A stretch of DNA of 63,958 nucleotides, filler included, from Deltaproteobacteria bacterium (GCA_030698575.1; 6 parts of 6 records of this genome joined end to end with filler, not necessarily neighbours in it); one strand, 5' to 3'. Shown: positions 1-63,958, counted from the whole stretch's first letter. Translations and numbers: made by a program. The notes: generated by a model not told the origin, from the letters alone.

Positions 1-1
1 G

Positions 2-1201
2 ATGTCCGGATCGGATTCGAAGGCAGGCGGCGGCGGGCGCTTCGCGCTGTCGGATCGGCTCTCGAAGCGCCCCCCCTATCTCTTCGCCGAGATCGACCGC
101 ATGAAGCGCGCGGCCCGGGCGAAGGGGGTCGACATCATCGATCTCGGTGTGGGCGATCCCGATCAGCCCACGCCGCCCCACATCGTGAAGAAGCTCCAGG
201 CGTCCTGCGCCGAGCCGCGCTACCACCGCTATCCATCCTACGAGGGGATGCTCCCCTTCCGCGAATCGGTCGCGGGGTGGTGCCAGCGGCGGTTCGGGGT
301 GAAGCTCGATGCCGCCAGTGAGGTGGTGTCGCTCATCGGATCGAAGGAGGGGATCGCGCACCTCCCGCTCGCTTTCGTGAACCCCGGCGACGCGACGCTG
401 GTCACCGATCCCGGCTACCCGGTCTATTCCATCGCCACGCTTTTTGCGGGCGGCGAGCCGGTCTCGGTGCCGCTGCGCGCCGAAAACGGCTTCCTCCCCG
501 ACCTCGACGCCATTCCGCCGAAAGTGCTCGACCGGGCGAAGATCCTCTTTCTCAACTACCCGAACAACCCCACCTCGGCGATCGCGGATCTGGCTTTCTA
601 CACCCGCGTGGCCGAGAAGGCGGCGCGGCACGGATTCCTCGTGGCCGCCGACTCGCCCTACTCCGAGATCACGTTCGATGGCTACCGGGCGCCGAGCTTC
701 CTCGAGGCGCCGGGTGCGAAGGAGGTGGGAGTCGAGTTCCACTCGCTTTCCAAGACCTACAACATGACGGGCTGGCGCTGCGGCTTCGCCGTGGGCAATC
801 CGCAGGTCATCGCCGGGCTGGGCAAGATCAAGACCAACGTCGACTCGGGGATCTTCGAAGCCATCCAGGTCGCGGGGATGGAGGCCCTCGAAGGCGATCA
901 GTCGTGCATCGAGGAGATGCGGAAGCTCTACGCCGAACGCCGCGACGTGTTCGTCGCGGGCCTCATGCAGGCGGGTATCGAGGTCAAGCCTCCGAAGGCG
1001 ACCTTCTACGTCTGGGCGCCGGTGCCGAAGGGATACGGGTCGGCGGACTTCGCCGCGCATCTTCTCGAGAAGTCGGGCATCGTCGCAACACCCGGCAACG
1101 GCTTCGGGCCCGCCGGCGAGGGGTACATCCGATTCTCGCTGACGGTGGACAAGGCGCGGCTGGCCGAGGCCGTCGCGCGAATCCAGAAGACGGGCTTCTG
1201 A
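2..1201 (+). CDS. dapL: LL-diaminopimelate aminotransferase (class I/II PLP aminotransferase)
   Basis: PPYLFAEID, DLGVGDPD, NYPNNPT, HSLSKTYNMTGWR (PLP lysine), GEGYIRFSL motifs. Confidence 0.85.
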   Translation: MSGSDSKAGGGGRFALSDRLSKRPPYLFAEIDRMKRAARAKGVDIIDLGVGDPDQPTPPHIVKKLQASCAEPRYHRYPSYEGMLPFRESVAGWCQRRFGVKLDAASEVVSLIGSKEGIAHLPLAFVNPGDATLVTDPGYPVYSIATLFAGGEPVSVPLRAENGFLPDLDAIPPKVLDRAKILFLNYPNNPTSAIADLAFYTRVAEKAARHGFLVAADSPYSEITFDGYRAPSFLEAPGAKEVGVEFHSLSKTYNMTGWRCGFAVGNPQVIAGLGKIKTNVDSGIFEAIQVAGMEALEGDQSCIEEMRKLYAERRDVFVAGLMQAGIEVKPPKATFYVWAPVPKGYGSADFAAHLLEKSGIVATPGNGFGPAGEGYIRFSLTVDKARLAEAVARIQKTGF

Positions 1202-1767
1202 TGCTCGCGATGGGGCCCTCCCTGAAGGCGGCGGCCGCGATGCTGTTCCTTTTTGCAGCCGCAGGCTGCGCTGCCGATCAGAACGGCCCCGCCGGAGCGA
1301 CCGCCGGCGCCCGGCCGCCGCTCATGTCGCACGCCGGGCCCGAAGGCTGGGAGCTGCGCATTCTTCACGAGCCGCCCCCCTATTGGCTCGTCGAGTATCT
1401 CGAGCCGGCGCTCCCCGGCGTGCCGGACGAGAGCCGCGGGCGCGTTCGCGTGGGGAAGGCCTGGCAGCAGGCGGGGCGATCGGTCGTGACCTCGCTTTGC
1501 GACGCACAGTGGCGCAGCGAGACCGTTCTGGCGCAGCCCGCCACCGGGCGCGAGCCCATCGAGGCCCGGCGGGGCGGCGTGGTTTACACGGGATGGGAGG
1601 CCCGGCGGGCGCTTCCCGACGGCTCGAAGCTCAAGTTGCGCGCGCTCTGCGGAAGCTCCGATGTCGGGACGGCGTTTTTCTTCCTGAGCGCGCCCGACGA
1701 GAGCGCCCTCTACGAACCAGTGTGGGAGCACCTGCTCGACTTCAACCTCGGTGCGGGCGATCGCTAG
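1201..1767 (+). CDS. putative lipoprotein
   Basis: ATG overlaps dapL stop (TGATG); hydrophobic signal ending in AAAGC lipobox. Confidence 0.6.
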   Translation: MLAMGPSLKAAAAMLFLFAAAGCAADQNGPAGATAGARPPLMSHAGPEGWELRILHEPPPYWLVEYLEPALPGVPDESRGRVRVGKAWQQAGRSVVTSLCDAQWRSETVLAQPATGREPIEARRGGVVYTGWEARRALPDGSKLKLRALCGSSDVGTAFFFLSAPDESALYEPVWEHLLDFNLGAGDR

Positions 1768-1776
1768 GAGGAGGAC

Positions 1777-2364
1777 TTGTTGATGCATTCTCGTTCAGCT
1801 CGCGCGGCGGCCGTGCTCGCCGTTCTGCCCTTGCTTCTGAGTGCGGCGCCGCCCCCGCTCGATCCCGATTTCCGGCCGGCTGCGCCCGCCGGATGGGTCG
1901 TGCAGGCGGGCGACGAGTCTGGCTATAGCTGGCTTCGCCTTTCGGTATCGGAAGATCTGGAAGGGGACGACTACCGCGACGCCGCGATCACGATCTACCG
2001 CATCCTCCCCCGGGTGAAGCCCGCCGAGGCGGGCGAGGCCCTCGTGCAGCTCAAGGCCGAGGAGCAGAAGGTCGGCGAACGCGAGGCTGTCGATCGCACG
2101 GTTGAAGAAGTTCGCTGGCGCGGGATGGCGGCTGCCTACGGGAGCGATGGCGACGTGAAGCGCCGCGAACTTTACCTCTACACCGACCACATCGAGGGGG
2201 CGCTCTACCTCCTCTGGGGCCGAGGGCCGGCCGAGGGATGGGCGGGCGACGAGGCGCTCCGCGAGGCGGTGCTCCGGCGGGTGTCGCTCATTCTCACCGG
2301 GAAGGAAGTGCGGGAGGCCCGCGCGTCCGGAGCCGCCGAGGCGAAAGCCGGTATGAGAAAATAA
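1777..2364 (+). CDS. hypothetical exported protein
   Basis: GGAGGAGG RBS, N-terminal hydrophobic signal, operon-packed. Confidence 0.6.
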   Translation: MLMHSRSARAAAVLAVLPLLLSAAPPPLDPDFRPAAPAGWVVQAGDESGYSWLRLSVSEDLEGDDYRDAAITIYRILPRVKPAEAGEALVQLKAEEQKVGEREAVDRTVEEVRWRGMAAAYGSDGDVKRRELYLYTDHIEGALYLLWGRGPAEGWAGDEALREAVLRRVSLILTGKEVREARASGAAEAKAGMRK

Positions 2365-2882
2365 TGCGCGCCTGGGTGGGGATCGGCTCAAACCTGGGCG
2401 ATCGCGTTTCCGCCTGCGCCGCCGCTGCGGTGGATCTGGGCGCGCTGCCCGGCACCCGGCTTCTCCGGCAATCGAGCCTTTACCTGACGGAGCCCGTGGG
2501 CATCGCGCCCTGTGAATGGTTCGTCAACGCGGTCGCCGAGATCGAGACCGATCTCGCCCCCGAGGCGCTGCTGGAGAGTCTGCTGGCGATCGAAGAACGC
2601 CTCGGCCGCCGGCGCGACGCTGGGCCGGCGCCCCGCACACTGGACCTCGACATCCTGGACGCAGGAGGGGAGCAACGGGCCGATCCCCGGCTCACCCTGC
2701 CCCATCCGCGCATGCACCTCCGGCGTTTCCAGCTTCTTCCGCTCGCCGAGATTGCGCCCGGCTGGCGGCATCCGCGGCTCGGCCAGACGGCGTCGGAGCT
2801 GCTCGGCGCGCTCGGAGACGGGGCGCGCGTGGTGCGCATAGCGCGCCTCGAACCCGCGCCAGGGAACGGAGTCCGGTCATGA
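2364..2882 (+). CDS. folK: 2-amino-4-hydroxy-6-hydroxymethyldihydropteridine diphosphokinase
   Basis: GIGSNLG, SSLYLTEP, FVNAV, PRTLDLDIL, LPHPRMHLRRF; TAATG overlap gives start at 2364. Confidence 0.93.
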   Translation: MRAWVGIGSNLGDRVSACAAAAVDLGALPGTRLLRQSSLYLTEPVGIAPCEWFVNAVAEIETDLAPEALLESLLAIEERLGRRRDAGPAPRTLDLDILDAGGEQRADPRLTLPHPRMHLRRFQLLPLAEIAPGWRHPRLGQTASELLGALGDGARVVRIARLEPAPGNGVRS

Positions 2883-3148
2883 GCCTTCTGCGTTTGGCCG
2901 CCATCGCACTGCTCGCCTATCTGGGCGTGCGCCTTCTGAGGCACCTCCTCCGGCTGGGGCCGCCGAAGCCCGATCCGATGAAGCGCGCCCGCACGATCGA
3001 GGGCGCCGACATGGTCAGGGACCCGGCTTGTGGCATCTATACGCCGCGTGACACGGCCGTCGAGGCCCGGGTGAAAGGCGAGACCGTTTACTTCTGCAGC
3101 GAGGCCTGCCGGGAAGCCCATGCAAGCGGAAAGACCACATCCCGTTGA
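2879..3148 (+). CDS. small membrane-anchored YHS/TRASH domain protein
   Basis: N-terminal TM segment; MVRDPACG...YFCSEAC; ATGA overlap with folK. Confidence 0.8.
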   Translation: MSLLRLAAIALLAYLGVRLLRHLLRLGPPKPDPMKRARTIEGADMVRDPACGIYTPRDTAVEARVKGETVYFCSEACREAHASGKTTSR

Positions 3149-3151
3149 GGA

Positions 3152-3226
3152 ATTCATGCTACGCATGAATGTGTTGAAAGGCGCGTCCCCGAAACGCTTG
3201 ACAGTGGCGAAGCGACTGCTGTAACT
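3152..3226 (+). promoter_or_regulatory. inverted repeat plus sigma70-like promoter upstream of transaldolase
   Basis: ATTCATGC-tac-GCATGAAT at 3152-3170; TTGACA at 3198-3203, 17 nt, GTAACT. Confidence 0.5.
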
Positions 3227-3327
3227 AGACGAAAAGACCGGCGCCCCGTACCCCCGGAGGCCATGGGCGCCCGCGGGACGCCTGGCCTATCGGGAGGCCT
3301 GGTCAAGGAAACCTCCAGGAGGAAGAG

Positions 3328-3978
3328 ATGAAGTTCTTCATCGACACGGCGAACATCAAGGAGATCCAGACCGCTACCGAGTGGGGGCTCATCGACGGCG
3401 TGACCACGAACCCCTCGCTCCTCGCGAGGGAGGGCGGAGACCCCATCGAGACCCTCCGCGAGATCACGAAGATCGTCGACGGGCCGGTGAACGCAGAGGT
3501 AGTGAGCCTCGAGGCGGAAGGGATGGTGCGCGAGGGGCTCGCCCACGCCAAGCTCGCCGACAACATCGTGATCAAGATCCCGATGACGATGGACGGCATG
3601 AAGGCCACGCGCCGCCTCACCTCCGAGGGGCTGCACGTGAACGTGACGCTCATCTTCTCGCCGCTGCAGGCTCTCATGGCGGCGAAGGCGGGCGCGACCT
3701 ACGTGAGCCCCTTCGTCGGGCGGCTCGACGACGTCTCGCACGAGGGGATGGATCTCATCCGCCAGATGGTCACGATCTACGACAATTACGGTTATGAGAC
3801 CGAGGTGCTGGTCGCCAGCGTCCGGGGCCCCCTGCATGTGCTCGAGGGAGCGCTTGCCGGCGCCCACATCGCGACCATCCCCTTCAAAGTGCTCGAGCAG
3901 CTCGCGAAGCACCCGCTCACCGACATCGGCATCCAGAAGTTCCTGGAGGACTGGGAGAAGCTCAAGAAGGGGAAGTAA
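3328..3978 (+). CDS. tal: transaldolase / fructose-6-phosphate aldolase (TalC/FSA family)
   Basis: [20 protein letters not shown] (Schiff-base Lys), [16 protein letters not shown]. Confidence 0.92.
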
Positions 3979-4002
3979 CCCCCGCCGGAAGCGAAGAAAG
4001 TG

Positions 4003-4037
4003 CGCCGCGTTCCCACCCGGGACGCGGCGTTTTCTTT
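4003..4037 (+). terminator. Rho-independent terminator
   Basis: CGCCGCGTTCCC / GGGACGCGGCG stem followed by TTTTCTTT after tal stop. Confidence 0.75.
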
Positions 4038-4062
4038 GTCCGGGGAGCCCTCTCCGCAGTAC

Positions 4063-4114
4063 TTGACAGCCCCCACGCCCTCGGGTAGGGTTTTTGTGAA
4101 TGAGCGGTCATTCA
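4063..4114 (+). promoter_or_regulatory. sigma70 promoter with FadR-type operator
   Basis: TTGACA-17nt-TAGGGT, then palindrome TGAATGA-gcgg-TCATTCA (4097-4114) resembling the Bacillus FadR/YsiA box. Confidence 0.8.
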
Positions 4115-4163
4115 GCGGCCGGGAGACACTCTCCCCGGACCGCCAAGAAGGCAGGCCCTCCCC

Positions 4164-4799
<636 letters not shown>

Positions 4800-4822
4800 G
4801 CGCCGCGAGAGGGATGTGAGCC

Positions 4823-5965
4823 ATGATTGATTTCACGCTGACCGACGAGCAGCTCGCCCTTCAGGAAACCGCCCGGCGTTTCGCGCAGACCGAGATGGCG
4901 CCGCAGGCAGCCCATTTCGATCAAACCGGCGAGTTTCCGGAGAAGATCATCAAGAAGGCCTGGGAGACGGGCCTCATCAACGAGGGGATTCCCGAAGAGT
5001 ACGGCGGTCCGGGCCTGAGTGTCCTCGACACCTGCATCCTCACCGAGGAGCTTGCGGCGGGATGCGCCGGCATGACCACCTCGATGATGGTCAACTCCCT
5101 CGGCCAGCTACCCATCCTGATCGGGGGGACGAAGGCGCAGATCGAGAAGCACATCGTCCCCTTCACGAAGGAGTTCCGCTACTGCTCCTTTGCCCTCACC
5201 GAGCCCTCCAGCGGCTCCGACGCCGCCACCATGCGGACCATCGCCAAGAAGGTCGGCGACAAGTACATCCTGAACGGGCGCAAGTGCTTCATCACCAACG
5301 GTGGGGTCGCGAACCTCTACTCCACCTTCGCCACCCTCGACCCGAGCAAGGGGCACAAGGCAATCTGCGCCTTCATCGTCGAGCGCGATTCGCCGGGCGT
5401 GTCCGCCGGGAAGAAAGAAGACAAGATGGGGCAGCGGGCCTCGAACACCACCGACGTGATCTTCGAGGACGCTGAGATTCCCGCCGAGAATCTTCTCGGC
5501 CGCGAGGGTGAGGGGTTCCCTATCGCGATGAAGACGCTCGACAAGTCGCGCCCCATGATCGGCGCGCTCGCGGTCGGCGTCGCGCGGGCGGCATTCGAGC
5601 ACGCCGTGCGCTATGCCAAGGAGCGCCAGGCTTTCGGGACGCCCATCGCAAGCTTCCAGGCGGTCCAGTTCATGCTGGCCGACATGGCAAAAGACATCGA
5701 GGCGGCACGCCTGCTCACCTACCAGGCCGCCTGGATGATCGATCAGGGCATGAACGCGGCCAAGTACTCGTCCTTCGCGAAGTGCTTCGCGTCGGACGCG
5801 GCCATGCGCGTCACCACCGACGCCGTGCAGATCTACGGCGGCTACGGTTACTCGAAGGAGTACCCGGTTGAGAAGCTGATGCGGGACGCCAAGCTTATCC
5901 AGATCTACGAGGGAACGAACCAGATCCAGCGCGTGGTCATGGCCCGCGAGATCCTGAAGGACTGA
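4823..5965 (+). CDS. acyl-CoA dehydrogenase
   Basis: ALTEPSSGSD, LNGRKCFITNG, KMGQRAS, QIYGGYGY, IYEGTNQIQR. Confidence 0.95.
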   Translation: MIDFTLTDEQLALQETARRFAQTEMAPQAAHFDQTGEFPEKIIKKAWETGLINEGIPEEYGGPGLSVLDTCILTEELAAGCAGMTTSMMVNSLGQLPILIGGTKAQIEKHIVPFTKEFRYCSFALTEPSSGSDAATMRTIAKKVGDKYILNGRKCFITNGGVANLYSTFATLDPSKGHKAICAFIVERDSPGVSAGKKEDKMGQRASNTTDVIFEDAEIPAENLLGREGEGFPIAMKTLDKSRPMIGALAVGVARAAFEHAVRYAKERQAFGTPIASFQAVQFMLADMAKDIEAARLLTYQAAWMIDQGMNAAKYSSFAKCFASDAAMRVTTDAVQIYGGYGYSKEYPVEKLMRDAKLIQIYEGTNQIQRVVMAREILKD

Positions 5966-6032
5966 CCCACGCGGTCGGCGTAACGGTCGACCGCTGACGG
6001 GTCCGGCCACGGCCGGCCCCCCGGAGGCTAAC

Positions 6033-6833
6033 GTGAAGATCATTGTCATCTTGAAGCAGGTTCCGGACTCCGAGACCAAGATCAAGGTCAAGGGGGACGG
6101 ATCGGGAATCGAAACGGACGGAATCAAGTACGTGATCAGCCCCTACGACGAGTACGCCGTCGAGGAAGCGCTGAAGCTCAAGGAGAAGGCGGGCGGCGAC
6201 AGCACGGTGACGGTCGTCTCGGCCGGGCCCGATCGCACGGTCGAGTCCATCCGGACGGCGCTGGCCATGGGAGCCGACGCCGCCGTCCATGTGAACGACC
6301 CGGCGCTCGAGGGTGCCGACAGCCTCGGCGTCGCCCGGGCGCTCGCGAAGGCTATACAGGACAACGGCTTCGACATCATCTTCGCCGGAAAGCAGGGCAT
6401 CGATCAGGACAACTCCCAGGTGCCCAGCGCCGTGGCCGAACTGCTCGACATTCCCCAGGTGAACATCATCGCGAAATTCGAGATCACCGAGGACAAGTCA
6501 AAGGCCACCGTGAGCCGGCGCATCGAGGGGGGCGAGGAGACCATCGAGACCTCGCTGCCCGCGCTCTTCGGCTGCGAGAAGGGACTCAACGAGCCGCGCT
6601 ACGCCTCGCTGCCGGGCATCATGAAGGCGAAGAAGAAGCCGGTGAAGACGGTGGACCTGGCCGGGCTCGGGCTCGACGCGGGCGAGGTCGGCGCCGCCGG
6701 CTCACACGTGAAGATCCTCAAGTGGATTCCGCTGCCGGAGCGCCAGGCCGGAAAGATCCTCCAGGGCATGGAGACCGCTGAGGCGTCCAAGGAGCTCGTG
6801 CGGCTCCTGCGGGAAGAGGCGAAAGTCATCTAA
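6033..6833 (+). CDS. etfB: electron transfer flavoprotein beta subunit
   Basis: KQVPD, PYDEYAVEEAL, GKQGIDQD, NEPRYASL. Confidence 0.95.
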   Translation: MKIIVILKQVPDSETKIKVKGDGSGIETDGIKYVISPYDEYAVEEALKLKEKAGGDSTVTVVSAGPDRTVESIRTALAMGADAAVHVNDPALEGADSLGVARALAKAIQDNGFDIIFAGKQGIDQDNSQVPSAVAELLDIPQVNIIAKFEITEDKSKATVSRRIEGGEETIETSLPALFGCEKGLNEPRYASLPGIMKAKKKPVKTVDLAGLGLDAGEVGAAGSHVKILKWIPLPERQAGKILQGMETAEASKELVRLLREEAKVI

Positions 6834-6904
6834 CTCAGGTTTTAGCCTGCGCGCGGCGGGGCGAATGGCCCCGGACCTCGCGCAAGCAGAGGAAGGAGAA
6901 GGCG

Positions 6905-7882
6905 ATGGCGAACGAAGTTCTGGTTCTCGCCGAGCAGCGCGAAGGGACCCTGAAGAAGATCTCACTGGAGCTCTTGTCCATCGGCGCCGAGCTGGCCGAG
7001 AAGACGGGCGCTGAACTGACCGCATTGGTGATCGGAAACGGCGCCGAGGCCCTCGCGAAGACGCTCGGCGAGGGGGGCGCGAAAAAGGTGTACGTCGCCG
7101 AGACGGCAGACAAGTACTACAACACCGAGTTCTACACCCAGGCGGTCGTCGATGCGGTGGGGCAGTCCCAGGCGGCCATCGTGCTGGGTGGCGCCACCTC
7201 GATGGGGCGCGATCTCCTGCCGCGAGCCGCGGCCCGTCTGGGCACGGGGCTCGGCACCGACTGCACCGAGCTTCGCATCGAGGACGGCAAGCTCGTCATG
7301 AGGCGCCCGGTCTACTCCGGCAAGGCCTACGTCGAGCTGACGGTGACGACCTCGCCGGCGATGGCGTCGGTCCGGCCGAATTCCTACGGCCAGGCCTCGC
7401 TCGACAGCTCGAAATCGGCCGAGGTGGTGAAGCTCGCGGTCAAGGACGTCACGCCTCGCGCGACAGTCAAGGAAACCATCAAGACAGCGGGTGACAAGCC
7501 GGATCTCACCGAGGCGGAGATCATCGTCTCGGGCGGCCGGGCCATGAAGGCCGCTGAGAACTTCAAGATCCTCCACGAGCTGGCGGACGTGATCGGCGCC
7601 ACCGTTGGTGCAAGCCGCGCGGCGGTCGACAGCGGCTACGCTCCCCACAGCATGCAGGTCGGGCAGACGGGCAAGGTCGTGAACCCGAAGCTCTACCTGG
7701 CCTTCGGGATCTCCGGGGCCATCCAGCACCTCGCCGGCATGCGGACCTCCAAGGTCATCGTGGCGATCAACAAGGACCCTGACGCCCCGATCTTCCAGAA
7801 GGCCGACTACGGCATCGTCGACGATCTTTACAAGGTCGTGCCGGCGTTGACCGAGGAGTTCAAGAAGCTGCTGGCCGAATAG
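6905..7882 (+). CDS. etfA: electron transfer flavoprotein alpha subunit
   Basis: [42 protein letters not shown]. Confidence 0.95.
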
Positions 7883-7926
7883 CGCGGAAGCGCCAGGCCG
7901 ACCGACGGGCGCATGAGGAGACGAGG

Positions 7927-9627
7927 ATGGGAGAGCAGCGCGAGAGCATGGAGGTGGACGTTCTGATAGTCGGGGGGGGACCGTCCGGTCTCGCGACCGC
8001 CTACCACCTCAAGCAGGCCGCGAAGCGCCACGACGAGGCGATCGAGAAAGCCGGCGTCGGCAAGAAGGTCGGCGAGCTCTCTATCGCGGTCATCGAGAAG
8101 GCGAGCGAGGTCGGCGCCCACATGATGTCGGGCGCGGTGATGGACCCCGTTGGAATCAACGAGCTGATGCCCGACTGGCTCGAGAGAGGCGCGCCGATCG
8201 AGAGCCCCGTCAAGAAGGAAGTCGTCTATCACCTCACCGAGAAGGGCGGCTTCAAGCTTCCCCTGGTGCCGCCTCCGCTCCAGAACCACGGCAACTACGT
8301 CATCAGCCTTTCGAAGTTCATCCGCTGGCTCGGTCCCATTGTCGAGGGCGAGGGGGTGGACATCTTCTGCGGCTTCCCGGGCACCGAGGTGCTCTACGAT
8401 GGCAACCGCGTGATCGGCGTCCGGACCGGCGACAAGGGGATCGGCCCCGATGGTTCGAAGCGCTCGAACTACGAGCCCGGGATCGACCTGATGGCCAAGG
8501 TCACGGTTTTCGCCGAAGGGGTGCGCGGGAACCTCGCCAAGCCCATGATCAAGAAGCTCGGGCTCGACGCGGGGAAGAACATCATGAGCTACGAGACGGG
8601 CGTGAAGGAGGTGTTCGAGGTCCCCGAGGGGCAGATCGAGCCCGGCTTCCTCATGCATACGTCGGGCTACCCGTCACGGAAGGACGCGACGGGCGGCTCC
8701 TGGCTGTATGGCATGCAGAACAACCTCGTCTCCGTCGGTTGGGTCGTCTACCTCGACTACCGCGATCCGCTGCTCGAGCCCCACACCGAGTACCAGAAGT
8801 TCAAGAACCACCCCATCGTCAAGAAGATGCTCGAAGGCGGCAAGCCGGTCTTCTACGGCGCCAAGGCGCTCGCCTCCGGCGGCTACTACGCCATGCCGCG
8901 GCTCTCCTTCGACGGCGGGCTCCTGGTGGGCGAGGACGGCGGGTTCCTCAACAACAAGCGACTCAAGGGCATTCATCTGGCCTTCAAGAGCGGGATGATG
9001 GCCGCCGAAACGATCATCGAGGCGCTCGAGAAGGGCGACGTGACGCGCGAGACGCTCGCTAACTACGAGAAACGATTCGAGCGGAGCTGGGCCGGCAAGG
9101 AGCTTTACGGCAGCCGCAACTTCACGGCCGCCATGAGCAAGGGCTTCCCCTTCCCGGCCGCCATCCATCTGGCCGCCCAGGAAGCCACGGGCGGGCGCGG
9201 GCTCATCGATCCGCTCCCCGTGGCGCACACCGATGCGCACGCGCTGGCTTCGCTCACCGAGTATTACAACGATGCGAACGCCATGCCGGAGCGCCCGAAG
9301 TACGACGGCAAGTGGATGCTCGACAAGGTGAGCGACGTCTACATCTCGGGGACGATCCACGAGGAGCAGCAACCTCCGCACCTCAAGATCGGCAACGCGG
9401 ACATCTGCCAGCAGTGCTGGGTCAAGTTCCGGAGCCCCTGCAACCGGTTCTGCCCGGCCGACGTCTACGAGATGGCGCTCGTGAACGAGCAGACGAAGGA
9501 GCGCGCCATGCAGATTCGCTTCTCGAACTGCGTGCACTGCAAGACCTGCGACATCAAGTGCCCCTTCGACAACATCACCTGGACACCGCCGGAAGGCGGT
9601 GGCGGGCCGAACTACACGGTGCAATAG
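7927..9627 (+). CDS. ETF-ubiquinone oxidoreductase
   Basis: GGGPSG FAD motif, KGIHLA, C-terminal FCPADVYE...NCVHCKTCDIK 4Fe-4S motif, PEGGGGPNY. Confidence 0.93.
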   Translation: MGEQRESMEVDVLIVGGGPSGLATAYHLKQAAKRHDEAIEKAGVGKKVGELSIAVIEKASEVGAHMMSGAVMDPVGINELMPDWLERGAPIESPVKKEVVYHLTEKGGFKLPLVPPPLQNHGNYVISLSKFIRWLGPIVEGEGVDIFCGFPGTEVLYDGNRVIGVRTGDKGIGPDGSKRSNYEPGIDLMAKVTVFAEGVRGNLAKPMIKKLGLDAGKNIMSYETGVKEVFEVPEGQIEPGFLMHTSGYPSRKDATGGSWLYGMQNNLVSVGWVVYLDYRDPLLEPHTEYQKFKNHPIVKKMLEGGKPVFYGAKALASGGYYAMPRLSFDGGLLVGEDGGFLNNKRLKGIHLAFKSGMMAAETIIEALEKGDVTRETLANYEKRFERSWAGKELYGSRNFTAAMSKGFPFPAAIHLAAQEATGGRGLIDPLPVAHTDAHALASLTEYYNDANAMPERPKYDGKWMLDKVSDVYISGTIHEEQQPPHLKIGNADICQQCWVKFRSPCNRFCPADVYEMALVNEQTKERAMQIRFSNCVHCKTCDIKCPFDNITWTPPEGGGGPNYTVQ

Positions 9628-9671
9628 TCCCGCGCCGTCCGGATGCGCGCCGCGCGCGGGAGGATCACCGG

Positions 9672-10550
9672 ATGAGCACCGGGAAGCCTGACGTCGGGAA
9701 GGAAGCCGCCGCGATCCGGGATCAGGGGTACGTTCTCATCCCGGATTTTCTCTCCCCCGGGCAGATGAGTTCCATCCGCGAGGCGCTGGCGCCTCATCTC
9801 CGGCGCGAGCACCTCGGCCGAAACAACTTCGAAGGGCACGAGACCGAGCGGGTCTATTCGCTCGTCGGCCTCGGCAAGCTTTTCGAGGATCTCGCCGAGG
9901 AGCCCCGCATCATGGCCCTCTGCGACGCCTTCCTCGAACCGAATTACCTTCTCACCGCGTCGCAGGCTATCTGCATCCATCCCGGCGAGTCTCCCCAGGC
10001 CTTCCATACCGACGACGCCTTCTACCGGATTCCACGCCCCCGCCCGGCCGTGAGCTTGAGCACCATCTACGCCATCGATCCCTTCACGGCGGAGAACGGC
10101 GCGACGCAGATCGTCCCGGGCAGCCACGCCTGGAGCGATCCGGAGCTCGAGAACATCCTGAAAGCGATCGACTTCGAAACGCGGGGACCGGAGGAACGGC
10201 GCCCGCGCCCGCCGGATCCAACGATAGAGGGGAAGATCGAGGGAAAAGTGATCGACGCGACGATGCCCGCCGGGTCGGTGATCGTCTTCCTCGGAACGTT
10301 TCTCCACCGGGGAGGCGCCAACCGGAGTACGGCGCCGCGGCTGGCGCTGTCGAACCAGTACTGCCAGCCCTGGGCGCGCCAGCAGGAGAACTACCTGATG
10401 TCCATCCCGCGCGAACGCGTGCGGCGCATGTCGCCGGGCGTCCAGTCGCTGCTCGGCTACAGCATCCACCCCCCCTTCATGGGGCACGTGAAGGGGGTGC
10501 ACCCCCGGCGTCTCCTGGAAGGCGGCGGGACAGGGAGAGAAATGAAATGA
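9672..10550 (+). CDS. phytanoyl-CoA dioxygenase (PhyH) family Fe/2OG oxygenase
   Basis: HTD...H facial triad, ENGAT.IVPGSH, HRGGANRS, RQQEN. Confidence 0.85.
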   Translation: MSTGKPDVGKEAAAIRDQGYVLIPDFLSPGQMSSIREALAPHLRREHLGRNNFEGHETERVYSLVGLGKLFEDLAEEPRIMALCDAFLEPNYLLTASQAICIHPGESPQAFHTDDAFYRIPRPRPAVSLSTIYAIDPFTAENGATQIVPGSHAWSDPELENILKAIDFETRGPEERRPRPPDPTIEGKIEGKVIDATMPAGSVIVFLGTFLHRGGANRSTAPRLALSNQYCQPWARQQENYLMSIPRERVRRMSPGVQSLLGYSIHPPFMGHVKGVHPRRLLEGGGTGREMK

Positions 10551-11116
10551 CGAGCAAGACGAGGGTTCTCGGACCGGTGCGGGACGACACGGCGCTCATC
10601 ATCGTGGACATGCAGGAACGGCTGCTCCCGGCCATGCCGGAGAAGCCGCGAAAGCAGATGCTGCGCAACGCGGGGATACTCATCGAAACGGCGAAGGCGC
10701 TGGGGCTCCCCATCCTCGTGAGCGAGCAGTACCCCAAAGGGCTTGGCCCCACGGTAGACGAGATTGCCGGCGCGATCGACAATTTCAAGCCGCTCGAAAA
10801 GATGGTCTTCAGCGCGGCGCGGGATGCGGGTTTTCGGCAGCGGCTCGATGAGGTCGGTCGATCGTCCTGTATCGTGACGGGTGTCGAGAACCACGTCTGC
10901 GTCCTGCAGACGGCCCTCGATCTGGCCGCGTCAGGCAAGAACGTCTATGTCGCCCGCGACGCCACCTGCTCGCGCACCGAAGAGAACTGGAAGGCCGGCT
11001 GCGCGCAGATGGCCGAAGGCGGAGTCCAGATCACGACGACCGAGATCCTCGTCTTCCAGCTTCTTGGCGAGGCCGGCACCGAGGCCTTCAAGAAAATCTC
11101 GAAGCTCGTCCGCTAG
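10547..11116 (+). CDS. isochorismatase-family hydrolase
   Basis: IVDMQERL, EQYPKGLG.T, GVENHVCVLQT. Confidence 0.9.
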   Translation: MTSKTRVLGPVRDDTALIIVDMQERLLPAMPEKPRKQMLRNAGILIETAKALGLPILVSEQYPKGLGPTVDEIAGAIDNFKPLEKMVFSAARDAGFRQRLDEVGRSSCIVTGVENHVCVLQTALDLAASGKNVYVARDATCSRTEENWKAGCAQMAEGGVQITTTEILVFQLLGEAGTEAFKKISKLVR

Positions 11117-11126
11117 ACGGCGCACA

Positions 11127-11165
11127 TGTCATAGCGAGGAGGGCCGCAGGCCCGACGAAGCAATC
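11127..11165. repeat. REP-like palindromic element
   Basis: TGTCATAGCGAGGAGGGCC-gca-GGCCCGACGAAGCAATC at contig end. Confidence 0.55.
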
Positions 11166-11182
11166 CCCTTGTCAGACGGGAT

Positions 11183-11282
11183 NNNNNNNNNNNNNNNNNN
11201 NNNNNNNNNNNNNNNNNNNNNNNNNNTTAATTAATTAANNNNNNNNNNNNNNNNNNNNNNNNNNNNNNNNNNNNNNNNNNNN
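11183..11282. other. artificial contig spacer
   Basis: N run with central TTAATTAATTAA. Confidence 0.98.
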
Positions 11283-11764
11283 CGAGTTGTGATGGTGACC
11301 ACGATCAGATCGGGATCGAGGGCGGCCCCGTCTCTTTCCAGGTAGAGGCTTGCCATGGGACCGGTGGACCCGCTGACGCCGGCGTTGATAACGTCGAAGC
11401 TTTTTCCGGGAAATGCATTGGAAAGGCGCATCTCGAGCTGCTTCGGCATTGTTTCTTCGAGCTCGACCTGAAGCCCTTCGATCATCGAATCGCCCAGAAC
11501 CAGCACGCGGGTTACCCCCGGGGGCTTCACTCGCGGCCGCTCCACGTCACGGAGCCCGTCGCTGTTGATCTGCACGTGCGCCTGGGTGTCGAGGCCGTGG
11601 GCTATCACGTCGGCGCCCGGAACGTGGGAGAAAACACCGTCCTCACGAAGGAGAAGGACGTTCAAGGATTGCGGCGCGAACTTCCGCACGGAGCATTCGG
11701 CTATCGTGAGAACCAGCCCGACACTGATCACGAGCTGGATGATTCGCGCCGCCCATCTTTTCAT
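11283..11764 (-). CDS. SGNH/GDSL hydrolase-family membrane protein (3' truncated)
   Basis: N-terminal TM, INSDGLRD, LVLGDS, VINAGVSG. Confidence 0.8.
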
Positions 11765-13350
11765 CCGCCCGGCTCCCTCCGTCGCAGAAGATCCCGCCCC
11801 TCCATCCACGCGGGCGCGGCGCGCCCGGTGAGCGCCAGGGCCGTGGGCGCCACGTCGCCGATCCACGCGCGATCGGGAAGGCGCCCCGGCGCAACGGCCG
11901 GCCCCGCGCCCAGAAGCACGCCGTCGCGGCGGTGCGAGCCGTTCATCCCGCCCTCCTTGCCGCCCACATGCTCGGCGGCGCTGATCCTGCGCACGCTCGG
12001 GCCGCCAGCCGGACCTTGTGAGCGCAGGCAGGAGACCGAGTAGCCGTCGCGCAGCGCGAAGTCGAGAAAGAGGTCGGGCGCAAGCGAAGCGTAGGGTCCG
12101 CGATAGATCTCCTCGCGCCGGTACACCCCCTTCAGCATCGGCGCTCCGTCGATCGGATCGCGCCAGGCCAGCAGCCGGTCGGTGAGCGAATCGAGTGCGC
12201 GATTTGCATCACGTGCAGGCACGGTCCCCTGAGGGTCCCGCCCGGTGAGATTGAGCCAGATCGACGGTGCGTAGTTCAACTCCTCCGAGAAGGCCCGCGT
12301 CGTATCGAGATCGATCGCCCCGAAACGTGCGGCGCTCTCGACGGCGCTCGCCAGGGCCGGCGCGGCCCGGAAGGCGGCCTCCTGGGCGCGCGCGGGGAGG
12401 GATCGGAGGGCGAGGCGCTTGGCGGACGCGGCAGCGCGCTGCACCGCCCCCTTCGACCGACGGAAGGTGAGCAACCCCTCCTCTTCGAGCCAGCGGTTCA
12501 CGTAGACCGCCCGATCGCCGGCGCCGCCGAAACCGTGATCACTCGCCACGAGGACATGCGCGCCGGGACCGGCCGCTTCCACAAGCGCGCCCACGGCTTC
12601 ATCGAGGCGCCGGTAGATGCGCCTGATCGCGTCGCCGTGCTCGCGGGCGCCGCCCGGGTCGTGCCGCGGGCTATCCGGGTCGTGGTACATCCAGAAGTGG
12701 TGGCTCACGGTGTCGGATTCTCCGAAGAGCACCATGAACGCGTCATACCCTCCCTGGGCGAGCAGGTGCAGGGCGAGCTTTTCCTTGCGCGCGGCCGTGT
12801 CGAGAAGCGAGGCGAGTGCGGCGCCATGCCATCCGGGACCGATGTCGATCTCCTGGAAATCGGCGAAGCGCCAGGCGCCGATAACGCGCCGGATGGTTTC
12901 GTACAGCGCGGGGGGCTGCACGAAGCGCGGCGTGATTCCCGTCGCGATGGGGGAGTCGAAGCCCGCGATCACCTCCCCGCGCAACTTCTCCGGCGGGAAG
13001 GTAGTGGGAACGCCGAGCACCGCCACGCGCCCGCCGTCGTCGGAGAGCAGCCGGAGGAAGGTCGGCAGCCGGCGGTCTGCACCGGAGGCGAAGCGGACAG
13101 CGTAGCTGCCGGGGACGCGGAGAGTGAAATCGAGAAGGCCGTGGGCGCCGGGATTGGCGCCCGTCAGGAAGGTGGACCAGGCGGGGTAAGTCACCGGCGG
13201 AAAGGTGCTTTCGAGCAACGTGAGCCCGCCGGCGCGAACGAGCGCGCCCAGGCTCGGGAGGCTTCCTTCGGCGATCCAGCGGCGAACGAGCGTGGGCTCG
13301 AGGCCGTCGAGCCCAATGATGAGCAGCCTGGTCTTCGGGGAGCGCCGCAC
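11761..13350 (-). CDS. alkaline phosphatase superfamily (type I phosphodiesterase-like) protein
   Basis: IIGLDG, STFPPVTYPAWSTFLTG, SDHGF, GSHRRDG; GTG start at 13350 with GGAGG. Confidence 0.85.
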   Translation of the reverse strand: MRRSPKTRLLIIGLDGLEPTLVRRWIAEGSLPSLGALVRAGGLTLLESTFPPVTYPAWSTFLTGANPGAHGLLDFTLRVPGSYAVRFASGADRRLPTFLRLLSDDGGRVAVLGVPTTFPPEKLRGEVIAGFDSPIATGITPRFVQPPALYETIRRVIGAWRFADFQEIDIGPGWHGAALASLLDTAARKEKLALHLLAQGGYDAFMVLFGESDTVSHHFWMYHDPDSPRHDPGGAREHGDAIRRIYRRLDEAVGALVEAAGPGAHVLVASDHGFGGAGDRAVYVNRWLEEEGLLTFRRSKGAVQRAAASAKRLALRSLPARAQEAAFRAAPALASAVESAARFGAIDLDTTRAFSEELNYAPSIWLNLTGRDPQGTVPARDANRALDSLTDRLLAWRDPIDGAPMLKGVYRREEIYRGPYASLAPDLFLDFALRDGYSVSCLRSQGPAGGPSVRRISAAEHVGGKEGGMNGSHRRDGVLLGAGPAVAPGRLPDRAWIGDVAPTALALTGRAAPAWMEGRDLLRRREPGG

Positions 13351-13388
13351 CCGTGTTCCTCCCTTCGGCCCGCGTCTCCCCCTGGTAA

Positions 13389-15272
13389 CTACTCGACGTA
13401 ACCGAGCGCGCGGAGCCGCTCCCGTGTGGCGTCGTCCACCTCCACCTGCTCGCCCGCGACGGCGGCCTTCAAGGCTTCGCCCATCGTGTGATCCATTCGC
13501 CCCCGCATGGCCTTCCAGCGTCCCTCGTCGTCGCCGGCGAGATTCCGGGTCTCGCCCGGATCCTCCGCCAGATTGTAGAGCGCAATATCGGGGAGCCCAC
13601 GGGGGTTGTCGGCGTTGGCCTCGATCGTCTTCCATGTGTCGCCGCGTAGCGATCGCAGGCGGTTCCCCTCGAGATCCTCTTCCGCAAAGCTCTCACCGGT
13701 AACCGGCCCGGCCGCCAGCGACGCGCCCTGCGTGCGGGCGGGGGCCTCGACGCCCGCCAGATCGAGCACCGTCGGCGTGACATCGAGAAGCCGCGCGAGA
13801 TCGGCCCGCCGGCTCCCCGGCGCGAGACCCGGGGGCCCCCCCGCTGCCGGCTTGACGATCAGCGGCACATGAATCTGCTCTTCGTACAGCGTGGTTCCGT
13901 GCCACCAACCGCCGTGCTCGTGGAATTCCTCCCCGTGATCCGCGGTCAGGATGATGAGCGCGCCGTCATAAATCCCTTCCTCACGAAGGTGATCAAAGAG
14001 ATCCCCCAGGTGCCCGTCGAGATATTCTATTTCGCCATCATACAGGTCGGACAGCTCGCCGGCCCGGGCGGCGTCGGGGTTCGGTGTCTGGACCCGCGCC
14101 ACGGCCGTGCCGTCATAGGGATGGCGGAAGTAGGGGTCATGCGGGTCCATGTAGTGAATGAAGAGGAAGAACCGCGAACCCCGGTTGCGATCGATCCAGG
14201 CCTTGCCGGCCTCGGTCACCGTGGCGCCATCCTGGTAGTAGTGCTTCACCTCCTTGCGGCGCGAGAGAAAACGCTCGCGCACAAGCCGGAGGCTGTTGTA
14301 AACGGCGAGCTTCGAGGAGGATTCCTTCGCGCCGAAAAAATAGTTCGGCGCCAGATAGTGATACTCGCCGAAACCCTGATCAAACTGGTAACTCGGCGCG
14401 AGGTTGACGTTCGAAACAATTCCGCCGGTCCGCCACCCGGCGCCCGCCAGCGACTCGGCGAGCGTATCCACTTCTTCCGGCAAGCGATCAACCTTGCCGA
14501 TAGCCCGGTGGGTCGACGGGTAGAGCCCCGTGAGAAGCGTCGCCGTGGACGGCTTGGTCCATGACGCCTGCGCCGAGCCTTTCTCGAAGACCACGCCGTC
14601 CGAAGCGAGACGATCGATGGCGGGCGTGGAAGCGCCCTTGTAGCCGTAAGCGGGCAGGCGATCCGCGCGCAGCGTGTCGACCATGATGAGGATGACGTCG
14701 GGCCGCCCGGCGAGCGCCGGGGGAATCCCGCCTTCCGGCGGCGCCGGCGCCGCGGCCGGCGAGGCGACCAGCTGCGCGCAGACGGCCCCGATGATGATCA
14801 CTGCCACCGCGCCTCCGACAAGCTTCATCGGCGGCGCCCCGGCGTCCGCGGCAGCGCGCCGGGCACGCGCGCGCAGAACGAGCCAGGCCAGAACAAAAAG
14901 CAGCGTGAACAAGCCGAGGAGTGCGAGCTGGTGGAGCGGCGGCATCGCGTGCTCGCCGAGCAGGTCGCGATTGATGCGGAAGCGGGCGAAGACGAAGCCG
15001 CCGCCGAACAGCACCGCGGGGAGAAGAAAGGCCGCAAACGCTCTCTCTCCCGGACGGCGCCGTCCCAGAAGGCCAAGCGCGAAGCCCGCTCCCGCGCCCG
15101 CCGCAGCCATCACGACGGCATACAGCGCGGGCCCGAACCAGAGCGCCTGGGCCTCAATGCGTTCGCTCGAGCCGAGCGACACCGCCCAGCCTTCGGCGAA
15201 CCCCAGAAGCGCCCCGGCAAGAAGGCCGGCGGCAGCGCCGGCAATCAGAAGACGGATAAGTGCGCGGATCAC
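13389..15272 (-). CDS. membrane-anchored sulfatase-like protein
   Basis: several N-terminal TM helices; VDTLRAD, SWTKPS, HYMDPHDPY, TADHGEEF, LRALGY. Confidence 0.88.
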   Translation of the reverse strand: MIRALIRLLIAGAAAGLLAGALLGFAEGWAVSLGSSERIEAQALWFGPALYAVVMAAAGAGAGFALGLLGRRRPGERAFAAFLLPAVLFGGGFVFARFRINRDLLGEHAMPPLHQLALLGLFTLLFVLAWLVLRARARRAAADAGAPPMKLVGGAVAVIIIGAVCAQLVASPAAAPAPPEGGIPPALAGRPDVILIMVDTLRADRLPAYGYKGASTPAIDRLASDGVVFEKGSAQASWTKPSTATLLTGLYPSTHRAIGKVDRLPEEVDTLAESLAGAGWRTGGIVSNVNLAPSYQFDQGFGEYHYLAPNYFFGAKESSSKLAVYNSLRLVRERFLSRRKEVKHYYQDGATVTEAGKAWIDRNRGSRFFLFIHYMDPHDPYFRHPYDGTAVARVQTPNPDAARAGELSDLYDGEIEYLDGHLGDLFDHLREEGIYDGALIILTADHGEEFHEHGGWWHGTTLYEEQIHVPLIVKPAAGGPPGLAPGSRRADLARLLDVTPTVLDLAGVEAPARTQGASLAAGPVTGESFAEEDLEGNRLRSLRGDTWKTIEANADNPRGLPDIALYNLAEDPGETRNLAGDDEGRWKAMRGRMDHTMGEALKAAVAGEQVEVDDATRERLRALGYVE

Positions 15273-15363
15273 GGAAAGGGCCCATCCTTCGCCCGGCAGA
15301 GCGTTACGCTCGGCCGGCGGCCGGTGATGAGATTCGGGCGCGGCATGACGGCGGGTCGAAATG

Positions 15364-17355
15364 CTACCACAGGCGCTCGCCTTCGACGTCGGGAGGCGGC
15401 GTGAGCCCGTACTCGTAGAGCAGGGTAGGCGCCAGATCGACGATCTCGGGATTGGCGAGATTCAGGCGCTCGTTCACCAGGATGATCCCCGCCGTGTCGG
15501 TCACGTCGCTTGCGGCGTGATCGCCACTCCACTTCTTGGTGTTGGGGCCGGTAAGCGAATCTGGAATCCCGCCGAGCACCGTTTCCCAGCTTGTCCTCCA
15601 GCCGGGGCTGAACGCGAGTTGCAGGTCGGGCCTTTCCAGCGGATCGGCGCCGGGAAATATCTTCTCTCCGATGTAGACCTTCTTCATCGGGACCTCGCCG
15701 GTTTCCGGATCGCGGAAAGCCTCGAGCTTGCTGGCAATCTCCGCTGCAAGATCCGCCGCCTCCTCGCGCGGCACGATGCCGTCGCGCTCTCGCCCCTGGA
15801 GATTGAGATAGACCTGCCCCGTGCCGATGGCGTAGGCCCTGGTGCCGGACCAGTCGACGTCCGCAAAGAACTCCTTCGCGCTGAACTTCCCGTCGGAACT
15901 CTCCGGCGTCGGGAACAGCTTCATGTATCCGTTGCGGACGAGCCACGTGTTGGTGTGCAGCCCTCGCCGGAAGCTGTGGAAACCGTGGTCGGAGAGGATG
16001 ACGAGCGTCGCGCCTTCCGGAAGCCGCTCCAGCACCTTTCCCACTGTCTGATCCATCCGCACGTACGACTCCTCGATCGCCCGGGAGTAGCGGTCGGCCA
16101 GCTCTGCGTCGTAGCGGGGACTCTGCTTGTCGATGAGCCGATAGAACATATGGGAGACGCGATCCGGGGCTGTTGATACCCAGATGAGCAGATCCCAGTT
16201 GTCCGCATCGAGCGCGCCGAGCAGCATCGCCTCCTTCTGATCCTCCACCGACGCGGCGTCTTCCAGAAAAGCTTTCTCGTCCAGCCGCTCGTCGTTCAGG
16301 CCGGAAGTGTCGTGATCCCATCCGAGGGTCTTGTAGAGGCCGTGCGCTTCGGCCAGCGACGCGGAGAACGTCTCGGGGCTCGAGATGGACGCGTAGGGAT
16401 CGAGCGGGTCGTAGTTGAGCGGCGAGCCGTAGACGCGCAACCCCGGAGCCGCTTCGAGGACGTAGAAGCGACAGATGCCTCTAATCTCGTAGAAGGGTGA
16501 AACGCGGAAGGAGACGGGCGCCCAGGGAGTCCACTCGCCCTCGGCCGCCGACACCTCCGCGCCGCCCAGCCGGATGGTCACCCGCTTGCGCGGGGCGTCG
16601 AGCTCGAACTCGATGGGAACAGTCAGCGCCTCGCGATCCTCGCTCGCCGGATCCGTGGGCCCTTTCAGAATCGCGTTCGCGCGCCCGTCGTTCACCTGGA
16701 TGCTCACGAGTCGCCCTCCGGCCACCGCGCCCGCGGACCCGGCCTCCTGCAGATCGTCGCCGAAGTAATAGAAGGTGCTGTTCGTGCCGAGAAGATCCGG
16801 CGTGCCGAGCCCGGACAGCTGGCGCCCGGTCGGCGCCACCTCGTCCGGCGGGAAGGTGTAGGGGACGGAGATCACGGTCACGCGCACGCCCGCGTCGGAG
16901 GCGATCTTCCAGAAGCTCTCTCCCCGACGCGGGTTGTGCCCCTCGGGGCCCTTCGAAGGCCAGAGCCCCCAGCGCATCTCCGGCGGCGAAATGGTGGAAG
17001 TCGCGACGGCGGGGAGATAGCTGGCCGGATCGCGGCGCACGAAGTCGTAGATGCCGTGCCTTCCGGGATTCATCCCCGTCGCGAAGGTGGACCAGGCAAC
17101 GGGGCTCTGGGGCGGATTGGTCGAGCCGAGCGGCACGAAGGTGCCCTCGGTGGCCAGCTTCTTCAGGTTGGGCAACCGCCCGGCGTCGATCCATTCCTGG
17201 AGAAAGTCGGGATCGACGCCGTCGAAGCCCAGCACGACGATCTTCGGGCGATCCTCAGCCGGCGGGGGAAGCGCCTTGTCGCCGGTGTCGCAGCCGGAGA
17301 GGGCCGTCAGGAGAAGCAGGACGGGCAACGCTCGAAGGGCGGATCCATTATTCAA
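15364..17355 (-). CDS. alkaline phosphatase superfamily lipoprotein
   Basis: LSGC lipobox; LGFDG, PPQSPVAWSTF.TG, SDHGF, WSGDH. Confidence 0.85.
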   Translation of the reverse strand: MNNGSALRALPVLLLLTALSGCDTGDKALPPPAEDRPKIVVLGFDGVDPDFLQEWIDAGRLPNLKKLATEGTFVPLGSTNPPQSPVAWSTFATGMNPGRHGIYDFVRRDPASYLPAVATSTISPPEMRWGLWPSKGPEGHNPRRGESFWKIASDAGVRVTVISVPYTFPPDEVAPTGRQLSGLGTPDLLGTNSTFYYFGDDLQEAGSAGAVAGGRLVSIQVNDGRANAILKGPTDPASEDREALTVPIEFELDAPRKRVTIRLGGAEVSAAEGEWTPWAPVSFRVSPFYEIRGICRFYVLEAAPGLRVYGSPLNYDPLDPYASISSPETFSASLAEAHGLYKTLGWDHDTSGLNDERLDEKAFLEDAASVEDQKEAMLLGALDADNWDLLIWVSTAPDRVSHMFYRLIDKQSPRYDAELADRYSRAIEESYVRMDQTVGKVLERLPEGATLVILSDHGFHSFRRGLHTNTWLVRNGYMKLFPTPESSDGKFSAKEFFADVDWSGTRAYAIGTGQVYLNLQGRERDGIVPREEAADLAAEIASKLEAFRDPETGEVPMKKVYIGEKIFPGADPLERPDLQLAFSPGWRTSWETVLGGIPDSLTGPNTKKWSGDHAASDVTDTAGIILVNERLNLANPEIVDLAPTLLYEYGLTPPPDVEGERLW

Positions 17356-17366
17356 GTCTATGCGCC

Positions 17367-17906
17367 TCAGACGAAATCGCGCCTGGTGAAAACGGCCTCG
17401 AAGGGGTAACCCCGGGCGGTGATCGCCTCGCGCCCCCCCTCGAGACGGTCGACCAGGGCCAGGACCAGCGCCACCGTTCCGCCCTCGGCTTCCACGGATT
17501 CGGCGGCCCCGAGCGATGAATCGCCGGTGGTCACGACGTCTTCCAGGATCGCCACCCGGTAACCCTTCGCGAACCGCCCCTCGATGCGTTTCTGCATACC
17601 GTGCCCCTTCGCGGCCTTGCGCACAAAGAAACCCTGGACGGGATTCTCGCGGCGCATGCTCGCGTGAAGGACGGCGTCGACCAGCGGGATGGCGCCCACC
17701 GCCATCCCACCCACGGCGTTCAGGGCATGCGGCTCGACGCGATCATAGAGCACCTCACCGATCAGGGACGCAGCCTCAGGCAGGAAAGCACTCTTGCGCA
17801 CGTCGATATAGAAATCGCTCTCGCGGCCCGAGGCGAGCTTCACGCGGCCAGGGACGTAGGATTCTCGCTTGAGGATCTCGAGAAGGCGCTCGTGCCTGGG
17901 GTCCAT
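17367..17906 (-). CDS. pyrE: orotate phosphoribosyltransferase
   Basis: LASGRES.FYID, VRKAAKGHG, ILEDVVTTG PRPP-binding loop. Confidence 0.92.
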   Translation of the reverse strand: MDPRHERLLEILKRESYVPGRVKLASGRESDFYIDVRKSAFLPEAASLIGEVLYDRVEPHALNAVGGMAVGAIPLVDAVLHASMRRENPVQGFFVRKAAKGHGMQKRIEGRFAKGYRVAILEDVVTTGDSSLGAAESVEAEGGTVALVLALVDRLEGGREAITARGYPFEAVFTRRDFV

Positions 17907-18014
17907 CGCAGGTCCGGTCGTTCGGGGAGATGCGGGCGGGGCTACGCCGGGCGCCCGCTGCTGCGGCGCCGGCCCGTGCGGAAAGCTAGCGGGATCGGAA
18001 GGGGAAATCAAGCA

Positions 18015-19073
18015 TCAGATGTCCTGGGCGCTGCACACGCGGTTCTTCCCCGCGAACTTCGACGCGAACAGCGCTCCCTCGGCCATGTCGAGGAGCGACA
18101 CGTGGCTGTCGGCGTCCTCGGGATAGGCGGCCACGCCGAGGCTGATCGTGAGGTGCTCGGCCAGATCGCCGGCCGAGCCGGGGAAGTAGTGCGCGTCCAC
18201 CGACACGCGGATTTTCTCGGCGAAAATCAAAGCGCTCTTTGGATCGGTCTCGGGGAGGAGAACGGCGAACTGGTCGCCGCCGTAACGGCTCACGATGTCC
18301 GAGGCGCGCGATTGCGCGCATATGATCTGCGCAATCGTGCGGATGGCCTTGCTCCCCGCCGGATGCCCGTAGCGATCGTTGTAGGGCTTGAACTCGTCAA
18401 TGTCCACGAGCAAGAGCGAGAGCGGGCGCGCGTAGCGCTCGGCCCGGTCCAGCTCCCGTTCCAGGAGGTTCTGGAAGGTGGCGTGGTTGTAGAGGCCCGT
18501 CATCGAATCGAGGTAGCTCGACGCGAGCGACTCTTCGAAGAGGTGGGTGTTGTCGATCGCGAGGGACAGGACGCCGCCGAGAGCCAGGAGGATGTCCAGA
18601 TCCTCGGCCGCGTAACCGTCTTCCCCATGCCTCCCCCAGATCTCGATGACCCCCGCCAGCCGATCCCGCGACAGGAGGGGCGCGCCGAGGAGCGGCCCGG
18701 TGATCCAACCTTCTTGGTCGCGCATGGCGAAGCGCGGATCGGCGTTCGTGTCCTCCAGCCGGAGGGCCTGGCGTTCACGGCCGATCCATCCGGCGATCCC
18801 TTCGCCCATTGCAACGGCCGCCGCTTCCCCGATCGGGGCCGCACCCCCGAGCGAGGCCTTCACCCAGAGCTTGTCGTCCTCGGGGTCACGCAGGAGGATC
18901 GCGCCGCACCTGGAATCGAGCGCCCTGAGCGTGCGCGCCAGCAGGCTGTGCAGCACCGTTTCCGTGTCCGCGGCCGCGCCGAGCTCCCGCGCGGCCTCGT
19001 AGAGGCCCTCGAGGCGCCGATTGCGGGCCTCGAGCCGGGACATTGCGCCGCGCAGGTCGTCGATCTCAGCCAT
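18015..19073 (-). CDS. GAF-GGDEF protein (GGDQF variant)
   Basis: GEGIAGW GAF motif; DSMTGLYN, DIDEFK.YND.YGH, RASD I-site, RYGGDQF. Confidence 0.88.
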   Translation of the reverse strand: MAEIDDLRGAMSRLEARNRRLEGLYEAARELGAAADTETVLHSLLARTLRALDSRCGAILLRDPEDDKLWVKASLGGAAPIGEAAAVAMGEGIAGWIGRERQALRLEDTNADPRFAMRDQEGWITGPLLGAPLLSRDRLAGVIEIWGRHGEDGYAAEDLDILLALGGVLSLAIDNTHLFEESLASSYLDSMTGLYNHATFQNLLERELDRAERYARPLSLLLVDIDEFKPYNDRYGHPAGSKAIRTIAQIICAQSRASDIVSRYGGDQFAVLLPETDPKSALIFAEKIRVSVDAHYFPGSAGDLAEHLTISLGVAAYPEDADSHVSLLDMAEGALFASKFAGKNRVCSAQDI

Positions 19074-19150
19074 GCGAACTCCCACGCCCGGAGGCGATTT
19101 CAGGAAGACGCATGATCTATCGGAGCGGCGACGGGAAGCTTGAGAGCGCT

Positions 19151-19663
19151 TCAGGCGGGTGCGCCGAGATGGCGGAGAAGGCCCGCCAGTCCTTCACGAA
19201 TGCGCGCGAGGCAGGCGCGATAGTCGGCGAGCGAGCGCTCGAAGGGATCGGGGATGTCCATTCCCCGGGCGCGCCCGGGGATGAACTCGGAGAGCATGTG
19301 AAGCTTGCCTTCCTCTTCACCGTAGAGGGAACGGAGCGTGTCCAAGTGCCCGCGCTCCATCACGATGACGAGATCGGCCGCATCGAAGGCCTGGCGCGTG
19401 ACGGGACGGGCGGAGTGCCCCGAGAGATCGAGATCGTCCTCCCGCGCGAGCTGGACGATCTCCCAGGGCGGCTGGGCCCCGGGGGAAGCGTAGATGCCGA
19501 CGGACGACGCCTCGAGCGCGGCGCCCCGCGCCCGGGCCTCTTGCAGAAAGAGCGCCGCTGCGAGCGGACTCCGGCAGAGGTTGCCCGTGCAGACGAAAAG
19601 CACGCGGCGCACCGGCACCCCGGCGACCGCCGGGATCCAGGAGCTAGATTCTCTCTGTTTCAA
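19151..19663 (-). CDS. low-molecular-weight protein tyrosine/arginine phosphatase
   Basis: FVCTGNLCRS P-loop and DIPDP; start uncertain. Confidence 0.88.
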   Translation of the reverse strand: MKQRESSSWIPAVAGVPVRRVLFVCTGNLCRSPLAAALFLQEARARGAALEASSVGIYASPGAQPPWEIVQLAREDDLDLSGHSARPVTRQAFDAADLVIVMERGHLDTLRSLYGEEEGKLHMLSEFIPGRARGMDIPDPFERSLADYRACLARIREGLAGLLRHLGAPA

Positions 19664-20663
19664 CTTCAGACTTGAGGGTGCGGCCCATGAGGTCGCTGAC
19701 CGCGTCGTGGGCGGGCTTGTCCTCGTAGAGGATCGCGTAGGTCTGCTCGATGATGGGAACCTCGACGTTGAATTTCTTCGCCATGTCGTACGCCGCGCGC
19801 GTGGTGTTGACCCCCTCGGCGACCATCTTCATTTCGCCGAGTATCTGCTTGAGTGACTTCCCCTGGCCGAGGGCCAGGCCCACGCTCCGGTTTCGCGAGA
19901 GATCGCCGCAGCAGGTGAGAACCAGGTCCCCCACGCCGGCCAGGCCGAGGAAGGTCAGTGGCTCCGCACCCTTGTGGATGCCCAGGCGTGTGATCTCAGC
20001 CAGCCCGCGCGTGATCAGGGCCGCGCGCGCCGACTGCCCCAGCTGCAACCCGTCGCTGATCCCGACGGTCACCGCGATGACGTTCTTCAGCGAGCCGCCC
20101 AGCTCGATCCCCACCACGTCGGGATTGGTGTAGCACCGGAAGGTCGTGCTGCTGAACACTTCCTGGACCCGGCGGGACAGGTCGTCGTTGAAGGAGGCCA
20201 CGCTGACCGCACAGGGCATTCCCTTGGAGATTTCCTTGGCGAAGCTCGGGCCCGAGATGTAGGCCAGGTGATCGCGATAGCCGGCTGGAAGCACCTCTTC
20301 CAGAACTTCCGACATGAGCATGAGGGTGTCGACCTCGATCCCCTTGGTGGCCGAGACGAGCGGGATGGGCTCCTGGACAAGGGGCGCCAGTTGGGTCATG
20401 ACCGAGCGTACGTACTGGCTGGGGACCACGCTCAGGAGCATGTCGCGCCCCTTGATGGTGTCCCGAAGCTCCCGCGTGGGATAGACGTTCGGGGGGAGCT
20501 TGACGCCCGGGAGATAGACGTCGTTTACCCGCGTCTGGAGCATCCGCTCGCAGAGATCCTCCTCGAACACCCACAGGCGGACGTCGTGCCCCTTCTCACC
20601 CAGGAGCTTCGCAAGCGCGGTGCCGAAACTGCCGGCGCCGATAACACCGATGGAAACCTTCAT
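19644..20663 (-). CDS. gpsA: NAD(P)H-dependent glycerol-3-phosphate dehydrogenase
   Basis: GAGSFGT, GPSFAKE, GSLKNV, GLAGVGDL.LTC...SRN, EGV.T. Confidence 0.95.
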   Translation of the reverse strand: MKVSIGVIGAGSFGTALAKLLGEKGHDVRLWVFEEDLCERMLQTRVNDVYLPGVKLPPNVYPTRELRDTIKGRDMLLSVVPSQYVRSVMTQLAPLVQEPIPLVSATKGIEVDTLMLMSEVLEEVLPAGYRDHLAYISGPSFAKEISKGMPCAVSVASFNDDLSRRVQEVFSSTTFRCYTNPDVVGIELGGSLKNVIAVTVGISDGLQLGQSARAALITRGLAEITRLGIHKGAEPLTFLGLAGVGDLVLTCCGDLSRNRSVGLALGQGKSLKQILGEMKMVAEGVNTTRAAYDMAKKFNVEVPIIEQTYAILYEDKPAHDAVSDLMGRTLKSEVETERI

Positions 20664-20843
20664 CAATGAACCCCCGCTTCAGAGCGACCCCCGAGGCGTC
20701 GCGGCTCCTGCGGCGCACCGTCCCGGCCACCCGGCAGCGGAAACTGGTGCGATTGTTTTGTCGTGGCCGATTATGGCGGCGGGCCCGAGGCGTTGCAAGC
20801 GTGTTGGCTCCCATCCGGCGCGTGTTTCGCGCGCGGCCGTCCC

Positions 20844-20872
20844 TTGACAGGCACGGGGTCTCCACTTACCTT
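20844..20872 (+). promoter_or_regulatory. sigma70-like promoter of nuo operon
   Basis: TTGACA-17nt-TACCTT about 130 nt upstream of nuoA. Confidence 0.55.
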
Positions 20873-21001
20873 GCCGGTGATTTTATTGAAGCTTTCCCGC
20901 CTGTTCGAGCTTGATCAGCGTGGCGCCGGCCCGGTCGAGGCAGAGCAGCATGCCGGCTCCGCCAACCTTCTCCTCATGGCATACCGGAGACGAGATCAGA
21001 C

Positions 21002-21358
21002 ATGCTCGGCGAGTACGTTCCGGTCCTCATTACCCTGGTGGTCGCGATGGGACTGGCGGCCACATTCATCCTGCTCACGACCATTCTCGGCCCGAAGCGG
21101 TATCTGCGCGTAAAAATGGAGCCGTTCGAGTGCGGGGTGGAGCAGCTGGTGAGCCCTCGCCGGCGCTTCAGCGTCAAGTTTTACCTCGTGGCCATGCTCT
21201 TCATCCTTTTCGATATCGAGGTGGTGTTCCTCTACCCCTGGGCGGTGCGCTTCCGCGAGCTGGGGTGGTACGGCTTCGGCGCCATGATGATTTTTCTGGG
21301 GGTGGTTTTCATCACGCTCGCCTACGAATGGCGCAAGGGCGCGCTCGACTGGGATTGA
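21002..21358 (+). CDS. nuoA: NADH-quinone oxidoreductase subunit A
   Basis: PFECG, FYLVAMLFILFDIE, KGALDW. Confidence 0.95.
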   Translation: MLGEYVPVLITLVVAMGLAATFILLTTILGPKRYLRVKMEPFECGVEQLVSPRRRFSVKFYLVAMLFILFDIEVVFLYPWAVRFRELGWYGFGAMMIFLGVVFITLAYEWRKGALDWD

Positions 21359-21381
21359 AGGTTACCGGCTGAGGAAGCGTT

Positions 21382-21909
21382 ATGGATGCACCAGTAGAGG
21401 GGAACAGGGCGGCGGGGGACTCGGACGAGAAGCCCTCGCCGGCCGTGCAGCGCGTCCTCGAGAGATTTTCCGGCGACGTTCTGAGCCGGCACGCCTATCG
21501 CGGCGATGACACCCTCGTGATCAAGCGCGAGGCCGTCGTCGATGTCTGTCGATTCCTGAAGGCGGAGCCGGATCTCCGCTTCGACCTCTTTCTCGATCTC
21601 ACGGCCGTGGACTACCTCCCCGTCGAACCGCGCTTCGAAGTCGTCATCCATCTCTATTCGACACCCCATGGGCTTCGCATGCGCCTGAAGGTGCCGCTCG
21701 CAGGCGACGATCCGGAGATGGATACGCTCACATCCGTGTGGCGGGCGACCGACTGGTTCGAGCGTGAAGCCTGGGACATGTACGGGATCGTCTTCCGCGG
21801 CCACCCGAACCTGAAGCGGATCCTGCTTTACGAGGAGTTCGAGGGCCATCCGCTGCGCAAGGACTACCCCATCGACAAGCGTCAGCCCTTGATCGGGCCA
21901 AAGAACTGA
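21382..21909 (+). CDS. nuoC: NADH-quinone oxidoreductase subunit C
   Basis: DLTAVDY, EREAWDMYGI.F.GHP, GHPLRKDYP. Confidence 0.95.
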   Translation: MDAPVEGNRAAGDSDEKPSPAVQRVLERFSGDVLSRHAYRGDDTLVIKREAVVDVCRFLKAEPDLRFDLFLDLTAVDYLPVEPRFEVVIHLYSTPHGLRMRLKVPLAGDDPEMDTLTSVWRATDWFEREAWDMYGIVFRGHPNLKRILLYEEFEGHPLRKDYPIDKRQPLIGPKN

Positions 21910-21922
21910 GGCGGAAGCGCTG

Positions 21923-23113
21923 ATGGCCGAACCGGAAAATGAGCTTCACACAGATGAGATGATCCTGAACATTGGGCCGTCTCATCCCGCCACGCACGGA
22001 ACCGTTCGTGTACTCGCCACGCTCGACGGCGAGAACATCGTGAATGCGGATGTCGAGATTGGATACCTTCACCGGGCCTTCGAGAAGAGCTGCGAGCACG
22101 GCACCTGGCAACAGGCTTTCCCCTACACCGATCGGCTGAACTACAACTCCGCAATCATCAACAACGTCGCCTACGCCATGGGCGTCGAGAAGCTCCTCGG
22201 CATCGATGTTCCCGAGCGCTGCCGCTTCATCCGGACCATCGCCTCCGAGATCTCGCGCGTCGCCGATCATCTTACCTGCATCGGGCCCAGCGCCATGGAG
22301 GTCGGGGCCTTCTCGACCTTCCTTTACTTCGTGGAAGCCCGCGAACTCATGTGGGATCTGATCGAATCGCTCTGCGGCGCGCGGCTCACGAACAACTACG
22401 TGCGCATCGGCGGCGTCAAGGCTGATCTGCCCGCTGACTTCGCGGAGAAACTCAAGGCTCACTTCGTCAAGACCCGCCAGCTCATCGACGACGTCGACAA
22501 GCTCCTCACCCACAACCGCATCTTCATCGATCGCATGCGTGGCACCGGCGTGCTCTCCGCGGAAGACGCGATCGACTGGGGCTGGACCGGCCCCTGCCTG
22601 AGATCCACGGGCGTGCCGCTGGATCTGCGAAAGGACGAACCTTACCTGGTATACGACCAGGTGGACTTCGACGTCCCTGTGGGAGAGTACGGCGACAATT
22701 TCGATCGCTACCTCGTGCGGATGGAGGAGATGCACCAGTCGATGCGCATGGTCGAGCAGCTCCTGGAGAAGATCCCCGAAGGCCCGATCAACGTCGAGGA
22801 TACCCGGGTGCGCTGGCCGGCCAAGCAGCTCGTCTATTCGCGGATGGAGGAGCTGATCAATCACTTCAAGATCGTCTTCGAGGGCGTGCAGCCGCCGAAA
22901 GGCGAGGCCTACGCGGCGGTCGAGAGCCCGAACGGCGAGCTGGGCTTCTATCTGGTGAGCGACGGCTCAGGCAAGCCCGTGAAGGTGCGCTGCCGCCCGC
23001 CGGGCTTCGCGAACCTCCAGGCGCTGGGCCCCATCCTGAAGGGCGGCATGCTGTCCGATCTGGTTCCGAGCTTCGGGATGATCAACATGATCGGGGGGGA
23101 GTGCGACCGGTGA
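21923..23113 (+). CDS. nuoD: NADH-quinone oxidoreductase subunit D
   Basis: GPSHPATHG, IGYLHR.FEK, YTDRLNY, ESPNGELG, GECDR. Confidence 0.95.
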   Translation: MAEPENELHTDEMILNIGPSHPATHGTVRVLATLDGENIVNADVEIGYLHRAFEKSCEHGTWQQAFPYTDRLNYNSAIINNVAYAMGVEKLLGIDVPERCRFIRTIASEISRVADHLTCIGPSAMEVGAFSTFLYFVEARELMWDLIESLCGARLTNNYVRIGGVKADLPADFAEKLKAHFVKTRQLIDDVDKLLTHNRIFIDRMRGTGVLSAEDAIDWGWTGPCLRSTGVPLDLRKDEPYLVYDQVDFDVPVGEYGDNFDRYLVRMEEMHQSMRMVEQLLEKIPEGPINVEDTRVRWPAKQLVYSRMEELINHFKIVFEGVQPPKGEAYAAVESPNGELGFYLVSDGSGKPVKVRCRPPGFANLQALGPILKGGMLSDLVPSFGMINMIGGECDR

Positions 23114-23580
23114 GCCTGCTGAACGAAGCCGCGCGCAAGGAGATCCTGGAGTGCACCAAGCGCTATCCCGAGAAGCGGGCTGCGCTGCTTCCGGCGCTCC
23201 ACGTACTGCAGCGGGATCACGGCTGGATTCCCCAGGAAGGGATGAAAGAGGTGGCCGAGCTGCTCGGCCTCAAGCCGGCCGAGGTGCTGGAAGTCGTTAC
23301 GTTCTACACGATGTTCAATCAGAAGCAGGTCGGGCGGCACCATATCCAGGTCTGCCGGAACATCTCCTGCGCGTTGCGCGGGGCGCGGCGCATCACCCGT
23401 CACATCTCGGGCAAGCTGGGCATCCAGACCGGCGAGACGACCCCTGACGGACAGTTCACGCTGAGCGAGGTCGAGTGCCTCGGCTCCTGCGGCACGGCCC
23501 CCATGCTGATGCTGAACGACGATTACCACGAGAACCTGACCGAACCGCGCGTCGACGAGATCCTCGATGATCTCTCCTGA
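23110..23580 (+). CDS. nuoE: NADH-quinone oxidoreductase subunit E
   Basis: TFYTMF, CRNISC, ECLGSC 2Fe-2S ligands; GTGA overlap. Confidence 0.95.
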   Translation: MSLLNEAARKEILECTKRYPEKRAALLPALHVLQRDHGWIPQEGMKEVAELLGLKPAEVLEVVTFYTMFNQKQVGRHHIQVCRNISCALRGARRITRHISGKLGIQTGETTPDGQFTLSEVECLGSCGTAPMLMLNDDYHENLTEPRVDEILDDLS

Positions 23581-23601
23581 CGGCGCGGGCGGGCGGTGGC
23601 G

Positions 23602-24888
23602 ATGAGCGAAGCCTACCTCACCACACACTTCGGCGAGAAGGACTCGGCGAAGCTCGATTTCTACCTCTCCCACCGGGGGTACGAATCGGCGCGCCGCGCG
23701 ATCGGCTCGATGACCCCCTCCGAGGTCGTTCAGCTCGTCAAGGACAGCGGGCTGCGGGGCCGCGGCGGCGCCGGGTTCTCGACCGGCCTCAAGTGGAGCT
23801 TCATGCCCAAGCCCGGGCAGGACGACCGCCCGCGGTACATCGCCTGCAACGCGGATGAGTCGGAGCCGGGCACCTTCAAGGATCGCGCCATCATGGAGCG
23901 GGATCCGCACCAGCTCATCGAGGGACTCATCATCGCCGGATGGGCGATGCAGGCCAAGGCCGCCTACATCTATATCCGGGGCGAGTACGTCCATCCGGCC
24001 CGCGTGCTGGAGGCCGCCCTCCGGGAAGCCTACGACGGGGGCTATCTGGGACCGCGCGTGATGGGCACCGACTTCGCCTTCGACGTCTATCTGCACCGGG
24101 GGGCTGGCGCCTACATCTGCGGGGAAGAGACCGGGCTCATGGAGAGCCTGGAGGGGAAGAAGGGGCAGCCCCGGAAGAAGCCGCCCTTCCCGGCGAACTA
24201 CGGTCTGTGGGGAATGCCCACGACGGTGAACAACGTCGAGACCTTCTGCCACGTGGTGCACGTCGTCGATCGCGGGATCGACTGGTTCCGTGGCATCGGC
24301 ACCGAGAAGAGCACCGGGACAACGCTGTTCGGCGTTTCGGGGCACGTGGTGCGGCCGGGTTACTTCGAGTTACCCCTCGGCACAACGGCCAGGGAGATCA
24401 TCTTCGAGCACGCCGGCGGAATCGCGAACGGCCGGCAGCTGAAGGGCTTCATCCCGGGGGGCTCCTCGACCAAGCCGCTGCCCGCCTCGGCCGTGGACGT
24501 CAGGATGGATCATGATTCTCTCGCCGCAGCCGGAAGCGCGCTGGGGACCGCGGGGCTCATCGTCATGGACGACACCACCTGCATGGTGCGCGCCTCGAAG
24601 GTGATCGCGCACTTCTACCGCGACGAGTCCTGCGGGCAGTGCACGCAGTGCCGCGAGGGCACGGCCTGGCTCGACAAGCTCATCGGCCGCATCGAGGCCG
24701 GCGCCGGCCGCATGGAGGATCTGGATCTCCTGCTCGATGTGGCCAATTCGATCGAGGGCGTGACGATCTGCGCCCTCTCGGACGCCGCCGCCTGGCCCGT
24801 GCAGGGCGTTCTTAAACACTGGCGGGACGAGTTCGCGCGGCACGTGAAGGAAGGGAAGTGCCCCTTCCCGGAAAGCTTCGAAGTCTAG
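23602..24888 (+). CDS. nuoF: NADH-quinone oxidoreductase subunit F
   Basis: GLRGRGGAGF, NADESEPG, GAGAYICGEET, ESCGQCTQCREG. Confidence 0.96.
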   Translation: MSEAYLTTHFGEKDSAKLDFYLSHRGYESARRAIGSMTPSEVVQLVKDSGLRGRGGAGFSTGLKWSFMPKPGQDDRPRYIACNADESEPGTFKDRAIMERDPHQLIEGLIIAGWAMQAKAAYIYIRGEYVHPARVLEAALREAYDGGYLGPRVMGTDFAFDVYLHRGAGAYICGEETGLMESLEGKKGQPRKKPPFPANYGLWGMPTTVNNVETFCHVVHVVDRGIDWFRGIGTEKSTGTTLFGVSGHVVRPGYFELPLGTTAREIIFEHAGGIANGRQLKGFIPGGSSTKPLPASAVDVRMDHDSLAAAGSALGTAGLIVMDDTTCMVRASKVIAHFYRDESCGQCTQCREGTAWLDKLIGRIEAGAGRMEDLDLLLDVANSIEGVTICALSDAAAWPVQGVLKHWRDEFARHVKEGKCPFPESFEV

Positions 24889-24900
24889 CAAGGAAAGACG

Positions 24901-26484
24901 ATGCCCAAGTTCACGATCGACGGGAAAGAGATCGTCGTGGAGCCCGGCACCACGATACTCCAGGCCGCGAAGGCGCACGGCATCCGGATTCCCTACTTTT
25001 GCTGGCACCCCAAGCTGTCGATCGACGGCTCCTGCCGCATGTGCCAGGTGGAAGTCGAGAAGATGCCCAAGCTGCAGATTGCCTGTAACACGCCGGTGCT
25101 CGAAGGCATGGTGGTGAACACGCAAACTCCGAAGGTCGAGGACGCCCGGCGCGCGGTAATGGAGCTTCTTCTCATCAACCATCCCCTCGACTGCCCCATC
25201 TGCGACCAGGCCGGCGAGTGCAAGCTGCAGAACTACTGCTTCGACTACGGCATGCGTCACAGCCGTTATGTCGAACCGAAGCGCCTGCTCAGCAAGCGAG
25301 TGGATATCGGCCCTCGCGTTCTCCTCGACGAAGAGCGCTGCATTCTCTGCCGTCGATGCGTCAGGTTCTGCCGGGAGGTCAGCAAGACCGGTGAGCTAAC
25401 CGTGCACAACCGGGGTGATCACAGTGTCATTGCGACCTTCCCCGGGCAGAAACTGGACAACCGCTACTCGATCTGCACATGCGACATCTGCCCGGTCGGG
25501 GCGCTCACGGGCAAGGATTTCCGATTCAAGGTGCGGGTCTGGTTTCTGAAAGAAACTCCCTCCGTCTGCACAGGTTGCGCGAACGGCTGCAATATCAACG
25601 TCGCGGTTTACAAGGATCGGATCTATCGATACCTTCCCCGCCGGAACGACGCCGTGAACGACACCTGGATGTGTGACGACGGCCGCCTTTCCTACGGGCA
25701 CGTCCAGGCCGAGGATCGGATTCGCGCCGCGCGAATGATCGAGGCGCCCGGCCAGCCCGCCGCCGAGGTTCCGCTCGACATGGCGGTGGACGCGACCGCC
25801 GCGGCGCTCCGCCAGGCGCGCGACAATGACGGCGCCTCCGCCCTCGCGGCGGTGGCAAGCGCGCGGGCGACGAACGAGGATCTCTTTGTCTTCACGAAGT
25901 TCGTCCGGGGCGTCCTCGGCGTAGAGAGATCCGCGATGGTCGTTCCCGCCTGGGAGCCTGACGGGTTTCTCATTCAGGCCGAGAAGGCGCCGAACGCCGC
26001 GGGCGCGCGGGCTATGGGTGTGGGGGGAGAGGACGAGGCGCGGGCGATCCTCGATCGTTGCGAGCGGGGCGAGGTGAATGCGCTGATCGTGCTGGGCGCC
26101 GACCTTCTGCTTGCCGGCGAAAGAGAGAAGGTGCTCACCGCCCTCCGCAAGGTCCCAACCATCGTCTGCCTCGACACCCACGAAAGCGAACTGTCGCGGA
26201 TTGCTCACTTCGTTCTTCCCGCCTGCACCTTCGCCGAGAAGGATGGAACGATGACGAACGTGAAGGGGCGCGTGCAGCGCATCCGCCCGGCAATCCGGGC
26301 CCTGGGCGACGCGCTCCCGGAGTGGGAGATCCTCGGGCGCCTGGCGGCGCGCATGGGGCAGCCGCTCCCCTCCGGCGAGCCGCGCGAGATCCTGAAAGAG
26401 CTGGCGGGCGAGGTGCCGGCCTTCGCCCGCGTGACGCCGGAGAGCGTCGGCACGCAGGGTGTCACTCTGACCGTCGTAGCCTGA
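24901..26484 (+). CDS. nuoG: NADH-quinone oxidoreductase subunit G (short 527-aa form)
   Basis: CRMC, NHPLDCPICDQAGEC, CILCRRC, CPVGAL, CTGCANGC (N7). Confidence 0.92.
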   Translation: MPKFTIDGKEIVVEPGTTILQAAKAHGIRIPYFCWHPKLSIDGSCRMCQVEVEKMPKLQIACNTPVLEGMVVNTQTPKVEDARRAVMELLLINHPLDCPICDQAGECKLQNYCFDYGMRHSRYVEPKRLLSKRVDIGPRVLLDEERCILCRRCVRFCREVSKTGELTVHNRGDHSVIATFPGQKLDNRYSICTCDICPVGALTGKDFRFKVRVWFLKETPSVCTGCANGCNINVAVYKDRIYRYLPRRNDAVNDTWMCDDGRLSYGHVQAEDRIRAARMIEAPGQPAAEVPLDMAVDATAAALRQARDNDGASALAAVASARATNEDLFVFTKFVRGVLGVERSAMVVPAWEPDGFLIQAEKAPNAAGARAMGVGGEDEARAILDRCERGEVNALIVLGADLLLAGEREKVLTALRKVPTIVCLDTHESELSRIAHFVLPACTFAEKDGTMTNVKGRVQRIRPAIRALGDALPEWEILGRLAARMGQPLPSGEPREILKELAGEVPAFARVTPESVGTQGVTLTVVA

Positions 26485-26542
26485 ATATCGCAGCCTGATT
26501 GTCGTAGCCTGATTGTCGTAGCCTGATTGTCGTTTCCTGAAT
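26473..26542. repeat. 14-bp tandem repeat x5 (GTCGTAGCCTGATT consensus)
   Basis: units at 26473, 26487, 26501, 26515, 26529. Confidence 0.9.
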
Positions 26543-26590
26543 TGATGCGAATCCCCGAGGTGGGCGCATTACTTCCCGAATGAGAGCTTG

Positions 26591-27697
26591 ATGCCCGCGG
26601 AAGCAATTTTCATGGCCGGCAAGATCGGCTTCGTGTTCTTCCTCGTCCTGAACCTCGCGGGGGTTCTGGGCTGGGTCGAGCGCAAGCAAAGCGCGCTGAT
26701 GCAGGATCGCATCGGCGCTAACCGGGCGCCGATCTTCGGCATCACCGCCATCGGGCTTTTCCACCCGCTCGCGGACGCCATCAAGGCCTTCACGAAGGAA
26801 GACTTCATCCCCGCCCGGGCCCACAAGCTCTTCCACACGCTTGCCCCCTTCATCGCGCTGGTGCCGGCGCTCACCGCCTTCGCCGTGATCCCCTTCGGCG
26901 ATACGCTCACGATCGGCGGAGAGACCACCCAACTCGTGGTTGCGGATCTCGACGTTGGCGTCCTCTTCGTGTTCGCAATCATGTCCCTGGCGACTTTCGG
27001 CGTGGTGCTGGCGGGATGGTCCTCCTATAACAACTACTCGATGCTCGGCGGCCTTCGCGCCTCGGCACAGATGCTCTCCTACGAGATCGTCATGGGGCTC
27101 ACGCTGGTCGGCGTCTTCATGGTGTACGGGAGCCTGCAGCTCACCGAGATCGCGCGGGCCCAGGGGGAATACTTCGTGTTTGGCGGCGTGAACACCTGGA
27201 TTCCCAAGTGGGGCATCCTCACGCAGCCACTGGCCTTCTTCCTCTTTCTGACGGCGGCCGTCGCGGAGAGCAAGCGCCTCCCCTTCGACGTGGCCGAGGC
27301 CGAGAGCGAGCTGGTCGCGGGCTACTTCACCGAGTACAGCGGGATGAAGTTCCTGATGTTCTGGATGGCGGAGTTCGTCGAGATCGTCGTCATCTCGGCG
27401 CTCGTGGCCACCCTCTTCCTGGGCGGCTGGCAAATTCCATGGTTGCACCCGGACGGCCTGCACGTCCCCTTCACCGCGATTGTGGTGGGGCTTCCCTCGC
27501 TGGTCGTCTCGATGATGGGTGTAGGCGCGTTCCTGATGAAGGTGTTCGTCCTGATCTGGCTCCAGATGACAATCCGGTGGACCCTGCCGAGGTTCCGTTA
27601 CGACCAGATCATGCGCCTCGGCTGGAAGATGATTCTGCCGCTGGCGCTCGTGAACGTGGTGCTGACGGGCTTCGTCGTGCTTCTTCTGAACCGCTAG
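26591..27697 (+). CDS. nuoH: NADH-quinone oxidoreductase subunit H
   Basis: ERK..A.MQDR.G, ADAIK...[23 protein letters not shown]. Confidence 0.95.
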
Positions 27698-27741
27698 TGA
27701 ACTGGGGCCGGCGCCAGGCGGCGCGGCTCCCGGAGTGACGT

Positions 27742-28236
27742 GTGCAGCAGCTATTCTACGTGTTCGGCTCCCTCGCCGTGGCCTCGGGCCTGCTGATGGT
27801 GCTTCAGCGCAACCCGATCACGGCCGCGATGAACCTCGTCGTCACCATGTTCTCGCTGGCGGCGCTCTTCGTGCTGCTGAGCGCCCACTTCATCGCCGTC
27901 ATCCAGCTGCTGGTATACGCCGGCGCGATCATGGTGCTTTTCATCTTCGTGATCATGTTGCTGAACCTGCAGGACGACGAGCTGCGTCCCCGCGGCCGCA
28001 ACTTCATTCACCTGGTGAGCGTCGCGGTCGTGCTCTTCGCGATGGCGCAACTCTGGCAGCTCCTGAGCCGCACGCCGGCCATCCCCCTCGCGCCCGTGGA
28101 CGAGGCCTACGGAACCACCGGCGAGATGGGCATGCTCCTTTTCAGCGACTACCTGTTTCCCTTCGAGATCGTGAGCATTCTCATCCTGGCCGCGATCGTC
28201 GGGGCGGTAGTCCTCGCCAAGCGGAGGCTCGACTGA
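27742..28236 (+). CDS. nuoJ: NADH-quinone oxidoreductase subunit J
   Basis: [26 protein letters not shown]. Confidence 0.93.
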
Positions 28237-28238
28237 CC

Positions 28239-28541
28239 ATGCCCCCGTTGAATCACTATTTGGCGCTGAGCGGCGTCCTCTTCTTCATCGGGGTGGCGGG
28301 GGTGCTCACACGCCGGAACGCGATCATCGTCTTCATGTGCATCGAGTTGATGCTAAACGCCGTCAATCTGACGTTCCTGGCCTACGCCCGATTCCTCGGG
28401 TCGATGACCGGGCACGTCTTCGCCTTTTTCGTGATCACCGTGGCCGCCGCGGAAGCCGCCGTCGGCCTGGCCATCATCGTCGCCATCTTCCGCAACAAGG
28501 AGACGGTGAACATCGACGAACTGAACCTCATGCGTTGGTGA
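28239..28541 (+). CDS. nuoK: NADH-quinone oxidoreductase subunit K
   Basis: [20 protein letters not shown]. Confidence 0.95.
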
Positions 28542-28587
28542 GGCAGGCGCTCGATCGCCCGCGCGGTCCCGGCGGGCCGGGATAAGC

Positions 28588-30630
28588 ATGGAACAGGGAA
28601 CCTCGCTCGACATCATCCGCTGGATCATCGCCGCGCCGCTTGCCGGCGCAGCTCTAAACGGGCTGCTCGGACGGCGGTGGAACAGGCGCGGCGAGAGGCT
28701 CATCGCGCTCGTCGGGTGCGGATCCGTCGCGATCTCCTTCGCGCTGTCACTCGCAGTGGTTGGGCGGCTGCTCGCCCTTCCCCCCGAGGCGCGGCTGCTC
28801 GTGGATCACCTCTACACCTGGATCGAGGCGGGTGCCTTCCGCGCCGAGGTGGCTTTCACACTCGATCCGCTTTCCGCGGTAATGCTCCTCGTGGTGACCG
28901 GGGTCGGGCTGCTGATCCACATCTATTCCGCCGGCTACATGCGCGGCGACGGCGGCTTCTGGCGCTACTTCAGCTACCTGAACCTCTTCATGTTCTCGAT
29001 GCTGGTGCTGGTGCTCGGGGACAACCTCCTGCTCCTCTTCGTCGGGTGGGAAGGCGTGGGGCTCTGCTCCTACCTCCTGATCGGGTTCTGGTTCGAGGAC
29101 CCGGAAAAGGCGAGCGCGGGGAAGAAAGCCTTCGTGGTCAACCGGGTGGGCGATTTCGGATTCCTGCTCGGCATCCTTCTTCTCTTCTGGTCGCTGTCGG
29201 CCGCGGGACATCCCACGGTGAGCTTCGCCGGCATCGCCGAGCATGTCGGCCTTCTGGCGGACAGCGCGGTGAGCTTCACGCTTCCCATTCTGGGCCCCCA
29301 GACCTGGGGGGTCTGCACGCTCATCGGACTCCTGCTTTTCGTCGGCGCCGCAGGGAAGTCGGCCCAGATCCCGCTCTATGTCTGGCTCCCCGACGCGATG
29401 GCCGGCCCCACACCGGTCTCGGCGCTCATCCACGCCGCCACGATGGTTACGGCAGGCGTTTACATGATCGCGCGGATGCACTTCCTCTATGATCTCGCGC
29501 CCGGCGCCCTCGACGTCATCGCCGCCATCGGCGCGGCCACGGCCATCTTCGCGGCGAGCATGGGCATCGCGCAGACCGACATCAAGAAGGTGCTGGCCTA
29601 CTCGACCGTGAGCCAGCTCGGGTACATGTTCCTCGCCTGCGGTGTGGGCGCCTACACGGCCGCGATCTTCCATCTCATGACGCACGCATTCTTCAAGGGG
29701 CTGCTGTTCCTGGGTTCGGGATCGGTCATCCACGGCATGGGGGGCGAGCAGGACATCCGGCGGATGGGCGGGCTGGCGAAGCTCATGCCAATCACCACCT
29801 GGACGTTCCTCATTGCGACGCTTGCGATCAGCGGCATTCCGCCCTTCGCCGGTTTTTTCTCGAAGGACGAGATCCTCCACTTCGCTTATCAGCAGAGCGG
29901 CGCGCTCTGGGCCGTCGGCGCCACGGCGGCGTTCATGACCGCTTTCTACATGTTCCGCCTTTTCTTCCTGACCTTCACCGGGAGCTGCCGCGCCGACGCC
30001 AAAACGAAAGCGCACGTGCACGAATCCCCCGCCGTCATGTGGGTTCCACTGGCGATCCTCGCCGCGCTTTCGTTTCTCGGGGGGATGATCGGCTGGCCTC
30101 GCGCACTGGGCGGCGCGGTGGTCGGCGGCAACCACTTCCACCATTTTCTCGAGCCGGTTTTTGGCGGGCAGTCCGGCGGACACGCCGGCGCGTACACGGC
30201 AGGTGCCGAAGCGGCCTCGCACGGGCCTTCCGAGATCGCCCTGGCGGCCGTCTCGGTGGGGATCGCGCTGGCGGGGATTGCGCTGGCCTGGCTCATCTAC
30301 AGCAAGGCCCGCGGCGTGCTCCCGATGGTGCTCGCCATGAAATCGCGGCTATTCGCCGACGTCATGAGGATCGTCTCGGACAAGTATTACGTCGACGAGC
30401 TGTACGAACTGGTCATCGTGCGGCCAATCCGCGTGTTCTCGGACGTCGTCCTGTTCCGTTTCGTGGACGTGCGGGTAATCGATGGGTTGCTGGTGAACGG
30501 CCCCGCCGAGACGGTAGCCCTCCTGGCCCGCGGCGTGATTAGCAGGCTCCAGACAGGCGTGGCCCAAAGCTACGCGCTCGCGATGACGATCGGCGTGGTG
30601 GCGCTCATCGCCTACATCGCCCTCAGCTAG
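28588..30630 (+). CDS. nuoL: NADH-quinone oxidoreductase subunit L
   Basis: GWEGVGLCSY, NRVGD, KSAQ.PL..WLPDAMAGPTPVSALIHAATM. Confidence 0.96.
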   Translation: MEQGTSLDIIRWIIAAPLAGAALNGLLGRRWNRRGERLIALVGCGSVAISFALSLAVVGRLLALPPEARLLVDHLYTWIEAGAFRAEVAFTLDPLSAVMLLVVTGVGLLIHIYSAGYMRGDGGFWRYFSYLNLFMFSMLVLVLGDNLLLLFVGWEGVGLCSYLLIGFWFEDPEKASAGKKAFVVNRVGDFGFLLGILLLFWSLSAAGHPTVSFAGIAEHVGLLADSAVSFTLPILGPQTWGVCTLIGLLLFVGAAGKSAQIPLYVWLPDAMAGPTPVSALIHAATMVTAGVYMIARMHFLYDLAPGALDVIAAIGAATAIFAASMGIAQTDIKKVLAYSTVSQLGYMFLACGVGAYTAAIFHLMTHAFFKGLLFLGSGSVIHGMGGEQDIRRMGGLAKLMPITTWTFLIATLAISGIPPFAGFFSKDEILHFAYQQSGALWAVGATAAFMTAFYMFRLFFLTFTGSCRADAKTKAHVHESPAVMWVPLAILAALSFLGGMIGWPRALGGAVVGGNHFHHFLEPVFGGQSGGHAGAYTAGAEAASHGPSEIALAAVSVGIALAGIALAWLIYSKARGVLPMVLAMKSRLFADVMRIVSDKYYVDELYELVIVRPIRVFSDVVLFRFVDVRVIDGLLVNGPAETVALLARGVISRLQTGVAQSYALAMTIGVVALIAYIALS

Positions 30631-30642
30631 GGACCGAATGCG

Positions 30643-32217
30643 ATGCCGATGGAGAACCTGACAACCTGGATCACCTTCCTGCCACTGCTCGGGGCGGCGG
30701 TGGTCGTGCTGATCCCGGGGAGATCGGAGAACGCCCTGCGCCTCACCGCGCTGGCCTTCGCCACAGCGACCTTCGTCCTGTCGGCGCGGCTCTGGGCGGG
30801 TTTCGACGGGGGGGACGGCGGTTTCCAGTTCCTGGATGAAGCGCGATGGATCCCCCAGTACGGCATCGCTTACAGCGTCGGGGTGGACGGGATCAGCCTC
30901 TTCCTCGTGATTCTCACCACCTTCATGGTGCCGGTGACGCTGCTTGCCGCGTGGCGCGACATCACCATGCACGTGAGGGCCTTCCTGGCCGCCATGCTCG
31001 CCCTCGAGACCGGCATGCTGGGCGCGTTCGTCTCCCTCAATGTGTTTCTCTTCTACATATTTTGGGAAGCGATGCTGGTGCCCATGTACCTCATCATCGG
31101 GGTCTGGGGCGGGCCGAGACGCATCTACGCCGCGGTGAAGTTCTTCCTCTACACGCTGATCGGCAGCCTTCTGATGTTGCTGGCGATTATCTACCTCTAC
31201 ATTCTTCACCACGAGCAGTTCGGCGCCTGGACGTTTGACCTGCTGCGGCTCTACGAAGTGCAGGTGCCGCTGGGGGAGGGCTGGCTGGGGCCCCAGACGC
31301 TGCTCTTCCTGGCTTTTGGCCTCGCATTCGCCGTGAAGGTGCCGGTCTGGCCTTTCCACACCTGGCTGCCGGACGCACACGTCGAGGCGCCCACGGCGGG
31401 CTCGGTGATCCTGGCGGCAATCCTTCTGAAGATGGGCACCTACGGTTTCCTCAGGTTCTCGCTGCCGCTATTCCCCGACGCCACCGTGCAGCTCGTTCCC
31501 TGGGTGTTCTGCCTCGCGATCATCGGCATCATCTACGGAGCGCTCGTCGCGATGGTGCAGGCCGACGTGAAGAAGCTCGTCGCCTACTCCTCCGTGAGTC
31601 ACCTCGGCTTCGTAATGCTGGGAATGTTCGCGCTGAATCTGCAGGGCGTGCAGGGAGGGCTCCTGCAGATGGTGAACCACGGCCTCTCTACGGGGGCGCT
31701 CTTCATCCTGGTGGGGATGATCTACGAGCGGCGCCACACGCGCATGATCGCTGACTTCGGCGGGCTCTCGAAATCGCTCCCGATCCTTGCGGCTTTCTTT
31801 CTCGTTGTCACGTTCTCCTCGATCGGCCTGCCGGGCCTGAACGGGTTCATAGGCGAGTTCCTCGTGCTGCTCGGTGTCTTCAAGGTTTCGCCCTGGTCGG
31901 CGGCCCTGGCTGCAACAGGCGTGATCCTCGCGGCGGTCTACATGCTCTGGATGGTGCAGCGGGTGTTTTTCGGCCCCTGCGATCGCGAGGAGAACAAGGG
32001 GCTCCAGGATCTCAGTCTGCGTGAGTTGGCGGTCCTCATCGCCGTCGTTCTCCCGATCGTCTGGATCGGCGTGCACCCCGGCACATTTACCTCGAAGACA
32101 GGGCCCGCCGTCGCACAGCTTCTCCAGCGCGTCGAATCGAAGAGCGCCGGAGGCTGGCGCGCCGACGGCGGCCAGCCGGATGAGGCGCGGCTGTCGAGCC
32201 GGGAGGCGGCCCGATGA
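30643..32217 (+). CDS. nuoM: NADH-quinone oxidoreductase subunit M
   Basis: FYIFWE, HTWLPDAHVEAPT, LLKMG, AYSSVSH. Confidence 0.96.
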   Translation: MPMENLTTWITFLPLLGAAVVVLIPGRSENALRLTALAFATATFVLSARLWAGFDGGDGGFQFLDEARWIPQYGIAYSVGVDGISLFLVILTTFMVPVTLLAAWRDITMHVRAFLAAMLALETGMLGAFVSLNVFLFYIFWEAMLVPMYLIIGVWGGPRRIYAAVKFFLYTLIGSLLMLLAIIYLYILHHEQFGAWTFDLLRLYEVQVPLGEGWLGPQTLLFLAFGLAFAVKVPVWPFHTWLPDAHVEAPTAGSVILAAILLKMGTYGFLRFSLPLFPDATVQLVPWVFCLAIIGIIYGALVAMVQADVKKLVAYSSVSHLGFVMLGMFALNLQGVQGGLLQMVNHGLSTGALFILVGMIYERRHTRMIADFGGLSKSLPILAAFFLVVTFSSIGLPGLNGFIGEFLVLLGVFKVSPWSAALAATGVILAAVYMLWMVQRVFFGPCDREENKGLQDLSLRELAVLIAVVLPIVWIGVHPGTFTSKTGPAVAQLLQRVESKSAGGWRADGGQPDEARLSSREAAR

Positions 32218-32912
32218 CTCTCGAAGCGCCGATGTTCGACATCCGGGCCCTCGAGCCCATGCTGTTCGTCCTGGGGACGGCGCTGGTGGTGCTTGTGCTC
32301 GATCTGGCCCTGCCGCGCCGCGCGCGGGCGGCGCTGGCCATTGTGACGGTTGTCGGCCTCGTGCTCGCCATGCTCTCGAGTCTTCTTCTCTCACAGGACG
32401 CGCCGCTGCGCTTCATGACCGCCTCCCCGTCGATGCTTGTCCTGGACACCTACGCCGTCTTCTTCAATCTGATACTGCTCGCGGGCGCCATCCTCACCAT
32501 CCTGGCCTCGGTCAACTACCTCGAAGAAATGCAGGCGCACCACGGCGAGTACTACGTCCTCGTTCTGTGCGCCCTGGCCGGCATGATGACCATGGCTGGC
32601 GCCACCGATCTCGTCACCGTGTTCCTGGGGCTCGAGGTGATGAGCATTCCGATCTACGTTCTGGCGGGTTTCACACGGCGGCGGCCGCGATCGAACGAGG
32701 CGGCCCTCAAGTACTTTCTCCTCGGGTCTTTCGCGACCGGACTTCTGCTCTACGGCATCGCGCTGACCTATGGAGCCACCGGCGCGACGGATCTCGCGGC
32801 CATCCGCGCCGCCTGGGAGCCCACGCCTCTCGCCCTCGCCGGGATCGGACTCTTGCTCGCCGGTTTCGGCTTCAAGATCTCCTCCGTGCCCTTCCACATG
32901 TGGACGCCCGAC
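32214..32912 (+). CDS. nuoN: NADH-quinone oxidoreductase subunit N (3' truncated by contig end)
   Basis: LEVMSIP.Y, EAALKYF, FKISSVPFHMWTPD. Confidence 0.93.
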
Positions 32913-33012
32913 NNNNNNNNNNNNNNNNNNNNNNNNNNNNNNNNNNNNNNNNNNNNTTAATTAATTAANNNNNNNNNNNNNNNNNNNNNNNNNNNNNNNN
33001 NNNNNNNNNNNN
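32913..33012. other. artificial contig spacer
   Basis: N run with central TTAATTAATTAA. Confidence 0.98.
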
Positions 33013-33161
33013 GCCGGCAACGCCTTGAGCTGGGCGACCCGCTGATACAGCGCGTCGAGCTCAACCCGGCAGACGGCGCAGGTCGTGATGTGCTGCCGCG
33101 CCCATACCGATGCTTCTCCGGCGCGCAGCGCTCCCAGATCATCCATCGTACAGTGCATCAT
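33013..33161 (-). CDS. ZAS-type anti-sigma factor (3' truncated)
   Basis: H...HITTCAVC (HxxxCxxC), coupled to ECF sigma stop. Confidence 0.75.
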
Positions 33162-33694
33162 GCGCGTGCTTCCCCTCCTTCATCCAACAGCCGCCGCAGC
33201 CGCACATGCGCGCGGGCCAGCTGCGACTTTGAAAAGCTCACCGATTTGCCCATCTGCTCCGCGATTTCCTCGTGCGTGAAGCCTTCGACATCGTGCAGCC
33301 AGACCACGGCGCGGGACGTGTCCGACAGGTGCTCCAACGCCCGCTCCAGATCGAGATTCGCAGCGATGTGCATGCCCGGCTTCCCCGGCTCATCATCGAG
33401 CGGCGCCATGGTCCGCAGCTGCTCCCGGCGGATCTTCATCAGGGCCTTGGTCGAGGCGATCCGGCGGATCCAGCCCCACAGATGCCCTTCCCCGCGGTAT
33501 TGGCGAATGCTCCGGACGATCTCGAGGAACGTCTCCTGCAGCACGTCCTCGGCGTCCTCCGGTTTTCGCAGCATGCGCCGGGCGAGGTTGTAGACGGGCG
33601 TCTCGAAGGCGCGATACAGCGCCTCGAGAGCAGCTTCATCACCCGCCTGCGCGCGCGCGATGAGGACATCCGGAACGGCGAGAGCCACGGTCAT
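33158..33694 (-). CDS. ECF RNA polymerase sigma factor
   Basis: DAEDVLQETF, W.RRIA, VWLHDVEGFTHEEIA, SKSQLARA. Confidence 0.92.
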   Translation of the reverse strand: MTVALAVPDVLIARAQAGDEAALEALYRAFETPVYNLARRMLRKPEDAEDVLQETFLEIVRSIRQYRGEGHLWGWIRRIASTKALMKIRREQLRTMAPLDDEPGKPGMHIAANLDLERALEHLSDTSRAVVWLHDVEGFTHEEIAEQMGKSVSFSKSQLARAHVRLRRLLDEGGEARA

Positions 33695-33742
33695 CTGTCC
33701 GAAAGGTAAGATGCGATGGTAACCCGGAGGGTCGCACCAAAC

Positions 33743-33820
33743 GGGGAATGGGGAGTGGGGAATGGGACCTCATGGTGTGGACTGATCGTACGATCGTACC
33801 ACTCCCCATTCCCCATTCCC
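33743..33820. repeat. inverted heptamer arrays (GGGGAAT / ATTCCCC) forming a hairpin
   Basis: three GGGGA(A/G)T units at 33743-33766, three complementary units at 33799-33820, central GATCGTACGATC palindrome. Confidence 0.75.
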
Positions 33821-33869
33821 TAAGTAATTACCCAGTAGGAAGTTGAATGGCATCGCGATATCTTGCAGC

Positions 33870-34976
33870 ATGCCCAAACCCGACGTGCAGGAGTGGCTGC
33901 ACCATTGGCAGGACGAAGCCGACGCCGCCTACCTCTATCTCGCTTTGGCAGGTCAGGAGACGGATCCCCATAAGAAGGATGTCTACGTCAAGCTGGCGGG
34001 CGTCGAGGAGCGCCACGTCCAGATGTGGGAGAAGCTGCTGGCGGGTCACGGTCATCGTACCGGCCCCGCGCGCCCCTCCACCAATGCCCGGCTCCGGGCG
34101 TGGTTCGGGCGGCGATTCGGGACCCGCTACCTGCTGCCGCTGCTGCTGCGCGAAGAGGGCCAGGAAGTCAAAGGCTACCTCAACCTGCATCAGGCATCGC
34201 GCCTCCCTGACGCCCAGGAAGTGTCGCTGCAGCTCGCCAAGGAATCGGCGGCGCACGCGGAGACGCTGGCCGGTCTGTCGGGCCGGGGGAGCGAGCCGTG
34301 GCACAAGACGGGCTCGGGAGGGTTTCTCCGCAACGTCGTCTACGGGTTCAACGACGGGCTGACCGCCAACTTCGGGCTCGTCGCCGGCGTGATCGGCGCC
34401 GCGGTGGAGCCGCATATCATCCTGATCTCGGGCGTCGCGGGCTCGATCGCCGATGCCTTGTCGATGGGCGCCTCCGGCTACCTCGCGGCCAAGAGTGAAC
34501 AGGAAGTCAATGCGCACGAGATCGCGATGGAGAAGGAAGAAATCCGTCTGATGCCCGAGCTCGAGGTCGAAGAGCTGAACCTCGTGTATCAGGCGAAGGG
34601 GGTGGACCCCCGGACGGCGCGCCGGATGGCCGAAGAAGTGATGCGCGATCCGCAGCGGGCGCTGGACGAGCAGGTGCGCGAGGAGCTGAAGATCGGCGAG
34701 GCGCACGCGACGCCGTTCAAGGAGGGCTGGATCACGGGATCGGCGACGGCGGTCGGCGCGTTCATCCCCGTCGCGCCGTTCCTGGTGTTCGAGGGCCGCG
34801 TGGCGATGTGGATCGCGTTCACCATCGCGATGCTGTCCCACTTCGCGGTGGGAGCGGCGCGCAGCTTCTTTACCGGCCGCGGGATCCTGCGCAGCGGGTT
34901 CGACATGTTCGTGGTGGGACTGGGGGTTGCGGCCGTCGGCTACGTCGTGGGGGATGTGATCGCCCGGATCCTGTAA
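33870..34976 (+). CDS. VIT1/CCC1 family transporter with N-terminal ferritin/rubrerythrin-like domain
   Basis: E..H pairs in N-terminal part; RNVVYGFNDGL.ANF, ALSMGASGYL. Confidence 0.88.
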   Translation: MPKPDVQEWLHHWQDEADAAYLYLALAGQETDPHKKDVYVKLAGVEERHVQMWEKLLAGHGHRTGPARPSTNARLRAWFGRRFGTRYLLPLLLREEGQEVKGYLNLHQASRLPDAQEVSLQLAKESAAHAETLAGLSGRGSEPWHKTGSGGFLRNVVYGFNDGLTANFGLVAGVIGAAVEPHIILISGVAGSIADALSMGASGYLAAKSEQEVNAHEIAMEKEEIRLMPELEVEELNLVYQAKGVDPRTARRMAEEVMRDPQRALDEQVREELKIGEAHATPFKEGWITGSATAVGAFIPVAPFLVFEGRVAMWIAFTIAMLSHFAVGAARSFFTGRGILRSGFDMFVVGLGVAAVGYVVGDVIARIL

Positions 34977-34977
34977 C

Positions 34978-37377
34978 TCACACCACCAGGTTCACCAGCC
35001 GGTCCTGGACGTAGATCACCTTTTTCACCGGCTGTCCGTCCACGAACTTCCGCACCGCCCCATCGGCCATGACGCGCTCGAGCACCTGCCGCTCCGAGGT
35101 GCCGCGCGGCACGACGAGCCGCGAGCGCAGCTTCCCGTTGACCTGCACGGCGATCTCGACGTCGCCCGACGTCGCCAGGCGCTCGTCGTACGACGGCCAC
35201 CGCTGCGCGAAGATCGTCCGGCCCTCGCCCCCGAGGACGCGCCACAGCTCCTCGGCGATGTGCGGTGCATAGGGCGCGAGCATGATGATCAGTGGCTTCA
35301 TCTGCTCCCTGCTCCCCGCTCCCTGCTCCCGCAGCTCGTTCACGTACTCCATCATCGCGGCGATCGCCGTGTTGTATTGCAGCGCCTCGGTGTCCGCGGA
35401 CACTTTGCGGATCGTCTGATGGAGCTTGCGCTCGACGGCCGGCGGCGCGGCGCCGCCGTCACGGGCTTCGTGCGCGAGCGTCCAGACCTTCTCGAGAAAA
35501 CGCCGGATCCCGATGATGCCCTCGTCGCGGAAGTCTCCGCCTTCCTGAAACGGGCCGAGGAACATGAGGTACATGCGGAACGTGTCGGCGCCCCACTGCT
35601 GGATGTAGGCGTCGGGAATGACCACGTTGCCGCGCGACTTCGACATCTTCGCGCCGTCTTTCACGATCAGGCCGTGGGCGCGGAACCTGGGGAACGGCGT
35701 GTCGAAGCCCACATGCCCGAGGTCGTGGAGCACCATGGTGATGAAGCGCGAATACAACAGGTGCAGCACGGCGTGCTCGTTGCCTCCGATATAGCTGCTC
35801 ACCGGCAGCCACGTCTTGGTCCGGTTCTTGTCGAATGGCCGGTCGCCGAACTCGGTCGACGGGTAGCGGAGGAAGTACCAGGCCGAATCGAGGAACGTGT
35901 CCGACACATCGGTTTCGCGCCGCCCCTGCCCGCCGCACTCGGGACACTTCACGAAGTACCACTCCTCGTGGCGGGCGAGCGGGCTGACGCCCGTATCGTC
36001 GGGCCGGAAGTCTTCGATGAACGGCAGGACGACCGGCAGGTCTTTCTCCGGGACCGCGACGGGACCGCAGCGCTCGCAGTGGATGATGGGAATGGGCGGC
36101 CCCCAGTAGCGCTGCCGCGAGATGCACCAGTCGTGCAGACGGTATTGCACGCGCACGGCGGCGCTGCCGCGCTCGGCCAGCCACTCGACGATCCGTGTCC
36201 CTCCCTCCCGGCACGGCAGGCCGTCGAACGCGCCCGAGTGCATCAGCACCCCGTCGGCGGACACGCTGGGGAGCGACTCCCCCCCCTTCTCCCCCGCGAC
36301 GACCTGGCGGATGGGAAGCTGGAACTGGGTGGCGAACTCGTGGTCCCGCTTGTCGTGCGCCGGCACGGCCATGATCGCGCCGGTCCCGTATTCCATGAGC
36401 ACGTAATCGGCGATCCAGATGGGGATGGACTCGCCGGTCGCGGGATTGCGGGCATAGCTGCCGCTGAACACCCCCGTCTTGACCTTCTCCCCGACTTTGC
36501 GCGACACGATGTCCTTGCCCTGCACCGAGCGCAGGTAGGCCTTCACGGCGCTGCGCTGCTCGTCCGCGGTGACCGATTCCACGAGCGGATGCTCGGGTGC
36601 GAGCACGAGGTACGTGGCGCCGAACAGCGTGTCGGGCCGGGTGGTGAAGACCGTGATCTTCCGGCCGGCGGGCGTCTCGAAGACGATCTCCGCCCCCTCG
36701 CTCCGGCCGATCCAGTTGCGCTGGAGCTGCGCGGTGGAGGACGACCAATCGATCGTGTCGAGATTCGCGAGGAGGCGCTCGGCGTATTTCGTGATCGCGA
36801 AAAACCACTGCTCCAGATAGCGCTGCTCGACTTTGACGTCGGGGTGGCGCTCGCAGTAGCCGTCGATCACCTGCTCGTTGGCGAGCACGGTCTTGCAGGC
36901 CGGGCACCAGTTCACCGCGGCGCGCTTGCGCACCGCCAGCCCCGCCTTGAAGAGCTGGAGGAAAAGCCACTGCGTCCACTTGTAGTAGCCGGGATCGGTC
37001 GTCGAGACCTCGTGGCGCCAGTCGAACATGCCGCCGAACCGCTTCAGCTGGCGCCGGAACGTCTCGATGTTCTGCGGGATCAGCCGCGCGGGATGCGTGC
37101 CGACGGTGAGCGCGTAGTTCTCGGAATGGATGCCGAAGGCGTCGAATCCGATCGGCTCGAAGACGTCGAATCCCTGCAGGCGCTTGAAGCGGCCGTAGAT
37201 GTCCGCGCCGGTGAACGCGAACATGTTGCCGACGTGCAGCCCCTCGGCCGAGGGGTAGGGGAACATCATGAGGTTGTAGAACGGCCGCGCCGGCACATCG
37301 AGGTCGGGTTCGTTGGTGTGGTGATCCGCCCACTGCGCCTGCCAGCGGGCTTCGACGGCCGCGGGATCGTACGTCAT
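34978..37377 (-). CDS. leuS: leucine--tRNA ligase
   Basis: MFPYPS...HVGN (HIGH), WCISRQRYWG, KMSKS, VQVNGK. Confidence 0.97.
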   Translation of the reverse strand: MTYDPAAVEARWQAQWADHHTNEPDLDVPARPFYNLMMFPYPSAEGLHVGNMFAFTGADIYGRFKRLQGFDVFEPIGFDAFGIHSENYALTVGTHPARLIPQNIETFRRQLKRFGGMFDWRHEVSTTDPGYYKWTQWLFLQLFKAGLAVRKRAAVNWCPACKTVLANEQVIDGYCERHPDVKVEQRYLEQWFFAITKYAERLLANLDTIDWSSSTAQLQRNWIGRSEGAEIVFETPAGRKITVFTTRPDTLFGATYLVLAPEHPLVESVTADEQRSAVKAYLRSVQGKDIVSRKVGEKVKTGVFSGSYARNPATGESIPIWIADYVLMEYGTGAIMAVPAHDKRDHEFATQFQLPIRQVVAGEKGGESLPSVSADGVLMHSGAFDGLPCREGGTRIVEWLAERGSAAVRVQYRLHDWCISRQRYWGPPIPIIHCERCGPVAVPEKDLPVVLPFIEDFRPDDTGVSPLARHEEWYFVKCPECGGQGRRETDVSDTFLDSAWYFLRYPSTEFGDRPFDKNRTKTWLPVSSYIGGNEHAVLHLLYSRFITMVLHDLGHVGFDTPFPRFRAHGLIVKDGAKMSKSRGNVVIPDAYIQQWGADTFRMYLMFLGPFQEGGDFRDEGIIGIRRFLEKVWTLAHEARDGGAAPPAVERKLHQTIRKVSADTEALQYNTAIAAMMEYVNELREQGAGSREQMKPLIIMLAPYAPHIAEELWRVLGGEGRTIFAQRWPSYDERLATSGDVEIAVQVNGKLRSRLVVPRGTSERQVLERVMADGAVRKFVDGQPVKKVIYVQDRLVNLVV

Positions 37378-37445
37378 AAGTGCTTGAAACTAATCGGCCT
37401 TGCCGCGCCTTGTCAGGCTCCATACCTTTGCGCGCGACCACCCGC

Positions 37446-39563
37446 ATGGCCACAAAATCCCAGCAGCTCCGTCAGAGTTTCCTCCTTTCGGGGGCCGGCG
37501 CCGCGTTGCTGCTCGTCGGGCTGGTCGCCTGGCTCACCAGCAACCGGATCGGCCACGTCCTCGAGCAGCAGGCCCACGGCCGCGGCCGGGACGTGGCGGT
37601 GCGCGTCGCCGCCATCGTCACGCACTACCTGAACGAGCGGCGCCGCGAGATCGTGTCCCTCGCCAACATGCCCCAGCTGATCGACGCGGTGCGCCGGGCG
37701 GCCGCCGACGTCGATGCCCGCGGCCTCGACCGCCTGGACATTCCCACCCTCGAGCGGTCGTTCAGCGGCACGCGGCAGCTGGGGGGACGCGCCGACGCGC
37801 CGCTGGCCGGCTACCTCCGCGCCTACGTCACGGTGTCGGACTTCGCCGAGATCATCGTGACGGAGCGCCGCGGGCTGAACGTGCTGGCCTCGAGCCGGCC
37901 GTCGGACTTCGTGCAGCGGGACGAGGAGTGGTGGCAACGCAGCATGAGCGACGGCCTGTACGAGGGCCAGGCGCGCTACGACACCGCGGCGGGGGCGGCG
38001 GCCCTCGAATTCGACGTCGCCATCCGCGCGCCCGGCCAGGAGCGGCCCATCGGCGTGTTCCGGGCGGTGTTCGCGCTCGCCCGCCTCACCGCGCTGCTCG
38101 ATGCGGAGACGCTGAGCGGCAATGCCTACCTCGAAGTGGTCGACGGCAACGGTACCCTGCTCGTGTCGCGCGACCCGGCGCTGCTGCTGCTCTCGCTCCC
38201 CGAGCGCGAGCAGTTTCCGCTCACCGGCGAGGCCACCAGCGTGCGCACGCGGACCGCGCGCGGTGAAGAGCTGGTCATTTCCGTTCCGGCGAACCAGGGC
38301 GAGTGGCGCGTGCTCTATCGGGAGCCGACCGCCACCGCCTTCGCGGCGGCACGCGCCACGCAGCGCAGCGTCTGGCTGGGCGCGCTGCTGGTCGGCGCGG
38401 TGGCCGTCGGGGCGCTGTTCTGGCTGTCGCGGCGCCTGGGACGGCTGGTGACCGAGCCGGTGCGGGCGGCGGGCGCGATCGCCAGCCGTGTGGCGGGGGG
38501 CGATCTGTCCGTCACGGTGTCCACGCATCGAGCGGAAGCCAGTGAAGTCGCCGACCTGCTGTCGTCGATCCATTCGATGGTGGTGGCGCTGCGGCGGCTG
38601 GTGGGGGCGATCCGCACCGCGGCGGACGAGGCCGCGGCCATGGCCTCGGAGATCTCGGCGTCCACCGAGGAGATGAGCGCGTCGACCGAGGAGATGTCGG
38701 CGACCGCGCAGGACGTGTCGCGGCGCGCGGCCGAGCAGGCGCAGCTGGTGCGCGCGGCGGCCGACGATGCGGCACGCATTCTCCAGATCGCCGCGACCCT
38801 CGCGCAGGGCGCCGAGGAGGCCGCGCGGCGGAACGCCGATCTGTCCGCGCTCGCGCGAAAGCACAAGGACGTGCTCGATCAGAGCACCGCGCAGCTCGCC
38901 AAGCTGTCGGACGAGGTCGCCAAGGGCGCCGAGGAAGCCGAGGCGCTCGCCCAGGCGTCCTCGCGGATCCAGACGTTCGTGGTCCAGACCAAGGCGGTGG
39001 CGACGCAGACGAACATGCTGGCGCTGAACGCGGCCATCGAGGCGGCGCGCGCCGGGCCGCAGGGGCGGGGCTTTGCGGTCGTCGCCGACGAGGTCCGCAA
39101 GCTCGCCTCCGTCGCCGCCGCGGCTGCCGGCGAAACGTCCGACACGGTGCGCGGCGTGCTGGCGCGCGTCCAGGCGACGCGCGACCGGCTGGTGCGCCTC
39201 GCCGCAGGAGGCGCCGCGGTCCGCGAAGCGGCCCACGCGGCGGCCCAGGGTCTGGCACGCGTGGCGAGCGAAGCCGACGCCAACGACGCCTGGACGCGGG
39301 AAATCGCGCGCTCGGCGAGCGAGATGCGCGCTTTGGTGGAGGAAATCGCGAACCGGCTGGGCTCGGTAGCGGGACAGACCGATACACTGCTCGCGTCCGC
39401 CGAGGAGCTTGCCGCGTCAGGCGAGGAGCAGACGGCGTCGACGCAGGAGATCGCGTCGTCGGCGAACCAGCTGGCGGAGGCCGCCGATCGCCTCACCGGC
39501 GCCGTGAAGACGTTCCGGCTGCTGGCGGACGAGCGCCCCGACGTCCGCGAAGCGGCCGATTGA
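37446..39563 (+). CDS. methyl-accepting chemotaxis protein (Cache-HAMP-MA)
   Basis: two TM segments, [36 protein letters not shown]. Confidence 0.93.
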
Positions 39564-39624
39564 CCTGAGCGCCAAGGCGCGAAGGATCTCCTTCGCTCGG
39601 GCTTTGCCCTCGCTCAGGATGACA
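39564..39624. repeat. REP-like doublet
   Basis: CCTGAGCGCCAAGGCGCGAAGGATCT followed by inverted CCTTCGC...CGCTCAGGATGACA. Confidence 0.7.
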
Positions 39625-39784
39625 TGCTCGTGCTTCGCTTTATGGAAAAGAAAAAGAAGGATGAAGGCGGCAAGAGAATGATCATGCCCTAGGTACACCT
39701 GATCGAAGGCCATAATCCTACCTGGGAAGATTTGGCCAAAACTCTCTCTTTCCCCTCCCCTCTTTGCTAAAAGCGAGCGCCGAT

Positions 39785-39820
39785 TGTCATCCTGAGCGCC
39801 GAAGGCGCGAAGGACCTGCT
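39785..39820. repeat. REP-like element
   Basis: TGTCATCCTGAGCGCCGAAGGCGCGAAGGACCTGCT, same family as 39564-39624. Confidence 0.7.
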
Positions 39821-39826
39821 TCTGAA

Positions 39827-39934
39827 CGGCGCGCGCTGCGGAGCAAGCTGCTGTTGTACCTGTCCGCCGTGGGCGGCCTGGCGGCGAGCGAGAACACGGA
39901 GCTTGCCGCGCAGTTCCGGCTGCCGCGGATGGGC
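39827..39934 (+). pseudogene. internal fragment of hypothetical gene X
   Basis: reads RRALRSKLLLYLSAVGGLAASENTELAAQFRLPRMG with host-like codons, fused directly to the 3' trailer that follows the X C-terminal fragments. Confidence 0.55.
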
Positions 39935-40000
39935 CTCACTCTCCCCAAGCCTACGCTAACGAGGCGCGGTGGGTGGATGGTCACCTGCCGCGCCTCTTGT
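39935..40000 (+). repeat. X trailer / hairpin T, copy 1
   Basis: CTCACTCTCCCCAAGCCTACGCTAAC + GAGGCGCGGTGGGTG-gatggt-CACCTGCCGCGCCTC-TTGT. Confidence 0.9.
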
Positions 40001-40001
40001 G

Positions 40002-40316
40002 CTATTTAGCACGTCCCAGAGCCTTAACGAGCGCTTCGTGAAGTTTCGGCACGGATTCAACTGCTGTCGTCCAAACCACGTCATTGTCCGTCGCCCAATA
40101 GTGATGCGCAATCCGGTCGCGCATTCGGACCATTGGTGACCACTCGATTTCCGGGAGGTCATCCTCAATAGACGGATCCGCTTCCAGTGCTGATTTGGCA
40201 GCTTCACCAATCACCACAATTTGGTAGAGGATGGCATCGCGAAGGGTCTGATCGCTATCGAAGGCTTTGCGACCGCGGTCGCATAGGTCTGAATCATCTG
40301 GGCGGCCGTTAGACAA
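40002..40316 (-). CDS. HepT/DUF86 RNase toxin (N-terminus short, possibly deleted)
   Basis: VIGEAAK, RMRDRIAHHY (Rx4HxY), D.DVVW. Confidence 0.85.
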   Translation of the reverse strand: MSNGRPDDSDLCDRGRKAFDSDQTLRDAILYQIVVIGEAAKSALEADPSIEDDLPEIEWSPMVRMRDRIAHHYWATDNDVVWTTAVESVPKLHEALVKALGRAK

Positions 40317-40602
40317 GCATCGACTCGCGCATAGCCGTCGATCTGATCGGCTCTCTGAGGCCGTTTATCGTGACGACGTCGACTGGATGACCGAGTAGTT
40401 CCTCGAGCCGCAGTTCCAATCGCGCCAAGTCCAGCAGTGATCTACCAGGCTTCAGCGAGACGAGGAAGTCTATATCGCTGCGCTCGTCTTCCTCCCCTCG
40501 GGCGACAGAGCCAAACACACGTATGTCCACAGCGCCGCTGGCGAGCGCGGTGCTTCGGATTGCTTCTCTCAGCTCCTTGAGTCGATCAAGCAACCGCATC
40601 AT
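40309..40602 (-). CDS. MNT minimal nucleotidyltransferase antitoxin
   Basis: VFGSVARGE...SDIDFLV (GSx10DxD), LEELLG.PVDVV; overlaps toxin start. Confidence 0.9.
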   Translation of the reverse strand: MMRLLDRLKELREAIRSTALASGAVDIRVFGSVARGEEDERSDIDFLVSLKPGRSLLDLARLELRLEELLGHPVDVVTINGLREPIRSTAMRESMLV

Positions 40603-40695
40603 CGTACAAAAGTACTAGTATTTTGCTGCGTGACAAATGGTTCTCATGTCGAAGAGCGAACCAGAGTCGGGTAGTGAGACGCCCAGGGCCGCGTA

Positions 40696-40760
40696 GTCCT
40701 CACCCCCTGGTGATGGAGCGAGGCGCGGTGGGTGGATGGTTCGCCTGCCGCGCCTCTTGT
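40696..40760 (+). repeat. hairpin T, copy 2, preceded by GTCCTCACCCCCTG from the X 3' end
   Basis: GAGGCGCGGTGGGTGGATGGTTCGCCTGCCGCGCCTCTTGT at 40720-40760. Confidence 0.85.
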
Positions 40761-40800
40761 TGTTGTTGGTGGGGGTGCAGGTTGTCGGATCGGTGATCCG

Positions 40801-40845
40801 TGCGCTGAAGCGCCGGCTCGGCGAGAGCGCGCGTCCTGAAGGACG
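40801..40845 (+). repeat. repeat B, copy 1
   Basis: TGCGCTGAAGCGCCGGCTCGGCGAGAGCG identical to 44771-44799. Confidence 0.9.
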
Positions 40846-40947
40846 CAGCAAAACCGACGCTGTTGCCTCGGATCATCCCGCCGCGGCTGTGATCTCCGGC
40901 TGGATCAAACAGCACACGACAACGGCGCAGCAGGGGAATCTGTTTGC

Positions 40948-41703
40948 CTAGGCTTCGGCGGCCAGCGCAACCGGGTAGTTGCTCCATTCGCGACCTTCGA
41001 GCAGTCGCCCGCCCGATCGAGCCGTCCGGCCGCCCCATTGCTTCCAGAAAAATGCCACGCCCTTACGGACGCACAGATCTCTGAGCTCGCGAGCCCAGGC
41101 CGGATCGCAGGCGCGGTGGGTCGCGCCGCTCTCGCCGCCACCGATAACCCAGTCGATTCCGTCGAGGTCGAGACCATCGAGCGAGCCGAGGAGCGGCTCC
41201 GCGCTGATAAAACGGACGGCAGCCGGGATGAGGCGCAGCGCGTCTGCCCGCGAGGCGACATTCATGTCTTCGATGGACGTCCCAATCCAGATGTTCTCGT
41301 TCCACGTCAGACGATCGGCCAAGCGCAGGGCGCGCTCAGGCCGTTTGGTGAGCACCTGGAACTGATGCCAGTGTGCACGGTTCATGACGTCGAACACGCG
41401 TTGAATCAGATCGAGCGAGAAATGCGCGTGAAACACGTCGGACATGCTGTTGACGAACACTCGGCGCGGTTCCGGCCAGCGCAGGGGTTGATCGAGGCGC
41501 GCAGGCCAGAAGCGCGGAGCGAACGGGTCGGCGCGGTTGGCTGCCGTGTTCTTGAGTGGAGTGCCACGTAGATAGACGTCGCGGACTTTCGTGTGCGCCA
41601 GCGACAGTGCGTAGCAATTGTCGCAGCCGCGCGAAATCTTTGTGCACCCCGTCATGGGATTCCACGTCGCGTCCGTCCACTGAATGCCGGTTTTCAGTCC
41701 CAT
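40948..41703 (-). CDS. DUF5131 / phage Gp37-Gp68 family three-Cys protein
   Basis: IQWTDATWNP.TGCTKIS.GCDNCYA, FVNSMSD.FH, LTKRP, WVIGGGESG, FFWKQWGG. Confidence 0.93.
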   Translation of the reverse strand: MGLKTGIQWTDATWNPMTGCTKISRGCDNCYALSLAHTKVRDVYLRGTPLKNTAANRADPFAPRFWPARLDQPLRWPEPRRVFVNSMSDVFHAHFSLDLIQRVFDVMNRAHWHQFQVLTKRPERALRLADRLTWNENIWIGTSIEDMNVASRADALRLIPAAVRFISAEPLLGSLDGLDLDGIDWVIGGGESGATHRACDPAWARELRDLCVRKGVAFFWKQWGGRTARSGGRLLEGREWSNYPVALAAEA

Positions 41704-41888
41704 GGGACGCTCGAAGTTGCGAGTGGACGGCTACCGAATAGACACCGAAGATACGCCCAGAATACAATGGTCTACAAGCGTAGCTGTGTACAGCAGAACC
41801 TGCGCTTCGTTGGGCTGCAAACTCAACGAATGAGGGAACAGCAAGGTCGACGACGGATTTAGGCCACGCGTGCCGGCCGGCGCGAGCA

Positions 41889-42235
41889 CCCTTCGCTGCG
41901 CTCAGGGCAGGTCGTGGGTGCGAGCGCCGATCTGCGGGCCGTGATGGCCGAGATCTCGGAGCAGGTGAAGGTGCTGGACGGGATCGTGCGCTATCGGTTC
42001 GGGGACAATGCCGAGCTGATGGGGGCGTGGGCCAGCGCGCACAGTGTGGTGGGGGCGTTCCGGTCTCAGGCGTCCTCACCCCCTGACCCCCTCTCCGTTC
42101 CGGAGAGGGGGAACGAAGGGCCGGGCATCGTGAAGCCGGCGGCGTAGGCTCACTCTCCCCAAGCCTACGCTAACGAGGCGCGGTGGGTGGAAGGTCATCC
42201 ATCGCGCCTTTCCTTTCCGAAGCAGATCCTTCGCT
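41889..42235 (+). repeat. long module copy: REP-like + X C-terminal fragment (41914-42147) + trailer/hairpin T copy 3
   Basis: near-identical to 44825-45175; encodes GASADLRAVMAEISEQVKVLDGIVRYRFGDNAELMGAWASA...KPAA*. Confidence 0.92.
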
Positions 42236-42535
42236 CCGCGCGCGTTCCACAAGAAGCCTAAAGGTGAGTTTGCTGGTCCGTGAGGAGGCGGTCGTGCTGA
42301 TCCCTGCGACTGGCGACTCAGGCGCGGCTGTCGCGCCTTCGATCCGGCATGTGGCTATCGGCGTGCACCATGAAGCAGAGGATTGCAGTGGAATTGCCGC
42401 AAATCCACCCCTTCGTGCCGCAAAAACACCCTAACGCTGTCACGTGGCGGCCCCATCTTCGCAGCTGGAGCTGCGAGGTCCGGGTCGTTTAACACCTGTA
42501 GTGGGCCTTCACTTCCGGGAACGGACGAGATCCGC

Positions 42536-44749
42536 ATGCTGCCAGATGGCTTGCCCCACCTACGAATTTCAACGGCTCTGGCACGCAGCGAAGCTGTCGT
42601 CGTGCGGGGGGGTGGCGATACGTACACCCGTGAAGACGTTGCCGCTCATAGTCGAGCCCTGCGAGCCGCCTTCGGGCGATCCCTCCAGAACTTTGAGGGA
42701 AAGTTAGACGCTGACCTGGCTGCTGACCTGATAGTGCAGGTGACCACAAGCCCCGGTAGATCCGCAGCAAAAGAGCGCCAACACCTGAAGAATCTAGGCT
42801 TTGAAATCGTTTCGCTGAGTTCCAGCGAATCCAATGTTGCCGTCGCAAGGATCAGCCGAGACCTCATCCCAAGGCTTGCTCAGAAGCTCGATCGATATGC
42901 CGACTCTAGTCGGCATATCGGCAAGACCAACTTCGCCGCTATCGAATCATTAACGCCCGTCTCCGTAGAACGAAAGATTGAACCAGGTCTTGCGGATGCG
43001 GCGAGAGAACAGGCTGTAAACTGCCTAGTAACGCTGTATGCATCACTTCCTACAGAGATGAAGGCGACCGTCGCAACCAGAATAGCTGGAGGTCTTCGAG
43101 AAAGAGGGAAGAGGGAAGTTGCTACCTACTCGTACGCGAACGGAATAGTGGGTATCGCCGCCACTCTAACGAGAGCTGAGATGACGGAAATAGGCGAACA
43201 ATACATGTTTGTTCGATCATTCGAAAACAACACTGAGGTTGTCTCAGAAGCAGCGATTCAGGCTGATCCCGTTCCTGCAATAATACAAATTGAGCACGTG
43301 CAGTGCGAAATGCCGGCTGTTGTCGTTGATTCGGGCATCAATGGCAACTGCTCGTTGCTCGCGGGATTGGTGCTGAGAACTATTAATGAATTGCCTCAAG
43401 GGACCGCGGGCCCGCACGCAGCTCACGGGACGTTTATAGCCAGCCGGGTGATCTACGGCGACGACATTACCACTGTGCTGAACCACCGAGCGCTCCCTTG
43501 GTGCCCGGTCATCGATGTTCAAGTCACGGGCATGGATAATGTTGGAAATCGGGTCTTTCACACGCCAGCAAAACTTGGGGAGATACTTCAAAGGGTCGTT
43601 CCCACGATAGCGAGTCAATCCAAGGTCGTAAATCTCTCTCTAGGGACGAATCCCATTGCAGAGGGACAATACTCTACGCTCGCACGACTGATAGACTTTC
43701 TGTCTCGCGAGCACAAGGTACTGTTCATCATCTCTGCCGGAAACATTCAGAATCCGACCGCGAATCCTCCAGCACATTACCTGGACTCAAATAGCAGAAT
43801 CCTTTCTCCCAGCGAGGCCCTACTGGCTCTCACCGTGGGCTCGATCGCACGTTTTTGTCAAGAGAATTGTGTAGCCCGCGAACGGGAGATCAGCCCTTTT
43901 TCGCGGAGGGGCCCGGGAGCAGACCGAGCATTAAAGCCTGAACTGGCCATGCATGGCGGCAACGTGGCTTTCGATGGGATGGGTTGGACCACGACCCCGA
44001 TCGTCGCTGCGTACGGCCTCGATCGGGACGGTGCGCATCTCTCTTACAACACTGGGACAAGCTTCTCGGCGCCCCTGGTCGCTCAGTTTGCAGTTAGGTT
44101 GTTCGACGCATACCGAGGTGCCAGCCCAAACCTGGTTCGCGGTCTCTTGTGTCATTTTGCCGAGCCGGTACGTACTCCGTCTCCCGGTGCTCCTGTGGCG
44201 GCTCACGATTTTTGTGGCTTCGGAGAGCCGCGAATCCAGAATGCGCTCTTTGCCACCAACCACTCGTCGGCATACCTGTTTGAGGGGGAGATCGAGAAGG
44301 ATACCTATTTGTACATCCCCTTCCATGTTCCTCAAGAGCTGGTGAATGACCCAGCGTCTCGACTTAGGATTCGCGGTACCGTGGTATTCGACCCCCCAGT
44401 GAGTGCGGATGACTCTGTCAATTATTCCCTGTGCCGCGTAGCGGCGCGGCTGAGGAAACGCGTTCAAGGTGGTCTTCGAGAACAGGCCATCGGTGGTGAT
44501 GAAGAGGATGCGCTTTACCCTTGGAATCCTCTCATCCACTTTGAACACTCCTTTAGGCGCGGTTACGCCTCGGGTGAATGGGAACTTCGCCTAAGACTAA
44601 TGACCCGTGGCGACTTGGAGGCGGGCTTTCGACAGAGTGTTGCGGCGGTCATCGAGATCGTTGATGAAAGCGGCAGTGTTGATGTTCGAAACGCAATTCA
44701 GAACGAGGCGCCCGTTTTTGCACCGGTCCAACTTAGATTCGCGGCGTAA
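42536..44749 (+). CDS. S8 family serine protease, IetS/Y4bN-like
   Basis: VVDSG (D), HGTFIAS (H), SAGN, KPEL..HGGN, GTSFSAP (S); lower GC than flanks. Confidence 0.88.
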   Translation: MLPDGLPHLRISTALARSEAVVVRGGGDTYTREDVAAHSRALRAAFGRSLQNFEGKLDADLAADLIVQVTTSPGRSAAKERQHLKNLGFEIVSLSSSESNVAVARISRDLIPRLAQKLDRYADSSRHIGKTNFAAIESLTPVSVERKIEPGLADAAREQAVNCLVTLYASLPTEMKATVATRIAGGLRERGKREVATYSYANGIVGIAATLTRAEMTEIGEQYMFVRSFENNTEVVSEAAIQADPVPAIIQIEHVQCEMPAVVVDSGINGNCSLLAGLVLRTINELPQGTAGPHAAHGTFIASRVIYGDDITTVLNHRALPWCPVIDVQVTGMDNVGNRVFHTPAKLGEILQRVVPTIASQSKVVNLSLGTNPIAEGQYSTLARLIDFLSREHKVLFIISAGNIQNPTANPPAHYLDSNSRILSPSEALLALTVGSIARFCQENCVAREREISPFSRRGPGADRALKPELAMHGGNVAFDGMGWTTTPIVAAYGLDRDGAHLSYNTGTSFSAPLVAQFAVRLFDAYRGASPNLVRGLLCHFAEPVRTPSPGAPVAAHDFCGFGEPRIQNALFATNHSSAYLFEGEIEKDTYLYIPFHVPQELVNDPASRLRIRGTVVFDPPVSADDSVNYSLCRVAARLRKRVQGGLREQAIGGDEEDALYPWNPLIHFEHSFRRGYASGEWELRLRLMTRGDLEAGFRQSVAAVIEIVDESGSVDVRNAIQNEAPVFAPVQLRFAA

Positions 44750-44770
44750 CACCAGAGAAGAGTAAAAAAA

Positions 44771-44815
44771 TGCGCTGAAGCGCCGGCTCGGCGAGAGCGG
44801 GAGCCCTGAAGGGCT
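44771..44815 (+). repeat. repeat B, copy 2
   Basis: 29-nt identity with 40801-40829. Confidence 0.9.
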
Positions 44816-44824
44816 CACCCGCGT

Positions 44825-45175
44825 CCCTTCGCTACGCTCAGGGCAGGCTCTTGAGGACGCGCGTAGTGGCCGAGCCGGCCCTTTAGGGCACGGGTGCGAG
44901 CGCCGATCTGCGGGCCGTGATGGCCGAGATCTCCGAGCAGGTGAAGGTGCTGGACGGGATCGTGCGGTATCGGTTCAGTGACAATGCCGAGCTGATGGGC
45001 GCGTGGGCCAGCGCGCACAGTGTGGTGGGGCCGTTAGGTCCTCACCCCCTGACGAAGGGCCGGGCATCGTGAAGCCGGCGGCGTAGGCTCACTCTCCCCA
45101 AGCCTACGCTAACGAGGCGCGGTGGGTGGATGGTCATCCATCGCGCCTTCCCCGTTCCCAGAGCAGATCCTTCGC
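44825..45175 (+). repeat. long module copy: REP-like + degenerate X C-terminal fragment (44892-45086) + trailer/hairpin T copy 4
   Basis: aligns with 41889-42235 with an insertion after the REP and deletions near the X 3' end. Confidence 0.92.
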
Positions 45176-45299
45176 GCAGCGAGCGCCGGCCGAAGGCCGC
45201 GCGCAGCTGAACCCGCGACCCCCTGACGCGGAGCCGGCGCGCAGCGCCGGCGGAGCGGACGCGGTGGGGCTGGGATGGGTGGGGGCGTCAGCCCCATGC

Positions 45300-45480
45300 G
45301 ACTCGTTAGGGAACCGAGTTACGACACCGAGTAGCAATCACGCGAGGTCCTGGGCGTCGGTGTCGTAACAGCGGACCCGAAGATCAACCGAGTGTCGTGA
45401 GAAACACCCCTATTGGTAGATAGGGGTCGAGGGTCCCACTTCCGCTCGTAGCGCGTCCGGGTCACCGGGCGCACCCTCGG
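45300..45480 (+). ncRNA. candidate IS110 bridge/seek RNA (structured 5' non-coding end)
   Basis: 13-bp stem GTTACGACACCGA/TCGGTGTCGTAAC (45318-45369); ACCCCTAT/ATAGGGGT hairpin inside an internal-loop structure. Confidence 0.45.
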
Positions 45481-45507
45481 AGCTCACCTTTAGCCCCAGG
45501 GGGCTCC

Positions 45508-46758
45508 ATGATCTCCTTCCCCAAGCGTGAGCGCGCCCACCATGCCGCGGCCTGCGTCGGCGTCGATGCCGGCAAGTTCTCCCACACGTTGGTCGTCCGT
45601 CCGCAGCACCAGCCTGATTCCAAGCCGTTCAGCTTTCCGACCACCCGCAGCGGGTTTGACACGGCGGTCGCCTTCATCCGGCAACAAGTCCCGGGCGCCG
45701 CGGCTACGACGATCCTCGTCGGCATCGAGTTCGCCGGGAACTACGGCTTCACCTTCGCCCACTACCTCGCCCAGCTCGGCTTCCCGATCGTGAGCGTGCT
45801 CCCCGCGCATACGAAGCGCTGGAAGGACGTCGCGCACAACCAGCCCCTGAAGACCGACGCGAAAGACGCCGGCACCATCACCGATCTCTTGGCCCAGGGG
45901 CACTTCGTCACCTTCCCGTTCCTGTCGCCCGCGTACGCCGATCTGCGCTACCTGGTCACGGCACGGGAGCGACTCTCGCTGCTCCGCCGCGGGGCGATCA
46001 CGCAGCTCCGCACGCTGATCCAGGTGGTCTTCCCCGAGTTCGAGGCCCTCTTTCCGCTCATCGCCAAGAAGACGCCGTTCACCGTGCTCCGGACCTTCCC
46101 GACGCCCCAGGACCTGCTCGACGCCACGAGGACCAAATTGCTGCGCGTCCTGAAGACCGCCAGCCGCGGCCACCTCGGCGCCGAGACCTACGACAAACTC
46201 GTCGCGGCGGCCCGGGCCACCCTCGGGCTCCCCGGCGCCCAAGCCCGCCTCCGACAAGAGATCCTGCTCACCCTCGAGCGGATCGCGTTGTTCGAGCGGC
46301 AGATCAAGGCCCTCGAGACCGAGCTCGTGGAAGCCCTCCAGGCCGTCCCGGAGACGCCGTATCTCCTGAGCATCCCCAAGGTCGCGCCCGTGACCGCCGC
46401 TGTCTTCCTCGGCTCGATCGGCGACCCGCGCGCCTATGAGGCGGGGGAGCAGATCCTTCGGGTCGCTGGCCTCTCGCTGATCGAGCGCTCGAGCGGCGTG
46501 CTCCGGGGCACGAAGCGCATCTCCAAACGCGGGCGGCCGCTGCTGCGCCAGGCCGCCTACATGTTCGCGGTCCGCAGCATCACGAAGGGCAGCCTCTTCC
46601 GCGCCGAGTACGACGCCCTCTGCCGGCGCAACGGGGGCGTCAAAATGAAAGCCGTGGTCGCCGTGATGCGCTCCGGGCTGCGGCTGCTGTACAGCATCGC
46701 CCGCGATCGGCGGCTGTTCACCATCGCGCCGCCGGCCGTGCGGCGGGTGGCGGCATGA
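45508..46758 (+). CDS. IS110 family recombinase/transposase
   Basis: GVDAGK, GIEFAG, KTDAKDA (DEDD RuvC-like) and C-terminal RSSG...RISKRG..LLR. Confidence 0.93.
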   Translation: MISFPKRERAHHAAACVGVDAGKFSHTLVVRPQHQPDSKPFSFPTTRSGFDTAVAFIRQQVPGAAATTILVGIEFAGNYGFTFAHYLAQLGFPIVSVLPAHTKRWKDVAHNQPLKTDAKDAGTITDLLAQGHFVTFPFLSPAYADLRYLVTARERLSLLRRGAITQLRTLIQVVFPEFEALFPLIAKKTPFTVLRTFPTPQDLLDATRTKLLRVLKTASRGHLGAETYDKLVAAARATLGLPGAQARLRQEILLTLERIALFERQIKALETELVEALQAVPETPYLLSIPKVAPVTAAVFLGSIGDPRAYEAGEQILRVAGLSLIERSSGVLRGTKRISKRGRPLLRQAAYMFAVRSITKGSLFRAEYDALCRRNGGVKMKAVVAVMRSGLRLLYSIARDRRLFTIAPPAVRRVAA

Positions 46759-47006
46759 TCTGAGCTGACGGCAGTTCGGCTGGCCGGCCGGGACGACGGA
46801 GCCCGTTGTGAGTCGAGGCAGCCTCTGGGCTGGCCTCCCATGTGCCAGTGGCTCCCCCGGCCGAGCGTCCGCTTGAGTCTCCGATAACGGGGTGTCGAGG
46901 GTCGCGCTCCGCGAGGAACGCCACGCCTCCGAGTTGGGCTAGGATCGAGCTACGCGGCGCGCGCCGGTCGCTGCTCTTTGAAAACTGTTGGAATCAATTG
47001 AGCCTT

Positions 47007-47135
47007 GGGCCCGGCGCGGATCCGCGCTGTGAGCTGCGGCGTGCTCACGCATGGCCGCCGGCAAAACACTCGATCGCGACCGGGCCCAGCGGGCGGCTGT
47101 TGCGCGCTCCTGAGTTAGGGCCCGGCGCGGATCCG
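47007..47135. repeat. 18-bp direct repeat GGGCCCGGCGCGGATCCG
   Basis: copies at 47007-47024 and 47118-47135. Confidence 0.85.
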
Positions 47136-47230
47136 ATAACCCATTGGACGGGCGCGTCGCGTGCCGCGTCCGACATGACACGTGATCGCGCCGACGCTAC
47201 ATGGGGCCCACCGCATAACGATTCTGCGTC

Positions 47231-47665
47231 CTAGGAGTGTGGAGAACCCGCAGAAGAAATCCGGGATGCGTCGAGACGTCTCCTAGGCAATTGGTGCAGG
47301 AGACCATACGTCAGAATCGCAATGATGAAAGGTGCGACTGCCGTCCTGCTGGTTACTAAGTCCCGCGCTGGCTGACCGGCCATGAACGCACCGAGGAACA
47401 CGACCATTGAGATGGCTCTCAGGAGAGCCGGATGCGAGCCCATCTGAGTACGTGATATCAGCATCATACTCAGGACTTGGGCGACGCATGCCAAGAGTGC
47501 CAGAGGCAGGCTGAGGATCAGTAAGAACACCAACCCGGAAGCTGAAGGTATTTCAGCACCCGTGGTAAAGTGATTTACCAGCGTGATTCCCCCGAGCCAA
47601 ATGACGCCCAGGGCGGCAAGCGCCAGGAACAGATTAAACGCGAGTTGCTTCAGCACTCCACGCAT
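47231..47665 (-). CDS. four-TM membrane protein, putative Rhs immunity protein
   Basis: GGAGG RBS before ATG 47665; hydrophobic helices; directly downstream of Rhs C-terminal fragment. Confidence 0.6.
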   Translation of the reverse strand: MRGVLKQLAFNLFLALAALGVIWLGGITLVNHFTTGAEIPSASGLVFLLILSLPLALLACVAQVLSMMLISRTQMGSHPALLRAISMVVFLGAFMAGQPARDLVTSRTAVAPFIIAILTYGLLHQLPRRRLDASRISSAGSPHS

Positions 47666-47688
47666 TTGCGTTCCTCCCTGGGAAGCAC

Positions 47689-48228
47689 CTACGGATATTT
47701 CAAAGGTTTCCGAAAATCGAACAAGTCGATCGGAGACGATCCACCGTGTGGCGTGCCGATCAGTTGCCACTGACCACCGCGCATAACGTACGCCGCGTGA
47801 GCCGGGAACCTCGTTATCGATCCTGACATCGTGTAGCTTCCATTGGCGTCGGGAGTGAACGTCAACGAGCCGTTGATGTCAGGATTCGGTACGACGCCGG
47901 CGATCTTGGCAGAGTTTGTGAAATTGAAGTCAACACTGATCCCGCCGCCCGCGGCCGCCCTGGCGGTCATGTGGTTACCATCTGATGGTGCGTAACATCC
48001 TCCGCCGGCCGCAAAACATGACTCATTTGGAATGAAGAAGCTCGCGGAGGGCTGGGATGGCATCAAATACATCTGCGCACGCGACTGATCTGGCGACGCA
48101 TTAGCGTCAAATGTCCGGCCATCCCCCTTCCAGATGAGAGTGGTTTTACCTTCAATGAAGAGGTCGACACAGATAGCGCCCTCACGTACCTTCTTCTCGC
48201 ATAACCCGAACGGATCGGTAAAGGCTAC
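47689..48228 (-). pseudogene. orphan Rhs C-terminal toxin fragment
   Basis: frame opens after a TGA with VAFTDPFGLCEKK (DPxGL core end) and continues in frame into the 47689-48072 ORF; no start codon. Confidence 0.8.
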
Positions 48229-48434
48229 TCACAGCACGCATACGCTGCCTCTAAAGACGCGCACCCCTAACTGATCGGGGCTTTAGCGGCAGACTGCTTG
48301 GTTCGCTCGCATTTCTCGTCGTCGCTGCAAGCTTCCGGCAGAGGCGCATTCAAGAACCGGATTCCATCATCGATAGTCCTTGGCGAGCGGTACAGCACTG
48401 GCTTACGCTGCTCACGATGCCTCCACAAATCGGA

Positions 48435-49121
48435 TTATGATGTGACCTCTTCAGGCGGATAGAGCACGCGCTTTGCGATGCCGTGAAGGATTGGGTCTTG
48501 AATGCCATGAAAACTGAAGGCGCGGGAGCGCGCCTTCAGAAAGAGGAATACTTCTCGCCACGGCCACTGCTCGACCGCCAAAGCGTTGCGCGTTCTATGG
48601 CGCGGTGCCAGTCTCACCCGCTCCTGCTCTTTCCGGTACTGAATACCGACATCAAAACCGTCCCACCGGGGTGCCAACTCGACCGCAAGGTCAATGTCAT
48701 TCACGCGCTCGGCATCGGTCAGGTAGCTGCCGAAAAGCACGACACGCTTGACGCGATAGGCGAACTCTTCGGATTGGTTGACCTGTTCGACACGCGCCAT
48801 GAATTCGCGGAGCTTGCGCTCCGCCGTGGCGCGCCGGAGCGGGGCCGCAGCGGATGCTTGCGCGAAGCCGTTGCCTTCGTCCGTAAGCTCATACCACGGG
48901 CCAACCGCATGGTCCCCTGGGCCAATGACCACACGGGGTTCACGTAGCTGAGTCGGGTCACGGTAGAGCGTTCCGACTAGCCCTTTCGCGAGCAGCACCT
49001 CCAGCAATCCGGCGTCCCGAAAGTACCCGGCGACCACCGTCGCGCCCATGAACCTGAGCAGCAGGTCGCGGACCTTCATCACCGGCACGCCGGCGATCTT
49101 GTCGCGTGGATCAATGCGCAC
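48435..49121 (-). CDS. Pol-beta superfamily nucleotidyltransferase domain protein
   Basis: VVLFGSYL.....NDIDLAV motif plus about 110-aa N-terminal extension. Confidence 0.8.
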   Translation of the reverse strand: MRIDPRDKIAGVPVMKVRDLLLRFMGATVVAGYFRDAGLLEVLLAKGLVGTLYRDPTQLREPRVVIGPGDHAVGPWYELTDEGNGFAQASAAAPLRRATAERKLREFMARVEQVNQSEEFAYRVKRVVLFGSYLTDAERVNDIDLAVELAPRWDGFDVGIQYRKEQERVRLAPRHRTRNALAVEQWPWREVFLFLKARSRAFSFHGIQDPILHGIAKRVLYPPEEVTS

Positions 49122-49170
49122 GCTACGCTGCGCCCAGGTAGGTCAACTCGCGCATAGCTTAATACCGAGA

Positions 49171-49722
49171 CTACGAGCGAAGCACCTGCAAGAACGCGTG
49201 CAACGCTCTCGGGAGGAGCCTGATCTGCTCATCGACAAGCCGCGGCAGCAGGATTGGCCGGGGCTCAAGGTGATCCTGCACGAGGAACCCTGACGTGAAG
49301 AAGAATTTGGAGGGCCGACTCCCATCTGACACGCCGAAGCGCAGTCGGGGTCTCTCGGGGTTCACGCGAAACTGAACGTTGGCGTGGCCTAGCGCCGGGA
49401 GTCGAAGCGTGTACTCCAGGCGCATGTGCCTTGGCCCGATCACGCTGCCATGGTGGAAATCCCGGATGCGAAGTTGGTGCACCAGACGCCAGCGCGGGGC
49501 CATCCGGACAATGAGGCGGTCCCATTCCGCGAGGCCGACAGTCAACTCGCCCCGGTTCGCGGCTTCGCGCATCAGTTCGACGGGAGCGCGGAGGAAGTAG
49601 ACAGCGGCCATCCAGTGCCGAAACGCAGCTGTGGCGTTGGTGGCCGATCTCGCTTCGGTGTCGAAGAACGAGGCCCGTTCGAGATGTTCAGCGATGCCGC
49701 GGACCGCGTGGTGCTGTCTCAC
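49171..49722 (-). CDS. hypothetical protein, possible HEPN-like
   Basis: helical N-terminal half with LRIRDFHH (Rx4H); adjacent to NTase. Confidence 0.5.
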   Translation of the reverse strand: MRQHHAVRGIAEHLERASFFDTEARSATNATAAFRHWMAAVYFLRAPVELMREAANRGELTVGLAEWDRLIVRMAPRWRLVHQLRIRDFHHGSVIGPRHMRLEYTLRLPALGHANVQFRVNPERPRLRFGVSDGSRPSKFFFTSGFLVQDHLEPRPILLPRLVDEQIRLLPRALHAFLQVLRS

Positions 49723-49746
49723 GGAGAATCTCTTCGGTTGCTAGGG

Positions 49747-50754
49747 TTATCCGCCGAACAGGCGAACGCCGGACGGGGAGAGCCATTGCAGCGTGATCTT
49801 GTCGGCTCTCGGCATCTCTGCACTCGTTCCGACGAGCCACTGCACGACGGTCTCGGGCGGTCGCCGAGGTCCTCGGTGTGGGTTCCGCATGCGGAAATCT
49901 TTCAGTCTGCCGTAGGCTCCCAGTCGCACGTCTCCGTCATGGCAGCATTGCTCATAGAGACGTCCGCAATCGCATCCGCAAAACTCGCCGGCCCGATGTT
50001 CGATAACCCGCTCGTGAGCCGTGTGGAGAATCTGCCGTCCCGGCCATCGGCCTAGGCGCTTCAGGTGTAGGTGGCGCGCAAGCCAAACCGATTGCAGATC
50101 AAGAAAAACCACCGCGGACTGGCCACGTCGCCACGTTCCGTCGCTTACTTCGAACGCGCAGACGCTTCCATCTGGGTAATTGGTGTGACGCTCCCCGACC
50201 CATATACCAGGTGACCACCACGCCCATGACGCTGGCCAGCGGTCATATGCTCGAGGCCAAGCTGTCAGGAGCAATGCGCTGTCTGGCAAGCCCCTAATGG
50301 GCTGAATCCGGTTCAAGAGGATGACCATGTCGGGCGTGGCGTGCACCCTGACCCCCGGGTACGCCACCTCCACGCCCGACAAATCCCCGGTCAAGCACTC
50401 GGCTTCGAACTCGCCGACGACCGATGTGGAGGCACTGGCCTCCCCTTGTCGTGGGGCGGCCGATCCTTCGGCCGCCCGTGCCCTTCCGGTGGACCCTTGC
50501 CATGATCTGGCTGAGGATCCTCCCGCTCGCGTTCGTCCATCTGCCAAATCCTCCTCTATGCCCGGATCGACGGGGGGAGGAGTCGCGCCGGGCTCGACGA
50601 CGCCTCCCGAAAACACAAATGGCTGACCACCGGCATCGAGCACCGCGCCCACCGCCCCCAAGCGACTGATGCCCACCGAAAGCGTGTCATGCACTTGGCG
50701 CTCCGCTCTGTTGCGTTCGCGAGCTTGCTCGGGACCTATTGCCGGCCGTGTCAT
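49747..50754 (-). CDS. prokaryotic E2-like domain plus SEC-C-like zinc motif protein
   Basis: WVGERHTNYPDGSVCAF (E2-like H..N..G..C), TW and CGCDCGRLYEQCC. Confidence 0.65.
   Translation of the reverse strand: MTRPAIGPEQARERNRAERQVHDTLSVGISRLGAVGAVLDAGGQPFVFSGGVVEPGATPPPVDPGIEEDLADGRTRAGGSSARSWQGSTGRARAAEGSAAPRQGEASASTSVVGEFEAECLTGDLSGVEVAYPGVRVHATPDMVILLNRIQPIRGLPDSALLLTAWPRAYDRWPASWAWWSPGIWVGERHTNYPDGSVCAFEVSDGTWRRGQSAVVFLDLQSVWLARHLHLKRLGRWPGRQILHTAHERVIEHRAGEFCGCDCGRLYEQCCHDGDVRLGAYGRLKDFRMRNPHRGPRRPPETVVQWLVGTSAEMPRADKITLQWLSPSGVRLFGG
50391..50540 (-). CDS. nested 49-aa Pro/charge-rich peptide in an alternate frame
   Basis: GAGGAGG 9 nt before ATG; MDEREREDPQPDHGKGPPEGHGRPKDRPPHDKGRPVPPHRSSASSKPSA*. 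Confidence 0.45.
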   Translation of the reverse strand: MDEREREDPQPDHGKGPPEGHGRPKDRPPHDKGRPVPPHRSSASSKPSA

Positions 50755-50807
50755 GAAGGTAAGTCGGAGGGTCGTCTAGCATCAAGCGGAGCGCACGCGT
50801 TAAACCG

Positions 50808-50842
50808 TCAAGTCACACGCACGTTACGTGCGTGTGACTTGA
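50808..50842. promoter_or_regulatory. perfect 17-1-17 palindrome, putative operator/divergent promoter
   Basis: TCAAGTCACACGCACGT-t-ACGTGCGTGTGACTTGA. Confidence 0.75.
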
Positions 50843-50949
50843 TAAACCGTACCGCATCTGCGAGTTTAACCGTGTATGGCACGTCTGCGGAGTCTAGAAC
50901 ACCAAGGCATCAGCAAACGCGTAAAGGAAGCGTTTGGGAGACGTCTACG

Positions 50950-51049
50950 NNNNNNNNNNNNNNNNNNNNNNNNNNNNNNNNNNNNNNNNNNNNTTAATTA
51001 ATTAANNNNNNNNNNNNNNNNNNNNNNNNNNNNNNNNNNNNNNNNNNNN
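50950..51049. other. artificial contig spacer
   Basis: N run with central TTAATTAATTAA. Confidence 0.98.
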
Positions 51050-51054
51050 CCTCC

Positions 51055-51110
51055 GGGCCGCCTCGCAATGACATGCGCACCCGTGAGGGGCCGCCTCGCA
51101 ATGACATGCG
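51055..51110. repeat. 23-bp direct repeat with REP-like CTCGCAATGAC end
   Basis: GGGCCGCCTCGCAATGACATGCG at 51055 and 51088. Confidence 0.8.
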
Positions 51111-51190
51111 GGCGCTCGTGCGGAGCGGGGTGCATTGCGCTAGGATATCGGTTTCTACCCGGCTGCTGCCGGGCGAAGCGGAGGCAGGAA

Positions 51191-52207
51191 ATGGCCACGC
51201 AGACGGCGATCGAGAACAGGAAAGACGACGGGCAGGCGTTCGTGCCCGATCGGTTCCGCATCGAAGACCGCGCAGCGGCCGATCGCCTGTCGGAGGAGAT
51301 CCGCGAGCTCGCGCGCGAGAAGAACGCCATCATCCTGGCGCACAACTACCAGCTCCCCGAAGTGCAGGACGTTGCGCACTACGTGGGAGACTCGCTGGGC
51401 CTGGCTAAGGAAGCGCAGCAGACGAAGCACGAGCGGATTGTTTTCTGCGGCGTTCACTTCATGGCCGAGTCGGCCAAGGTGCTGAACCCCGACAAGAAGG
51501 TGCTGCTGCCGAATCTTTCCGCCGGCTGCGCGCTGGCCGACTCGATCAGCGCCGAGTCGCTGCAGGACTGGAAGGACCGCTATCCGGGCTACGCGGTCGT
51601 GACCTACATCAACTCCAGCGCCGAGGTGAAGGCGCTCTCGGACATCTGCTGCACATCGGCCAACGCCGTCTCGGTGGCGCGGAGCCTTCCCGGCGACAAG
51701 ATCCTCTTCACGCCCGACCGGCATCTCGGCAGCTGGGTGGCGAAGCAGGTTCCCGGAAAGCAGTTCGCCATCTATGACGGCGTCTGCCCCACCCACGACG
51801 TCCTGCGCGACGCATCGGTGAAGCTCGTCAAGGCCGGCGCGCCCGACTCGATTGTCATCGCCCACCCCGAGTGCCGCGAAGACGTCGTTGCCATGGCCGA
51901 CGAAGTCTGCTCGACGACCGGCATGATCGACGCGGTGAAACGCCACCCGGAGGCCCGGACCTACATCGTGGCCACCGAGTGGGCGATGATCCATCGCCTC
52001 AAGAAGGAGTTTCCCGACAAGGAGTTCGTCTCGGCCGACGGCTGCATCGGCTGCCGCCTGCACTGCCCCTACATGAAGATGAACGATCTCCCCACCGTGA
52101 AACGCGCCCTCGAGGAGGACGTCTTCGAGGTCGAGGTTCCCGCCGACATCGCCGCCGGCGCCCGCCGCGCCCTCGAGCGCATGATGGCCGTTCCGCGCGA
52201 CAACTGA
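51191..52207 (+). CDS. nadA: quinolinate synthase
   Basis: ILAHNYQ, GDSL.L, CGVHFMAE, AGC.LA, YINSSA, AHPEC, CPYMK. Confidence 0.96.
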   Translation: MATQTAIENRKDDGQAFVPDRFRIEDRAAADRLSEEIRELAREKNAIILAHNYQLPEVQDVAHYVGDSLGLAKEAQQTKHERIVFCGVHFMAESAKVLNPDKKVLLPNLSAGCALADSISAESLQDWKDRYPGYAVVTYINSSAEVKALSDICCTSANAVSVARSLPGDKILFTPDRHLGSWVAKQVPGKQFAIYDGVCPTHDVLRDASVKLVKAGAPDSIVIAHPECREDVVAMADEVCSTTGMIDAVKRHPEARTYIVATEWAMIHRLKKEFPDKEFVSADGCIGCRLHCPYMKMNDLPTVKRALEEDVFEVEVPADIAAGARRALERMMAVPRDN

Positions 52208-52297
52208 GGCCGGGTCCGCTTCCGTTCATCCAACAAGTCAATAAGTCAAGCCTGACCCCGGTTTCCCTTTCGGGTCCGTTGGAGTAGAGTCCGGCCC

Positions 52298-52597
52298 ATG
52301 GGACTCACACGCGAAGCCATCGAGAAAGTTGTGCTTGAGCACGTCGAGGCGGAGAACGCCCGCGACATGGCGCGCGTCATGCGCACCTACGCCGAGGGCG
52401 CCGTCTTCGAGGATGTTCCGCAGGGAAAGAACTTCGAGGGAAAGGCGGCCATCGCCGATTCTTACCAGGAGCGCTTCGTCGCCGTCGACCTCGGCATCCT
52501 TCCCGATCTCACCTCGCCCTCCGGCCGGCTCTGGCTGGCTATCACTCGCCCGGGCGTGCTCCTCCGAATGCTCCGCGCGCGACTCGGCGGACGCTGA
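52298..52597 (+). pseudogene. SnoaL/ester cyclase-like gene with probable internal in-frame deletion
   Basis: N-terminal HVEAENARD...TY...G..AI..Y joined directly to a C-terminal LGILPD...RL tail; only 99 aa. Confidence 0.55.
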
Positions 52598-52624
52598 CCT
52601 TTCCCTTCGATTAAAACCGGATGG

Positions 52625-54367
52625 CTATTCTGTGCTGGCGCTGACGGTGGACCCGCGGGGCTTCCAGGTGTCGCCTTCGGCGAGGCTGCGTGTCAGCTCC
52701 TCGACCTCGAGCGGTTGGCTCAGGTAGAAGCCCTGCATGAGGCTGCATCCCTGGGCCATCAGGTAGGTGAGCTGCTCGGGGGTTTCGACCCCCTCGGCGA
52801 TGACCCGGAGCCCGAGGGCCCGCGCCATCGCGATGATGGCCTCGACGATCGCGGCGTCTTCGGCGTCGGCCGGGATGTCCTTCACGAACGAGCGGTCGAT
52901 CTTGAGCACGTCGATCGGGAAGCGTTTCAGATACCGGAGCGAGGAGTAACCGGTGCCGAAGTCGTCGATGGCGATGTGTAGCCCCATCTCCTTCAGCCGC
53001 CGGAGGGTGGCCAGCGTGTCTTCCTCGTTGTGCATGAAGCTCGACTCCGTCAGTTCCAGCTCGAGGTAGTCGGGAGAGAGCCGGGTTTCGCGCAGCACAG
53101 ACGTGATCACGTCGACCAGGTTCCCCTGGTTGAACTGGCGGCTCGAGAGGTTCACGCTCACCCGCATCGCAGGTAGCCCCGCATCCTGCCAGCGGCGCGC
53201 TTGCGCGCAGGCGGTCCTGAGAACCCACTCTCCGATCGGGAAGATGAGCCCCGTTTCCTCGGCCAGCGGGATGAACTCGTTGGGCGGGATCATGCCCCAG
53301 CCCGGGTGCCGCCAGCGCACGAGCGCCTCGACGCCCACCACGCGCTGGGTATGGAGATCAACCTGCGGCTGGTAGTGCAGGACGAACTGCTCGCGCTCCA
53401 CCGCGCGCCGGAGCGCATTGCCGAGCTGAAGCCGCTTCGATGCCTTCGCGTTCATGACGGGTGAGTAAAACTGATGATTGTTCCGGCCAAGCTGCTTGGC
53501 GCGTTGAACGGCCGAGTCGGCGTTCTTGAGCAGCGTCTCTGCGTCATCCCCGTCAGCGGGATAGACGCTCGAGCCGATGCTCGCAGAGACGAACAGCTCC
53601 TGCTCGTCGATGACCGAGGGTTGCTTCAGCTCCGTCATGATCTTGTCGACGACCTTCGTCACGTCTTCCACTTCGGTGAGCTCGGGGAGGAGCAATGCGA
53701 ACTCGTCTCCCCCCAGGCGCGCCACGGTGTCACTGGCGCGGAGCGAACCCGTCAGCCGCTCAGCCACCCGCTTCAATAGCCGGTCGCCGACGGTGTGCCC
53801 GAGCGTGTCGTTGATCGCCTTGAAATGATCGAGGTCGAGAATGAGCACCGCCAGCACGCGCTGATGCCTCTTCGCCCGGGCCAGCGCCAGCTCGAGGCGG
53901 TCGTAGAGGAAGGGCCGGTTCGCCACGTTGGTCATGCTGTCGTAGCGCGACATGTGGCGGAGCCGTTCCTCGGTCTGCTTCAGCTCCATCGCGTAGCGCA
54001 TGGCGCGGATCAGGGTGTCGCTCTGGCCCGGCTCGTAGCCCTTTATCAGGTAGTCCTGCGCGCCTCGCTGGATGGCCTGGCTCTGCAGCGTCTCGTCGCG
54101 GGCTGTCCCCAGAACGACGATAGGCACCATGAGCGCCATCTCTCGCACCTGGGCCACAGTCGCCACGCCCTTGGAATCCGGAAGGTTCAAGTCGAGCAGG
54201 ATGACGTCGAAGGTCTCTTCGCTGAGCCGGCGGAGCCCCTCGCTCAGGCGAGTGGCCTGGCAAAGGGTGAACCAGCTGCTCCCCTCGACAGCGAGCAGCC
54301 GCTCGATCGTCGAAGCGTCGGCGGGGTCCTGGTCGATCAGGAGCACTCGGAGGTGCTTGCGGGCCAT
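52625..54367 (-). CDS. REC-GGDEF-EAL signalling protein
   Basis: LLDLNLPD receiver, RLGGDEF, EALVRW, IDDFGTGYSSL. Confidence 0.95.
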   Translation of the reverse strand: MARKHLRVLLIDQDPADASTIERLLAVEGSSWFTLCQATRLSEGLRRLSEETFDVILLDLNLPDSKGVATVAQVREMALMVPIVVLGTARDETLQSQAIQRGAQDYLIKGYEPGQSDTLIRAMRYAMELKQTEERLRHMSRYDSMTNVANRPFLYDRLELALARAKRHQRVLAVLILDLDHFKAINDTLGHTVGDRLLKRVAERLTGSLRASDTVARLGGDEFALLLPELTEVEDVTKVVDKIMTELKQPSVIDEQELFVSASIGSSVYPADGDDAETLLKNADSAVQRAKQLGRNNHQFYSPVMNAKASKRLQLGNALRRAVEREQFVLHYQPQVDLHTQRVVGVEALVRWRHPGWGMIPPNEFIPLAEETGLIFPIGEWVLRTACAQARRWQDAGLPAMRVSVNLSSRQFNQGNLVDVITSVLRETRLSPDYLELELTESSFMHNEEDTLATLRRLKEMGLHIAIDDFGTGYSSLRYLKRFPIDVLKIDRSFVKDIPADAEDAAIVEAIIAMARALGLRVIAEGVETPEQLTYLMAQGCSLMQGFYLSQPLEVEELTRSLAEGDTWKPRGSTVSASTE

Positions 54368-54471
54368 GCGGATCCCGGATTGGTGGTGACGCGAAACCTT
54401 CAATGGTTTCGACCGGTTCGCACGGCTACTTGAGGCTTTTTTGGCAGGACGGGGAAGGTGCCGGTGGCAGG

Positions 54472-55512
54472 TCAGTCGCCCTCGCCGGTCGACAGGGCCG
54501 CCACGAGCGCGAGATCGCCAGGCTTCACGGCATCGAGGTTGAAATCCCGGGCGCTCCGGGACATCCGGGTGAGGGCCTCACCGATCGGCATGAGGGGCCG
54601 GGTGTCGCCACGCTTGACCTTCAGCCAGCGCACGGGGTTCACGCGCGCCACCACGTAGGTCCGGAGGTAGGGCGACTTGAAGCCGCGCGCCTGGAGTCCC
54701 TTGACGATTTTCGTCACCTGAACATCGATGCCCTTGAGACGCGAGGCCCACCCCTCGCGCTGGCGCAGGCTGGCCCTGAGCGACTTCGACGGTTCGAAGG
54801 CATCAACCTTGCGCAGCACGGGATGGTAGGCGCCGCCCGAAAACCGCTTCTCCTCCTCGTAGAGGATCCCGAGCGTGAGGAGCGGGGCCGATTCGAACTC
54901 GGCGGCGTGGTCGGTCTCCTTCGCCCGCGCGTCGCGCGAGGCGATCTCGCGCGCCATGCGAATCACCTCGAGGCTCCGGTCGCGCAGGTTGTGCGCCTTC
55001 TCGGTGTTGAGCGCGAGGATCTTGAAGGCGAGCGATTCGTCCGGAGAGACGATGGCGGTGATCGTCTGCATGCCGAGCGATCGCGCCGCGGCGAGGCGGT
55101 GCCGGCCGTTCGGCGTCCAGAAACCCTCCTTCATGGCTGCGACCGGAGCGGCGACGGCGATGATCGGATCGAGGAAAGCGCCGCTCTCGTCGATCTTCTG
55201 CGCGAGGCGCTTGGTGTGGGTGGGTGAAAGCTCTCGCTGGAACGGCGTCGGCTCCACGGCGGCGAGCGGCAGGCATGCCAGGATGAGGGGCCGCCCGGAG
55301 AGCGGATCGCGCCAGGCCCCGGCGGCGCTGCCTCCCGACGCCTGGATGCGCATGACCGTGCCCGCGACTTCCGGATCAGATATCGACAGTGGCGCCTCGG
55401 CCGACGTGATGCCGCGCTTGACCTTGCTCCTCGGGATGCGCTTGCGCGACGCGGTCGAGCGCTTCGCCTTTCCGCGCTTCCTCGGCTTTGCCTTCGGCTT
55501 GCGGGTCGCCAT
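54472..55512 (-). CDS. ParB/Srx N-terminal domain protein with Lys/Arg-rich N-tail
   Basis: PTPFQRELS, FLDPII, TPNGRHRL, ILALNTEK. Confidence 0.8.
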   Translation of the reverse strand: MATRKPKAKPRKRGKAKRSTASRKRIPRSKVKRGITSAEAPLSISDPEVAGTVMRIQASGGSAAGAWRDPLSGRPLILACLPLAAVEPTPFQRELSPTHTKRLAQKIDESGAFLDPIIAVAAPVAAMKEGFWTPNGRHRLAAARSLGMQTITAIVSPDESLAFKILALNTEKAHNLRDRSLEVIRMAREIASRDARAKETDHAAEFESAPLLTLGILYEEEKRFSGGAYHPVLRKVDAFEPSKSLRASLRQREGWASRLKGIDVQVTKIVKGLQARGFKSPYLRTYVVARVNPVRWLKVKRGDTRPLMPIGEALTRMSRSARDFNLDAVKPGDLALVAALSTGEGD

Positions 55513-55557
55513 GGGCTCTCCGGAACGGACGAGAAATCGGGAGGGCGTCAACCGGAT

Positions 55558-56095
55558 CTAGCGCGCGAAGTAGTCCGGCTCGTTGCCGGCCTTCCACTTG
55601 ATGTTGCACCCGACGCTCGGGATCTGATCCTTCGTGACGGGTTTTCCGGCCAGCACCTCGTCCAGCGCGGCACGCAGATCGGCGCCGGTAACGGGCACGC
55701 TGTTGCCTGGGCGGCTCCCGTCGAACTGCCCGCGGTAGACAAGCGTCCCGCCGGCGTCGAAGAGGAAGAAGTCCGGGGTGCAGGCGGCCCGGTAAGCCTT
55801 CGCCACCCCCTGGCTCTCATCGTAAAGGTAAGGAAAAGTGTAGCCCGCTTCCCGCGCCTCCTCAGCCATCTTCCCGGGGCTGTCGGCCGGGTAGGCCTGC
55901 ACGTCGTTCGCGTTGATGCCGACGATGGCGGCGCCGCGCTTCAGGTAGTCGCGGCCGAGCGCCGCCAGGCCGCCCCGGATGTGCTTCACGAAGGGGCAGT
56001 GGTTGCACATGAAGATCACGAGGAGCGCCGGAGCGTCCTTGAAGTCAGAGAGCGCAAACCTCTTGCCGCCGGCATCGGGCAGCTCGAAATCCGGC
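55558..56095 (-). CDS. thioredoxin-like / AhpC-TSA family protein (5' truncated)
   Basis: CNHCPFV, FPYLYDESQ, AACTPDFF, GCNIKW. Confidence 0.9.
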
Positions 56096-56195
56096 NNNNN
56101 NNNNNNNNNNNNNNNNNNNNNNNNNNNNNNNNNNNNNNNTTAATTAATTAANNNNNNNNNNNNNNNNNNNNNNNNNNNNNNNNNNNNNNNNNNNN
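56096..56195. other. artificial contig spacer
   Basis: N run with central TTAATTAATTAA. Confidence 0.98.
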
Positions 56196-57082
56196 ACCAA
56201 CTTCCCCTGCACGAGCCATCCGCCCACGAGCAGACCATCTCGCTCCTTGACGGCCTCCTTCGCCATCTTGTCCAGCGCCTCATACTCTCGGTGCGGGGCT
56301 TCCAACTCCGCCCGGCGGTCCAGGCGCGCCTCGAGCTCGCCATCCTCCACGAGCGTGAGCCCGTGGTACTCGGCCGGGGGGGCGCAGAGGCGCCCGAACG
56401 CCCAACAGCGCCGGCAGACGGTCGGATCCCGGTGGTACTCGGGCAGGGCGCTCTCTTCCGGATCGCCGTTACGAATGCGATCCACCGCGTCCACAGCCAT
56501 CTCACACTGACGCAGGATCGTTTCCGTGGCGTCCAGATCCAGCGTGACCGGCAGGAGTTTCCAGTGGCCCATGCAGTCGTCGAGGAGGAAGAACCCCTCC
56601 TCGAAGTTGTTGGCGTAGAGATACGCCTGAAGCTGCCGCGGATACTTGGCCGCCCACGTGAACGCCTCGAAGTCCTCGACGGTGTGGATACGCCGGTAGA
56701 CCAGCGGGTCGAGGCTCTTGCACTCGAACGGGTATTCCTGCCGCTCATGCGTCACGAATCCGTCAAGGCGTCCGCGGAGCACCACTCGGCCTGCCTTGTC
56801 CTTGATCTCGAAGGGCTTCCGGTCCACCCGCACGCTGAATCCGAGCGCGCCAAGTTCGTTGACCACCAGATCCTCGATCGTGGTGCCCCGCTCGAAGCGG
56901 GCCTTGAGATCGGCGCCGAAGAGGGGCCGCTCCTTCCAGTGGAGGATGGCGAGCGCGGTCTCGCGGCCACACGGCCCGAGGTCGGAGGCGATGGGGTTGT
57001 TGCGTGGGTACGGGGAAATGCGGGCCTCAAGGGCCTTCTGTCGCCTGTCAGTGATCGCAGCGCACAGCTCGGCGGCGGTCAT
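56196..57082 (-). CDS. PD-(D/E)xK Cas4/AddB-like exonuclease (3' truncated)
   Basis: ASDLGPC.R, GRLDG, FECKS, QLQAY, CRRC......C (four-Cys Fe-S pattern). Confidence 0.8.
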
Positions 57083-57768
57083 GTCCGCACCGACAGGCTT
57101 TCTTCCTGATACACCTCGATCCCGGGGATCTCGCGCACGCCGGCCATGATCGCCTTGCGGACGCAGGCTTCGTTCAGCTCCAGATACTCGCGGGGGATCG
57201 CCTCCGGGTCCAGAACTTTGAATGTCCACGTCTTGCGGACGCTGCTCGTGCCGGCGGCCGTCCTCACGACCCGCGCTGGGGCCTGCGCCTGAACCTCGGC
57301 TATCCTCGCCCCCTGCTCACGTGCAACCGCCGTGTCGAGCAGGCTCTCGGCGATGGCCGCTTTCCCGGCCGCCTCCGCGCGCTCGGCCTCTCGGAGCATC
57401 GCTTCCGCCTCCAGCCGCTGTCGTTCAGCCGCCGCCGTCGCTTCTGCCGCGAGTCGGATCTCCTCGCGTCGCCGGGCGAGAAGCTGCCCGTCGAGATGTT
57501 TGTCCGCCTCGACGAATGGCGCGAGCACCTCGCGGAAAAGGTCGTTGATCGCCTTGACGTGATCATTGAGCGGCTTCACGAGGCTGACGCGCTTGGCTTC
57601 AGCGTCCTTCTGGATCTTCCGGCACGCGCCGAGGAGAGCCGTCGCTGTCGTCTTGGTCTCTTCCGAGGAGACGCGCAACGAGAGAGCCTCGGCCTTCACC
57701 ATGGCCCCACGAGTGCGGCAATCGAGGACCATCGGTTCCTGCTCTGGAATGACGAGGGTCACGCTCAT
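57079..57768 (-). CDS. phage coiled-coil protein
   Basis: RVSLVKPLN, Ala/Glu-rich helix, W.F.V.D...IPREYL, GVREIPGIEVYQE. Confidence 0.75.
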   Translation of the reverse strand: MSVTLVIPEQEPMVLDCRTRGAMVKAEALSLRVSSEETKTTATALLGACRKIQKDAEAKRVSLVKPLNDHVKAINDLFREVLAPFVEADKHLDGQLLARRREEIRLAAEATAAAERQRLEAEAMLREAERAEAAGKAAIAESLLDTAVAREQGARIAEVQAQAPARVVRTAAGTSSVRKTWTFKVLDPEAIPREYLELNEACVRKAIMAGVREIPGIEVYQEESLSVRT

Positions 57769-58211
57769 GCGGCGCCCTCCTTGCGTGCCCGATAGCGAAC
57801 CGATGCTTGATTCCGACAGAATCTGCATCCCCGGTTCCCAGTCTTCGGGTCACGATATGTGTTGACTTCAGAGAAAGGGTGGCCACTGATGCAGGCAATT
57901 CGATAGCGAGGCCAGACATAACGACTCTTCCAGAACCGCAATGTCTGCCCAGCTTGAAGCTGGCGCCGACGGGACAGCAAGGAGTAGAGAGTCATGGCGA
58001 TCCCTGCTGCCCGAGGCCCCCAAGCCACCCATTCGTAGATCGTCTGGTGTTTCTTGGGTTTGATCACGCCACCCACTAGCGACTGTAGCCGTTCCAATGG
58101 CTCGCGATTGACTTGGGACGCCATTACGCGCATCTGGCGGCTGTTGTAGAAACAGCCTTCGCCCTCAAGGAACCCGGCGATCCAATAAAGATCGTGAGCC
58201 CGAACGCTCAT
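57765..58211 (-). CDS. LAGLIDADG-type homing endonuclease with C-terminal zinc finger
   Basis: WIAGFLEGEGCF; C..GH.F...NTY......R.CRFC. Confidence 0.72.
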   Translation of the reverse strand: MSVRAHDLYWIAGFLEGEGCFYNSRQMRVMASQVNREPLERLQSLVGGVIKPKKHQTIYEWVAWGPRAAGIAMTLYSLLSRRRQLQAGQTLRFWKSRYVWPRYRIACISGHPFSEVNTYRDPKTGNRGCRFCRNQASVRYRARKEGAA

Positions 58212-59005
58212 GCCGGCGCTTCCGTCGTCGCCGTTGGCGGCGCCTTCGAGACCATAGCCACCAATTCGTCGTATTCGTTGCGCTTGATCATCCGACTCGA
58301 CTCAATGTTGACGGATGTCAGAAGGGCTTTCATCTGACCGTCCGTCCACTTGTTTTGCCGGGCAATCGCAAACCAACGCTTTGCCATCGCCTCCGAAATT
58401 ACATCGGTGGACTGCTCCGCCGTGCGCGAGCCCTGGCCGGAGTAGTCCACCACCGTGATCTTGGCGATGTCGAGGCCCGCCTTCTTCAGCATCTCCTCGG
58501 AGGGGTTGCGGATGCCGCACAGGCGCGTGACGCCGTTCGTGATCCAGTTGGAGAACGCCGCCTTCCGAATGTCGCCCTCGCCGTTGGAAGGATTCCATCC
58601 CGGTCGCGCGGTGAAAAACTTGTCGAGGCTGTCGCAGTTGCCCACGAACCACCCCATCCGCCCGAGCGCCGAGCAGGAGAAGATGCCGCTCACGACGTAC
58701 TCGTAGAACTTCCCGTGCTCGTCTTCCTTGTTGATCTTCTCCACCTTCGGCTCGCCCCACGAGATGCCGAACGGGTTGCAGAGCTTCTCGGCGCCGCTCG
58801 CCTGTAGGTAGTACCGGCCTTTCCCCTGGCCCACCCAGTCGTGCTCGTTCGTGAGCTTGAACGCCAACGGGAGGTAGCGCCCCTGGTAGAGCGTGGCGGC
58901 CTTCTCCAGTCGCTCGATGAACGCCTCATTGATGACGAGCTCCATCGGGCGCTCTTCGAGGATCTCCGGGCGATCGAGGTCTGTGGTCGTCGTTCCGTTG
59001 CTCAT
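58208..59005 (-). CDS. phage protein, putative single-strand annealing protein
   Basis: AAGGAG RBS; YLQASGAEKL motif; position next to exonuclease (function inferred from context). Confidence 0.55.
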   Translation of the reverse strand: MSNGTTTTDLDRPEILEERPMELVINEAFIERLEKAATLYQGRYLPLAFKLTNEHDWVGQGKGRYYLQASGAEKLCNPFGISWGEPKVEKINKEDEHGKFYEYVVSGIFSCSALGRMGWFVGNCDSLDKFFTARPGWNPSNGEGDIRKAAFSNWITNGVTRLCGIRNPSEEMLKKAGLDIAKITVVDYSGQGSRTAEQSTDVISEAMAKRWFAIARQNKWTDGQMKALLTSVNIESSRMIKRNEYDELVAMVSKAPPTATTEAPA

Positions 59006-59097
59006 CCTTGACTCCTTCTCGCCCTCGTGGTATCAAGGGCTGCGATAGGTCACTGCTCGGCCGGCCTCGGGGTTTGGGTCCCGGGGCCGGTGCTGTC

Positions 59098-59277
59098 TCA
59101 GGCGCTCTTCACCACCGAGCACTCCGGGATGACCCCGTGCTCGTCGTAGTACGCGAGCACCTGCTGGTACAAGTGCTCACGCTCGGCGATGGCCTCAGCC
59201 GGCGCATCACGGAGCACGTCATCCAGGCGCGCGTTAATCGCATCCCGCAGGACGTTGGGTACGATGACGAGCCTCAT
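59098..59277 (-). CDS. phage hypothetical protein (MRLVIVPNVLRD...)
   Basis: ATGA overlap, GGAGG RBS. Confidence 0.65.
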   Translation of the reverse strand: MRLVIVPNVLRDAINARLDDVLRDAPAEAIAEREHLYQQVLAYYDEHGVIPECSVVKSA

Positions 59278-59534
59278 CCCTCCGCCTCCATCGGGCTCCC
59301 GCCGTACTCGACCACGGGCGCTGGTCTCACCACCATCGGGTCCTCCTCGAACAGCACCGTGACATTCCCGTTCATCTCCTCGCCTCCGAGCAGCAAGGCA
59401 GCGCCGAACTCCTGCGACTGGCCGATGTCGAACACGAGCACGCCCGCGAGGGCCAGATGGTCGGCATCCGGCCCGACGAACACGCGATCGTGGACGTGAG
59501 GGCCTCGCCGCTCGCTGCGGAGCTTGATGATCAT
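59274..59534 (-). CDS. phage hypothetical protein (MIIKLRSERRGPH...)
   Basis: ATGA overlap, GGAGG RBS. Confidence 0.65.
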   Translation of the reverse strand: MIIKLRSERRGPHVHDRVFVGPDADHLALAGVLVFDIGQSQEFGAALLLGGEEMNGNVTVLFEEDPMVVRPAPVVEYGGSPMEAEG

Positions 59535-59827
59535 CCCTCCACCTCCACGCTCTCCGGCACCGCCACCAGGCCGAGGTCGGCGGGCTGCATGTCCAGCGCC
59601 TCGTAGTGCGCCCGGAGAAGCGCCAGCGCCACATCGGGGGTTGGGCCTTTGAAGTGCATGCCCTTCGCGCTCGATGCGTCGTAGATGCTGCACTCCACCG
59701 ACACGCCAGCGTCCGCGTGGGCGTGGTCCCACACTTCGATCTCGACGCAGAAGGACGTACCCGGCGGAAGGATGTCCTTCACCTGAGCGTGGAGCTTCAC
59801 GAGGTCATACGTGAAACCGGCCATCAC
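59531..59827 (-). CDS. phage hypothetical protein (MAGFTYDL...)
   Basis: coupled ORF, GAGGAGG RBS. Confidence 0.65.
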   Translation of the reverse strand: MMAGFTYDLVKLHAQVKDILPPGTSFCVEIEVWDHAHADAGVSVECSIYDASSAKGMHFKGPTPDVALALLRAHYEALDMQPADLGLVAVPESVEVEG

Positions 59828-59985
59828 TCGTCCTCCTCATCATCGCCGCACGAGCACGGCAGGCAGCCGCACGTCGGGCAGGGTGGGGCGTCGTCGTCGC
59901 GGCCCTCGTCGGGGTCGAGGTCGTAGTCCGTCATCTCGGCGGACGTGAGCCGGAGCCACTGGCCGCGGGCGTAGCAGAGCGGCAT
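59824..59985 (-). CDS. small Cys-rich acidic phage protein
   Basis: MPLCYARGQW...CPTCGCLPCSC; TGATG overlap, GAGGAGG RBS. Confidence 0.55.
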   Translation of the reverse strand: MPLCYARGQWLRLTSAEMTDYDLDPDEGRDDDAPPCPTCGCLPCSCGDDEEDE

Positions 59986-60134
59986 CAGGTGTCCTCCTCT
60001 TTTCGTGTCGGCCCTGGGCATTCCTCACTCGCCCAGTGATCGGCGTCGACGTACCAGCCACAGGCTCGGCACTTCCCGTAGCCTGAGGGCGCGTCCGGGG
60101 CGTTGAGGTCGAGATCGTGATGGCGGGAGATCAT
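59985..60134 (-). CDS. small phage protein with CxxC
   Basis: [10 protein letters not shown]...CRACG; ATGA overlap. Confidence 0.5.
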   Translation of the reverse strand: MISRHHDLDLNAPDAPSGYGKCRACGWYVDADHWASEECPGPTRKEEDT

Positions 60135-60355
60135 GGCGTCACCACGAGGCGGACGGGCGCGGGCAGGGGCTTCGCCTGCCGCCGCCACGTCACCCGCCGC
60201 CCGCCCGTGTAGCCGCGGCGGCTCTCGCGTCGGCCAGGGTCGGCCCGGCGATCCTGGATCACGCAGGCCATCCCCGCCTCGACCTGCGCCGCGAGGGCCG
60301 CGTAGGTGGCGGAGCCGGGGCGATCGGCAGGGAACACCAGCGTGAGGGGGCTCAT
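60131..60355 (-). CDS. phage hypothetical protein ([11 protein letters not shown]...)
   Basis: ATGA overlap with pentapeptide gene stop. Confidence 0.5.
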
Positions 60356-61122
60356 GTCAATCCGATCGTCGCGAGGTCCTTCTCGCCGACGATGCGGCAG
60401 CGCCGCACGCGGAACTTGCCGTCCGTCGCGGTTGGAATCGCGGCGATGTCGGCGGCAACGAACTCGGCGATCAGGATGCGGTAGCCGTCTCGCCACTCAC
60501 GCATACACCAGTCGAGCGTGGCGAGATTGATGCCGGCCGCGCACTGGAGCGTGGCGTCGGTGTTGGCGTTGGATACGGAGTACTCCTCGCCAATCGCGTA
60601 GGTGATGCCGCCGTTGAATGGGCCAACGCCGTCCCCCGTGACCAGCTTGTAGGCCCAGATTGGGCCGGGCTGGTCCATCAGCATCAGGAGCGGCGTGACG
60701 CGATAGGCGTTGAGATTCTTGGCGTCCCTGAGGTCGGCGTCCCTGAGGTCGGCGCCCCCGAGGTTGGCGTCCCTGAGGTCGGCGCCCCTGAGGTCGGCGT
60801 CCCTGAGGTCGGCGCCCCCGAGGTCGGCGCCCCTGAGGTTGGCGTCCCTGAGGTCGGCGCCCCTGAGGTCGGCGTCCCTGAGGTCGGCGCCCCTGAGGTC
60901 GGCGTCCCTGAGGTCGGCGTCCCTGAGGTCGGCGCCCCTGAGGTCGGCGCCCCCGAGGTTGGCGTCCCTGAGGTCGGCGCCCCTGAGGTCGGCGTCCCTG
61001 AGGTCGGCGCCCCCGAGGTCGGCGGGAGATTTCACGGCGGCTTCGAGCGCGATTTTCCACGAACCGACGTCGGCCGCGAAGAGCACCGACGCGTCGTATC
61101 TCGACCTGATTTCGATCTTCAC
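60352..61122 (-). CDS. pentapeptide-repeat protein with phage C-terminal domain
   Basis: GTG start after GAGGAGG; about 20 A(D/N)L(R/G)(D/G) repeats; C-terminal CAAGIN...DGKFRV. Confidence 0.88.
60721..61020. repeat. 15-bp tandem repeat x20 (coding)
   Basis: GGCG(T/C)CCC(T/C)GAGGT(C/T) units. Confidence 0.95.
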
Positions 61123-61226
61123 CGTTTCCTCCTCGCCTGCCGATCCATGAGCCACACGATCGCCGCCAGCGTGACGAACCAGCCCGCGATGGCGCCCGTG
61201 GCGAACCACACGAGGCGCAGGGTCAC
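61119..61226 (-). CDS. 35-aa single-TM peptide
   Basis: [39 protein letters not shown] overlaps at both ends. Confidence 0.5.
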
Positions 61227-61309
61227 CACGGCGTCAACATGCCCAACAGGGCGGAGTACGCCGCGCAGCCGACGAGGATCACGGCCATGCCGAGAAGGGC
61301 GGATTTCAT
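61223..61309 (-). CDS. 28-aa hydrophobic peptide
   Basis: [32 protein letters not shown] overlap. Confidence 0.45.
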
Positions 61310-61357
61310 CGCGGCTCCATCGCCTCGGCCAGTTCCGGGCATTCTGATTCGAGCACC

Positions 61358-61457
61358 NNNNNNNNNNNNNNNNNNNNNNNNNNNNNNNNNNNNNNNNNNN
61401 NTTAATTAATTAANNNNNNNNNNNNNNNNNNNNNNNNNNNNNNNNNNNNNNNNNNNN
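61358..61457. other. artificial contig spacer
   Basis: N run with central TTAATTAATTAA. Confidence 0.98.
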
Positions 61458-61480
61458 GGCCCTGGGATCGACGAAGTTCC

Positions 61481-62968
61481 TCATCCCGCCAGCCAGCCCT
61501 GACGCTTGTCGAGCAACGCGCCCAGCAACTCGCCCGCCCAGCGATAGATGTTCCACTCGCGGACCTGCTCGCGCAGCCGGGACATCCGCATCTGCCGCTC
61601 CGCGACCGGCATCGCCAGCGCGAGGGCGAGCGTGTCCGCCGTCCCGGCCACGTCGTACGGATTGACGAGGAGCGCTTGGGGCAGCTCCCGAGCCGCCCCG
61701 GTGAATTCCGAGAGCAGGAGCGTCCCGTCTCCGTCGCGGCGCGCGGCGACGTATTCCTTGGCCACGAGGTTCATGCCGTCGTGGAGCGAGGTGACCATGA
61801 GGCAGTCGGCGATCCGGTACAGGGCGAGGATGCCGGCTTGCGAGAGCCGCTCCTCCAAGAGGAGCACGGGGGCCCGCCCGCGGGCGGCGTGGCGCCGGTT
61901 GATCCGGTGGACCGCGCGCTGGATGCGCCGCCCGAGCGAACGGTAGGCCGAGATACGGGTGCGACTCGGGATGCCCGCCTGGACGAACAGGAAGCGACCG
62001 GCCCATTCGGGGTGGAGCGTGAGGAATCGGTCCACGGCGAGGAGCCGATCGGGGATGCCCTTCGTGTAATCGAAGCGATCGAGGCCGAGGGCGATCCGCT
62101 CGTGGACCAGTCCGTAGCGCTCCCGGAGCCTGACCATCTCCCGCGCGACGGCTTCCGACCCCGCCTCGGCCTCTATGTGCTCGGCGTCCACGCTGATGGG
62201 GAACGGGCGCACCAGGGTCGTATGGCCCCGGTACGTGACCGACGAGCGCTCACGGTCCACCCTCGCCTCCAGCTCTCGGGCCACCGTGTCCAGGAAGTTG
62301 TCGCAGTGGTAGCGGATGTGGAAGCCGAGCAGATCGTTGGCAAGAAGTCCGTCCAGCAGCTCGCGCTTCCACGGACAAATGCGGAAGACCTCGGGTGCCG
62401 GCCACGGGATATGCCAGAAATGCGCGAGCGTGATGTCTGGCCGCTGCGAGCGGAGCAGGCGAGGCACCAGGGCGAGGTGGTAGTCGTGGATCCAGACGGC
62501 GGCAGGCCCGGACAGTTCCTCGAGCACGGTTTGGCAGAACCGCTCGTTCACGGAGCGATAGTGTTCCCAGTCCTTGGGGCGAAAGGTCGGGCGGATGTAG
62601 GCGATGTGGCAGAGCGGCCACAGCGTCTCGTTGGCATACCCGTAGTAATACCCCTGCTCTTCTTCCTTGGTCAGCCAGACGCGGCGGAGCGTGTAGCGTG
62701 GATCGTCGGGCGGCACCATGACACGCCCGTCCACGTCCACGGCCTTCCGATCGGCCCCGCCGGCACCATGGGCGATCCAGGTGCCCCCTGTCGCCTGCAG
62801 GATCGGATCGAGCGCAGTGACCAGGCCGCTCGCCGGACGTGTCCAGCGGAGGCCAGTGCCGTCCATCTCGTGGAGGTACGGCTCTCGGTTCGACACTACG
62901 AAGAGCGACGCATCGCCGAGCCGCTGATCAACGAGCTCCCTGACCGCGTTCGCGGTCCATTGATGCAT
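61481..62968 (-). CDS. otsA: trehalose-6-phosphate synthase (GT20)
   Basis: VSNREP, SGLVTAL, LWPLCH, WIHDYHL, FWHIPWP, DRFDYTKG, DGMNLVAKEY, LSEFTGAA. Confidence 0.94.
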   Translation of the reverse strand: MHQWTANAVRELVDQRLGDASLFVVSNREPYLHEMDGTGLRWTRPASGLVTALDPILQATGGTWIAHGAGGADRKAVDVDGRVMVPPDDPRYTLRRVWLTKEEEQGYYYGYANETLWPLCHIAYIRPTFRPKDWEHYRSVNERFCQTVLEELSGPAAVWIHDYHLALVPRLLRSQRPDITLAHFWHIPWPAPEVFRICPWKRELLDGLLANDLLGFHIRYHCDNFLDTVARELEARVDRERSSVTYRGHTTLVRPFPISVDAEHIEAEAGSEAVAREMVRLRERYGLVHERIALGLDRFDYTKGIPDRLLAVDRFLTLHPEWAGRFLFVQAGIPSRTRISAYRSLGRRIQRAVHRINRRHAARGRAPVLLLEERLSQAGILALYRIADCLMVTSLHDGMNLVAKEYVAARRDGDGTLLLSEFTGAARELPQALLVNPYDVAGTADTLALALAMPVAERQMRMSRLREQVREWNIYRWAGELLGALLDKRQGWLAG

Positions 62969-62988
62969 GGTGTCAAGCCTCCTTGTGT

Positions 62989-63408
62989 CTAGCGCGCGGT
63001 CCCGCCTTCAGCGAGGGCCCGGAGCGCTCCGAGCAGCGCCGCGACACTGAATGGCTTCTCGATGTAGCCCGTCGCCCCCCGGCGCAGCGCCTCGGCTCGC
63101 ACCTCCGGGCCGCCGAACGCCGTGATCACGATCACGGGGATCGACGGGTGCCGGCGGGTGAGATACGATAGCAGGTCGAGACCGTTGGCGCCCGGCATCT
63201 CCTTGTCCAGCACGATGACCGCCGGGTGCAGCGACTCGAGGGCGACGACGACGCCTTCGCCTCCCGCCTCCTCGTGTATATGAAAGCCCTCGCTCGTGAG
63301 GAAGTCTCGGAGCACCGCGCGCATCTCTCCGTCATCATCGATGACCATGACGACGGGAGCAGGCTGCGGATCCCGGCTCTCTTCGCGCGGACACTCTACG
63401 TGTGACAT
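62989..63408 (-). CDS. single-domain response regulator (receiver)
   Basis: VIDDD, VLDKEMPG..G, ITAFG, EKPF; start uncertain. Confidence 0.88.
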   Translation of the reverse strand: MSHVECPREESRDPQPAPVVMVIDDDGEMRAVLRDFLTSEGFHIHEEAGGEGVVVALESLHPAVIVLDKEMPGANGLDLLSYLTRRHPSIPVIVITAFGGPEVRAEALRRGATGYIEKPFSVAALLGALRALAEGGTAR

Positions 63409-63421
63409 CGCGTGATACATT

Positions 63422-63437
63422 TGCAAGCGCCGGGCCA
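63422..63437 (-). promoter_or_regulatory. sigma54-like -24/-12 promoter
   Basis: minus strand TGGCCCG-GCGC-TTGCA, versus consensus TGGCACG-N4-TTGC(A/T). Confidence 0.7.
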
Positions 63438-63870
63438 GGCATGCGAGCAGATCGGATGGGCAAGCAGTTGTGAACAGTGAAGCTGTTGGAGGGTTTGCCG
63501 CGAGAAATGGGCGATCTACGGCGAAGGTGGCGCACGACAACATGTCGCCGGCGCGACACCCTGTCGGCGGACCCCGAGACCCTGGGCCGGGAAGGAAGGC
63601 CGACGGCGAATTACTGCGTGACCTCAATCAGGAGAGAGGTAGGCCCAAAGGCGCTGGGTAATGAGCACGTTCTGCCGGAATGATGTGGGAAGCCTCGCCC
63701 TTCCTCCGATCGAGCTGCGGACTCGGCACGACTACGCTCCCCACGCACAGGAATGAGATCGGAGAGCGCCACACACGGTCTTCTTCTTGCACGTCGTCTG
63801 ATCTCCAAGAGTGAACTGAAGCCGGACAGACCAACCACGCCGCGCGGCTAGCCACAGCTAGCCAGGGAGA

Positions 63871-63958
63871 ATGACCATGTCAGCATCTGACCCCGAGACC
63901 CCCGGCGGGACCCGCTGGCCACCGCCCGAACTCGAACGCACGCTCCGGGAGCTGCGGG
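63871..63958 (+). CDS. hypothetical protein (start only, runs off window)
   Basis: GGGAGA before ATG ACC ATG; open to window end. Confidence 0.35.
   Translation, partial: MTMSASDPETPGGTRWPPPELERTLRELR

Follow-up and report, generated by a model that had tools for sequence, protein, structure and literature searches.

The attC site of integrons is an imperfect palindrome with R'' (RYYYAAC) and R' (GTTRRRY) boxes, a spacer, and extrahelical bases, and integron cassettes are mostly promoterless and co-oriented with their sites. Clusters of attC sites without an integrase are termed CALINs. Integron cassettes have been reported to encode defence systems (bioRxiv 10.1101/2024.07.02.601686), and CALINs, as well as integrons in Gemmatimonadota, are described in PMC8618304. 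For tycheposons, partial-tRNA repeats and degenerate elements are reported as the result of repeated integration at one site (10.1101/2020.12.28.424599).

The window analysed here is a stretch of 63,958 nucleotides composed of six contigs joined by N spacers, one of which (33013–50949) carries an array of cargo cassettes downstream of a chemotaxis gene of a Gemmatimonadales genome. The cassettes are separated by 3′ parts of a gene, designated X, a trailer hairpin (H1), and a second hairpin, T. Like sedentary chromosomal integrons and CALINs, the array is made up of short cassettes that are each closed by a hairpin repeat, similar and in the same orientation throughout; its cargo includes many toxin–antitoxin (TA) and anti-phage genes, and cassettes recur in differing order across genomes. 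Unlike in those systems, the repeated hairpin stems from the 3′ UTR of a protein gene and mostly follows a fragment of that gene, and several cassettes bear their own leader motif. An array of the integron/CALIN type is very unlikely, as no IntI was found beside it up to the contig end at 50949 and T has no R''/R' boxes, spacer, or extrahelical bases. As in tRNA-targeting islands and tycheposons, partial 3′ copies of one gene part the cargo blocks in a hotspot, and an intact gene copy heads the array in some loci (L176, L153, L138, and L064); in contrast to them, the inserts are very small and all without an integrase, a protein gene present in several copies is targeted, and the repeat starts at a REP junction and not at an att core. 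Conserved flanks (MCP and serA) with unrelated cargo of 0 bp to over 12 kb between them are shared with core defence hotspots, from which the locus differs by the T/X modules as an extra layer. Repeat B and other palindromes of the array junctions resemble REP/BIME elements, whereas T is nearly always found behind X or at a cassette end.

The MCP gene (37380–39563, plus strand; Pfam MCPsignal, dCache_1, and HAMP) is conserved and borders the variable locus on the left. REP-like elements, delimited by repeat search and sequence (39564–39826), follow it and abut X at codon ~66. The first X fragment (39827–39934, plus strand), with 79–89% nucleotide identity to the X genes of L001–L005, is joined through an internal deletion to the trailer, here the 3′ half of H1, and to the first T copy (trailer and T together 39935–39997, plus strand; 49-nt repeat), a 16-bp hairpin with −40 kcal/mol across 86 nt. 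Cassette 1 (40002–40602, minus strand) encodes a HepT toxin (40002–40316; Pfam HepT-like) and an MNT antitoxin (40309–40602; Pfam NTP_transf_2, PADLOC PDC-S09). An X-tail remnant (40686–40716) with the second T copy (together 40686–40756, plus strand) was found by repeat search, fold, and a terminator-like flag. Past it lies repeat B (40797–40847, plus strand; repeat search and comparison of loci), one arm of a REP doublet. Cassette 2 is a DUF5131 gene (40948–41703, minus strand; Pfam DUF5131, E 2e-86; PADLOC PDC-M41B/M30B), which is inverted relative to the T-linked DUF5131 cassettes elsewhere (c3 cluster, plus strand after T, 9 loci).

Module iii (41889–42210, plus strand) consists of a REP element, X codons 161–235, the trailer hairpin, and the third T copy, in which a REP arm stands in place of the 3′ arm; a palindromic REP (42072–42120) lies within the coding tail of X. 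A conserved leader motif of ~45 nt (42372–42436, plus strand) stands ahead of cassette 3, an S8 protease of the anti-phage IetS type (42383–44749, plus strand; Pfam Peptidase_S8; PADLOC IetS, E 2.5e-75), with an NCBIfam IteS score under the cut-off and no IetA partner. The true start of this gene is probably downstream of the leader motif. Module iv (44771–45149, plus strand) comprises repeat B, a REP element, inverted repeat B, X codons 162–~210 with the tail, the trailer hairpin, and the fourth T copy, and its junction recurs in L029, L030, and 12 metagenome loci. The T copies of the window set three cassettes apart from one another (MNT-HepT, DUF5131, and the IetS-like S8 protease).

Beyond the last T, comparison of loci revealed a conserved 114-nt element with a 13-bp inverted repeat (45286–45408, plus strand), which has no match in Rfam and also occurs 3′ of X/T in L018 and L171. 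It is followed by an IS110-family transposase (45508–46758, plus strand; Pfam DEDD_Tnp_IS110, E 1e-20; Transposase_20, 5e-17). Three ORFs without a family (46842–47234, plus; 47231–47770 and 47689–48072, minus; overall 46842–48072) gave no matches in Pfam, PADLOC, or NCBIfam. The last three genes (48435–50754, minus strand) are a putative nucleotidyltransferase (NTase, 48435–49121; PDC-S09), a 183-aa ORF (49171–49722), a homologue of which is situated directly 3′ of T and repeat B in L155, and a 335-aa ORF (49747–50754).

Pfam confirmed the MCP, HepT, MNT, DUF5131, S8, and IS110 calls of the first-pass annotation, and the contig does end at 50949. The NTase call is weak (Polbeta/NTP_transf_2, E about 1e-3), and the labels Rhs-CT/immunity, HEPN-like, and E2-like had no support in Pfam, PADLOC, or NCBIfam. 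All four hairpin T copies were recovered, 1 nt from their earlier coordinates, and the X fragments at 39827, 41914, and 44892 stand, with the remnant at 40686–40716 as a fourth that had been missed. Repeat B, given as 29 nt and present twice, is indeed found at 40801 and 44771 (89% identity); it is, however, 47 nt long and has an additional inverted copy at 44847–44893. The IS110 element is present as stated but, with 0 homologues in about 150 related loci, is no general partner of such arrays; it is a secondary insertion.

X is a ~235-aa, all-helical protein without a Pfam family, almost confined to Gemmatimonadales and present in 1–6 copies per genome. Its 3′ UTR contains two hairpins, the trailer and T. 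The T copies of the window (39960, 40719, 42174, and 45113; 22 nt) are co-oriented and 95–100% identical, and a 49-nt repeat made up of the 26-nt trailer and the 5′ half of T occurs at 39935, 42149, and 45088 (98–100%). Three T copies lie behind 3′ or internal X fragments (39827–39934, 41914–42147, and 44892–45035), which cover residues ~67–103, 161–235, and 162–~210 in the alignment to full-length X proteins; the fourth lies behind the 30-nt X-tail remnant. In five whole MAGs, 6 of 8 T matches follow the X stop codon, and T is also found behind X paralogues down to ~50% identity, so X, trailer, and T form one unit. The recurring module of the first-pass annotation is simply the 3′ end and the 3′ UTR hairpins of a multicopy gene.

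This type of T was detected in 11 of 61 relatives at no more than two copies per genome, and a reversed control pattern had 0 matches in these relatives; the T repeats are therefore not due to chance. By the same counts, T was rejected as a REP element. The stems of T measure 16–17 bp, and folding of the surrounding 86-nt stretches gave −40 to −44 kcal/mol, with z values between −3.0 and −5.4. A terminator consensus scan flagged one of the four window copies, the second, and T-rich tails are present in most of 103 T contexts. With a GC-rich hairpin, a U-rich tract, and a location just past a stop codon, T is terminator-like, as judged from its sequence, and probably of the intrinsic (rho-independent) kind. 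It is also placed 7–35 nt after stop codons of unrelated genes (c4 family; MCP in G008). The X/trailer/T module does separate cassettes, as had been claimed, but so does T without X (c4; MCP and T in G008).

REP elements are plentiful at all junctions. Repeat B with its inverted copy, a CCTTCGC...GCTCAGGG element, and a CCTCACCCCC...GGAGAGGGGG palindrome behave like REP elements, being short, palindromic, and present at many loci in both orientations; repeat B is found ~35–45 nt past T in other loci. The leader motif consists of two GCCGCAAA...CCC half-sites and ends in CCCTAAC. It occurs once in the whole window and 12 times in 11 array loci, before differing cargo genes, which suggests that several cargo genes possess promoters of their own.

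The MCP gene is present in 44 of 61 relatives, and in relatives' loci it is convergent with serA. Of the 22 MCP loci compared, 16 extend to serA, with 0 bp to 12.9 kb between the two genes: six loci have a gap of 0–27 bp, eight one of 2.3–4.0 kb, and the two longest gaps measure 9.5 and 12.9 kb. In the other six (five loci and the window), serA was not reached. The locus is a variable hotspot with conserved flanks and unrelated content in relatives. T/X modules were found in only three of the 22 loci (the window, L030, and L101), so the hotspot exists without modules and the modules are an added layer.

The array layout recurs in many related soil bacteria. At least two copies are present on 23 of the 80 metagenome contigs that were chosen for containing T. 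X 3′ repeats with T flank cassettes in L030, L064, L129, L193, and others. A truncated module, consisting of a REP doublet, X from codon 161 to the stop, and T, has the same left junction (X residue 161–165) in at least 12 of the 80 metagenome loci, in L029 and L030, and in two window copies; immediately outside it, the flanking sequences diverge. The same cassettes (DUF5131 and c5; c11 and c74; c7, c8, and c4) stand in varied combinations. For instance, a NYN gene on the left with the same module is followed by DUF5131 in L129, L156, and L193 and by c11 in L030. Tail and trailer variants re-assort against both left and right cargo, which indicates crossovers to either side of the trailer. In L153, the c7/c8 TA pair is followed by a T-only copy, which arose by internal deletion from the version with the X161 module (L161 and L173). 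The proposal of a gain-and-loss hotspot with shuffled, defence- and TA-rich cassettes is thus borne out by the varying gap, by the syntenic locus L030 with the same modules and other cargo, by the re-combined cassettes between T copies on many contigs, and by the Pfam and PADLOC matches of the cargo. The first-pass interpretation as a whole is partly supported.

It had named the module as either a homology anchor or a recombination site. We consider it most likely, with a probability of about 0.5, that module copies are joined by homologous recombination and not by a dedicated recombinase. No recombinase was found between T copies, and X cores are more alike within arrays (90–96% identical in 5 of 8 non-redundant pairs) than between arrays (median 80%); both count for this reading. 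So do the unity of X, trailer, and T, the shared left junction of the truncated module, the varied cassette combinations, the re-assortment around the trailer, and the T-only copy of L153. The long-read MAG G002 has a full X-T unit and, after it, two X 3′ repeats in the same orientation (the first 310 bp at 91–95% identity), with ADH, HNH-helicase, and trypsin-like genes as cargo between them, which is what a single crossover of a circle should yield. Other observations speak against it. With T-only delimiters, RecA would have only a short homology of 36–49 nt to act on, and X copies of some arrays are just 70–81% identical (L176/L148), a poor substrate, suggesting that modules arrive with their cassettes. 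Module recombination alone does not place T behind stop codons of unrelated genes, and shuffling does not explain the arrival of more than 100 gene families beside modules (112 Pfam families, 148 cargo ORFs). Some junctions coincide at a single position in the loop of T, namely that of the c4 cassette and the REP insertions seen in 9 of 103 distinct T contexts as well as in two window copies. Behind X paralogues sharing ~50% protein identity, the stem GGCGCGG/CCGCGCC has been retained, a sign of a sequence-specific role.

The kept stem, the half-T junctions at the loop, and the cassettes delimited without X would also suit a second, more tentative explanation, in which T, perhaps with H1, is a structured recombination site cut and joined in one orientation by a recombinase encoded elsewhere. 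Consistent with this, only one reversed T copy was seen in the 23 multi-copy arrays, the hairpin is strand-specific with G.U/G.T pairs, and the DUF5131 cassette begins at the same nucleotide past T in 9 loci of differing upstream context. ORFs between T copies are co-oriented with T in 42 of 60 cases; among the window cassettes, two of three are reversed. Many members of the clade (32 of 61 relatives) encode an integron integrase above the TIGR02249 cut-off, in one case 80 nt past an X-T unit, but neither X nor T was found in 24 intI neighbourhoods, G001:C3 being the one exception. No recombinase was found in or beside any array. The earlier statement that none but IS110 is visible holds: an IntI-based HMM had no match among window ORFs of at least 80 aa on the contig ending at 50949, and its three distinct tyrosine recombinases among 6346 ORFs of about 150 loci were all outside arrays. 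The 25 commonest of the 112 cargo Pfam families include no recombinase family. The array is indeed built from a repeat other than attC. A crude scan of our own found 0 attC candidates in the contig, and the continuous 16-bp stem of T is very unlike the genuine attC sites of the relative G001 (~110 nt, GCCTAAC...GTTAGGC boxes, spaced 366–487 nt). The U-rich tail and the place right past stop codons fit an ordinary intrinsic terminator, and a single crossover point would not account for the re-assortment seen to either side of the trailer.

It is unlikely that the array is a residue of successive integrase-carrying islands integrated at the X 3′ end and later deprived of their integrases. Each insert is flanked by direct repeats of one gene's 3′ part, intact X heads some arrays, and tycheposons provide a precedent for partial-tRNA repeats from repeated integration (10.1101/2020.12.28.424599); the inserts of about 20 non-redundant arrays, however, contain 0 tyrosine recombinases, many of them (0.35–1.5 kb) are too small ever to have held an integrase, the repeat begins on its left with a REP-doublet junction at codon 161 instead of a shared core site, and X and T are absent from viral contigs.

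The cassette order in the window contig is provisional, as Logan contigs of the best-matching run break at each repeat, with no junction bridged. In a second sample, a 274-nt contig joins 39934 to 45088 through the 49-nt trailer and T repeat, with the three cassettes gone, a weak hint of cassette loss. Since this repeat exceeds the assembly word, an artefact of the de Bruijn graph may account for the contig. A variable region littered with REP elements and decayed X paralogues, with no mechanism at work, or a multicopy repeat that was mis-assembled would be in line with the broken contigs, the abundant REP elements, and a GC content only slightly lower downstream than upstream of X-T (63.3 vs. 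65.6%, n = 16, p = 0.10). This account is improbable, given that the same architecture is present in independent assemblies (a long-read MAG and contigs of many other metagenomes), that identical module junctions adjoin different cargo and identical cargo different neighbours, and that T, at no more than two copies per genome, is no high-copy repeat that would collapse assemblies.

If homologous recombination is responsible, the array would be a stack of expression-insulated cargo cassettes in the MCP–serA chromosomal hotspot, each closed by the X 3′ end with H1 as its trailer hairpin and with the terminator-like T. An ancestral truncated module (REP doublet, X codons 161–235, H1, and T; about 330–400 nt) would have spread beside many defence and TA genes, and its copies, as direct repeats, would be a substrate for RecA-type recombination. 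This may proceed by unequal crossing-over between module copies, by excision of a circle with Campbell-type re-insertion at any X-T copy, or by allelic replacement following DNA uptake. Internal deletions would later trim modules to T alone, and REP elements would invade the junctions and the T loop. In this way, cassettes would be deleted, duplicated, re-ordered, and exchanged within and between genomes.

The array lies on the contig at positions 33013–50949 of the window, and the contig end noted at 50949 by the first-pass annotation is correct; the six contigs of the window (1–63958) are separated by N/TTAATTAATTAA spacers at 11183, 32913, 50950, 56096, and 61358. The best-matching relatives of the window were Gemmatimonadales MAGs. 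Repeat searches and BLAST of the window against itself recovered all four annotated copies of hairpin T (39960, 40719, 42174, and 45113; all co-oriented) and three copies of a 49-nt unit formed by the trailer hairpin and T (39935, 42149, and 45088; 98–100% identical). By the same searches, the S8 protease gene was flanked by two long copies of the module, whose matching parts were 96% (41916–42059 vs. 44892–45035) and 99% (42113–42210 vs. 45052–45149) identical. Both known copies of repeat B, one arm of the REP doublet, were found again at 40801 and 44771, here with a length of 47 nt, together with an inverted copy at 44847–44893. No Rfam match was obtained for positions 37000–53000, and no tRNA genes were found. 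A 114-nt element with a 13-bp perfect inverted repeat and no Rfam match followed X/T in three loci (window 45286–45408, L018:10535–10648, and L171:10341–10454; 84–96% identical). It was located directly upstream of the IS110 gene in the window; the other two copies were without IS110.

The 77-aa ORF at 41914–42147 matched the C-terminal third of proteins of ~230–238 aa that form a family, designated X. At E ≤ 0.01, 168 of 217 candidates belonged to this family, many of them on contigs of ~1 kb. None of these 168 proteins had a Pfam domain, and X was assigned to no Pfam or NCBIfam family. The family comprised 2587 representatives of 50%-identity clusters at E ≤ 1e-3; 34 of 39 loci from species genomes carried a label of the Gemmatimonad type, with one to six X matches per genome. 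Alignment to eight full-length members showed that the window fragments corresponded to residues ~67–103, 161–235, and 162–~210, and a fourth trace, a 30-nt tail remnant, preceded the window hairpin T(ii). The AlphaFold model of X was confident (pLDDT 93) and all-helical. Its comparison with PDB gave nothing significant (best E 0.18; TM 0.54 to the ligand-binding helical bundle of the McpS chemoreceptor), and ESM Atlas contained only unnamed Gemmatimonadota clusters for X. X does not resemble a recombinase. The neighborhoods of X in 24 loci had no conserved partner gene in common, and neither X nor T was found in the viral contigs searched. The gene of ORF cluster c4, which also occurs ahead of T, was rejected as an X homolog (hhalign probability 0.7%). 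In loci L008 and L021, X was situated between the same flanking clusters (c9 and c10) in opposite orientations, which suggests an inversion or an independent insertion of the X unit. A palindromic REP (CCTCACCCCC...GGAGAGGGGG), encoding ...PPDPLSVPERGN..., was inserted in the coding tail of X in the window (42072–42120) and in many other loci, where it was present in both orientations; the variable C-termini of X proteins are due to this insertion.

According to folding, the trailer is a first hairpin spanning the X stop codon, and T is a 16–17-bp hairpin with G·U pairs followed by a U-rich tail; T(ii) was terminator-like by consensus scan. T was located directly behind the stop codon of X in six of the eight T matches in five whole MAGs, as well as in most X paralogs. 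Its outer stem (GGCGCGG/CCGCGCC) was kept behind paralogs of only ~50–55% protein identity, and variation in the inner stem and loop preserved pairing. This type of T was detected in 11 of 61 relatives, a tally including the unpublished genome G019, with no more than two per genome; the reversed control pattern gave no matches in the 61 relatives. REP insertions and half-T junctions clustered at the loop of the hairpin. A REP (CCTTCGCGCC...GCGCTCAGGRCGAC type) occupied one position in the loop in nine of 103 distinct T contexts (L007:10698–10763, L154, L125, L139, L131, L185, L137, L153, and L193). The window copies T(iii) and T(iv) kept the 5′ arm, paired with a REP arm instead of their own 3′ arm, and look like REP-in-loop copies that would have lost the distal arm. 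A few junctions split T at the loop, such as that of the c4 cassette in L133/L145 and one in L164. REP elements were also found at the truncation points of X, at codons ~59, ~66, and 161.

Pfam confirmed the earlier gene calls for leuS, MCP, HepT, MNT, DUF5131, S8, and IS110. The ORFs after 46842 had no family in Pfam, PADLOC, or NCBIfam, except for a weak nucleotidyltransferase signal in 48435–49121, and the Rhs-CT/immunity, HEPN-like, and E2-like labels of the first-pass annotation are therefore unsupported. With PADLOC, the S8 protease grouped with IetS (E 2.5e-75), DUF5131 matched the candidate systems PDC-M41B/M30B, and MNT matched PDC-S09. The Iet system consists of two genes, and IetS would need the IetA ATPase as its partner. 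The IetS-type protease (42383–44749) was alone in its cassette, which is too small for IetA. IS110 was rejected as a common component of the arrays, as it was not shared with other arrays. A leader motif of ~45 nt, with two GCCGCAAA...CCC half-sites and CCCTAAC at the end (42372–42436), preceded differing cargo genes in the window and in L030, L034, L138, L144, L152, L153, L154, L163, L178, and L193 (12 occurrences in 11 loci, and one in the whole window). The motif is a candidate for a common promoter or operator.

Two sequencing runs of one study contained the stretch, at fractions of 0.89 and 0.23 of its sampled words. The Logan contigs of run X1 break at every repeat, so that the cassette order of the window contig is provisional. 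In run X2, from a second sample, one low-depth 274-nt contig joined 39934 to 45088 via the 49-nt trailer and T, with X fragment i running straight into the sequence behind T(iv). Pieces of all three cassettes were also found in this run. The joint is either a natural deletion variant without the three cassettes or an assembly-graph artifact. Uncovered parts and small-sided joints at REP-like sequences in the Logan data were ignored because contigs of other organisms can yield them.

Arrays of this kind recurred elsewhere. The long-read MAG G002 contained a full X-T, a co-oriented ~310-bp repeat of the X 3′ end 3.2 kb downstream (91–95% identical), and a third, more diverged X copy a further 3.8 kb downstream; the genes between these copies encoded ADH, an HNH-DEAD helicase, and a trypsin-like protease. 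A metagenome scan for the exact 20-nt core of T yielded at least 120 stretches, 80 of which were made into loci. Allowing three mismatches, at least 23 of the 80 listed loci had two to four T copies, a fraction that does not measure prevalence, since the loci were chosen for having T. Among the matches listed in these 80 loci, T copies were spaced by 347 to 5118 nt and only one was reversed; X fragments starting at residue 161–165 were present in at least 12 of the loci. Alignment of 17 module copies revealed a discrete unit, with flanks diverging immediately beyond it. It consisted of repeat B and inverted B, which together make up an imperfect palindrome of ~100 nt, a further REP in some cases, X starting at codon 161, the trailer, and T. 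Some of the copies had the palindromic REP in the X coding tail.

Clustering of the ORFs of these loci revealed the same cassettes in varying combinations. DUF5131 with c5 followed T in L129, L193, and L034, while c11 (with or without c74) followed T in L030, L178, and L173 and c5 in L193. A Gp49/HTH toxin–antitoxin pair was situated between two Ts in L153/L163 and ahead of the module with X from codon 161 in L161, L029, and L173. The c4 gene had a T on either side in L136, L145, L170, and L177; in L148/L176, it occurred elsewhere. To the right of an NYN gene plus module, the cargo was DUF5131 in L129, L156, and L193 vs. c11 in L030. Overall, the cargo comprised 148 ORFs with 112 Pfam families, and 42 of the 60 ORFs of at least 100 aa between T copies were co-oriented with T. 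Among the families represented were Gp49-like toxin/HTH, AbiV, an AbiEii-like nucleotidyltransferase, HNH-helicase, AAA_15/21 ATPases, patatin, Kelch/Big_1, methylases, ThiF-DUF6791 with DUF6527, DUF6119, radical SAM proteins, and an M78-HTH regulator. The end of the toxin–antitoxin cassette with T only in L153 derives from the version with the X161 module (L161 and L173) by an internal deletion that begins within inverted repeat B and stops where the trailer ends. In the window, X fragment i shows a comparable internal deletion between codon ~103 and the stop codon. Tail and trailer variants re-assorted against both left and right neighbors. Identity of the X core within arrays was 90–96% in five of eight non-redundant pairs and 70–81% in the L176/L148 array, and between arrays the median was 80%.

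The leuS–MCP locus, singled out by the first-pass annotation for comparison across strains, varied in content after MCP, with 0–27 bp to 12.9 kb before serA. MCP was present in 44 of 61 relatives (G019 included), and the downstream region was compared in 22 loci: 20 from relatives, L030, and the window. In this set, MCP and serA were convergent. The gap between them was 0–27 bp in six loci, 2.3–4.0 kb with two conserved genes inside in eight, 9.5 kb in L030, and 12.9 kb in L106; these sizes cover 16 of the 22 loci, serA not being reached in five loci and the window. In the six loci with the shortest gap (L097, L099, L103, L107, L109, and L102), the convergent gene ends left no room for a terminator. 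L030, from genome G006, shared synteny with the window over the stretch between leuS and MCP, both included (78–80% nucleotide identity). Its MCP was followed by the NYN gene, the same module as in the window (repeat B and its inverted copy, a REP, X starting at codon 161, and T), an SH3-DUF4041-T5orf172 gene with a 208-aa ORF, another X fragment with T, and finally Vsr, a UvrD-PD-(D/E)XK helicase-nuclease, and a C5 methylase before serA. The cargo between MCP and serA was mixed and included, for example, cysteine synthase. Hairpins of the T type were found in only three of the 22 loci (the window, L030, and L101, where T without X was 7 nt after the MCP stop codon); thus, the hotspot exists independently of the modules. 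GC content downstream and upstream of X-T did not differ significantly (p = 0.10).

Integrons have been reported in Gemmatimonadota (PMC8618304). The integron integrase model TIGR02249 scored over cut-off in 32 of 61 relatives of G006, including the unpublished G019 and G027, neither of which passed, vs. none of 14 control genomes. The integrase gene intI was often at a contig end in the Gemmatimonadales relatives. Neither X nor T was near intI in 24 fetched neighborhoods (12 long and 12 short), and no attC-like repeat arrays were found within 12–20 kb of intI on the long contigs examined; one attC-like candidate was seen, in L252. An IntI-based HMM detected one integron integrase, in G001:C3, among 6346 ORFs of the X/T loci and the window. 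It belonged to a genuine integron of a long-read Gemmatimonadales MAG (L065:5771–10888), in which intI (6550–7533), in the same orientation as the cassettes, started 80 nt after an X(59–217)-T unit with 5′-truncated X. Behind intI came six attC sites of ~110 nt with GCCTAAC...GTTAGGC boxes, 366–487 nt apart between small ORFs, and the contig ended inside the attC array. Its attC sites were nothing like T, and a crude scan revealed no attC in the window contig. These results agree with the earlier description of an integron-like layout built from a different repeat and, by the features tested, the array is integron-like in layout but not an integron or CALIN.

The architecture is real and recurrent and, as far as we could find, undescribed; the literature searched, supplements aside, contained no account of such arrays, whether in Gemmatimonadota or elsewhere. 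It is akin to integron-like arrays and to hotspot islands with gene-end repeats. In our preferred reading, to which we give a probability of about one half, X-T modules provide portable homology, and recombination between direct copies shuffles the cassettes. Such recombination would delete, duplicate, or exchange cassettes or insert them as circles, and the modules would afterwards be eroded by deletions and REP invasion. This fits the structure of G002, the identical module junctions, the re-assortment on either side of the trailer, the deletion series, and the absence of a recombinase. Homologous recombination leaves unexplained the T standing alone tight behind unrelated genes, diverged modules within one array, loop-centered junctions, the conserved stem of T, and the capture of many gene families. 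These gaps keep a trans-acting site-specific system at T alive as a less likely alternative. In a related and rather unlikely version, the trailer hairpin and T, as the 3′ UTR hairpins of X, would be the recombination sites of an undescribed, attC-independent second cassette-capture system of Gemmatimonadota, present beside true integrons in one clade, with its recombinase encoded in trans and with a stock of terminator-insulated defense cassettes; the recombinase could conceivably be of the HUH/RAYT type, acting on the single-stranded hairpin loop, or possibly the helical X itself. That the arrays are decayed integrase-borne islands, or result from passive decay or artifact, is improbable in either case.

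To our knowledge, no system for storing and shuffling single-gene cassettes is well understood except integrons, and according to recent work integron cassettes hold many anti-phage systems. Here, a look-alike array, built of the 3′ end of an ordinary multicopy gene with its terminator-like hairpin and with no integrase nearby, occurs in an under-studied soil and groundwater phylum alongside genuine integrons of the same clade. Should a dedicated recombinase act on the hairpin, such arrays would form a new class among cassette systems. If homologous recombination suffices, any repeated gene end can give rise to defense "biobanks", and the modules would be a simple search handle for compact new defense genes of Gemmatimonadota.

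Follow-up and report, generated by a model that had tools for sequence, protein, structure and literature searches.

Repeated 3' pieces of a dispersed gene, some fused to a small palindromic mobile repeat, are probable joints for adding and swapping anti-phage and toxin-antitoxin genes

INTRODUCTION

For REPtrons and REPINs, in which a single Y1 HUH gene is flanked by GT[AG]G-tagged hairpin repeats and inverted doublets lie elsewhere, the published account proposes tandem amplification and capture of flanking sequence (PMC3333891). Two further papers place cleavage by TnpA-REP between C and T or between C and A (PMC8266576) and the REP tetranucleotide 0 to 2 nt from its hairpin (PMC6006769). 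PeSL cassettes of T4-type phages are short repeated regulatory pieces with a terminator hairpin between non-essential genes, whose recombination shuffles modules and can release circles (PMC2839356). In additive flexible genomic islands, cassettes build up behind a tRNA target, and a duplicated 3' piece marks integration (PMC5217437).

Here we analyze an array in the window, the whole 63,958-nucleotide stretch, filler included, of joined records from the genome GCA_030698575.1 (Deltaproteobacteria bacterium). The recurring joint of this array is DNA from the tail of a gene, X, with the REP doublet (D) of a separate Y1 transposase. The D system shares with REPtrons the single Y1 HUH gene, the tagged hairpin repeats, and the inverted doublets elsewhere. 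It differs from the published descriptions in that GT[AG]G sits 5 nt before the small stem of the D arm and in that its natural junctions with X lie at GG and not at CT or CA. The transposase itself, on contig C176, scores below the cutoff for REP-associated transposases (NF047646, 36 bits versus 80) and above that for IS200/IS605 TnpA (NF033573, 67 bits versus 55). Moreover, the doublet here runs into a protein-coding tail, and kilobase-sized defense genes lie between the repeats. The joints resemble PeSLs as short repeated pieces with a hairpin between genes, but PeSLs carry a sigma70 promoter and belong to phage genomes, whereas the joints are 3' pieces of a chromosomal gene plus a REP doublet, and a promoter scan of them found none. 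The likeness to additive islands lies in the cassettes and the duplicated 3' piece; unlike the tRNA target of those islands, the target here is a dispersed multicopy protein gene, with pieces of 100 to 350 nt and several breakpoints. An integrative element that duplicates the 3' end of its target was rejected, since the array has no integrase and many breakpoints instead of one short fixed att site, as was an integron cassette array, since the genes of the contig, which may be incomplete, include no integrase and the joints are X tails and REPs. In the literature searched, which left most subscription papers outside its scope, we found no published description of an X-tail/REP arrangement.

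RESULTS

The array contains the following features, left to right, with loci in metagenomes denoted by L numbers and genomes by G numbers.

37446..39563, plus strand: methyl-accepting chemotaxis (MCP) gene, the core-gene anchor and left array edge (Pfam MCPsignal)
39564..39821, no strand: a 25-codon gene remnant between two palindromic REP-A repeats (exact cores at 39612-39624 and 39785-39797)
39693-39767: the 25-codon remnant, with 46% identity to a piece of L014 that REP-A also flanks
39826..39933 (about), plus strand: X fragment 1, residues ~67 to 102, running straight into the trailer (88.9% identical to intact allele L107 across 108 nt)
39932..40000, plus strand: first copy of the X 3' trailer and its terminator-like hairpin (a motif also present behind intact X)
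40002..40602, minus strand: cargo 1, MNT/HepT type VII toxin-antitoxin-like pair (Pfam HepT-like; PADLOC PDC-S09)
40669-40766, plus strand: X fragment 4, the last ~9 codons, stop, and hairpin with T-tract, of a different allele (DNA alignment to intact L112, L102, and L114)
40798..40846, plus strand: DL, the left arm of REP doublet D, immediately following the X hairpin
40948..41703, minus strand: cargo 2, DUF5131 gene (Pfam; PADLOC PDC-M41B)
41862..42147, plus strand: X fragment 2, residue ~153 to the stop (REP-B in frame at 41890-41913; REP-C hairpin at ~42073-42114)
42148..42215, plus strand: X trailer and hairpin, copy 3
42536..44749, plus strand: cargo 3, IetS-like S8 subtilase (Pfam Peptidase_S8; PADLOC IetS)
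44771..44893, plus strand: complete doublet D (DL plus DR, a REPIN-like long hairpin), with REP-B inserted at ~44826-44849
44894..45086 (about), plus strand: X fragment 3, starting at nt 485 (residue 162) and fused there to the final base of DR
45087..45155, plus strand: X trailer and hairpin, copy 4
45508..46758, plus strand: IS110-family transposase closing the array on the right (Pfam DEDD_Tnp_IS110, Transposase_20)

Past the MCP gene, GC content drops from 0.74 to 0.58. Orthologues of this gene were present in 40 of 401 genomes; none of 30 orthologous loci had an X hairpin within 1.5 kb, and seven aligned loci run into varied genes, which rules out the MCP gene as a fixed X locus. The REP-A core has five exact copies in the genome, four of them on the two X contigs, and the remnant between the REP-As, which may be GIY-YIG-like, matched no family. 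For cargo 1, the NCBIfam matches to MntA and HepT both fall below the cutoff. Cargo 2 lacks the TcmP partner that its counterpart in L101 has, and positions 40847-40951 gave no alignment as a TcmP remnant. The cargo 3 frame, which may begin at 42383, reaches 206 bits against a cutoff of 900 for NCBIfam IteS, and no AAA partner was called beside it. The end of the same IS110-family element lies near X in L032/L067, L103, L143, L146, and L164. Further right on the contig are stretches judged, by eye only, to be attC-like.

The first-pass annotation had read 41914-42147 and 44892-45086 as encoding the same C-terminal peptide, and 39827-39934 as a different segment of one gene joined to the same trailer. 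Both readings hold: the fragments and trailers share repeats, one of 160 nt at 92% identity and another of 101 nt at 98%, and a single intact ORF of 227 residues, located on the genome's contig C85, matches both fragment peptides (76% and 75% amino acid identity). This copy was rejected as the parent of the fragments, to which it is 78 to 79% identical in nucleotides, compared with 86 to 89% for other alleles. The three fragments described were real, but a fourth, shorter one (fragment 4) had been missed; its identity rests on DNA alignment, because BLASTP of its 10 residues returned no match. The idea that each fragment starts at or just after a REP stands for two of the three and fails for fragment 2, which begins at ~41862, the REP before 41914 being a 24-nt in-frame insertion within it. 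In G005, a truncated X copy that is unrelated also carries REP-B at this H161/V162 position. Fragment 1, cut 4 nt past REP-A, is a probable relic of a head X copy. Near its end, fragment 3 is frameshifted: the X frame stops early, and IVKPAA is encoded in a different frame. D is fused to one of the four fragments, and fragments 2 and 4 begin at no repeat.

The left junctions of fragments 1, 2, and 3 are each bridged by Logan contigs from two runs (that of fragment 3 by a contig of run X2), so that these junctions are not assembly artifacts; one of the runs, X1, may stem from the source sample. No Logan contig spans the whole array, and the order of cassettes across the repeats is therefore provisional. 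A joint from 39934 to 45088 in run X2 skips the cargo and is ambiguous: it lies within a 49-nt repeat at a depth of 4.9, and contigs with the cargo occur in the same run.

X proved to be a helical protein family that is multicopy in Gemmatimonadota-like genomes, as the first-pass annotation had proposed, and not a single-copy gene with stable synteny. Of 401 genomes from the order that contains Gemmatimonadales, 87 carry X, with up to ~11 near-complete copies per genome, and the uncharacterized family comprises 3,247 clusters at 50% identity. In the family, order, class, and phylum of the source itself (2 to 3 genomes searched), no other genome carries it. Near-complete copies can stand in tandem (G065:C4, G181:C106, and G343:C8), and copies with internal deletions and frameshifts are common. 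The predicted structure is an all-helical bundle (pLDDT 86) for which Foldseek gave no match at E <= 0.001; the best structural match (VIA), the HBM bundle of McpS (Z 10.5, rmsd 3.9, 180 aligned), lies within the generic range for helical bundles, and a DGR accessory protein (Z 8.2) was dismissed as helical-bundle noise. Sequence searches found no relative with a solved structure, and 100 members compared with known families gave nothing above noise, including the HUH, DDE, tyrosine, and serine recombinase families; W200 is the only invariant residue of a diverse alignment. Membership in DUF6261 (PF19775) was rejected, as none of the 100 members matched at E 0.05. DUF6261 and related helical hypothetical proteins are of similar length and are the nearest named clusters by language-model features (0.86 to 0.87; an unnamed Bacteroidota cluster reaches 0.93), a likeness that we treat as a lead only; under the name DUF6261 we found only unrelated work on Streptococcus. 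A search for fused forms of 430 to 2000 residues found none, which is weak evidence, and eight longer matches have extensions that, judged by eye, resemble read-through of flanking DNA. No copy was found on the viral contigs and plasmids searched, and the 17-mer of the X hairpin is present in eight viral stretches. X is unlikely to be a mobile enzyme, because no catalytic fold or known family was recognized in it and it has a conserved sigma54-type leader; more probably it is a passenger, a helical-bundle protein without enzymatic function under sigma54 control.

In the intact X unit, the ORF and the hairpin follow a leader of ~560 to 600 nt that contains a sigma54-type promoter motif as well as a conserved palindrome. 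Read by eye against what we take to be the sigma54 consensus, GG-N10-GC (-24/-12) occurs in 22 of 28 leaders and is degenerate in the genome's own intact copy. The palindrome is present in 25 of 58 leaders. As the mark of a regulon across the genome, an idea set aside here, it gave 19 sites versus 10 in a control with one mismatch allowed. With a promoter motif, an upstream palindrome, and an rpoN match in the genome, intact X is a predicted sigma54-dependent gene. The unit lies at many different core-gene borders, mostly just 3' of REP-A (in L078 a REP-A pair directly precedes the leader), and the genes annotated upstream of intact close alleles are of core type (PAP2, peptidase S9, PALP, cupredoxin, and DinB). 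The suggestion that X marks hotspots is retained for the allele subfamily of the fragments and dropped for X at large, since most copies, at 22 other genome loci, have ordinary neighbors. The trailer proved to be the 3' hairpin that belongs to X: the genome has exactly five occurrences of its 17-mer, one following intact X and four in the array. Since it occurs only behind X or X remnants, an independent repeat was rejected. Copy 1 folds with z = -5.7, three of the four array hairpins fail the T-tract test, and fragment 4 is the only array copy to pass the terminator scan. At seven loci, no Rfam family matched.

D arms flank the Y1 transposase gene on C176 (7309-7704) and those of its four closest homologues (G199, G369, G056, and G255). 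The genome has nine D arms, four of them at X loci, and D doublets fold as long hairpins (z = -3.0 for the window copy and -5.2). Among 28 genomes with D, 17 had no X match, on which ground D was rejected as X's own terminal repeat; most D copies lie far from X. Five incomplete genomes that bear both X and D (G004, G011, G073, G095, and G111) gave no close transposase at E 1e-25. On L002, unfused D ends have the sequence GCACGG-A in six instances; D ends fused to X lack the final A. DR resembles X nt ~450 to 485, and the junctions have GG or CGG in common.

Among 78 loci from metagenomes, 12 show fusion of D to X, with three different junction points in X; the proportion is biased upwards because these loci are the best 78 of 346 matches to fragment 2's own peptide, several perhaps from related samples. 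DR joins X nt 484/485 at nine loci (10 junctions) and in the window, nt ~553 in L109 (twice) and L111, and residue ~198 in L114. DL lies at most 55 nt behind the X hairpin in nine fetched loci, three of them near-identical, and in the window. Upstream of ~54 mapped near-complete copies, many with short upstream flanks, no DR was seen. Five loci directly show the arrangement X-hairpin-(cargo)-D-X tail-hairpin, namely L106, L109, L111, L114, and L117, the last with 2.9 kb of cargo at the center of D; in L101, the same MCP end is followed by two D-X units with different cargo. Truncated copies elsewhere often have other breakpoints and no D. In G005, a truncated X lies 0.76 kb behind an intact sister to which it is 90% identical and with which it pairs in the tree at 100/92; the tree is otherwise poorly resolved, D-fragments needing nine changes and starred branches forcing only two. 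Cargo behind X-tail repeats varies, with defense or toxin-antitoxin-type matches at 17 of 41 loci (107 of 177 called genes scanned; no matched control).

DISCUSSION

On balance, and with slightly better than even confidence, we read the fragments as non-coding 3' duplicates of X that serve as repeated joints of a variable cassette array. The array would begin with the self-contained X unit, found at many core-gene borders and usually just behind REP-A. In the fragments' allele subfamily, DL, which we assign to the resident IS200/RAYT-like Y1 transposase, lies behind the X hairpin. The DR end would then have been joined to a site inside an upstream X copy, by tandem duplication or by a re-entering circle, most simply through hairpin-stimulated, microhomology-guided template switching. 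The product would be a repeat unit [X tail - hairpin - DL - (cargo) - DR], made more than once. Foreign genes, often of defense or toxin-antitoxin type, sit behind the hairpin or in the center of D, and repeats of 200 to 400 bp could serve as substrate for homologous recombination that adds, drops, or swaps them; we caught no cassette exchange in progress. The hairpin in each repeat may insulate neighbors. In the window, the head copy would have decayed to fragment 1, and later units would have eroded to different lengths (fragments 4, 2, and 3).

The same joints might be cut by the transposase itself, which would bind the D hairpin on single-stranded DNA, cut at the DR end and inside X, and join the two; a circle [X tail - hairpin - DL - cargo - DR] would then re-enter any X copy, X being the landing pad of a RAYT-driven integron analogue. 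In favor of this account, the D arms have GT[AG]G 5' of a bulged hairpin and lie on either side of the transposase, both in this genome and in the four closest homologues; the DR end is identical in every fusion while the X sites differ; the final A is present in free and missing from fused ends; and of the few arms in the genome, nine in all, four are at X loci. The work on TnpA-REP also describes cleavage and rejoining away from REP and proposes capture of genes or gene fragments (PMC3333891). The junction, however, follows GG at the hairpin foot and does not match the sites measured for TnpA-REP (PMC8266576); the likeness of DR to X can alone account for the site; 17 of 28 D-bearing genomes have no X match, and most D copies lie far from X; and several incomplete genomes with both X and D gave no close transposase. 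We consider this account unlikely. Passive decay is rather doubtful. Whole X units would have arrived repeatedly at a REP-rich hotspot, where palindrome-started deletions took their 5' parts and left the tails as a graveyard with no part in cassette turnover. This would suit fragment 1, cut beside REP-A and internally deleted, the different allele of fragment 4, the non-X remnant between the REP-As, cargo genes lacking their usual partners, and the damaged and tandem X copies elsewhere. But it needs DR upstream of intact X, where none was seen, and it predicts neither the recurrence of a single base-exact junction at 10 loci whose cargo differs nor tails that match the adjacent upstream copy.

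A strong version of the first-pass proposal, in which the X protein mobilizes or organizes the array (binding to leader palindromes or repeats would be one way), has not fared well: patchy, multicopy occurrence, leaders ~80 to 92% identical beside at least five different core genes, repeated TGTCC half-sites in the leader, and the unexplained movement of whole X units lend it some appeal, but X models as a pure helical bundle with no significant fold match, none of the 100 members compared shows an enzyme or recombinase family, viral contigs and plasmids yielded no copy, and a palindrome upstream of a sigma54-type motif fits an activator site. We therefore regard it as very improbable. Retention of the tails as small functional peptides or RNAs acting with intact X or the cargo is the least credible account. 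Fragment 2 does have an open frame of 67 codons from an internal ATG, with REP-B inserted in frame, but fragment 3 is frameshifted, start points vary by locus, the L111 tail is cut at both ends, and the Rfam scan was negative.

Returning to the joints as we read them, X tail plus D doublet would give a sequence landmark by which to mine defense genes from a lineage of soil and groundwater of which few members have been cultured; behind X-tail joints, several genes match no family. X itself represents a large uncharacterized family with a conserved sigma54-type leader. The host role of REP-associated transposases becomes testable with one enzyme and defined natural junctions. More speculatively, and in our estimate doubtfully, a domesticated IS200/RAYT-like transposase, its REP doublet, and dispersed X might together form an integrase-free cassette system, in which single-stranded circles of X tail, hairpin, and defense cargo are excised and docked behind any X by homologous recombination. 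If such a transposase-driven system were true, REP/RAYT elements would gain a concrete host benefit, that of building anti-phage arrays.

Results

Translation confirmed the three peptides that the first-pass annotation had attributed to X, a multicopy uncharacterized gene. Its two segments do derive from one family, since each matches the same intact 227-amino-acid open reading frame on genome contig C85 (76% and 75% identity). The window fragments match metagenome alleles at 86 to 89% versus 78 to 79% for the C85 copy. A fourth remnant was absent from that annotation.

Features of the array and of X
33013-50949: genome contig C288, on which the X-fragment array lies
39826-39933, 41862-42147, 44894-45086: fragments 1, 2, and 3
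40669-40766: fourth X remnant, about 9 codons plus hairpin
41890-41913, 44826-44849, L013:11316: REP-B, a repeat of about 24 nt that inserts into other repeats (D, REP-A)
Between the joints: cargo, comprising an MNT/HepT pair, DUF5131, and an IetS-like subtilase
L001:4230-4833 (on C85) and the leaders of L100-L114: X leader with repeated TGTCC half-sites, about 600 nt, conserved

The left junctions of fragments 1, 2, and 3 are spanned by contigs of two public runs, and the whole array by none. That each fragment begins at or shortly after a REP-like element holds only in part: fragment 2 really starts about 50 nt earlier than claimed, and the REP preceding 41914 is an in-frame insertion within it. 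REP-B is inserted at the identical H161/V162 codon boundary in two unrelated X alleles. Fragment 3 carries a frameshift close to its end. The trailer common to the fragments is X's own 3' hairpin, present in exactly five genome copies, each of which follows X or one of its remnants. Only one of the four copies in the window passed a T-tract test. The gene remnant at 39693-39767 may be GIY-YIG-like.

Elsewhere in the window, an IS110 element lies within the stretch 45170-47230, which by eye looks attC-like; the IS110 end is also found near X in L032/L067, L103, L143, L146, and L164. The minus-strand genes at 47231-49121 resemble integron-type cassettes, and 60646-61095 is a tandem repeat with a period of 15 nt. 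N-padded linkers (11183-11282, 32913-33012, 50950-51049, 56096-56195, and 61358-61457) mark the window as separate contigs concatenated.

The X family yielded 902 matches among 6,165 candidates, and at a 50% identity threshold it comprises 3,247 clusters; the Atlas clusters closest to X are mostly from Gemmatimonadota. X occurs in 87 of the 401 genomes of the order holding genome G004, a count that takes in the unpublished G077. It is multicopy, as the first-pass annotation had stated, with 2 to 15 matches each (near-complete copies up to about 11) in 15 genomes picked for many or close X matches. A Pfam scan of 100 members gave no family above noise, and searches of viral contigs and plasmids found no X. 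The predicted structure is an all-helical bundle (pLDDT 86) for which Foldseek returned no significant match; the top structural similarity, to the McpS helical bimodular domain (Z 10.5), is typical of generic bundles.

Intact copies share a conserved leader of about 560 to 600 nt, the start of which often coincides with the end of REP-A, another palindromic repeat. Palindromes of the TGTCC-N8-GGACA type occur in 25 of 58 leaders, and in the leaders of L001 and L100-L114 a small GGCACG...CGTGCC hairpin lies ahead of the ribosome site. A GG-N10-GC motif, read by eye in 22 of 28 leaders, fits the sigma54 consensus, and rpoN was found in the genome. Stable synteny was not observed: leaders about 80 to 92% identical adjoin different core genes, and none of 30 orthologous loci of the chemotaxis gene left of the array (MCP; one from the unpublished G201) has an X hairpin within 1.5 kb. 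The X unit therefore has no fixed address. An identical internal deletion marks a syntenic X copy in two genomes (L063:14289-14759 and L066:9923-10393), and thus some X sites are vertically inherited as pseudogenes. An integron integrase (TIGR02249, 453 bits) comes immediately after a 5'-truncated X at L012:10600-11583.

The repeat ahead of fragment 3 is a doublet, D, of two inverted arms of about 50 nt (left, DL; right, DR) that folds as a single long hairpin. Of the nine arms found in the genome, three are in the array, four surround a 131-amino-acid Y1 transposase on contig C176, and the remaining two lie upstream of intact X and at another site. The transposase scores above the IS200/IS605 cut-off and below the REP-associated one. 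D arms also flank each of its four closest homologs. A transposase gene flanked by its repeats is termed a REPtron (PMC6006769). D was present in 28 of 401 genomes, and because 17 of these have no X match, it constitutes a separate repeat family. By eye, the REPtron-like cluster (L002:6940-8323, on C176) adjoins a glyA-like gene, and a tRNA-like hairpin sequence lies among its D arms (L002, about 8060-8150). Homologs of the D transposase lie 0.3 kb (G343:C4:7131-7499) and 1.4 kb (G395:C69:16453-16821) from intact X in other genomes.

Among metagenome loci (the best 78 of 346 matches to the fragment 2 peptide), 9 loci (10 junctions) have DR joined to X at nt 484/485, precisely the fragment 3 junction. 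For another allele group the fusion point is at about nt 553 (L109, twice, and L111), and in L114 it is at about amino acid 198. The total of 12 of these 78 best matches is raised by the choice of query, and some loci may share samples. DL lies behind the X hairpin in the window and 9 loci, and DR was upstream of X in none of about 54 near-complete copies. Five loci directly show the order X, hairpin, optional cargo, D, X tail, hairpin. L117 carries 2.9 kb of cargo in the center of D, and L101 shares its MCP end with the window, followed by two D-X units with different cargo. Truncated X copies that lack D are common as well; they break off near nt 200 (4 cases) or at nt 447 to 493, and the one in G005 has the intact X immediately upstream as its sister. 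In a 141-column tree, D-fused tails are dispersed among intact alleles with 9 changes, of which the starred branches force only 2.

Discussion

The X-tail array is real and is probably a variant of repeat-mediated cassette arrays. Its geometry is the expected outcome of a downstream DR end being joined to a site in an upstream X, which would come about by duplication or a re-entering circle. We lean slightly toward a scenario in which X tails are noncoding duplicates that form repeat units, with homologous recombination adding, removing, and swapping the cargo. No cargo exchange event between X tails was observed, and the single cargo-skipping joint, in run X2, may reflect misassembly. The D-X junction itself could be explained by hairpin-stimulated microhomology, because DR is similar to the part of X immediately preceding nt 485 and GG or CGG is common to the junctions.

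Alternatively, the Y1 transposase could make the D-X junctions. TnpA-REP cuts and rejoins away from its REP, and gene-fragment capture has been proposed (PMC3333891), but the measured sites (C|T and C|A; PMC8266576) differ from the D-X junctions, and we regard this route as unlikely. Passive decay accounts well for window fragments 1, 2, and 4 but poorly for a recurring base-exact junction; we consider it quite improbable. That the X protein is itself the mover, as the first-pass annotation had considered, finds no structural support and is very improbable.

With X tails as recombining repeat units, the array would work like the PeSL-mediated shuffling of T4-type phages (PMC2839356) and resemble additive islands whose mark is a duplicated 3' gene end (PMC5217437). 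However, it belongs to neither class, its joints being multicopy protein-gene tails fused to a REP doublet. No integrase was found in the X-tail array. REPs within coding regions have been reported generally (PMC3733652), and no description of the X-tail/D arrangement was found in the literature searched, largely without subscription papers.

The suggestion that X marks hotspots stands in part. The intact C85 copy heads a defense island (L001:5564-18122) with a Panacea antitoxin, an RNase H/helicase fusion, an MqsA-like antitoxin with SecB, and BrxB and neighbors, but most of 22 other genome loci have ordinary neighbors, frequently a small Uma2 or retropepsin-like gene. The window cargo DNA has a GC content below that of core genes. 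In 41 related loci (Pfam on 107 of 177 called genes, PADLOC on 45 of those 107), defense or toxin-antitoxin matches occurred in 17, a raw count with no matched background and with generic kinase matches left out. The cargo matches include PD-Lambda-1, pAgo, ubiquitin-like genes, AbiGi, HEPN-RES, NYN, AbiV, Schlafen, PD-T7-1, a C5 methylase with Vsr, SAVED-HNH, and PDC-M41. Other genes near X tails had no Pfam or PADLOC match (L111:1025-1801, L115:2425-3030, L118:678-2956, L123:220-882, L114:4604-5311, and L164:2180-3310), and these are candidate undescribed defense genes.
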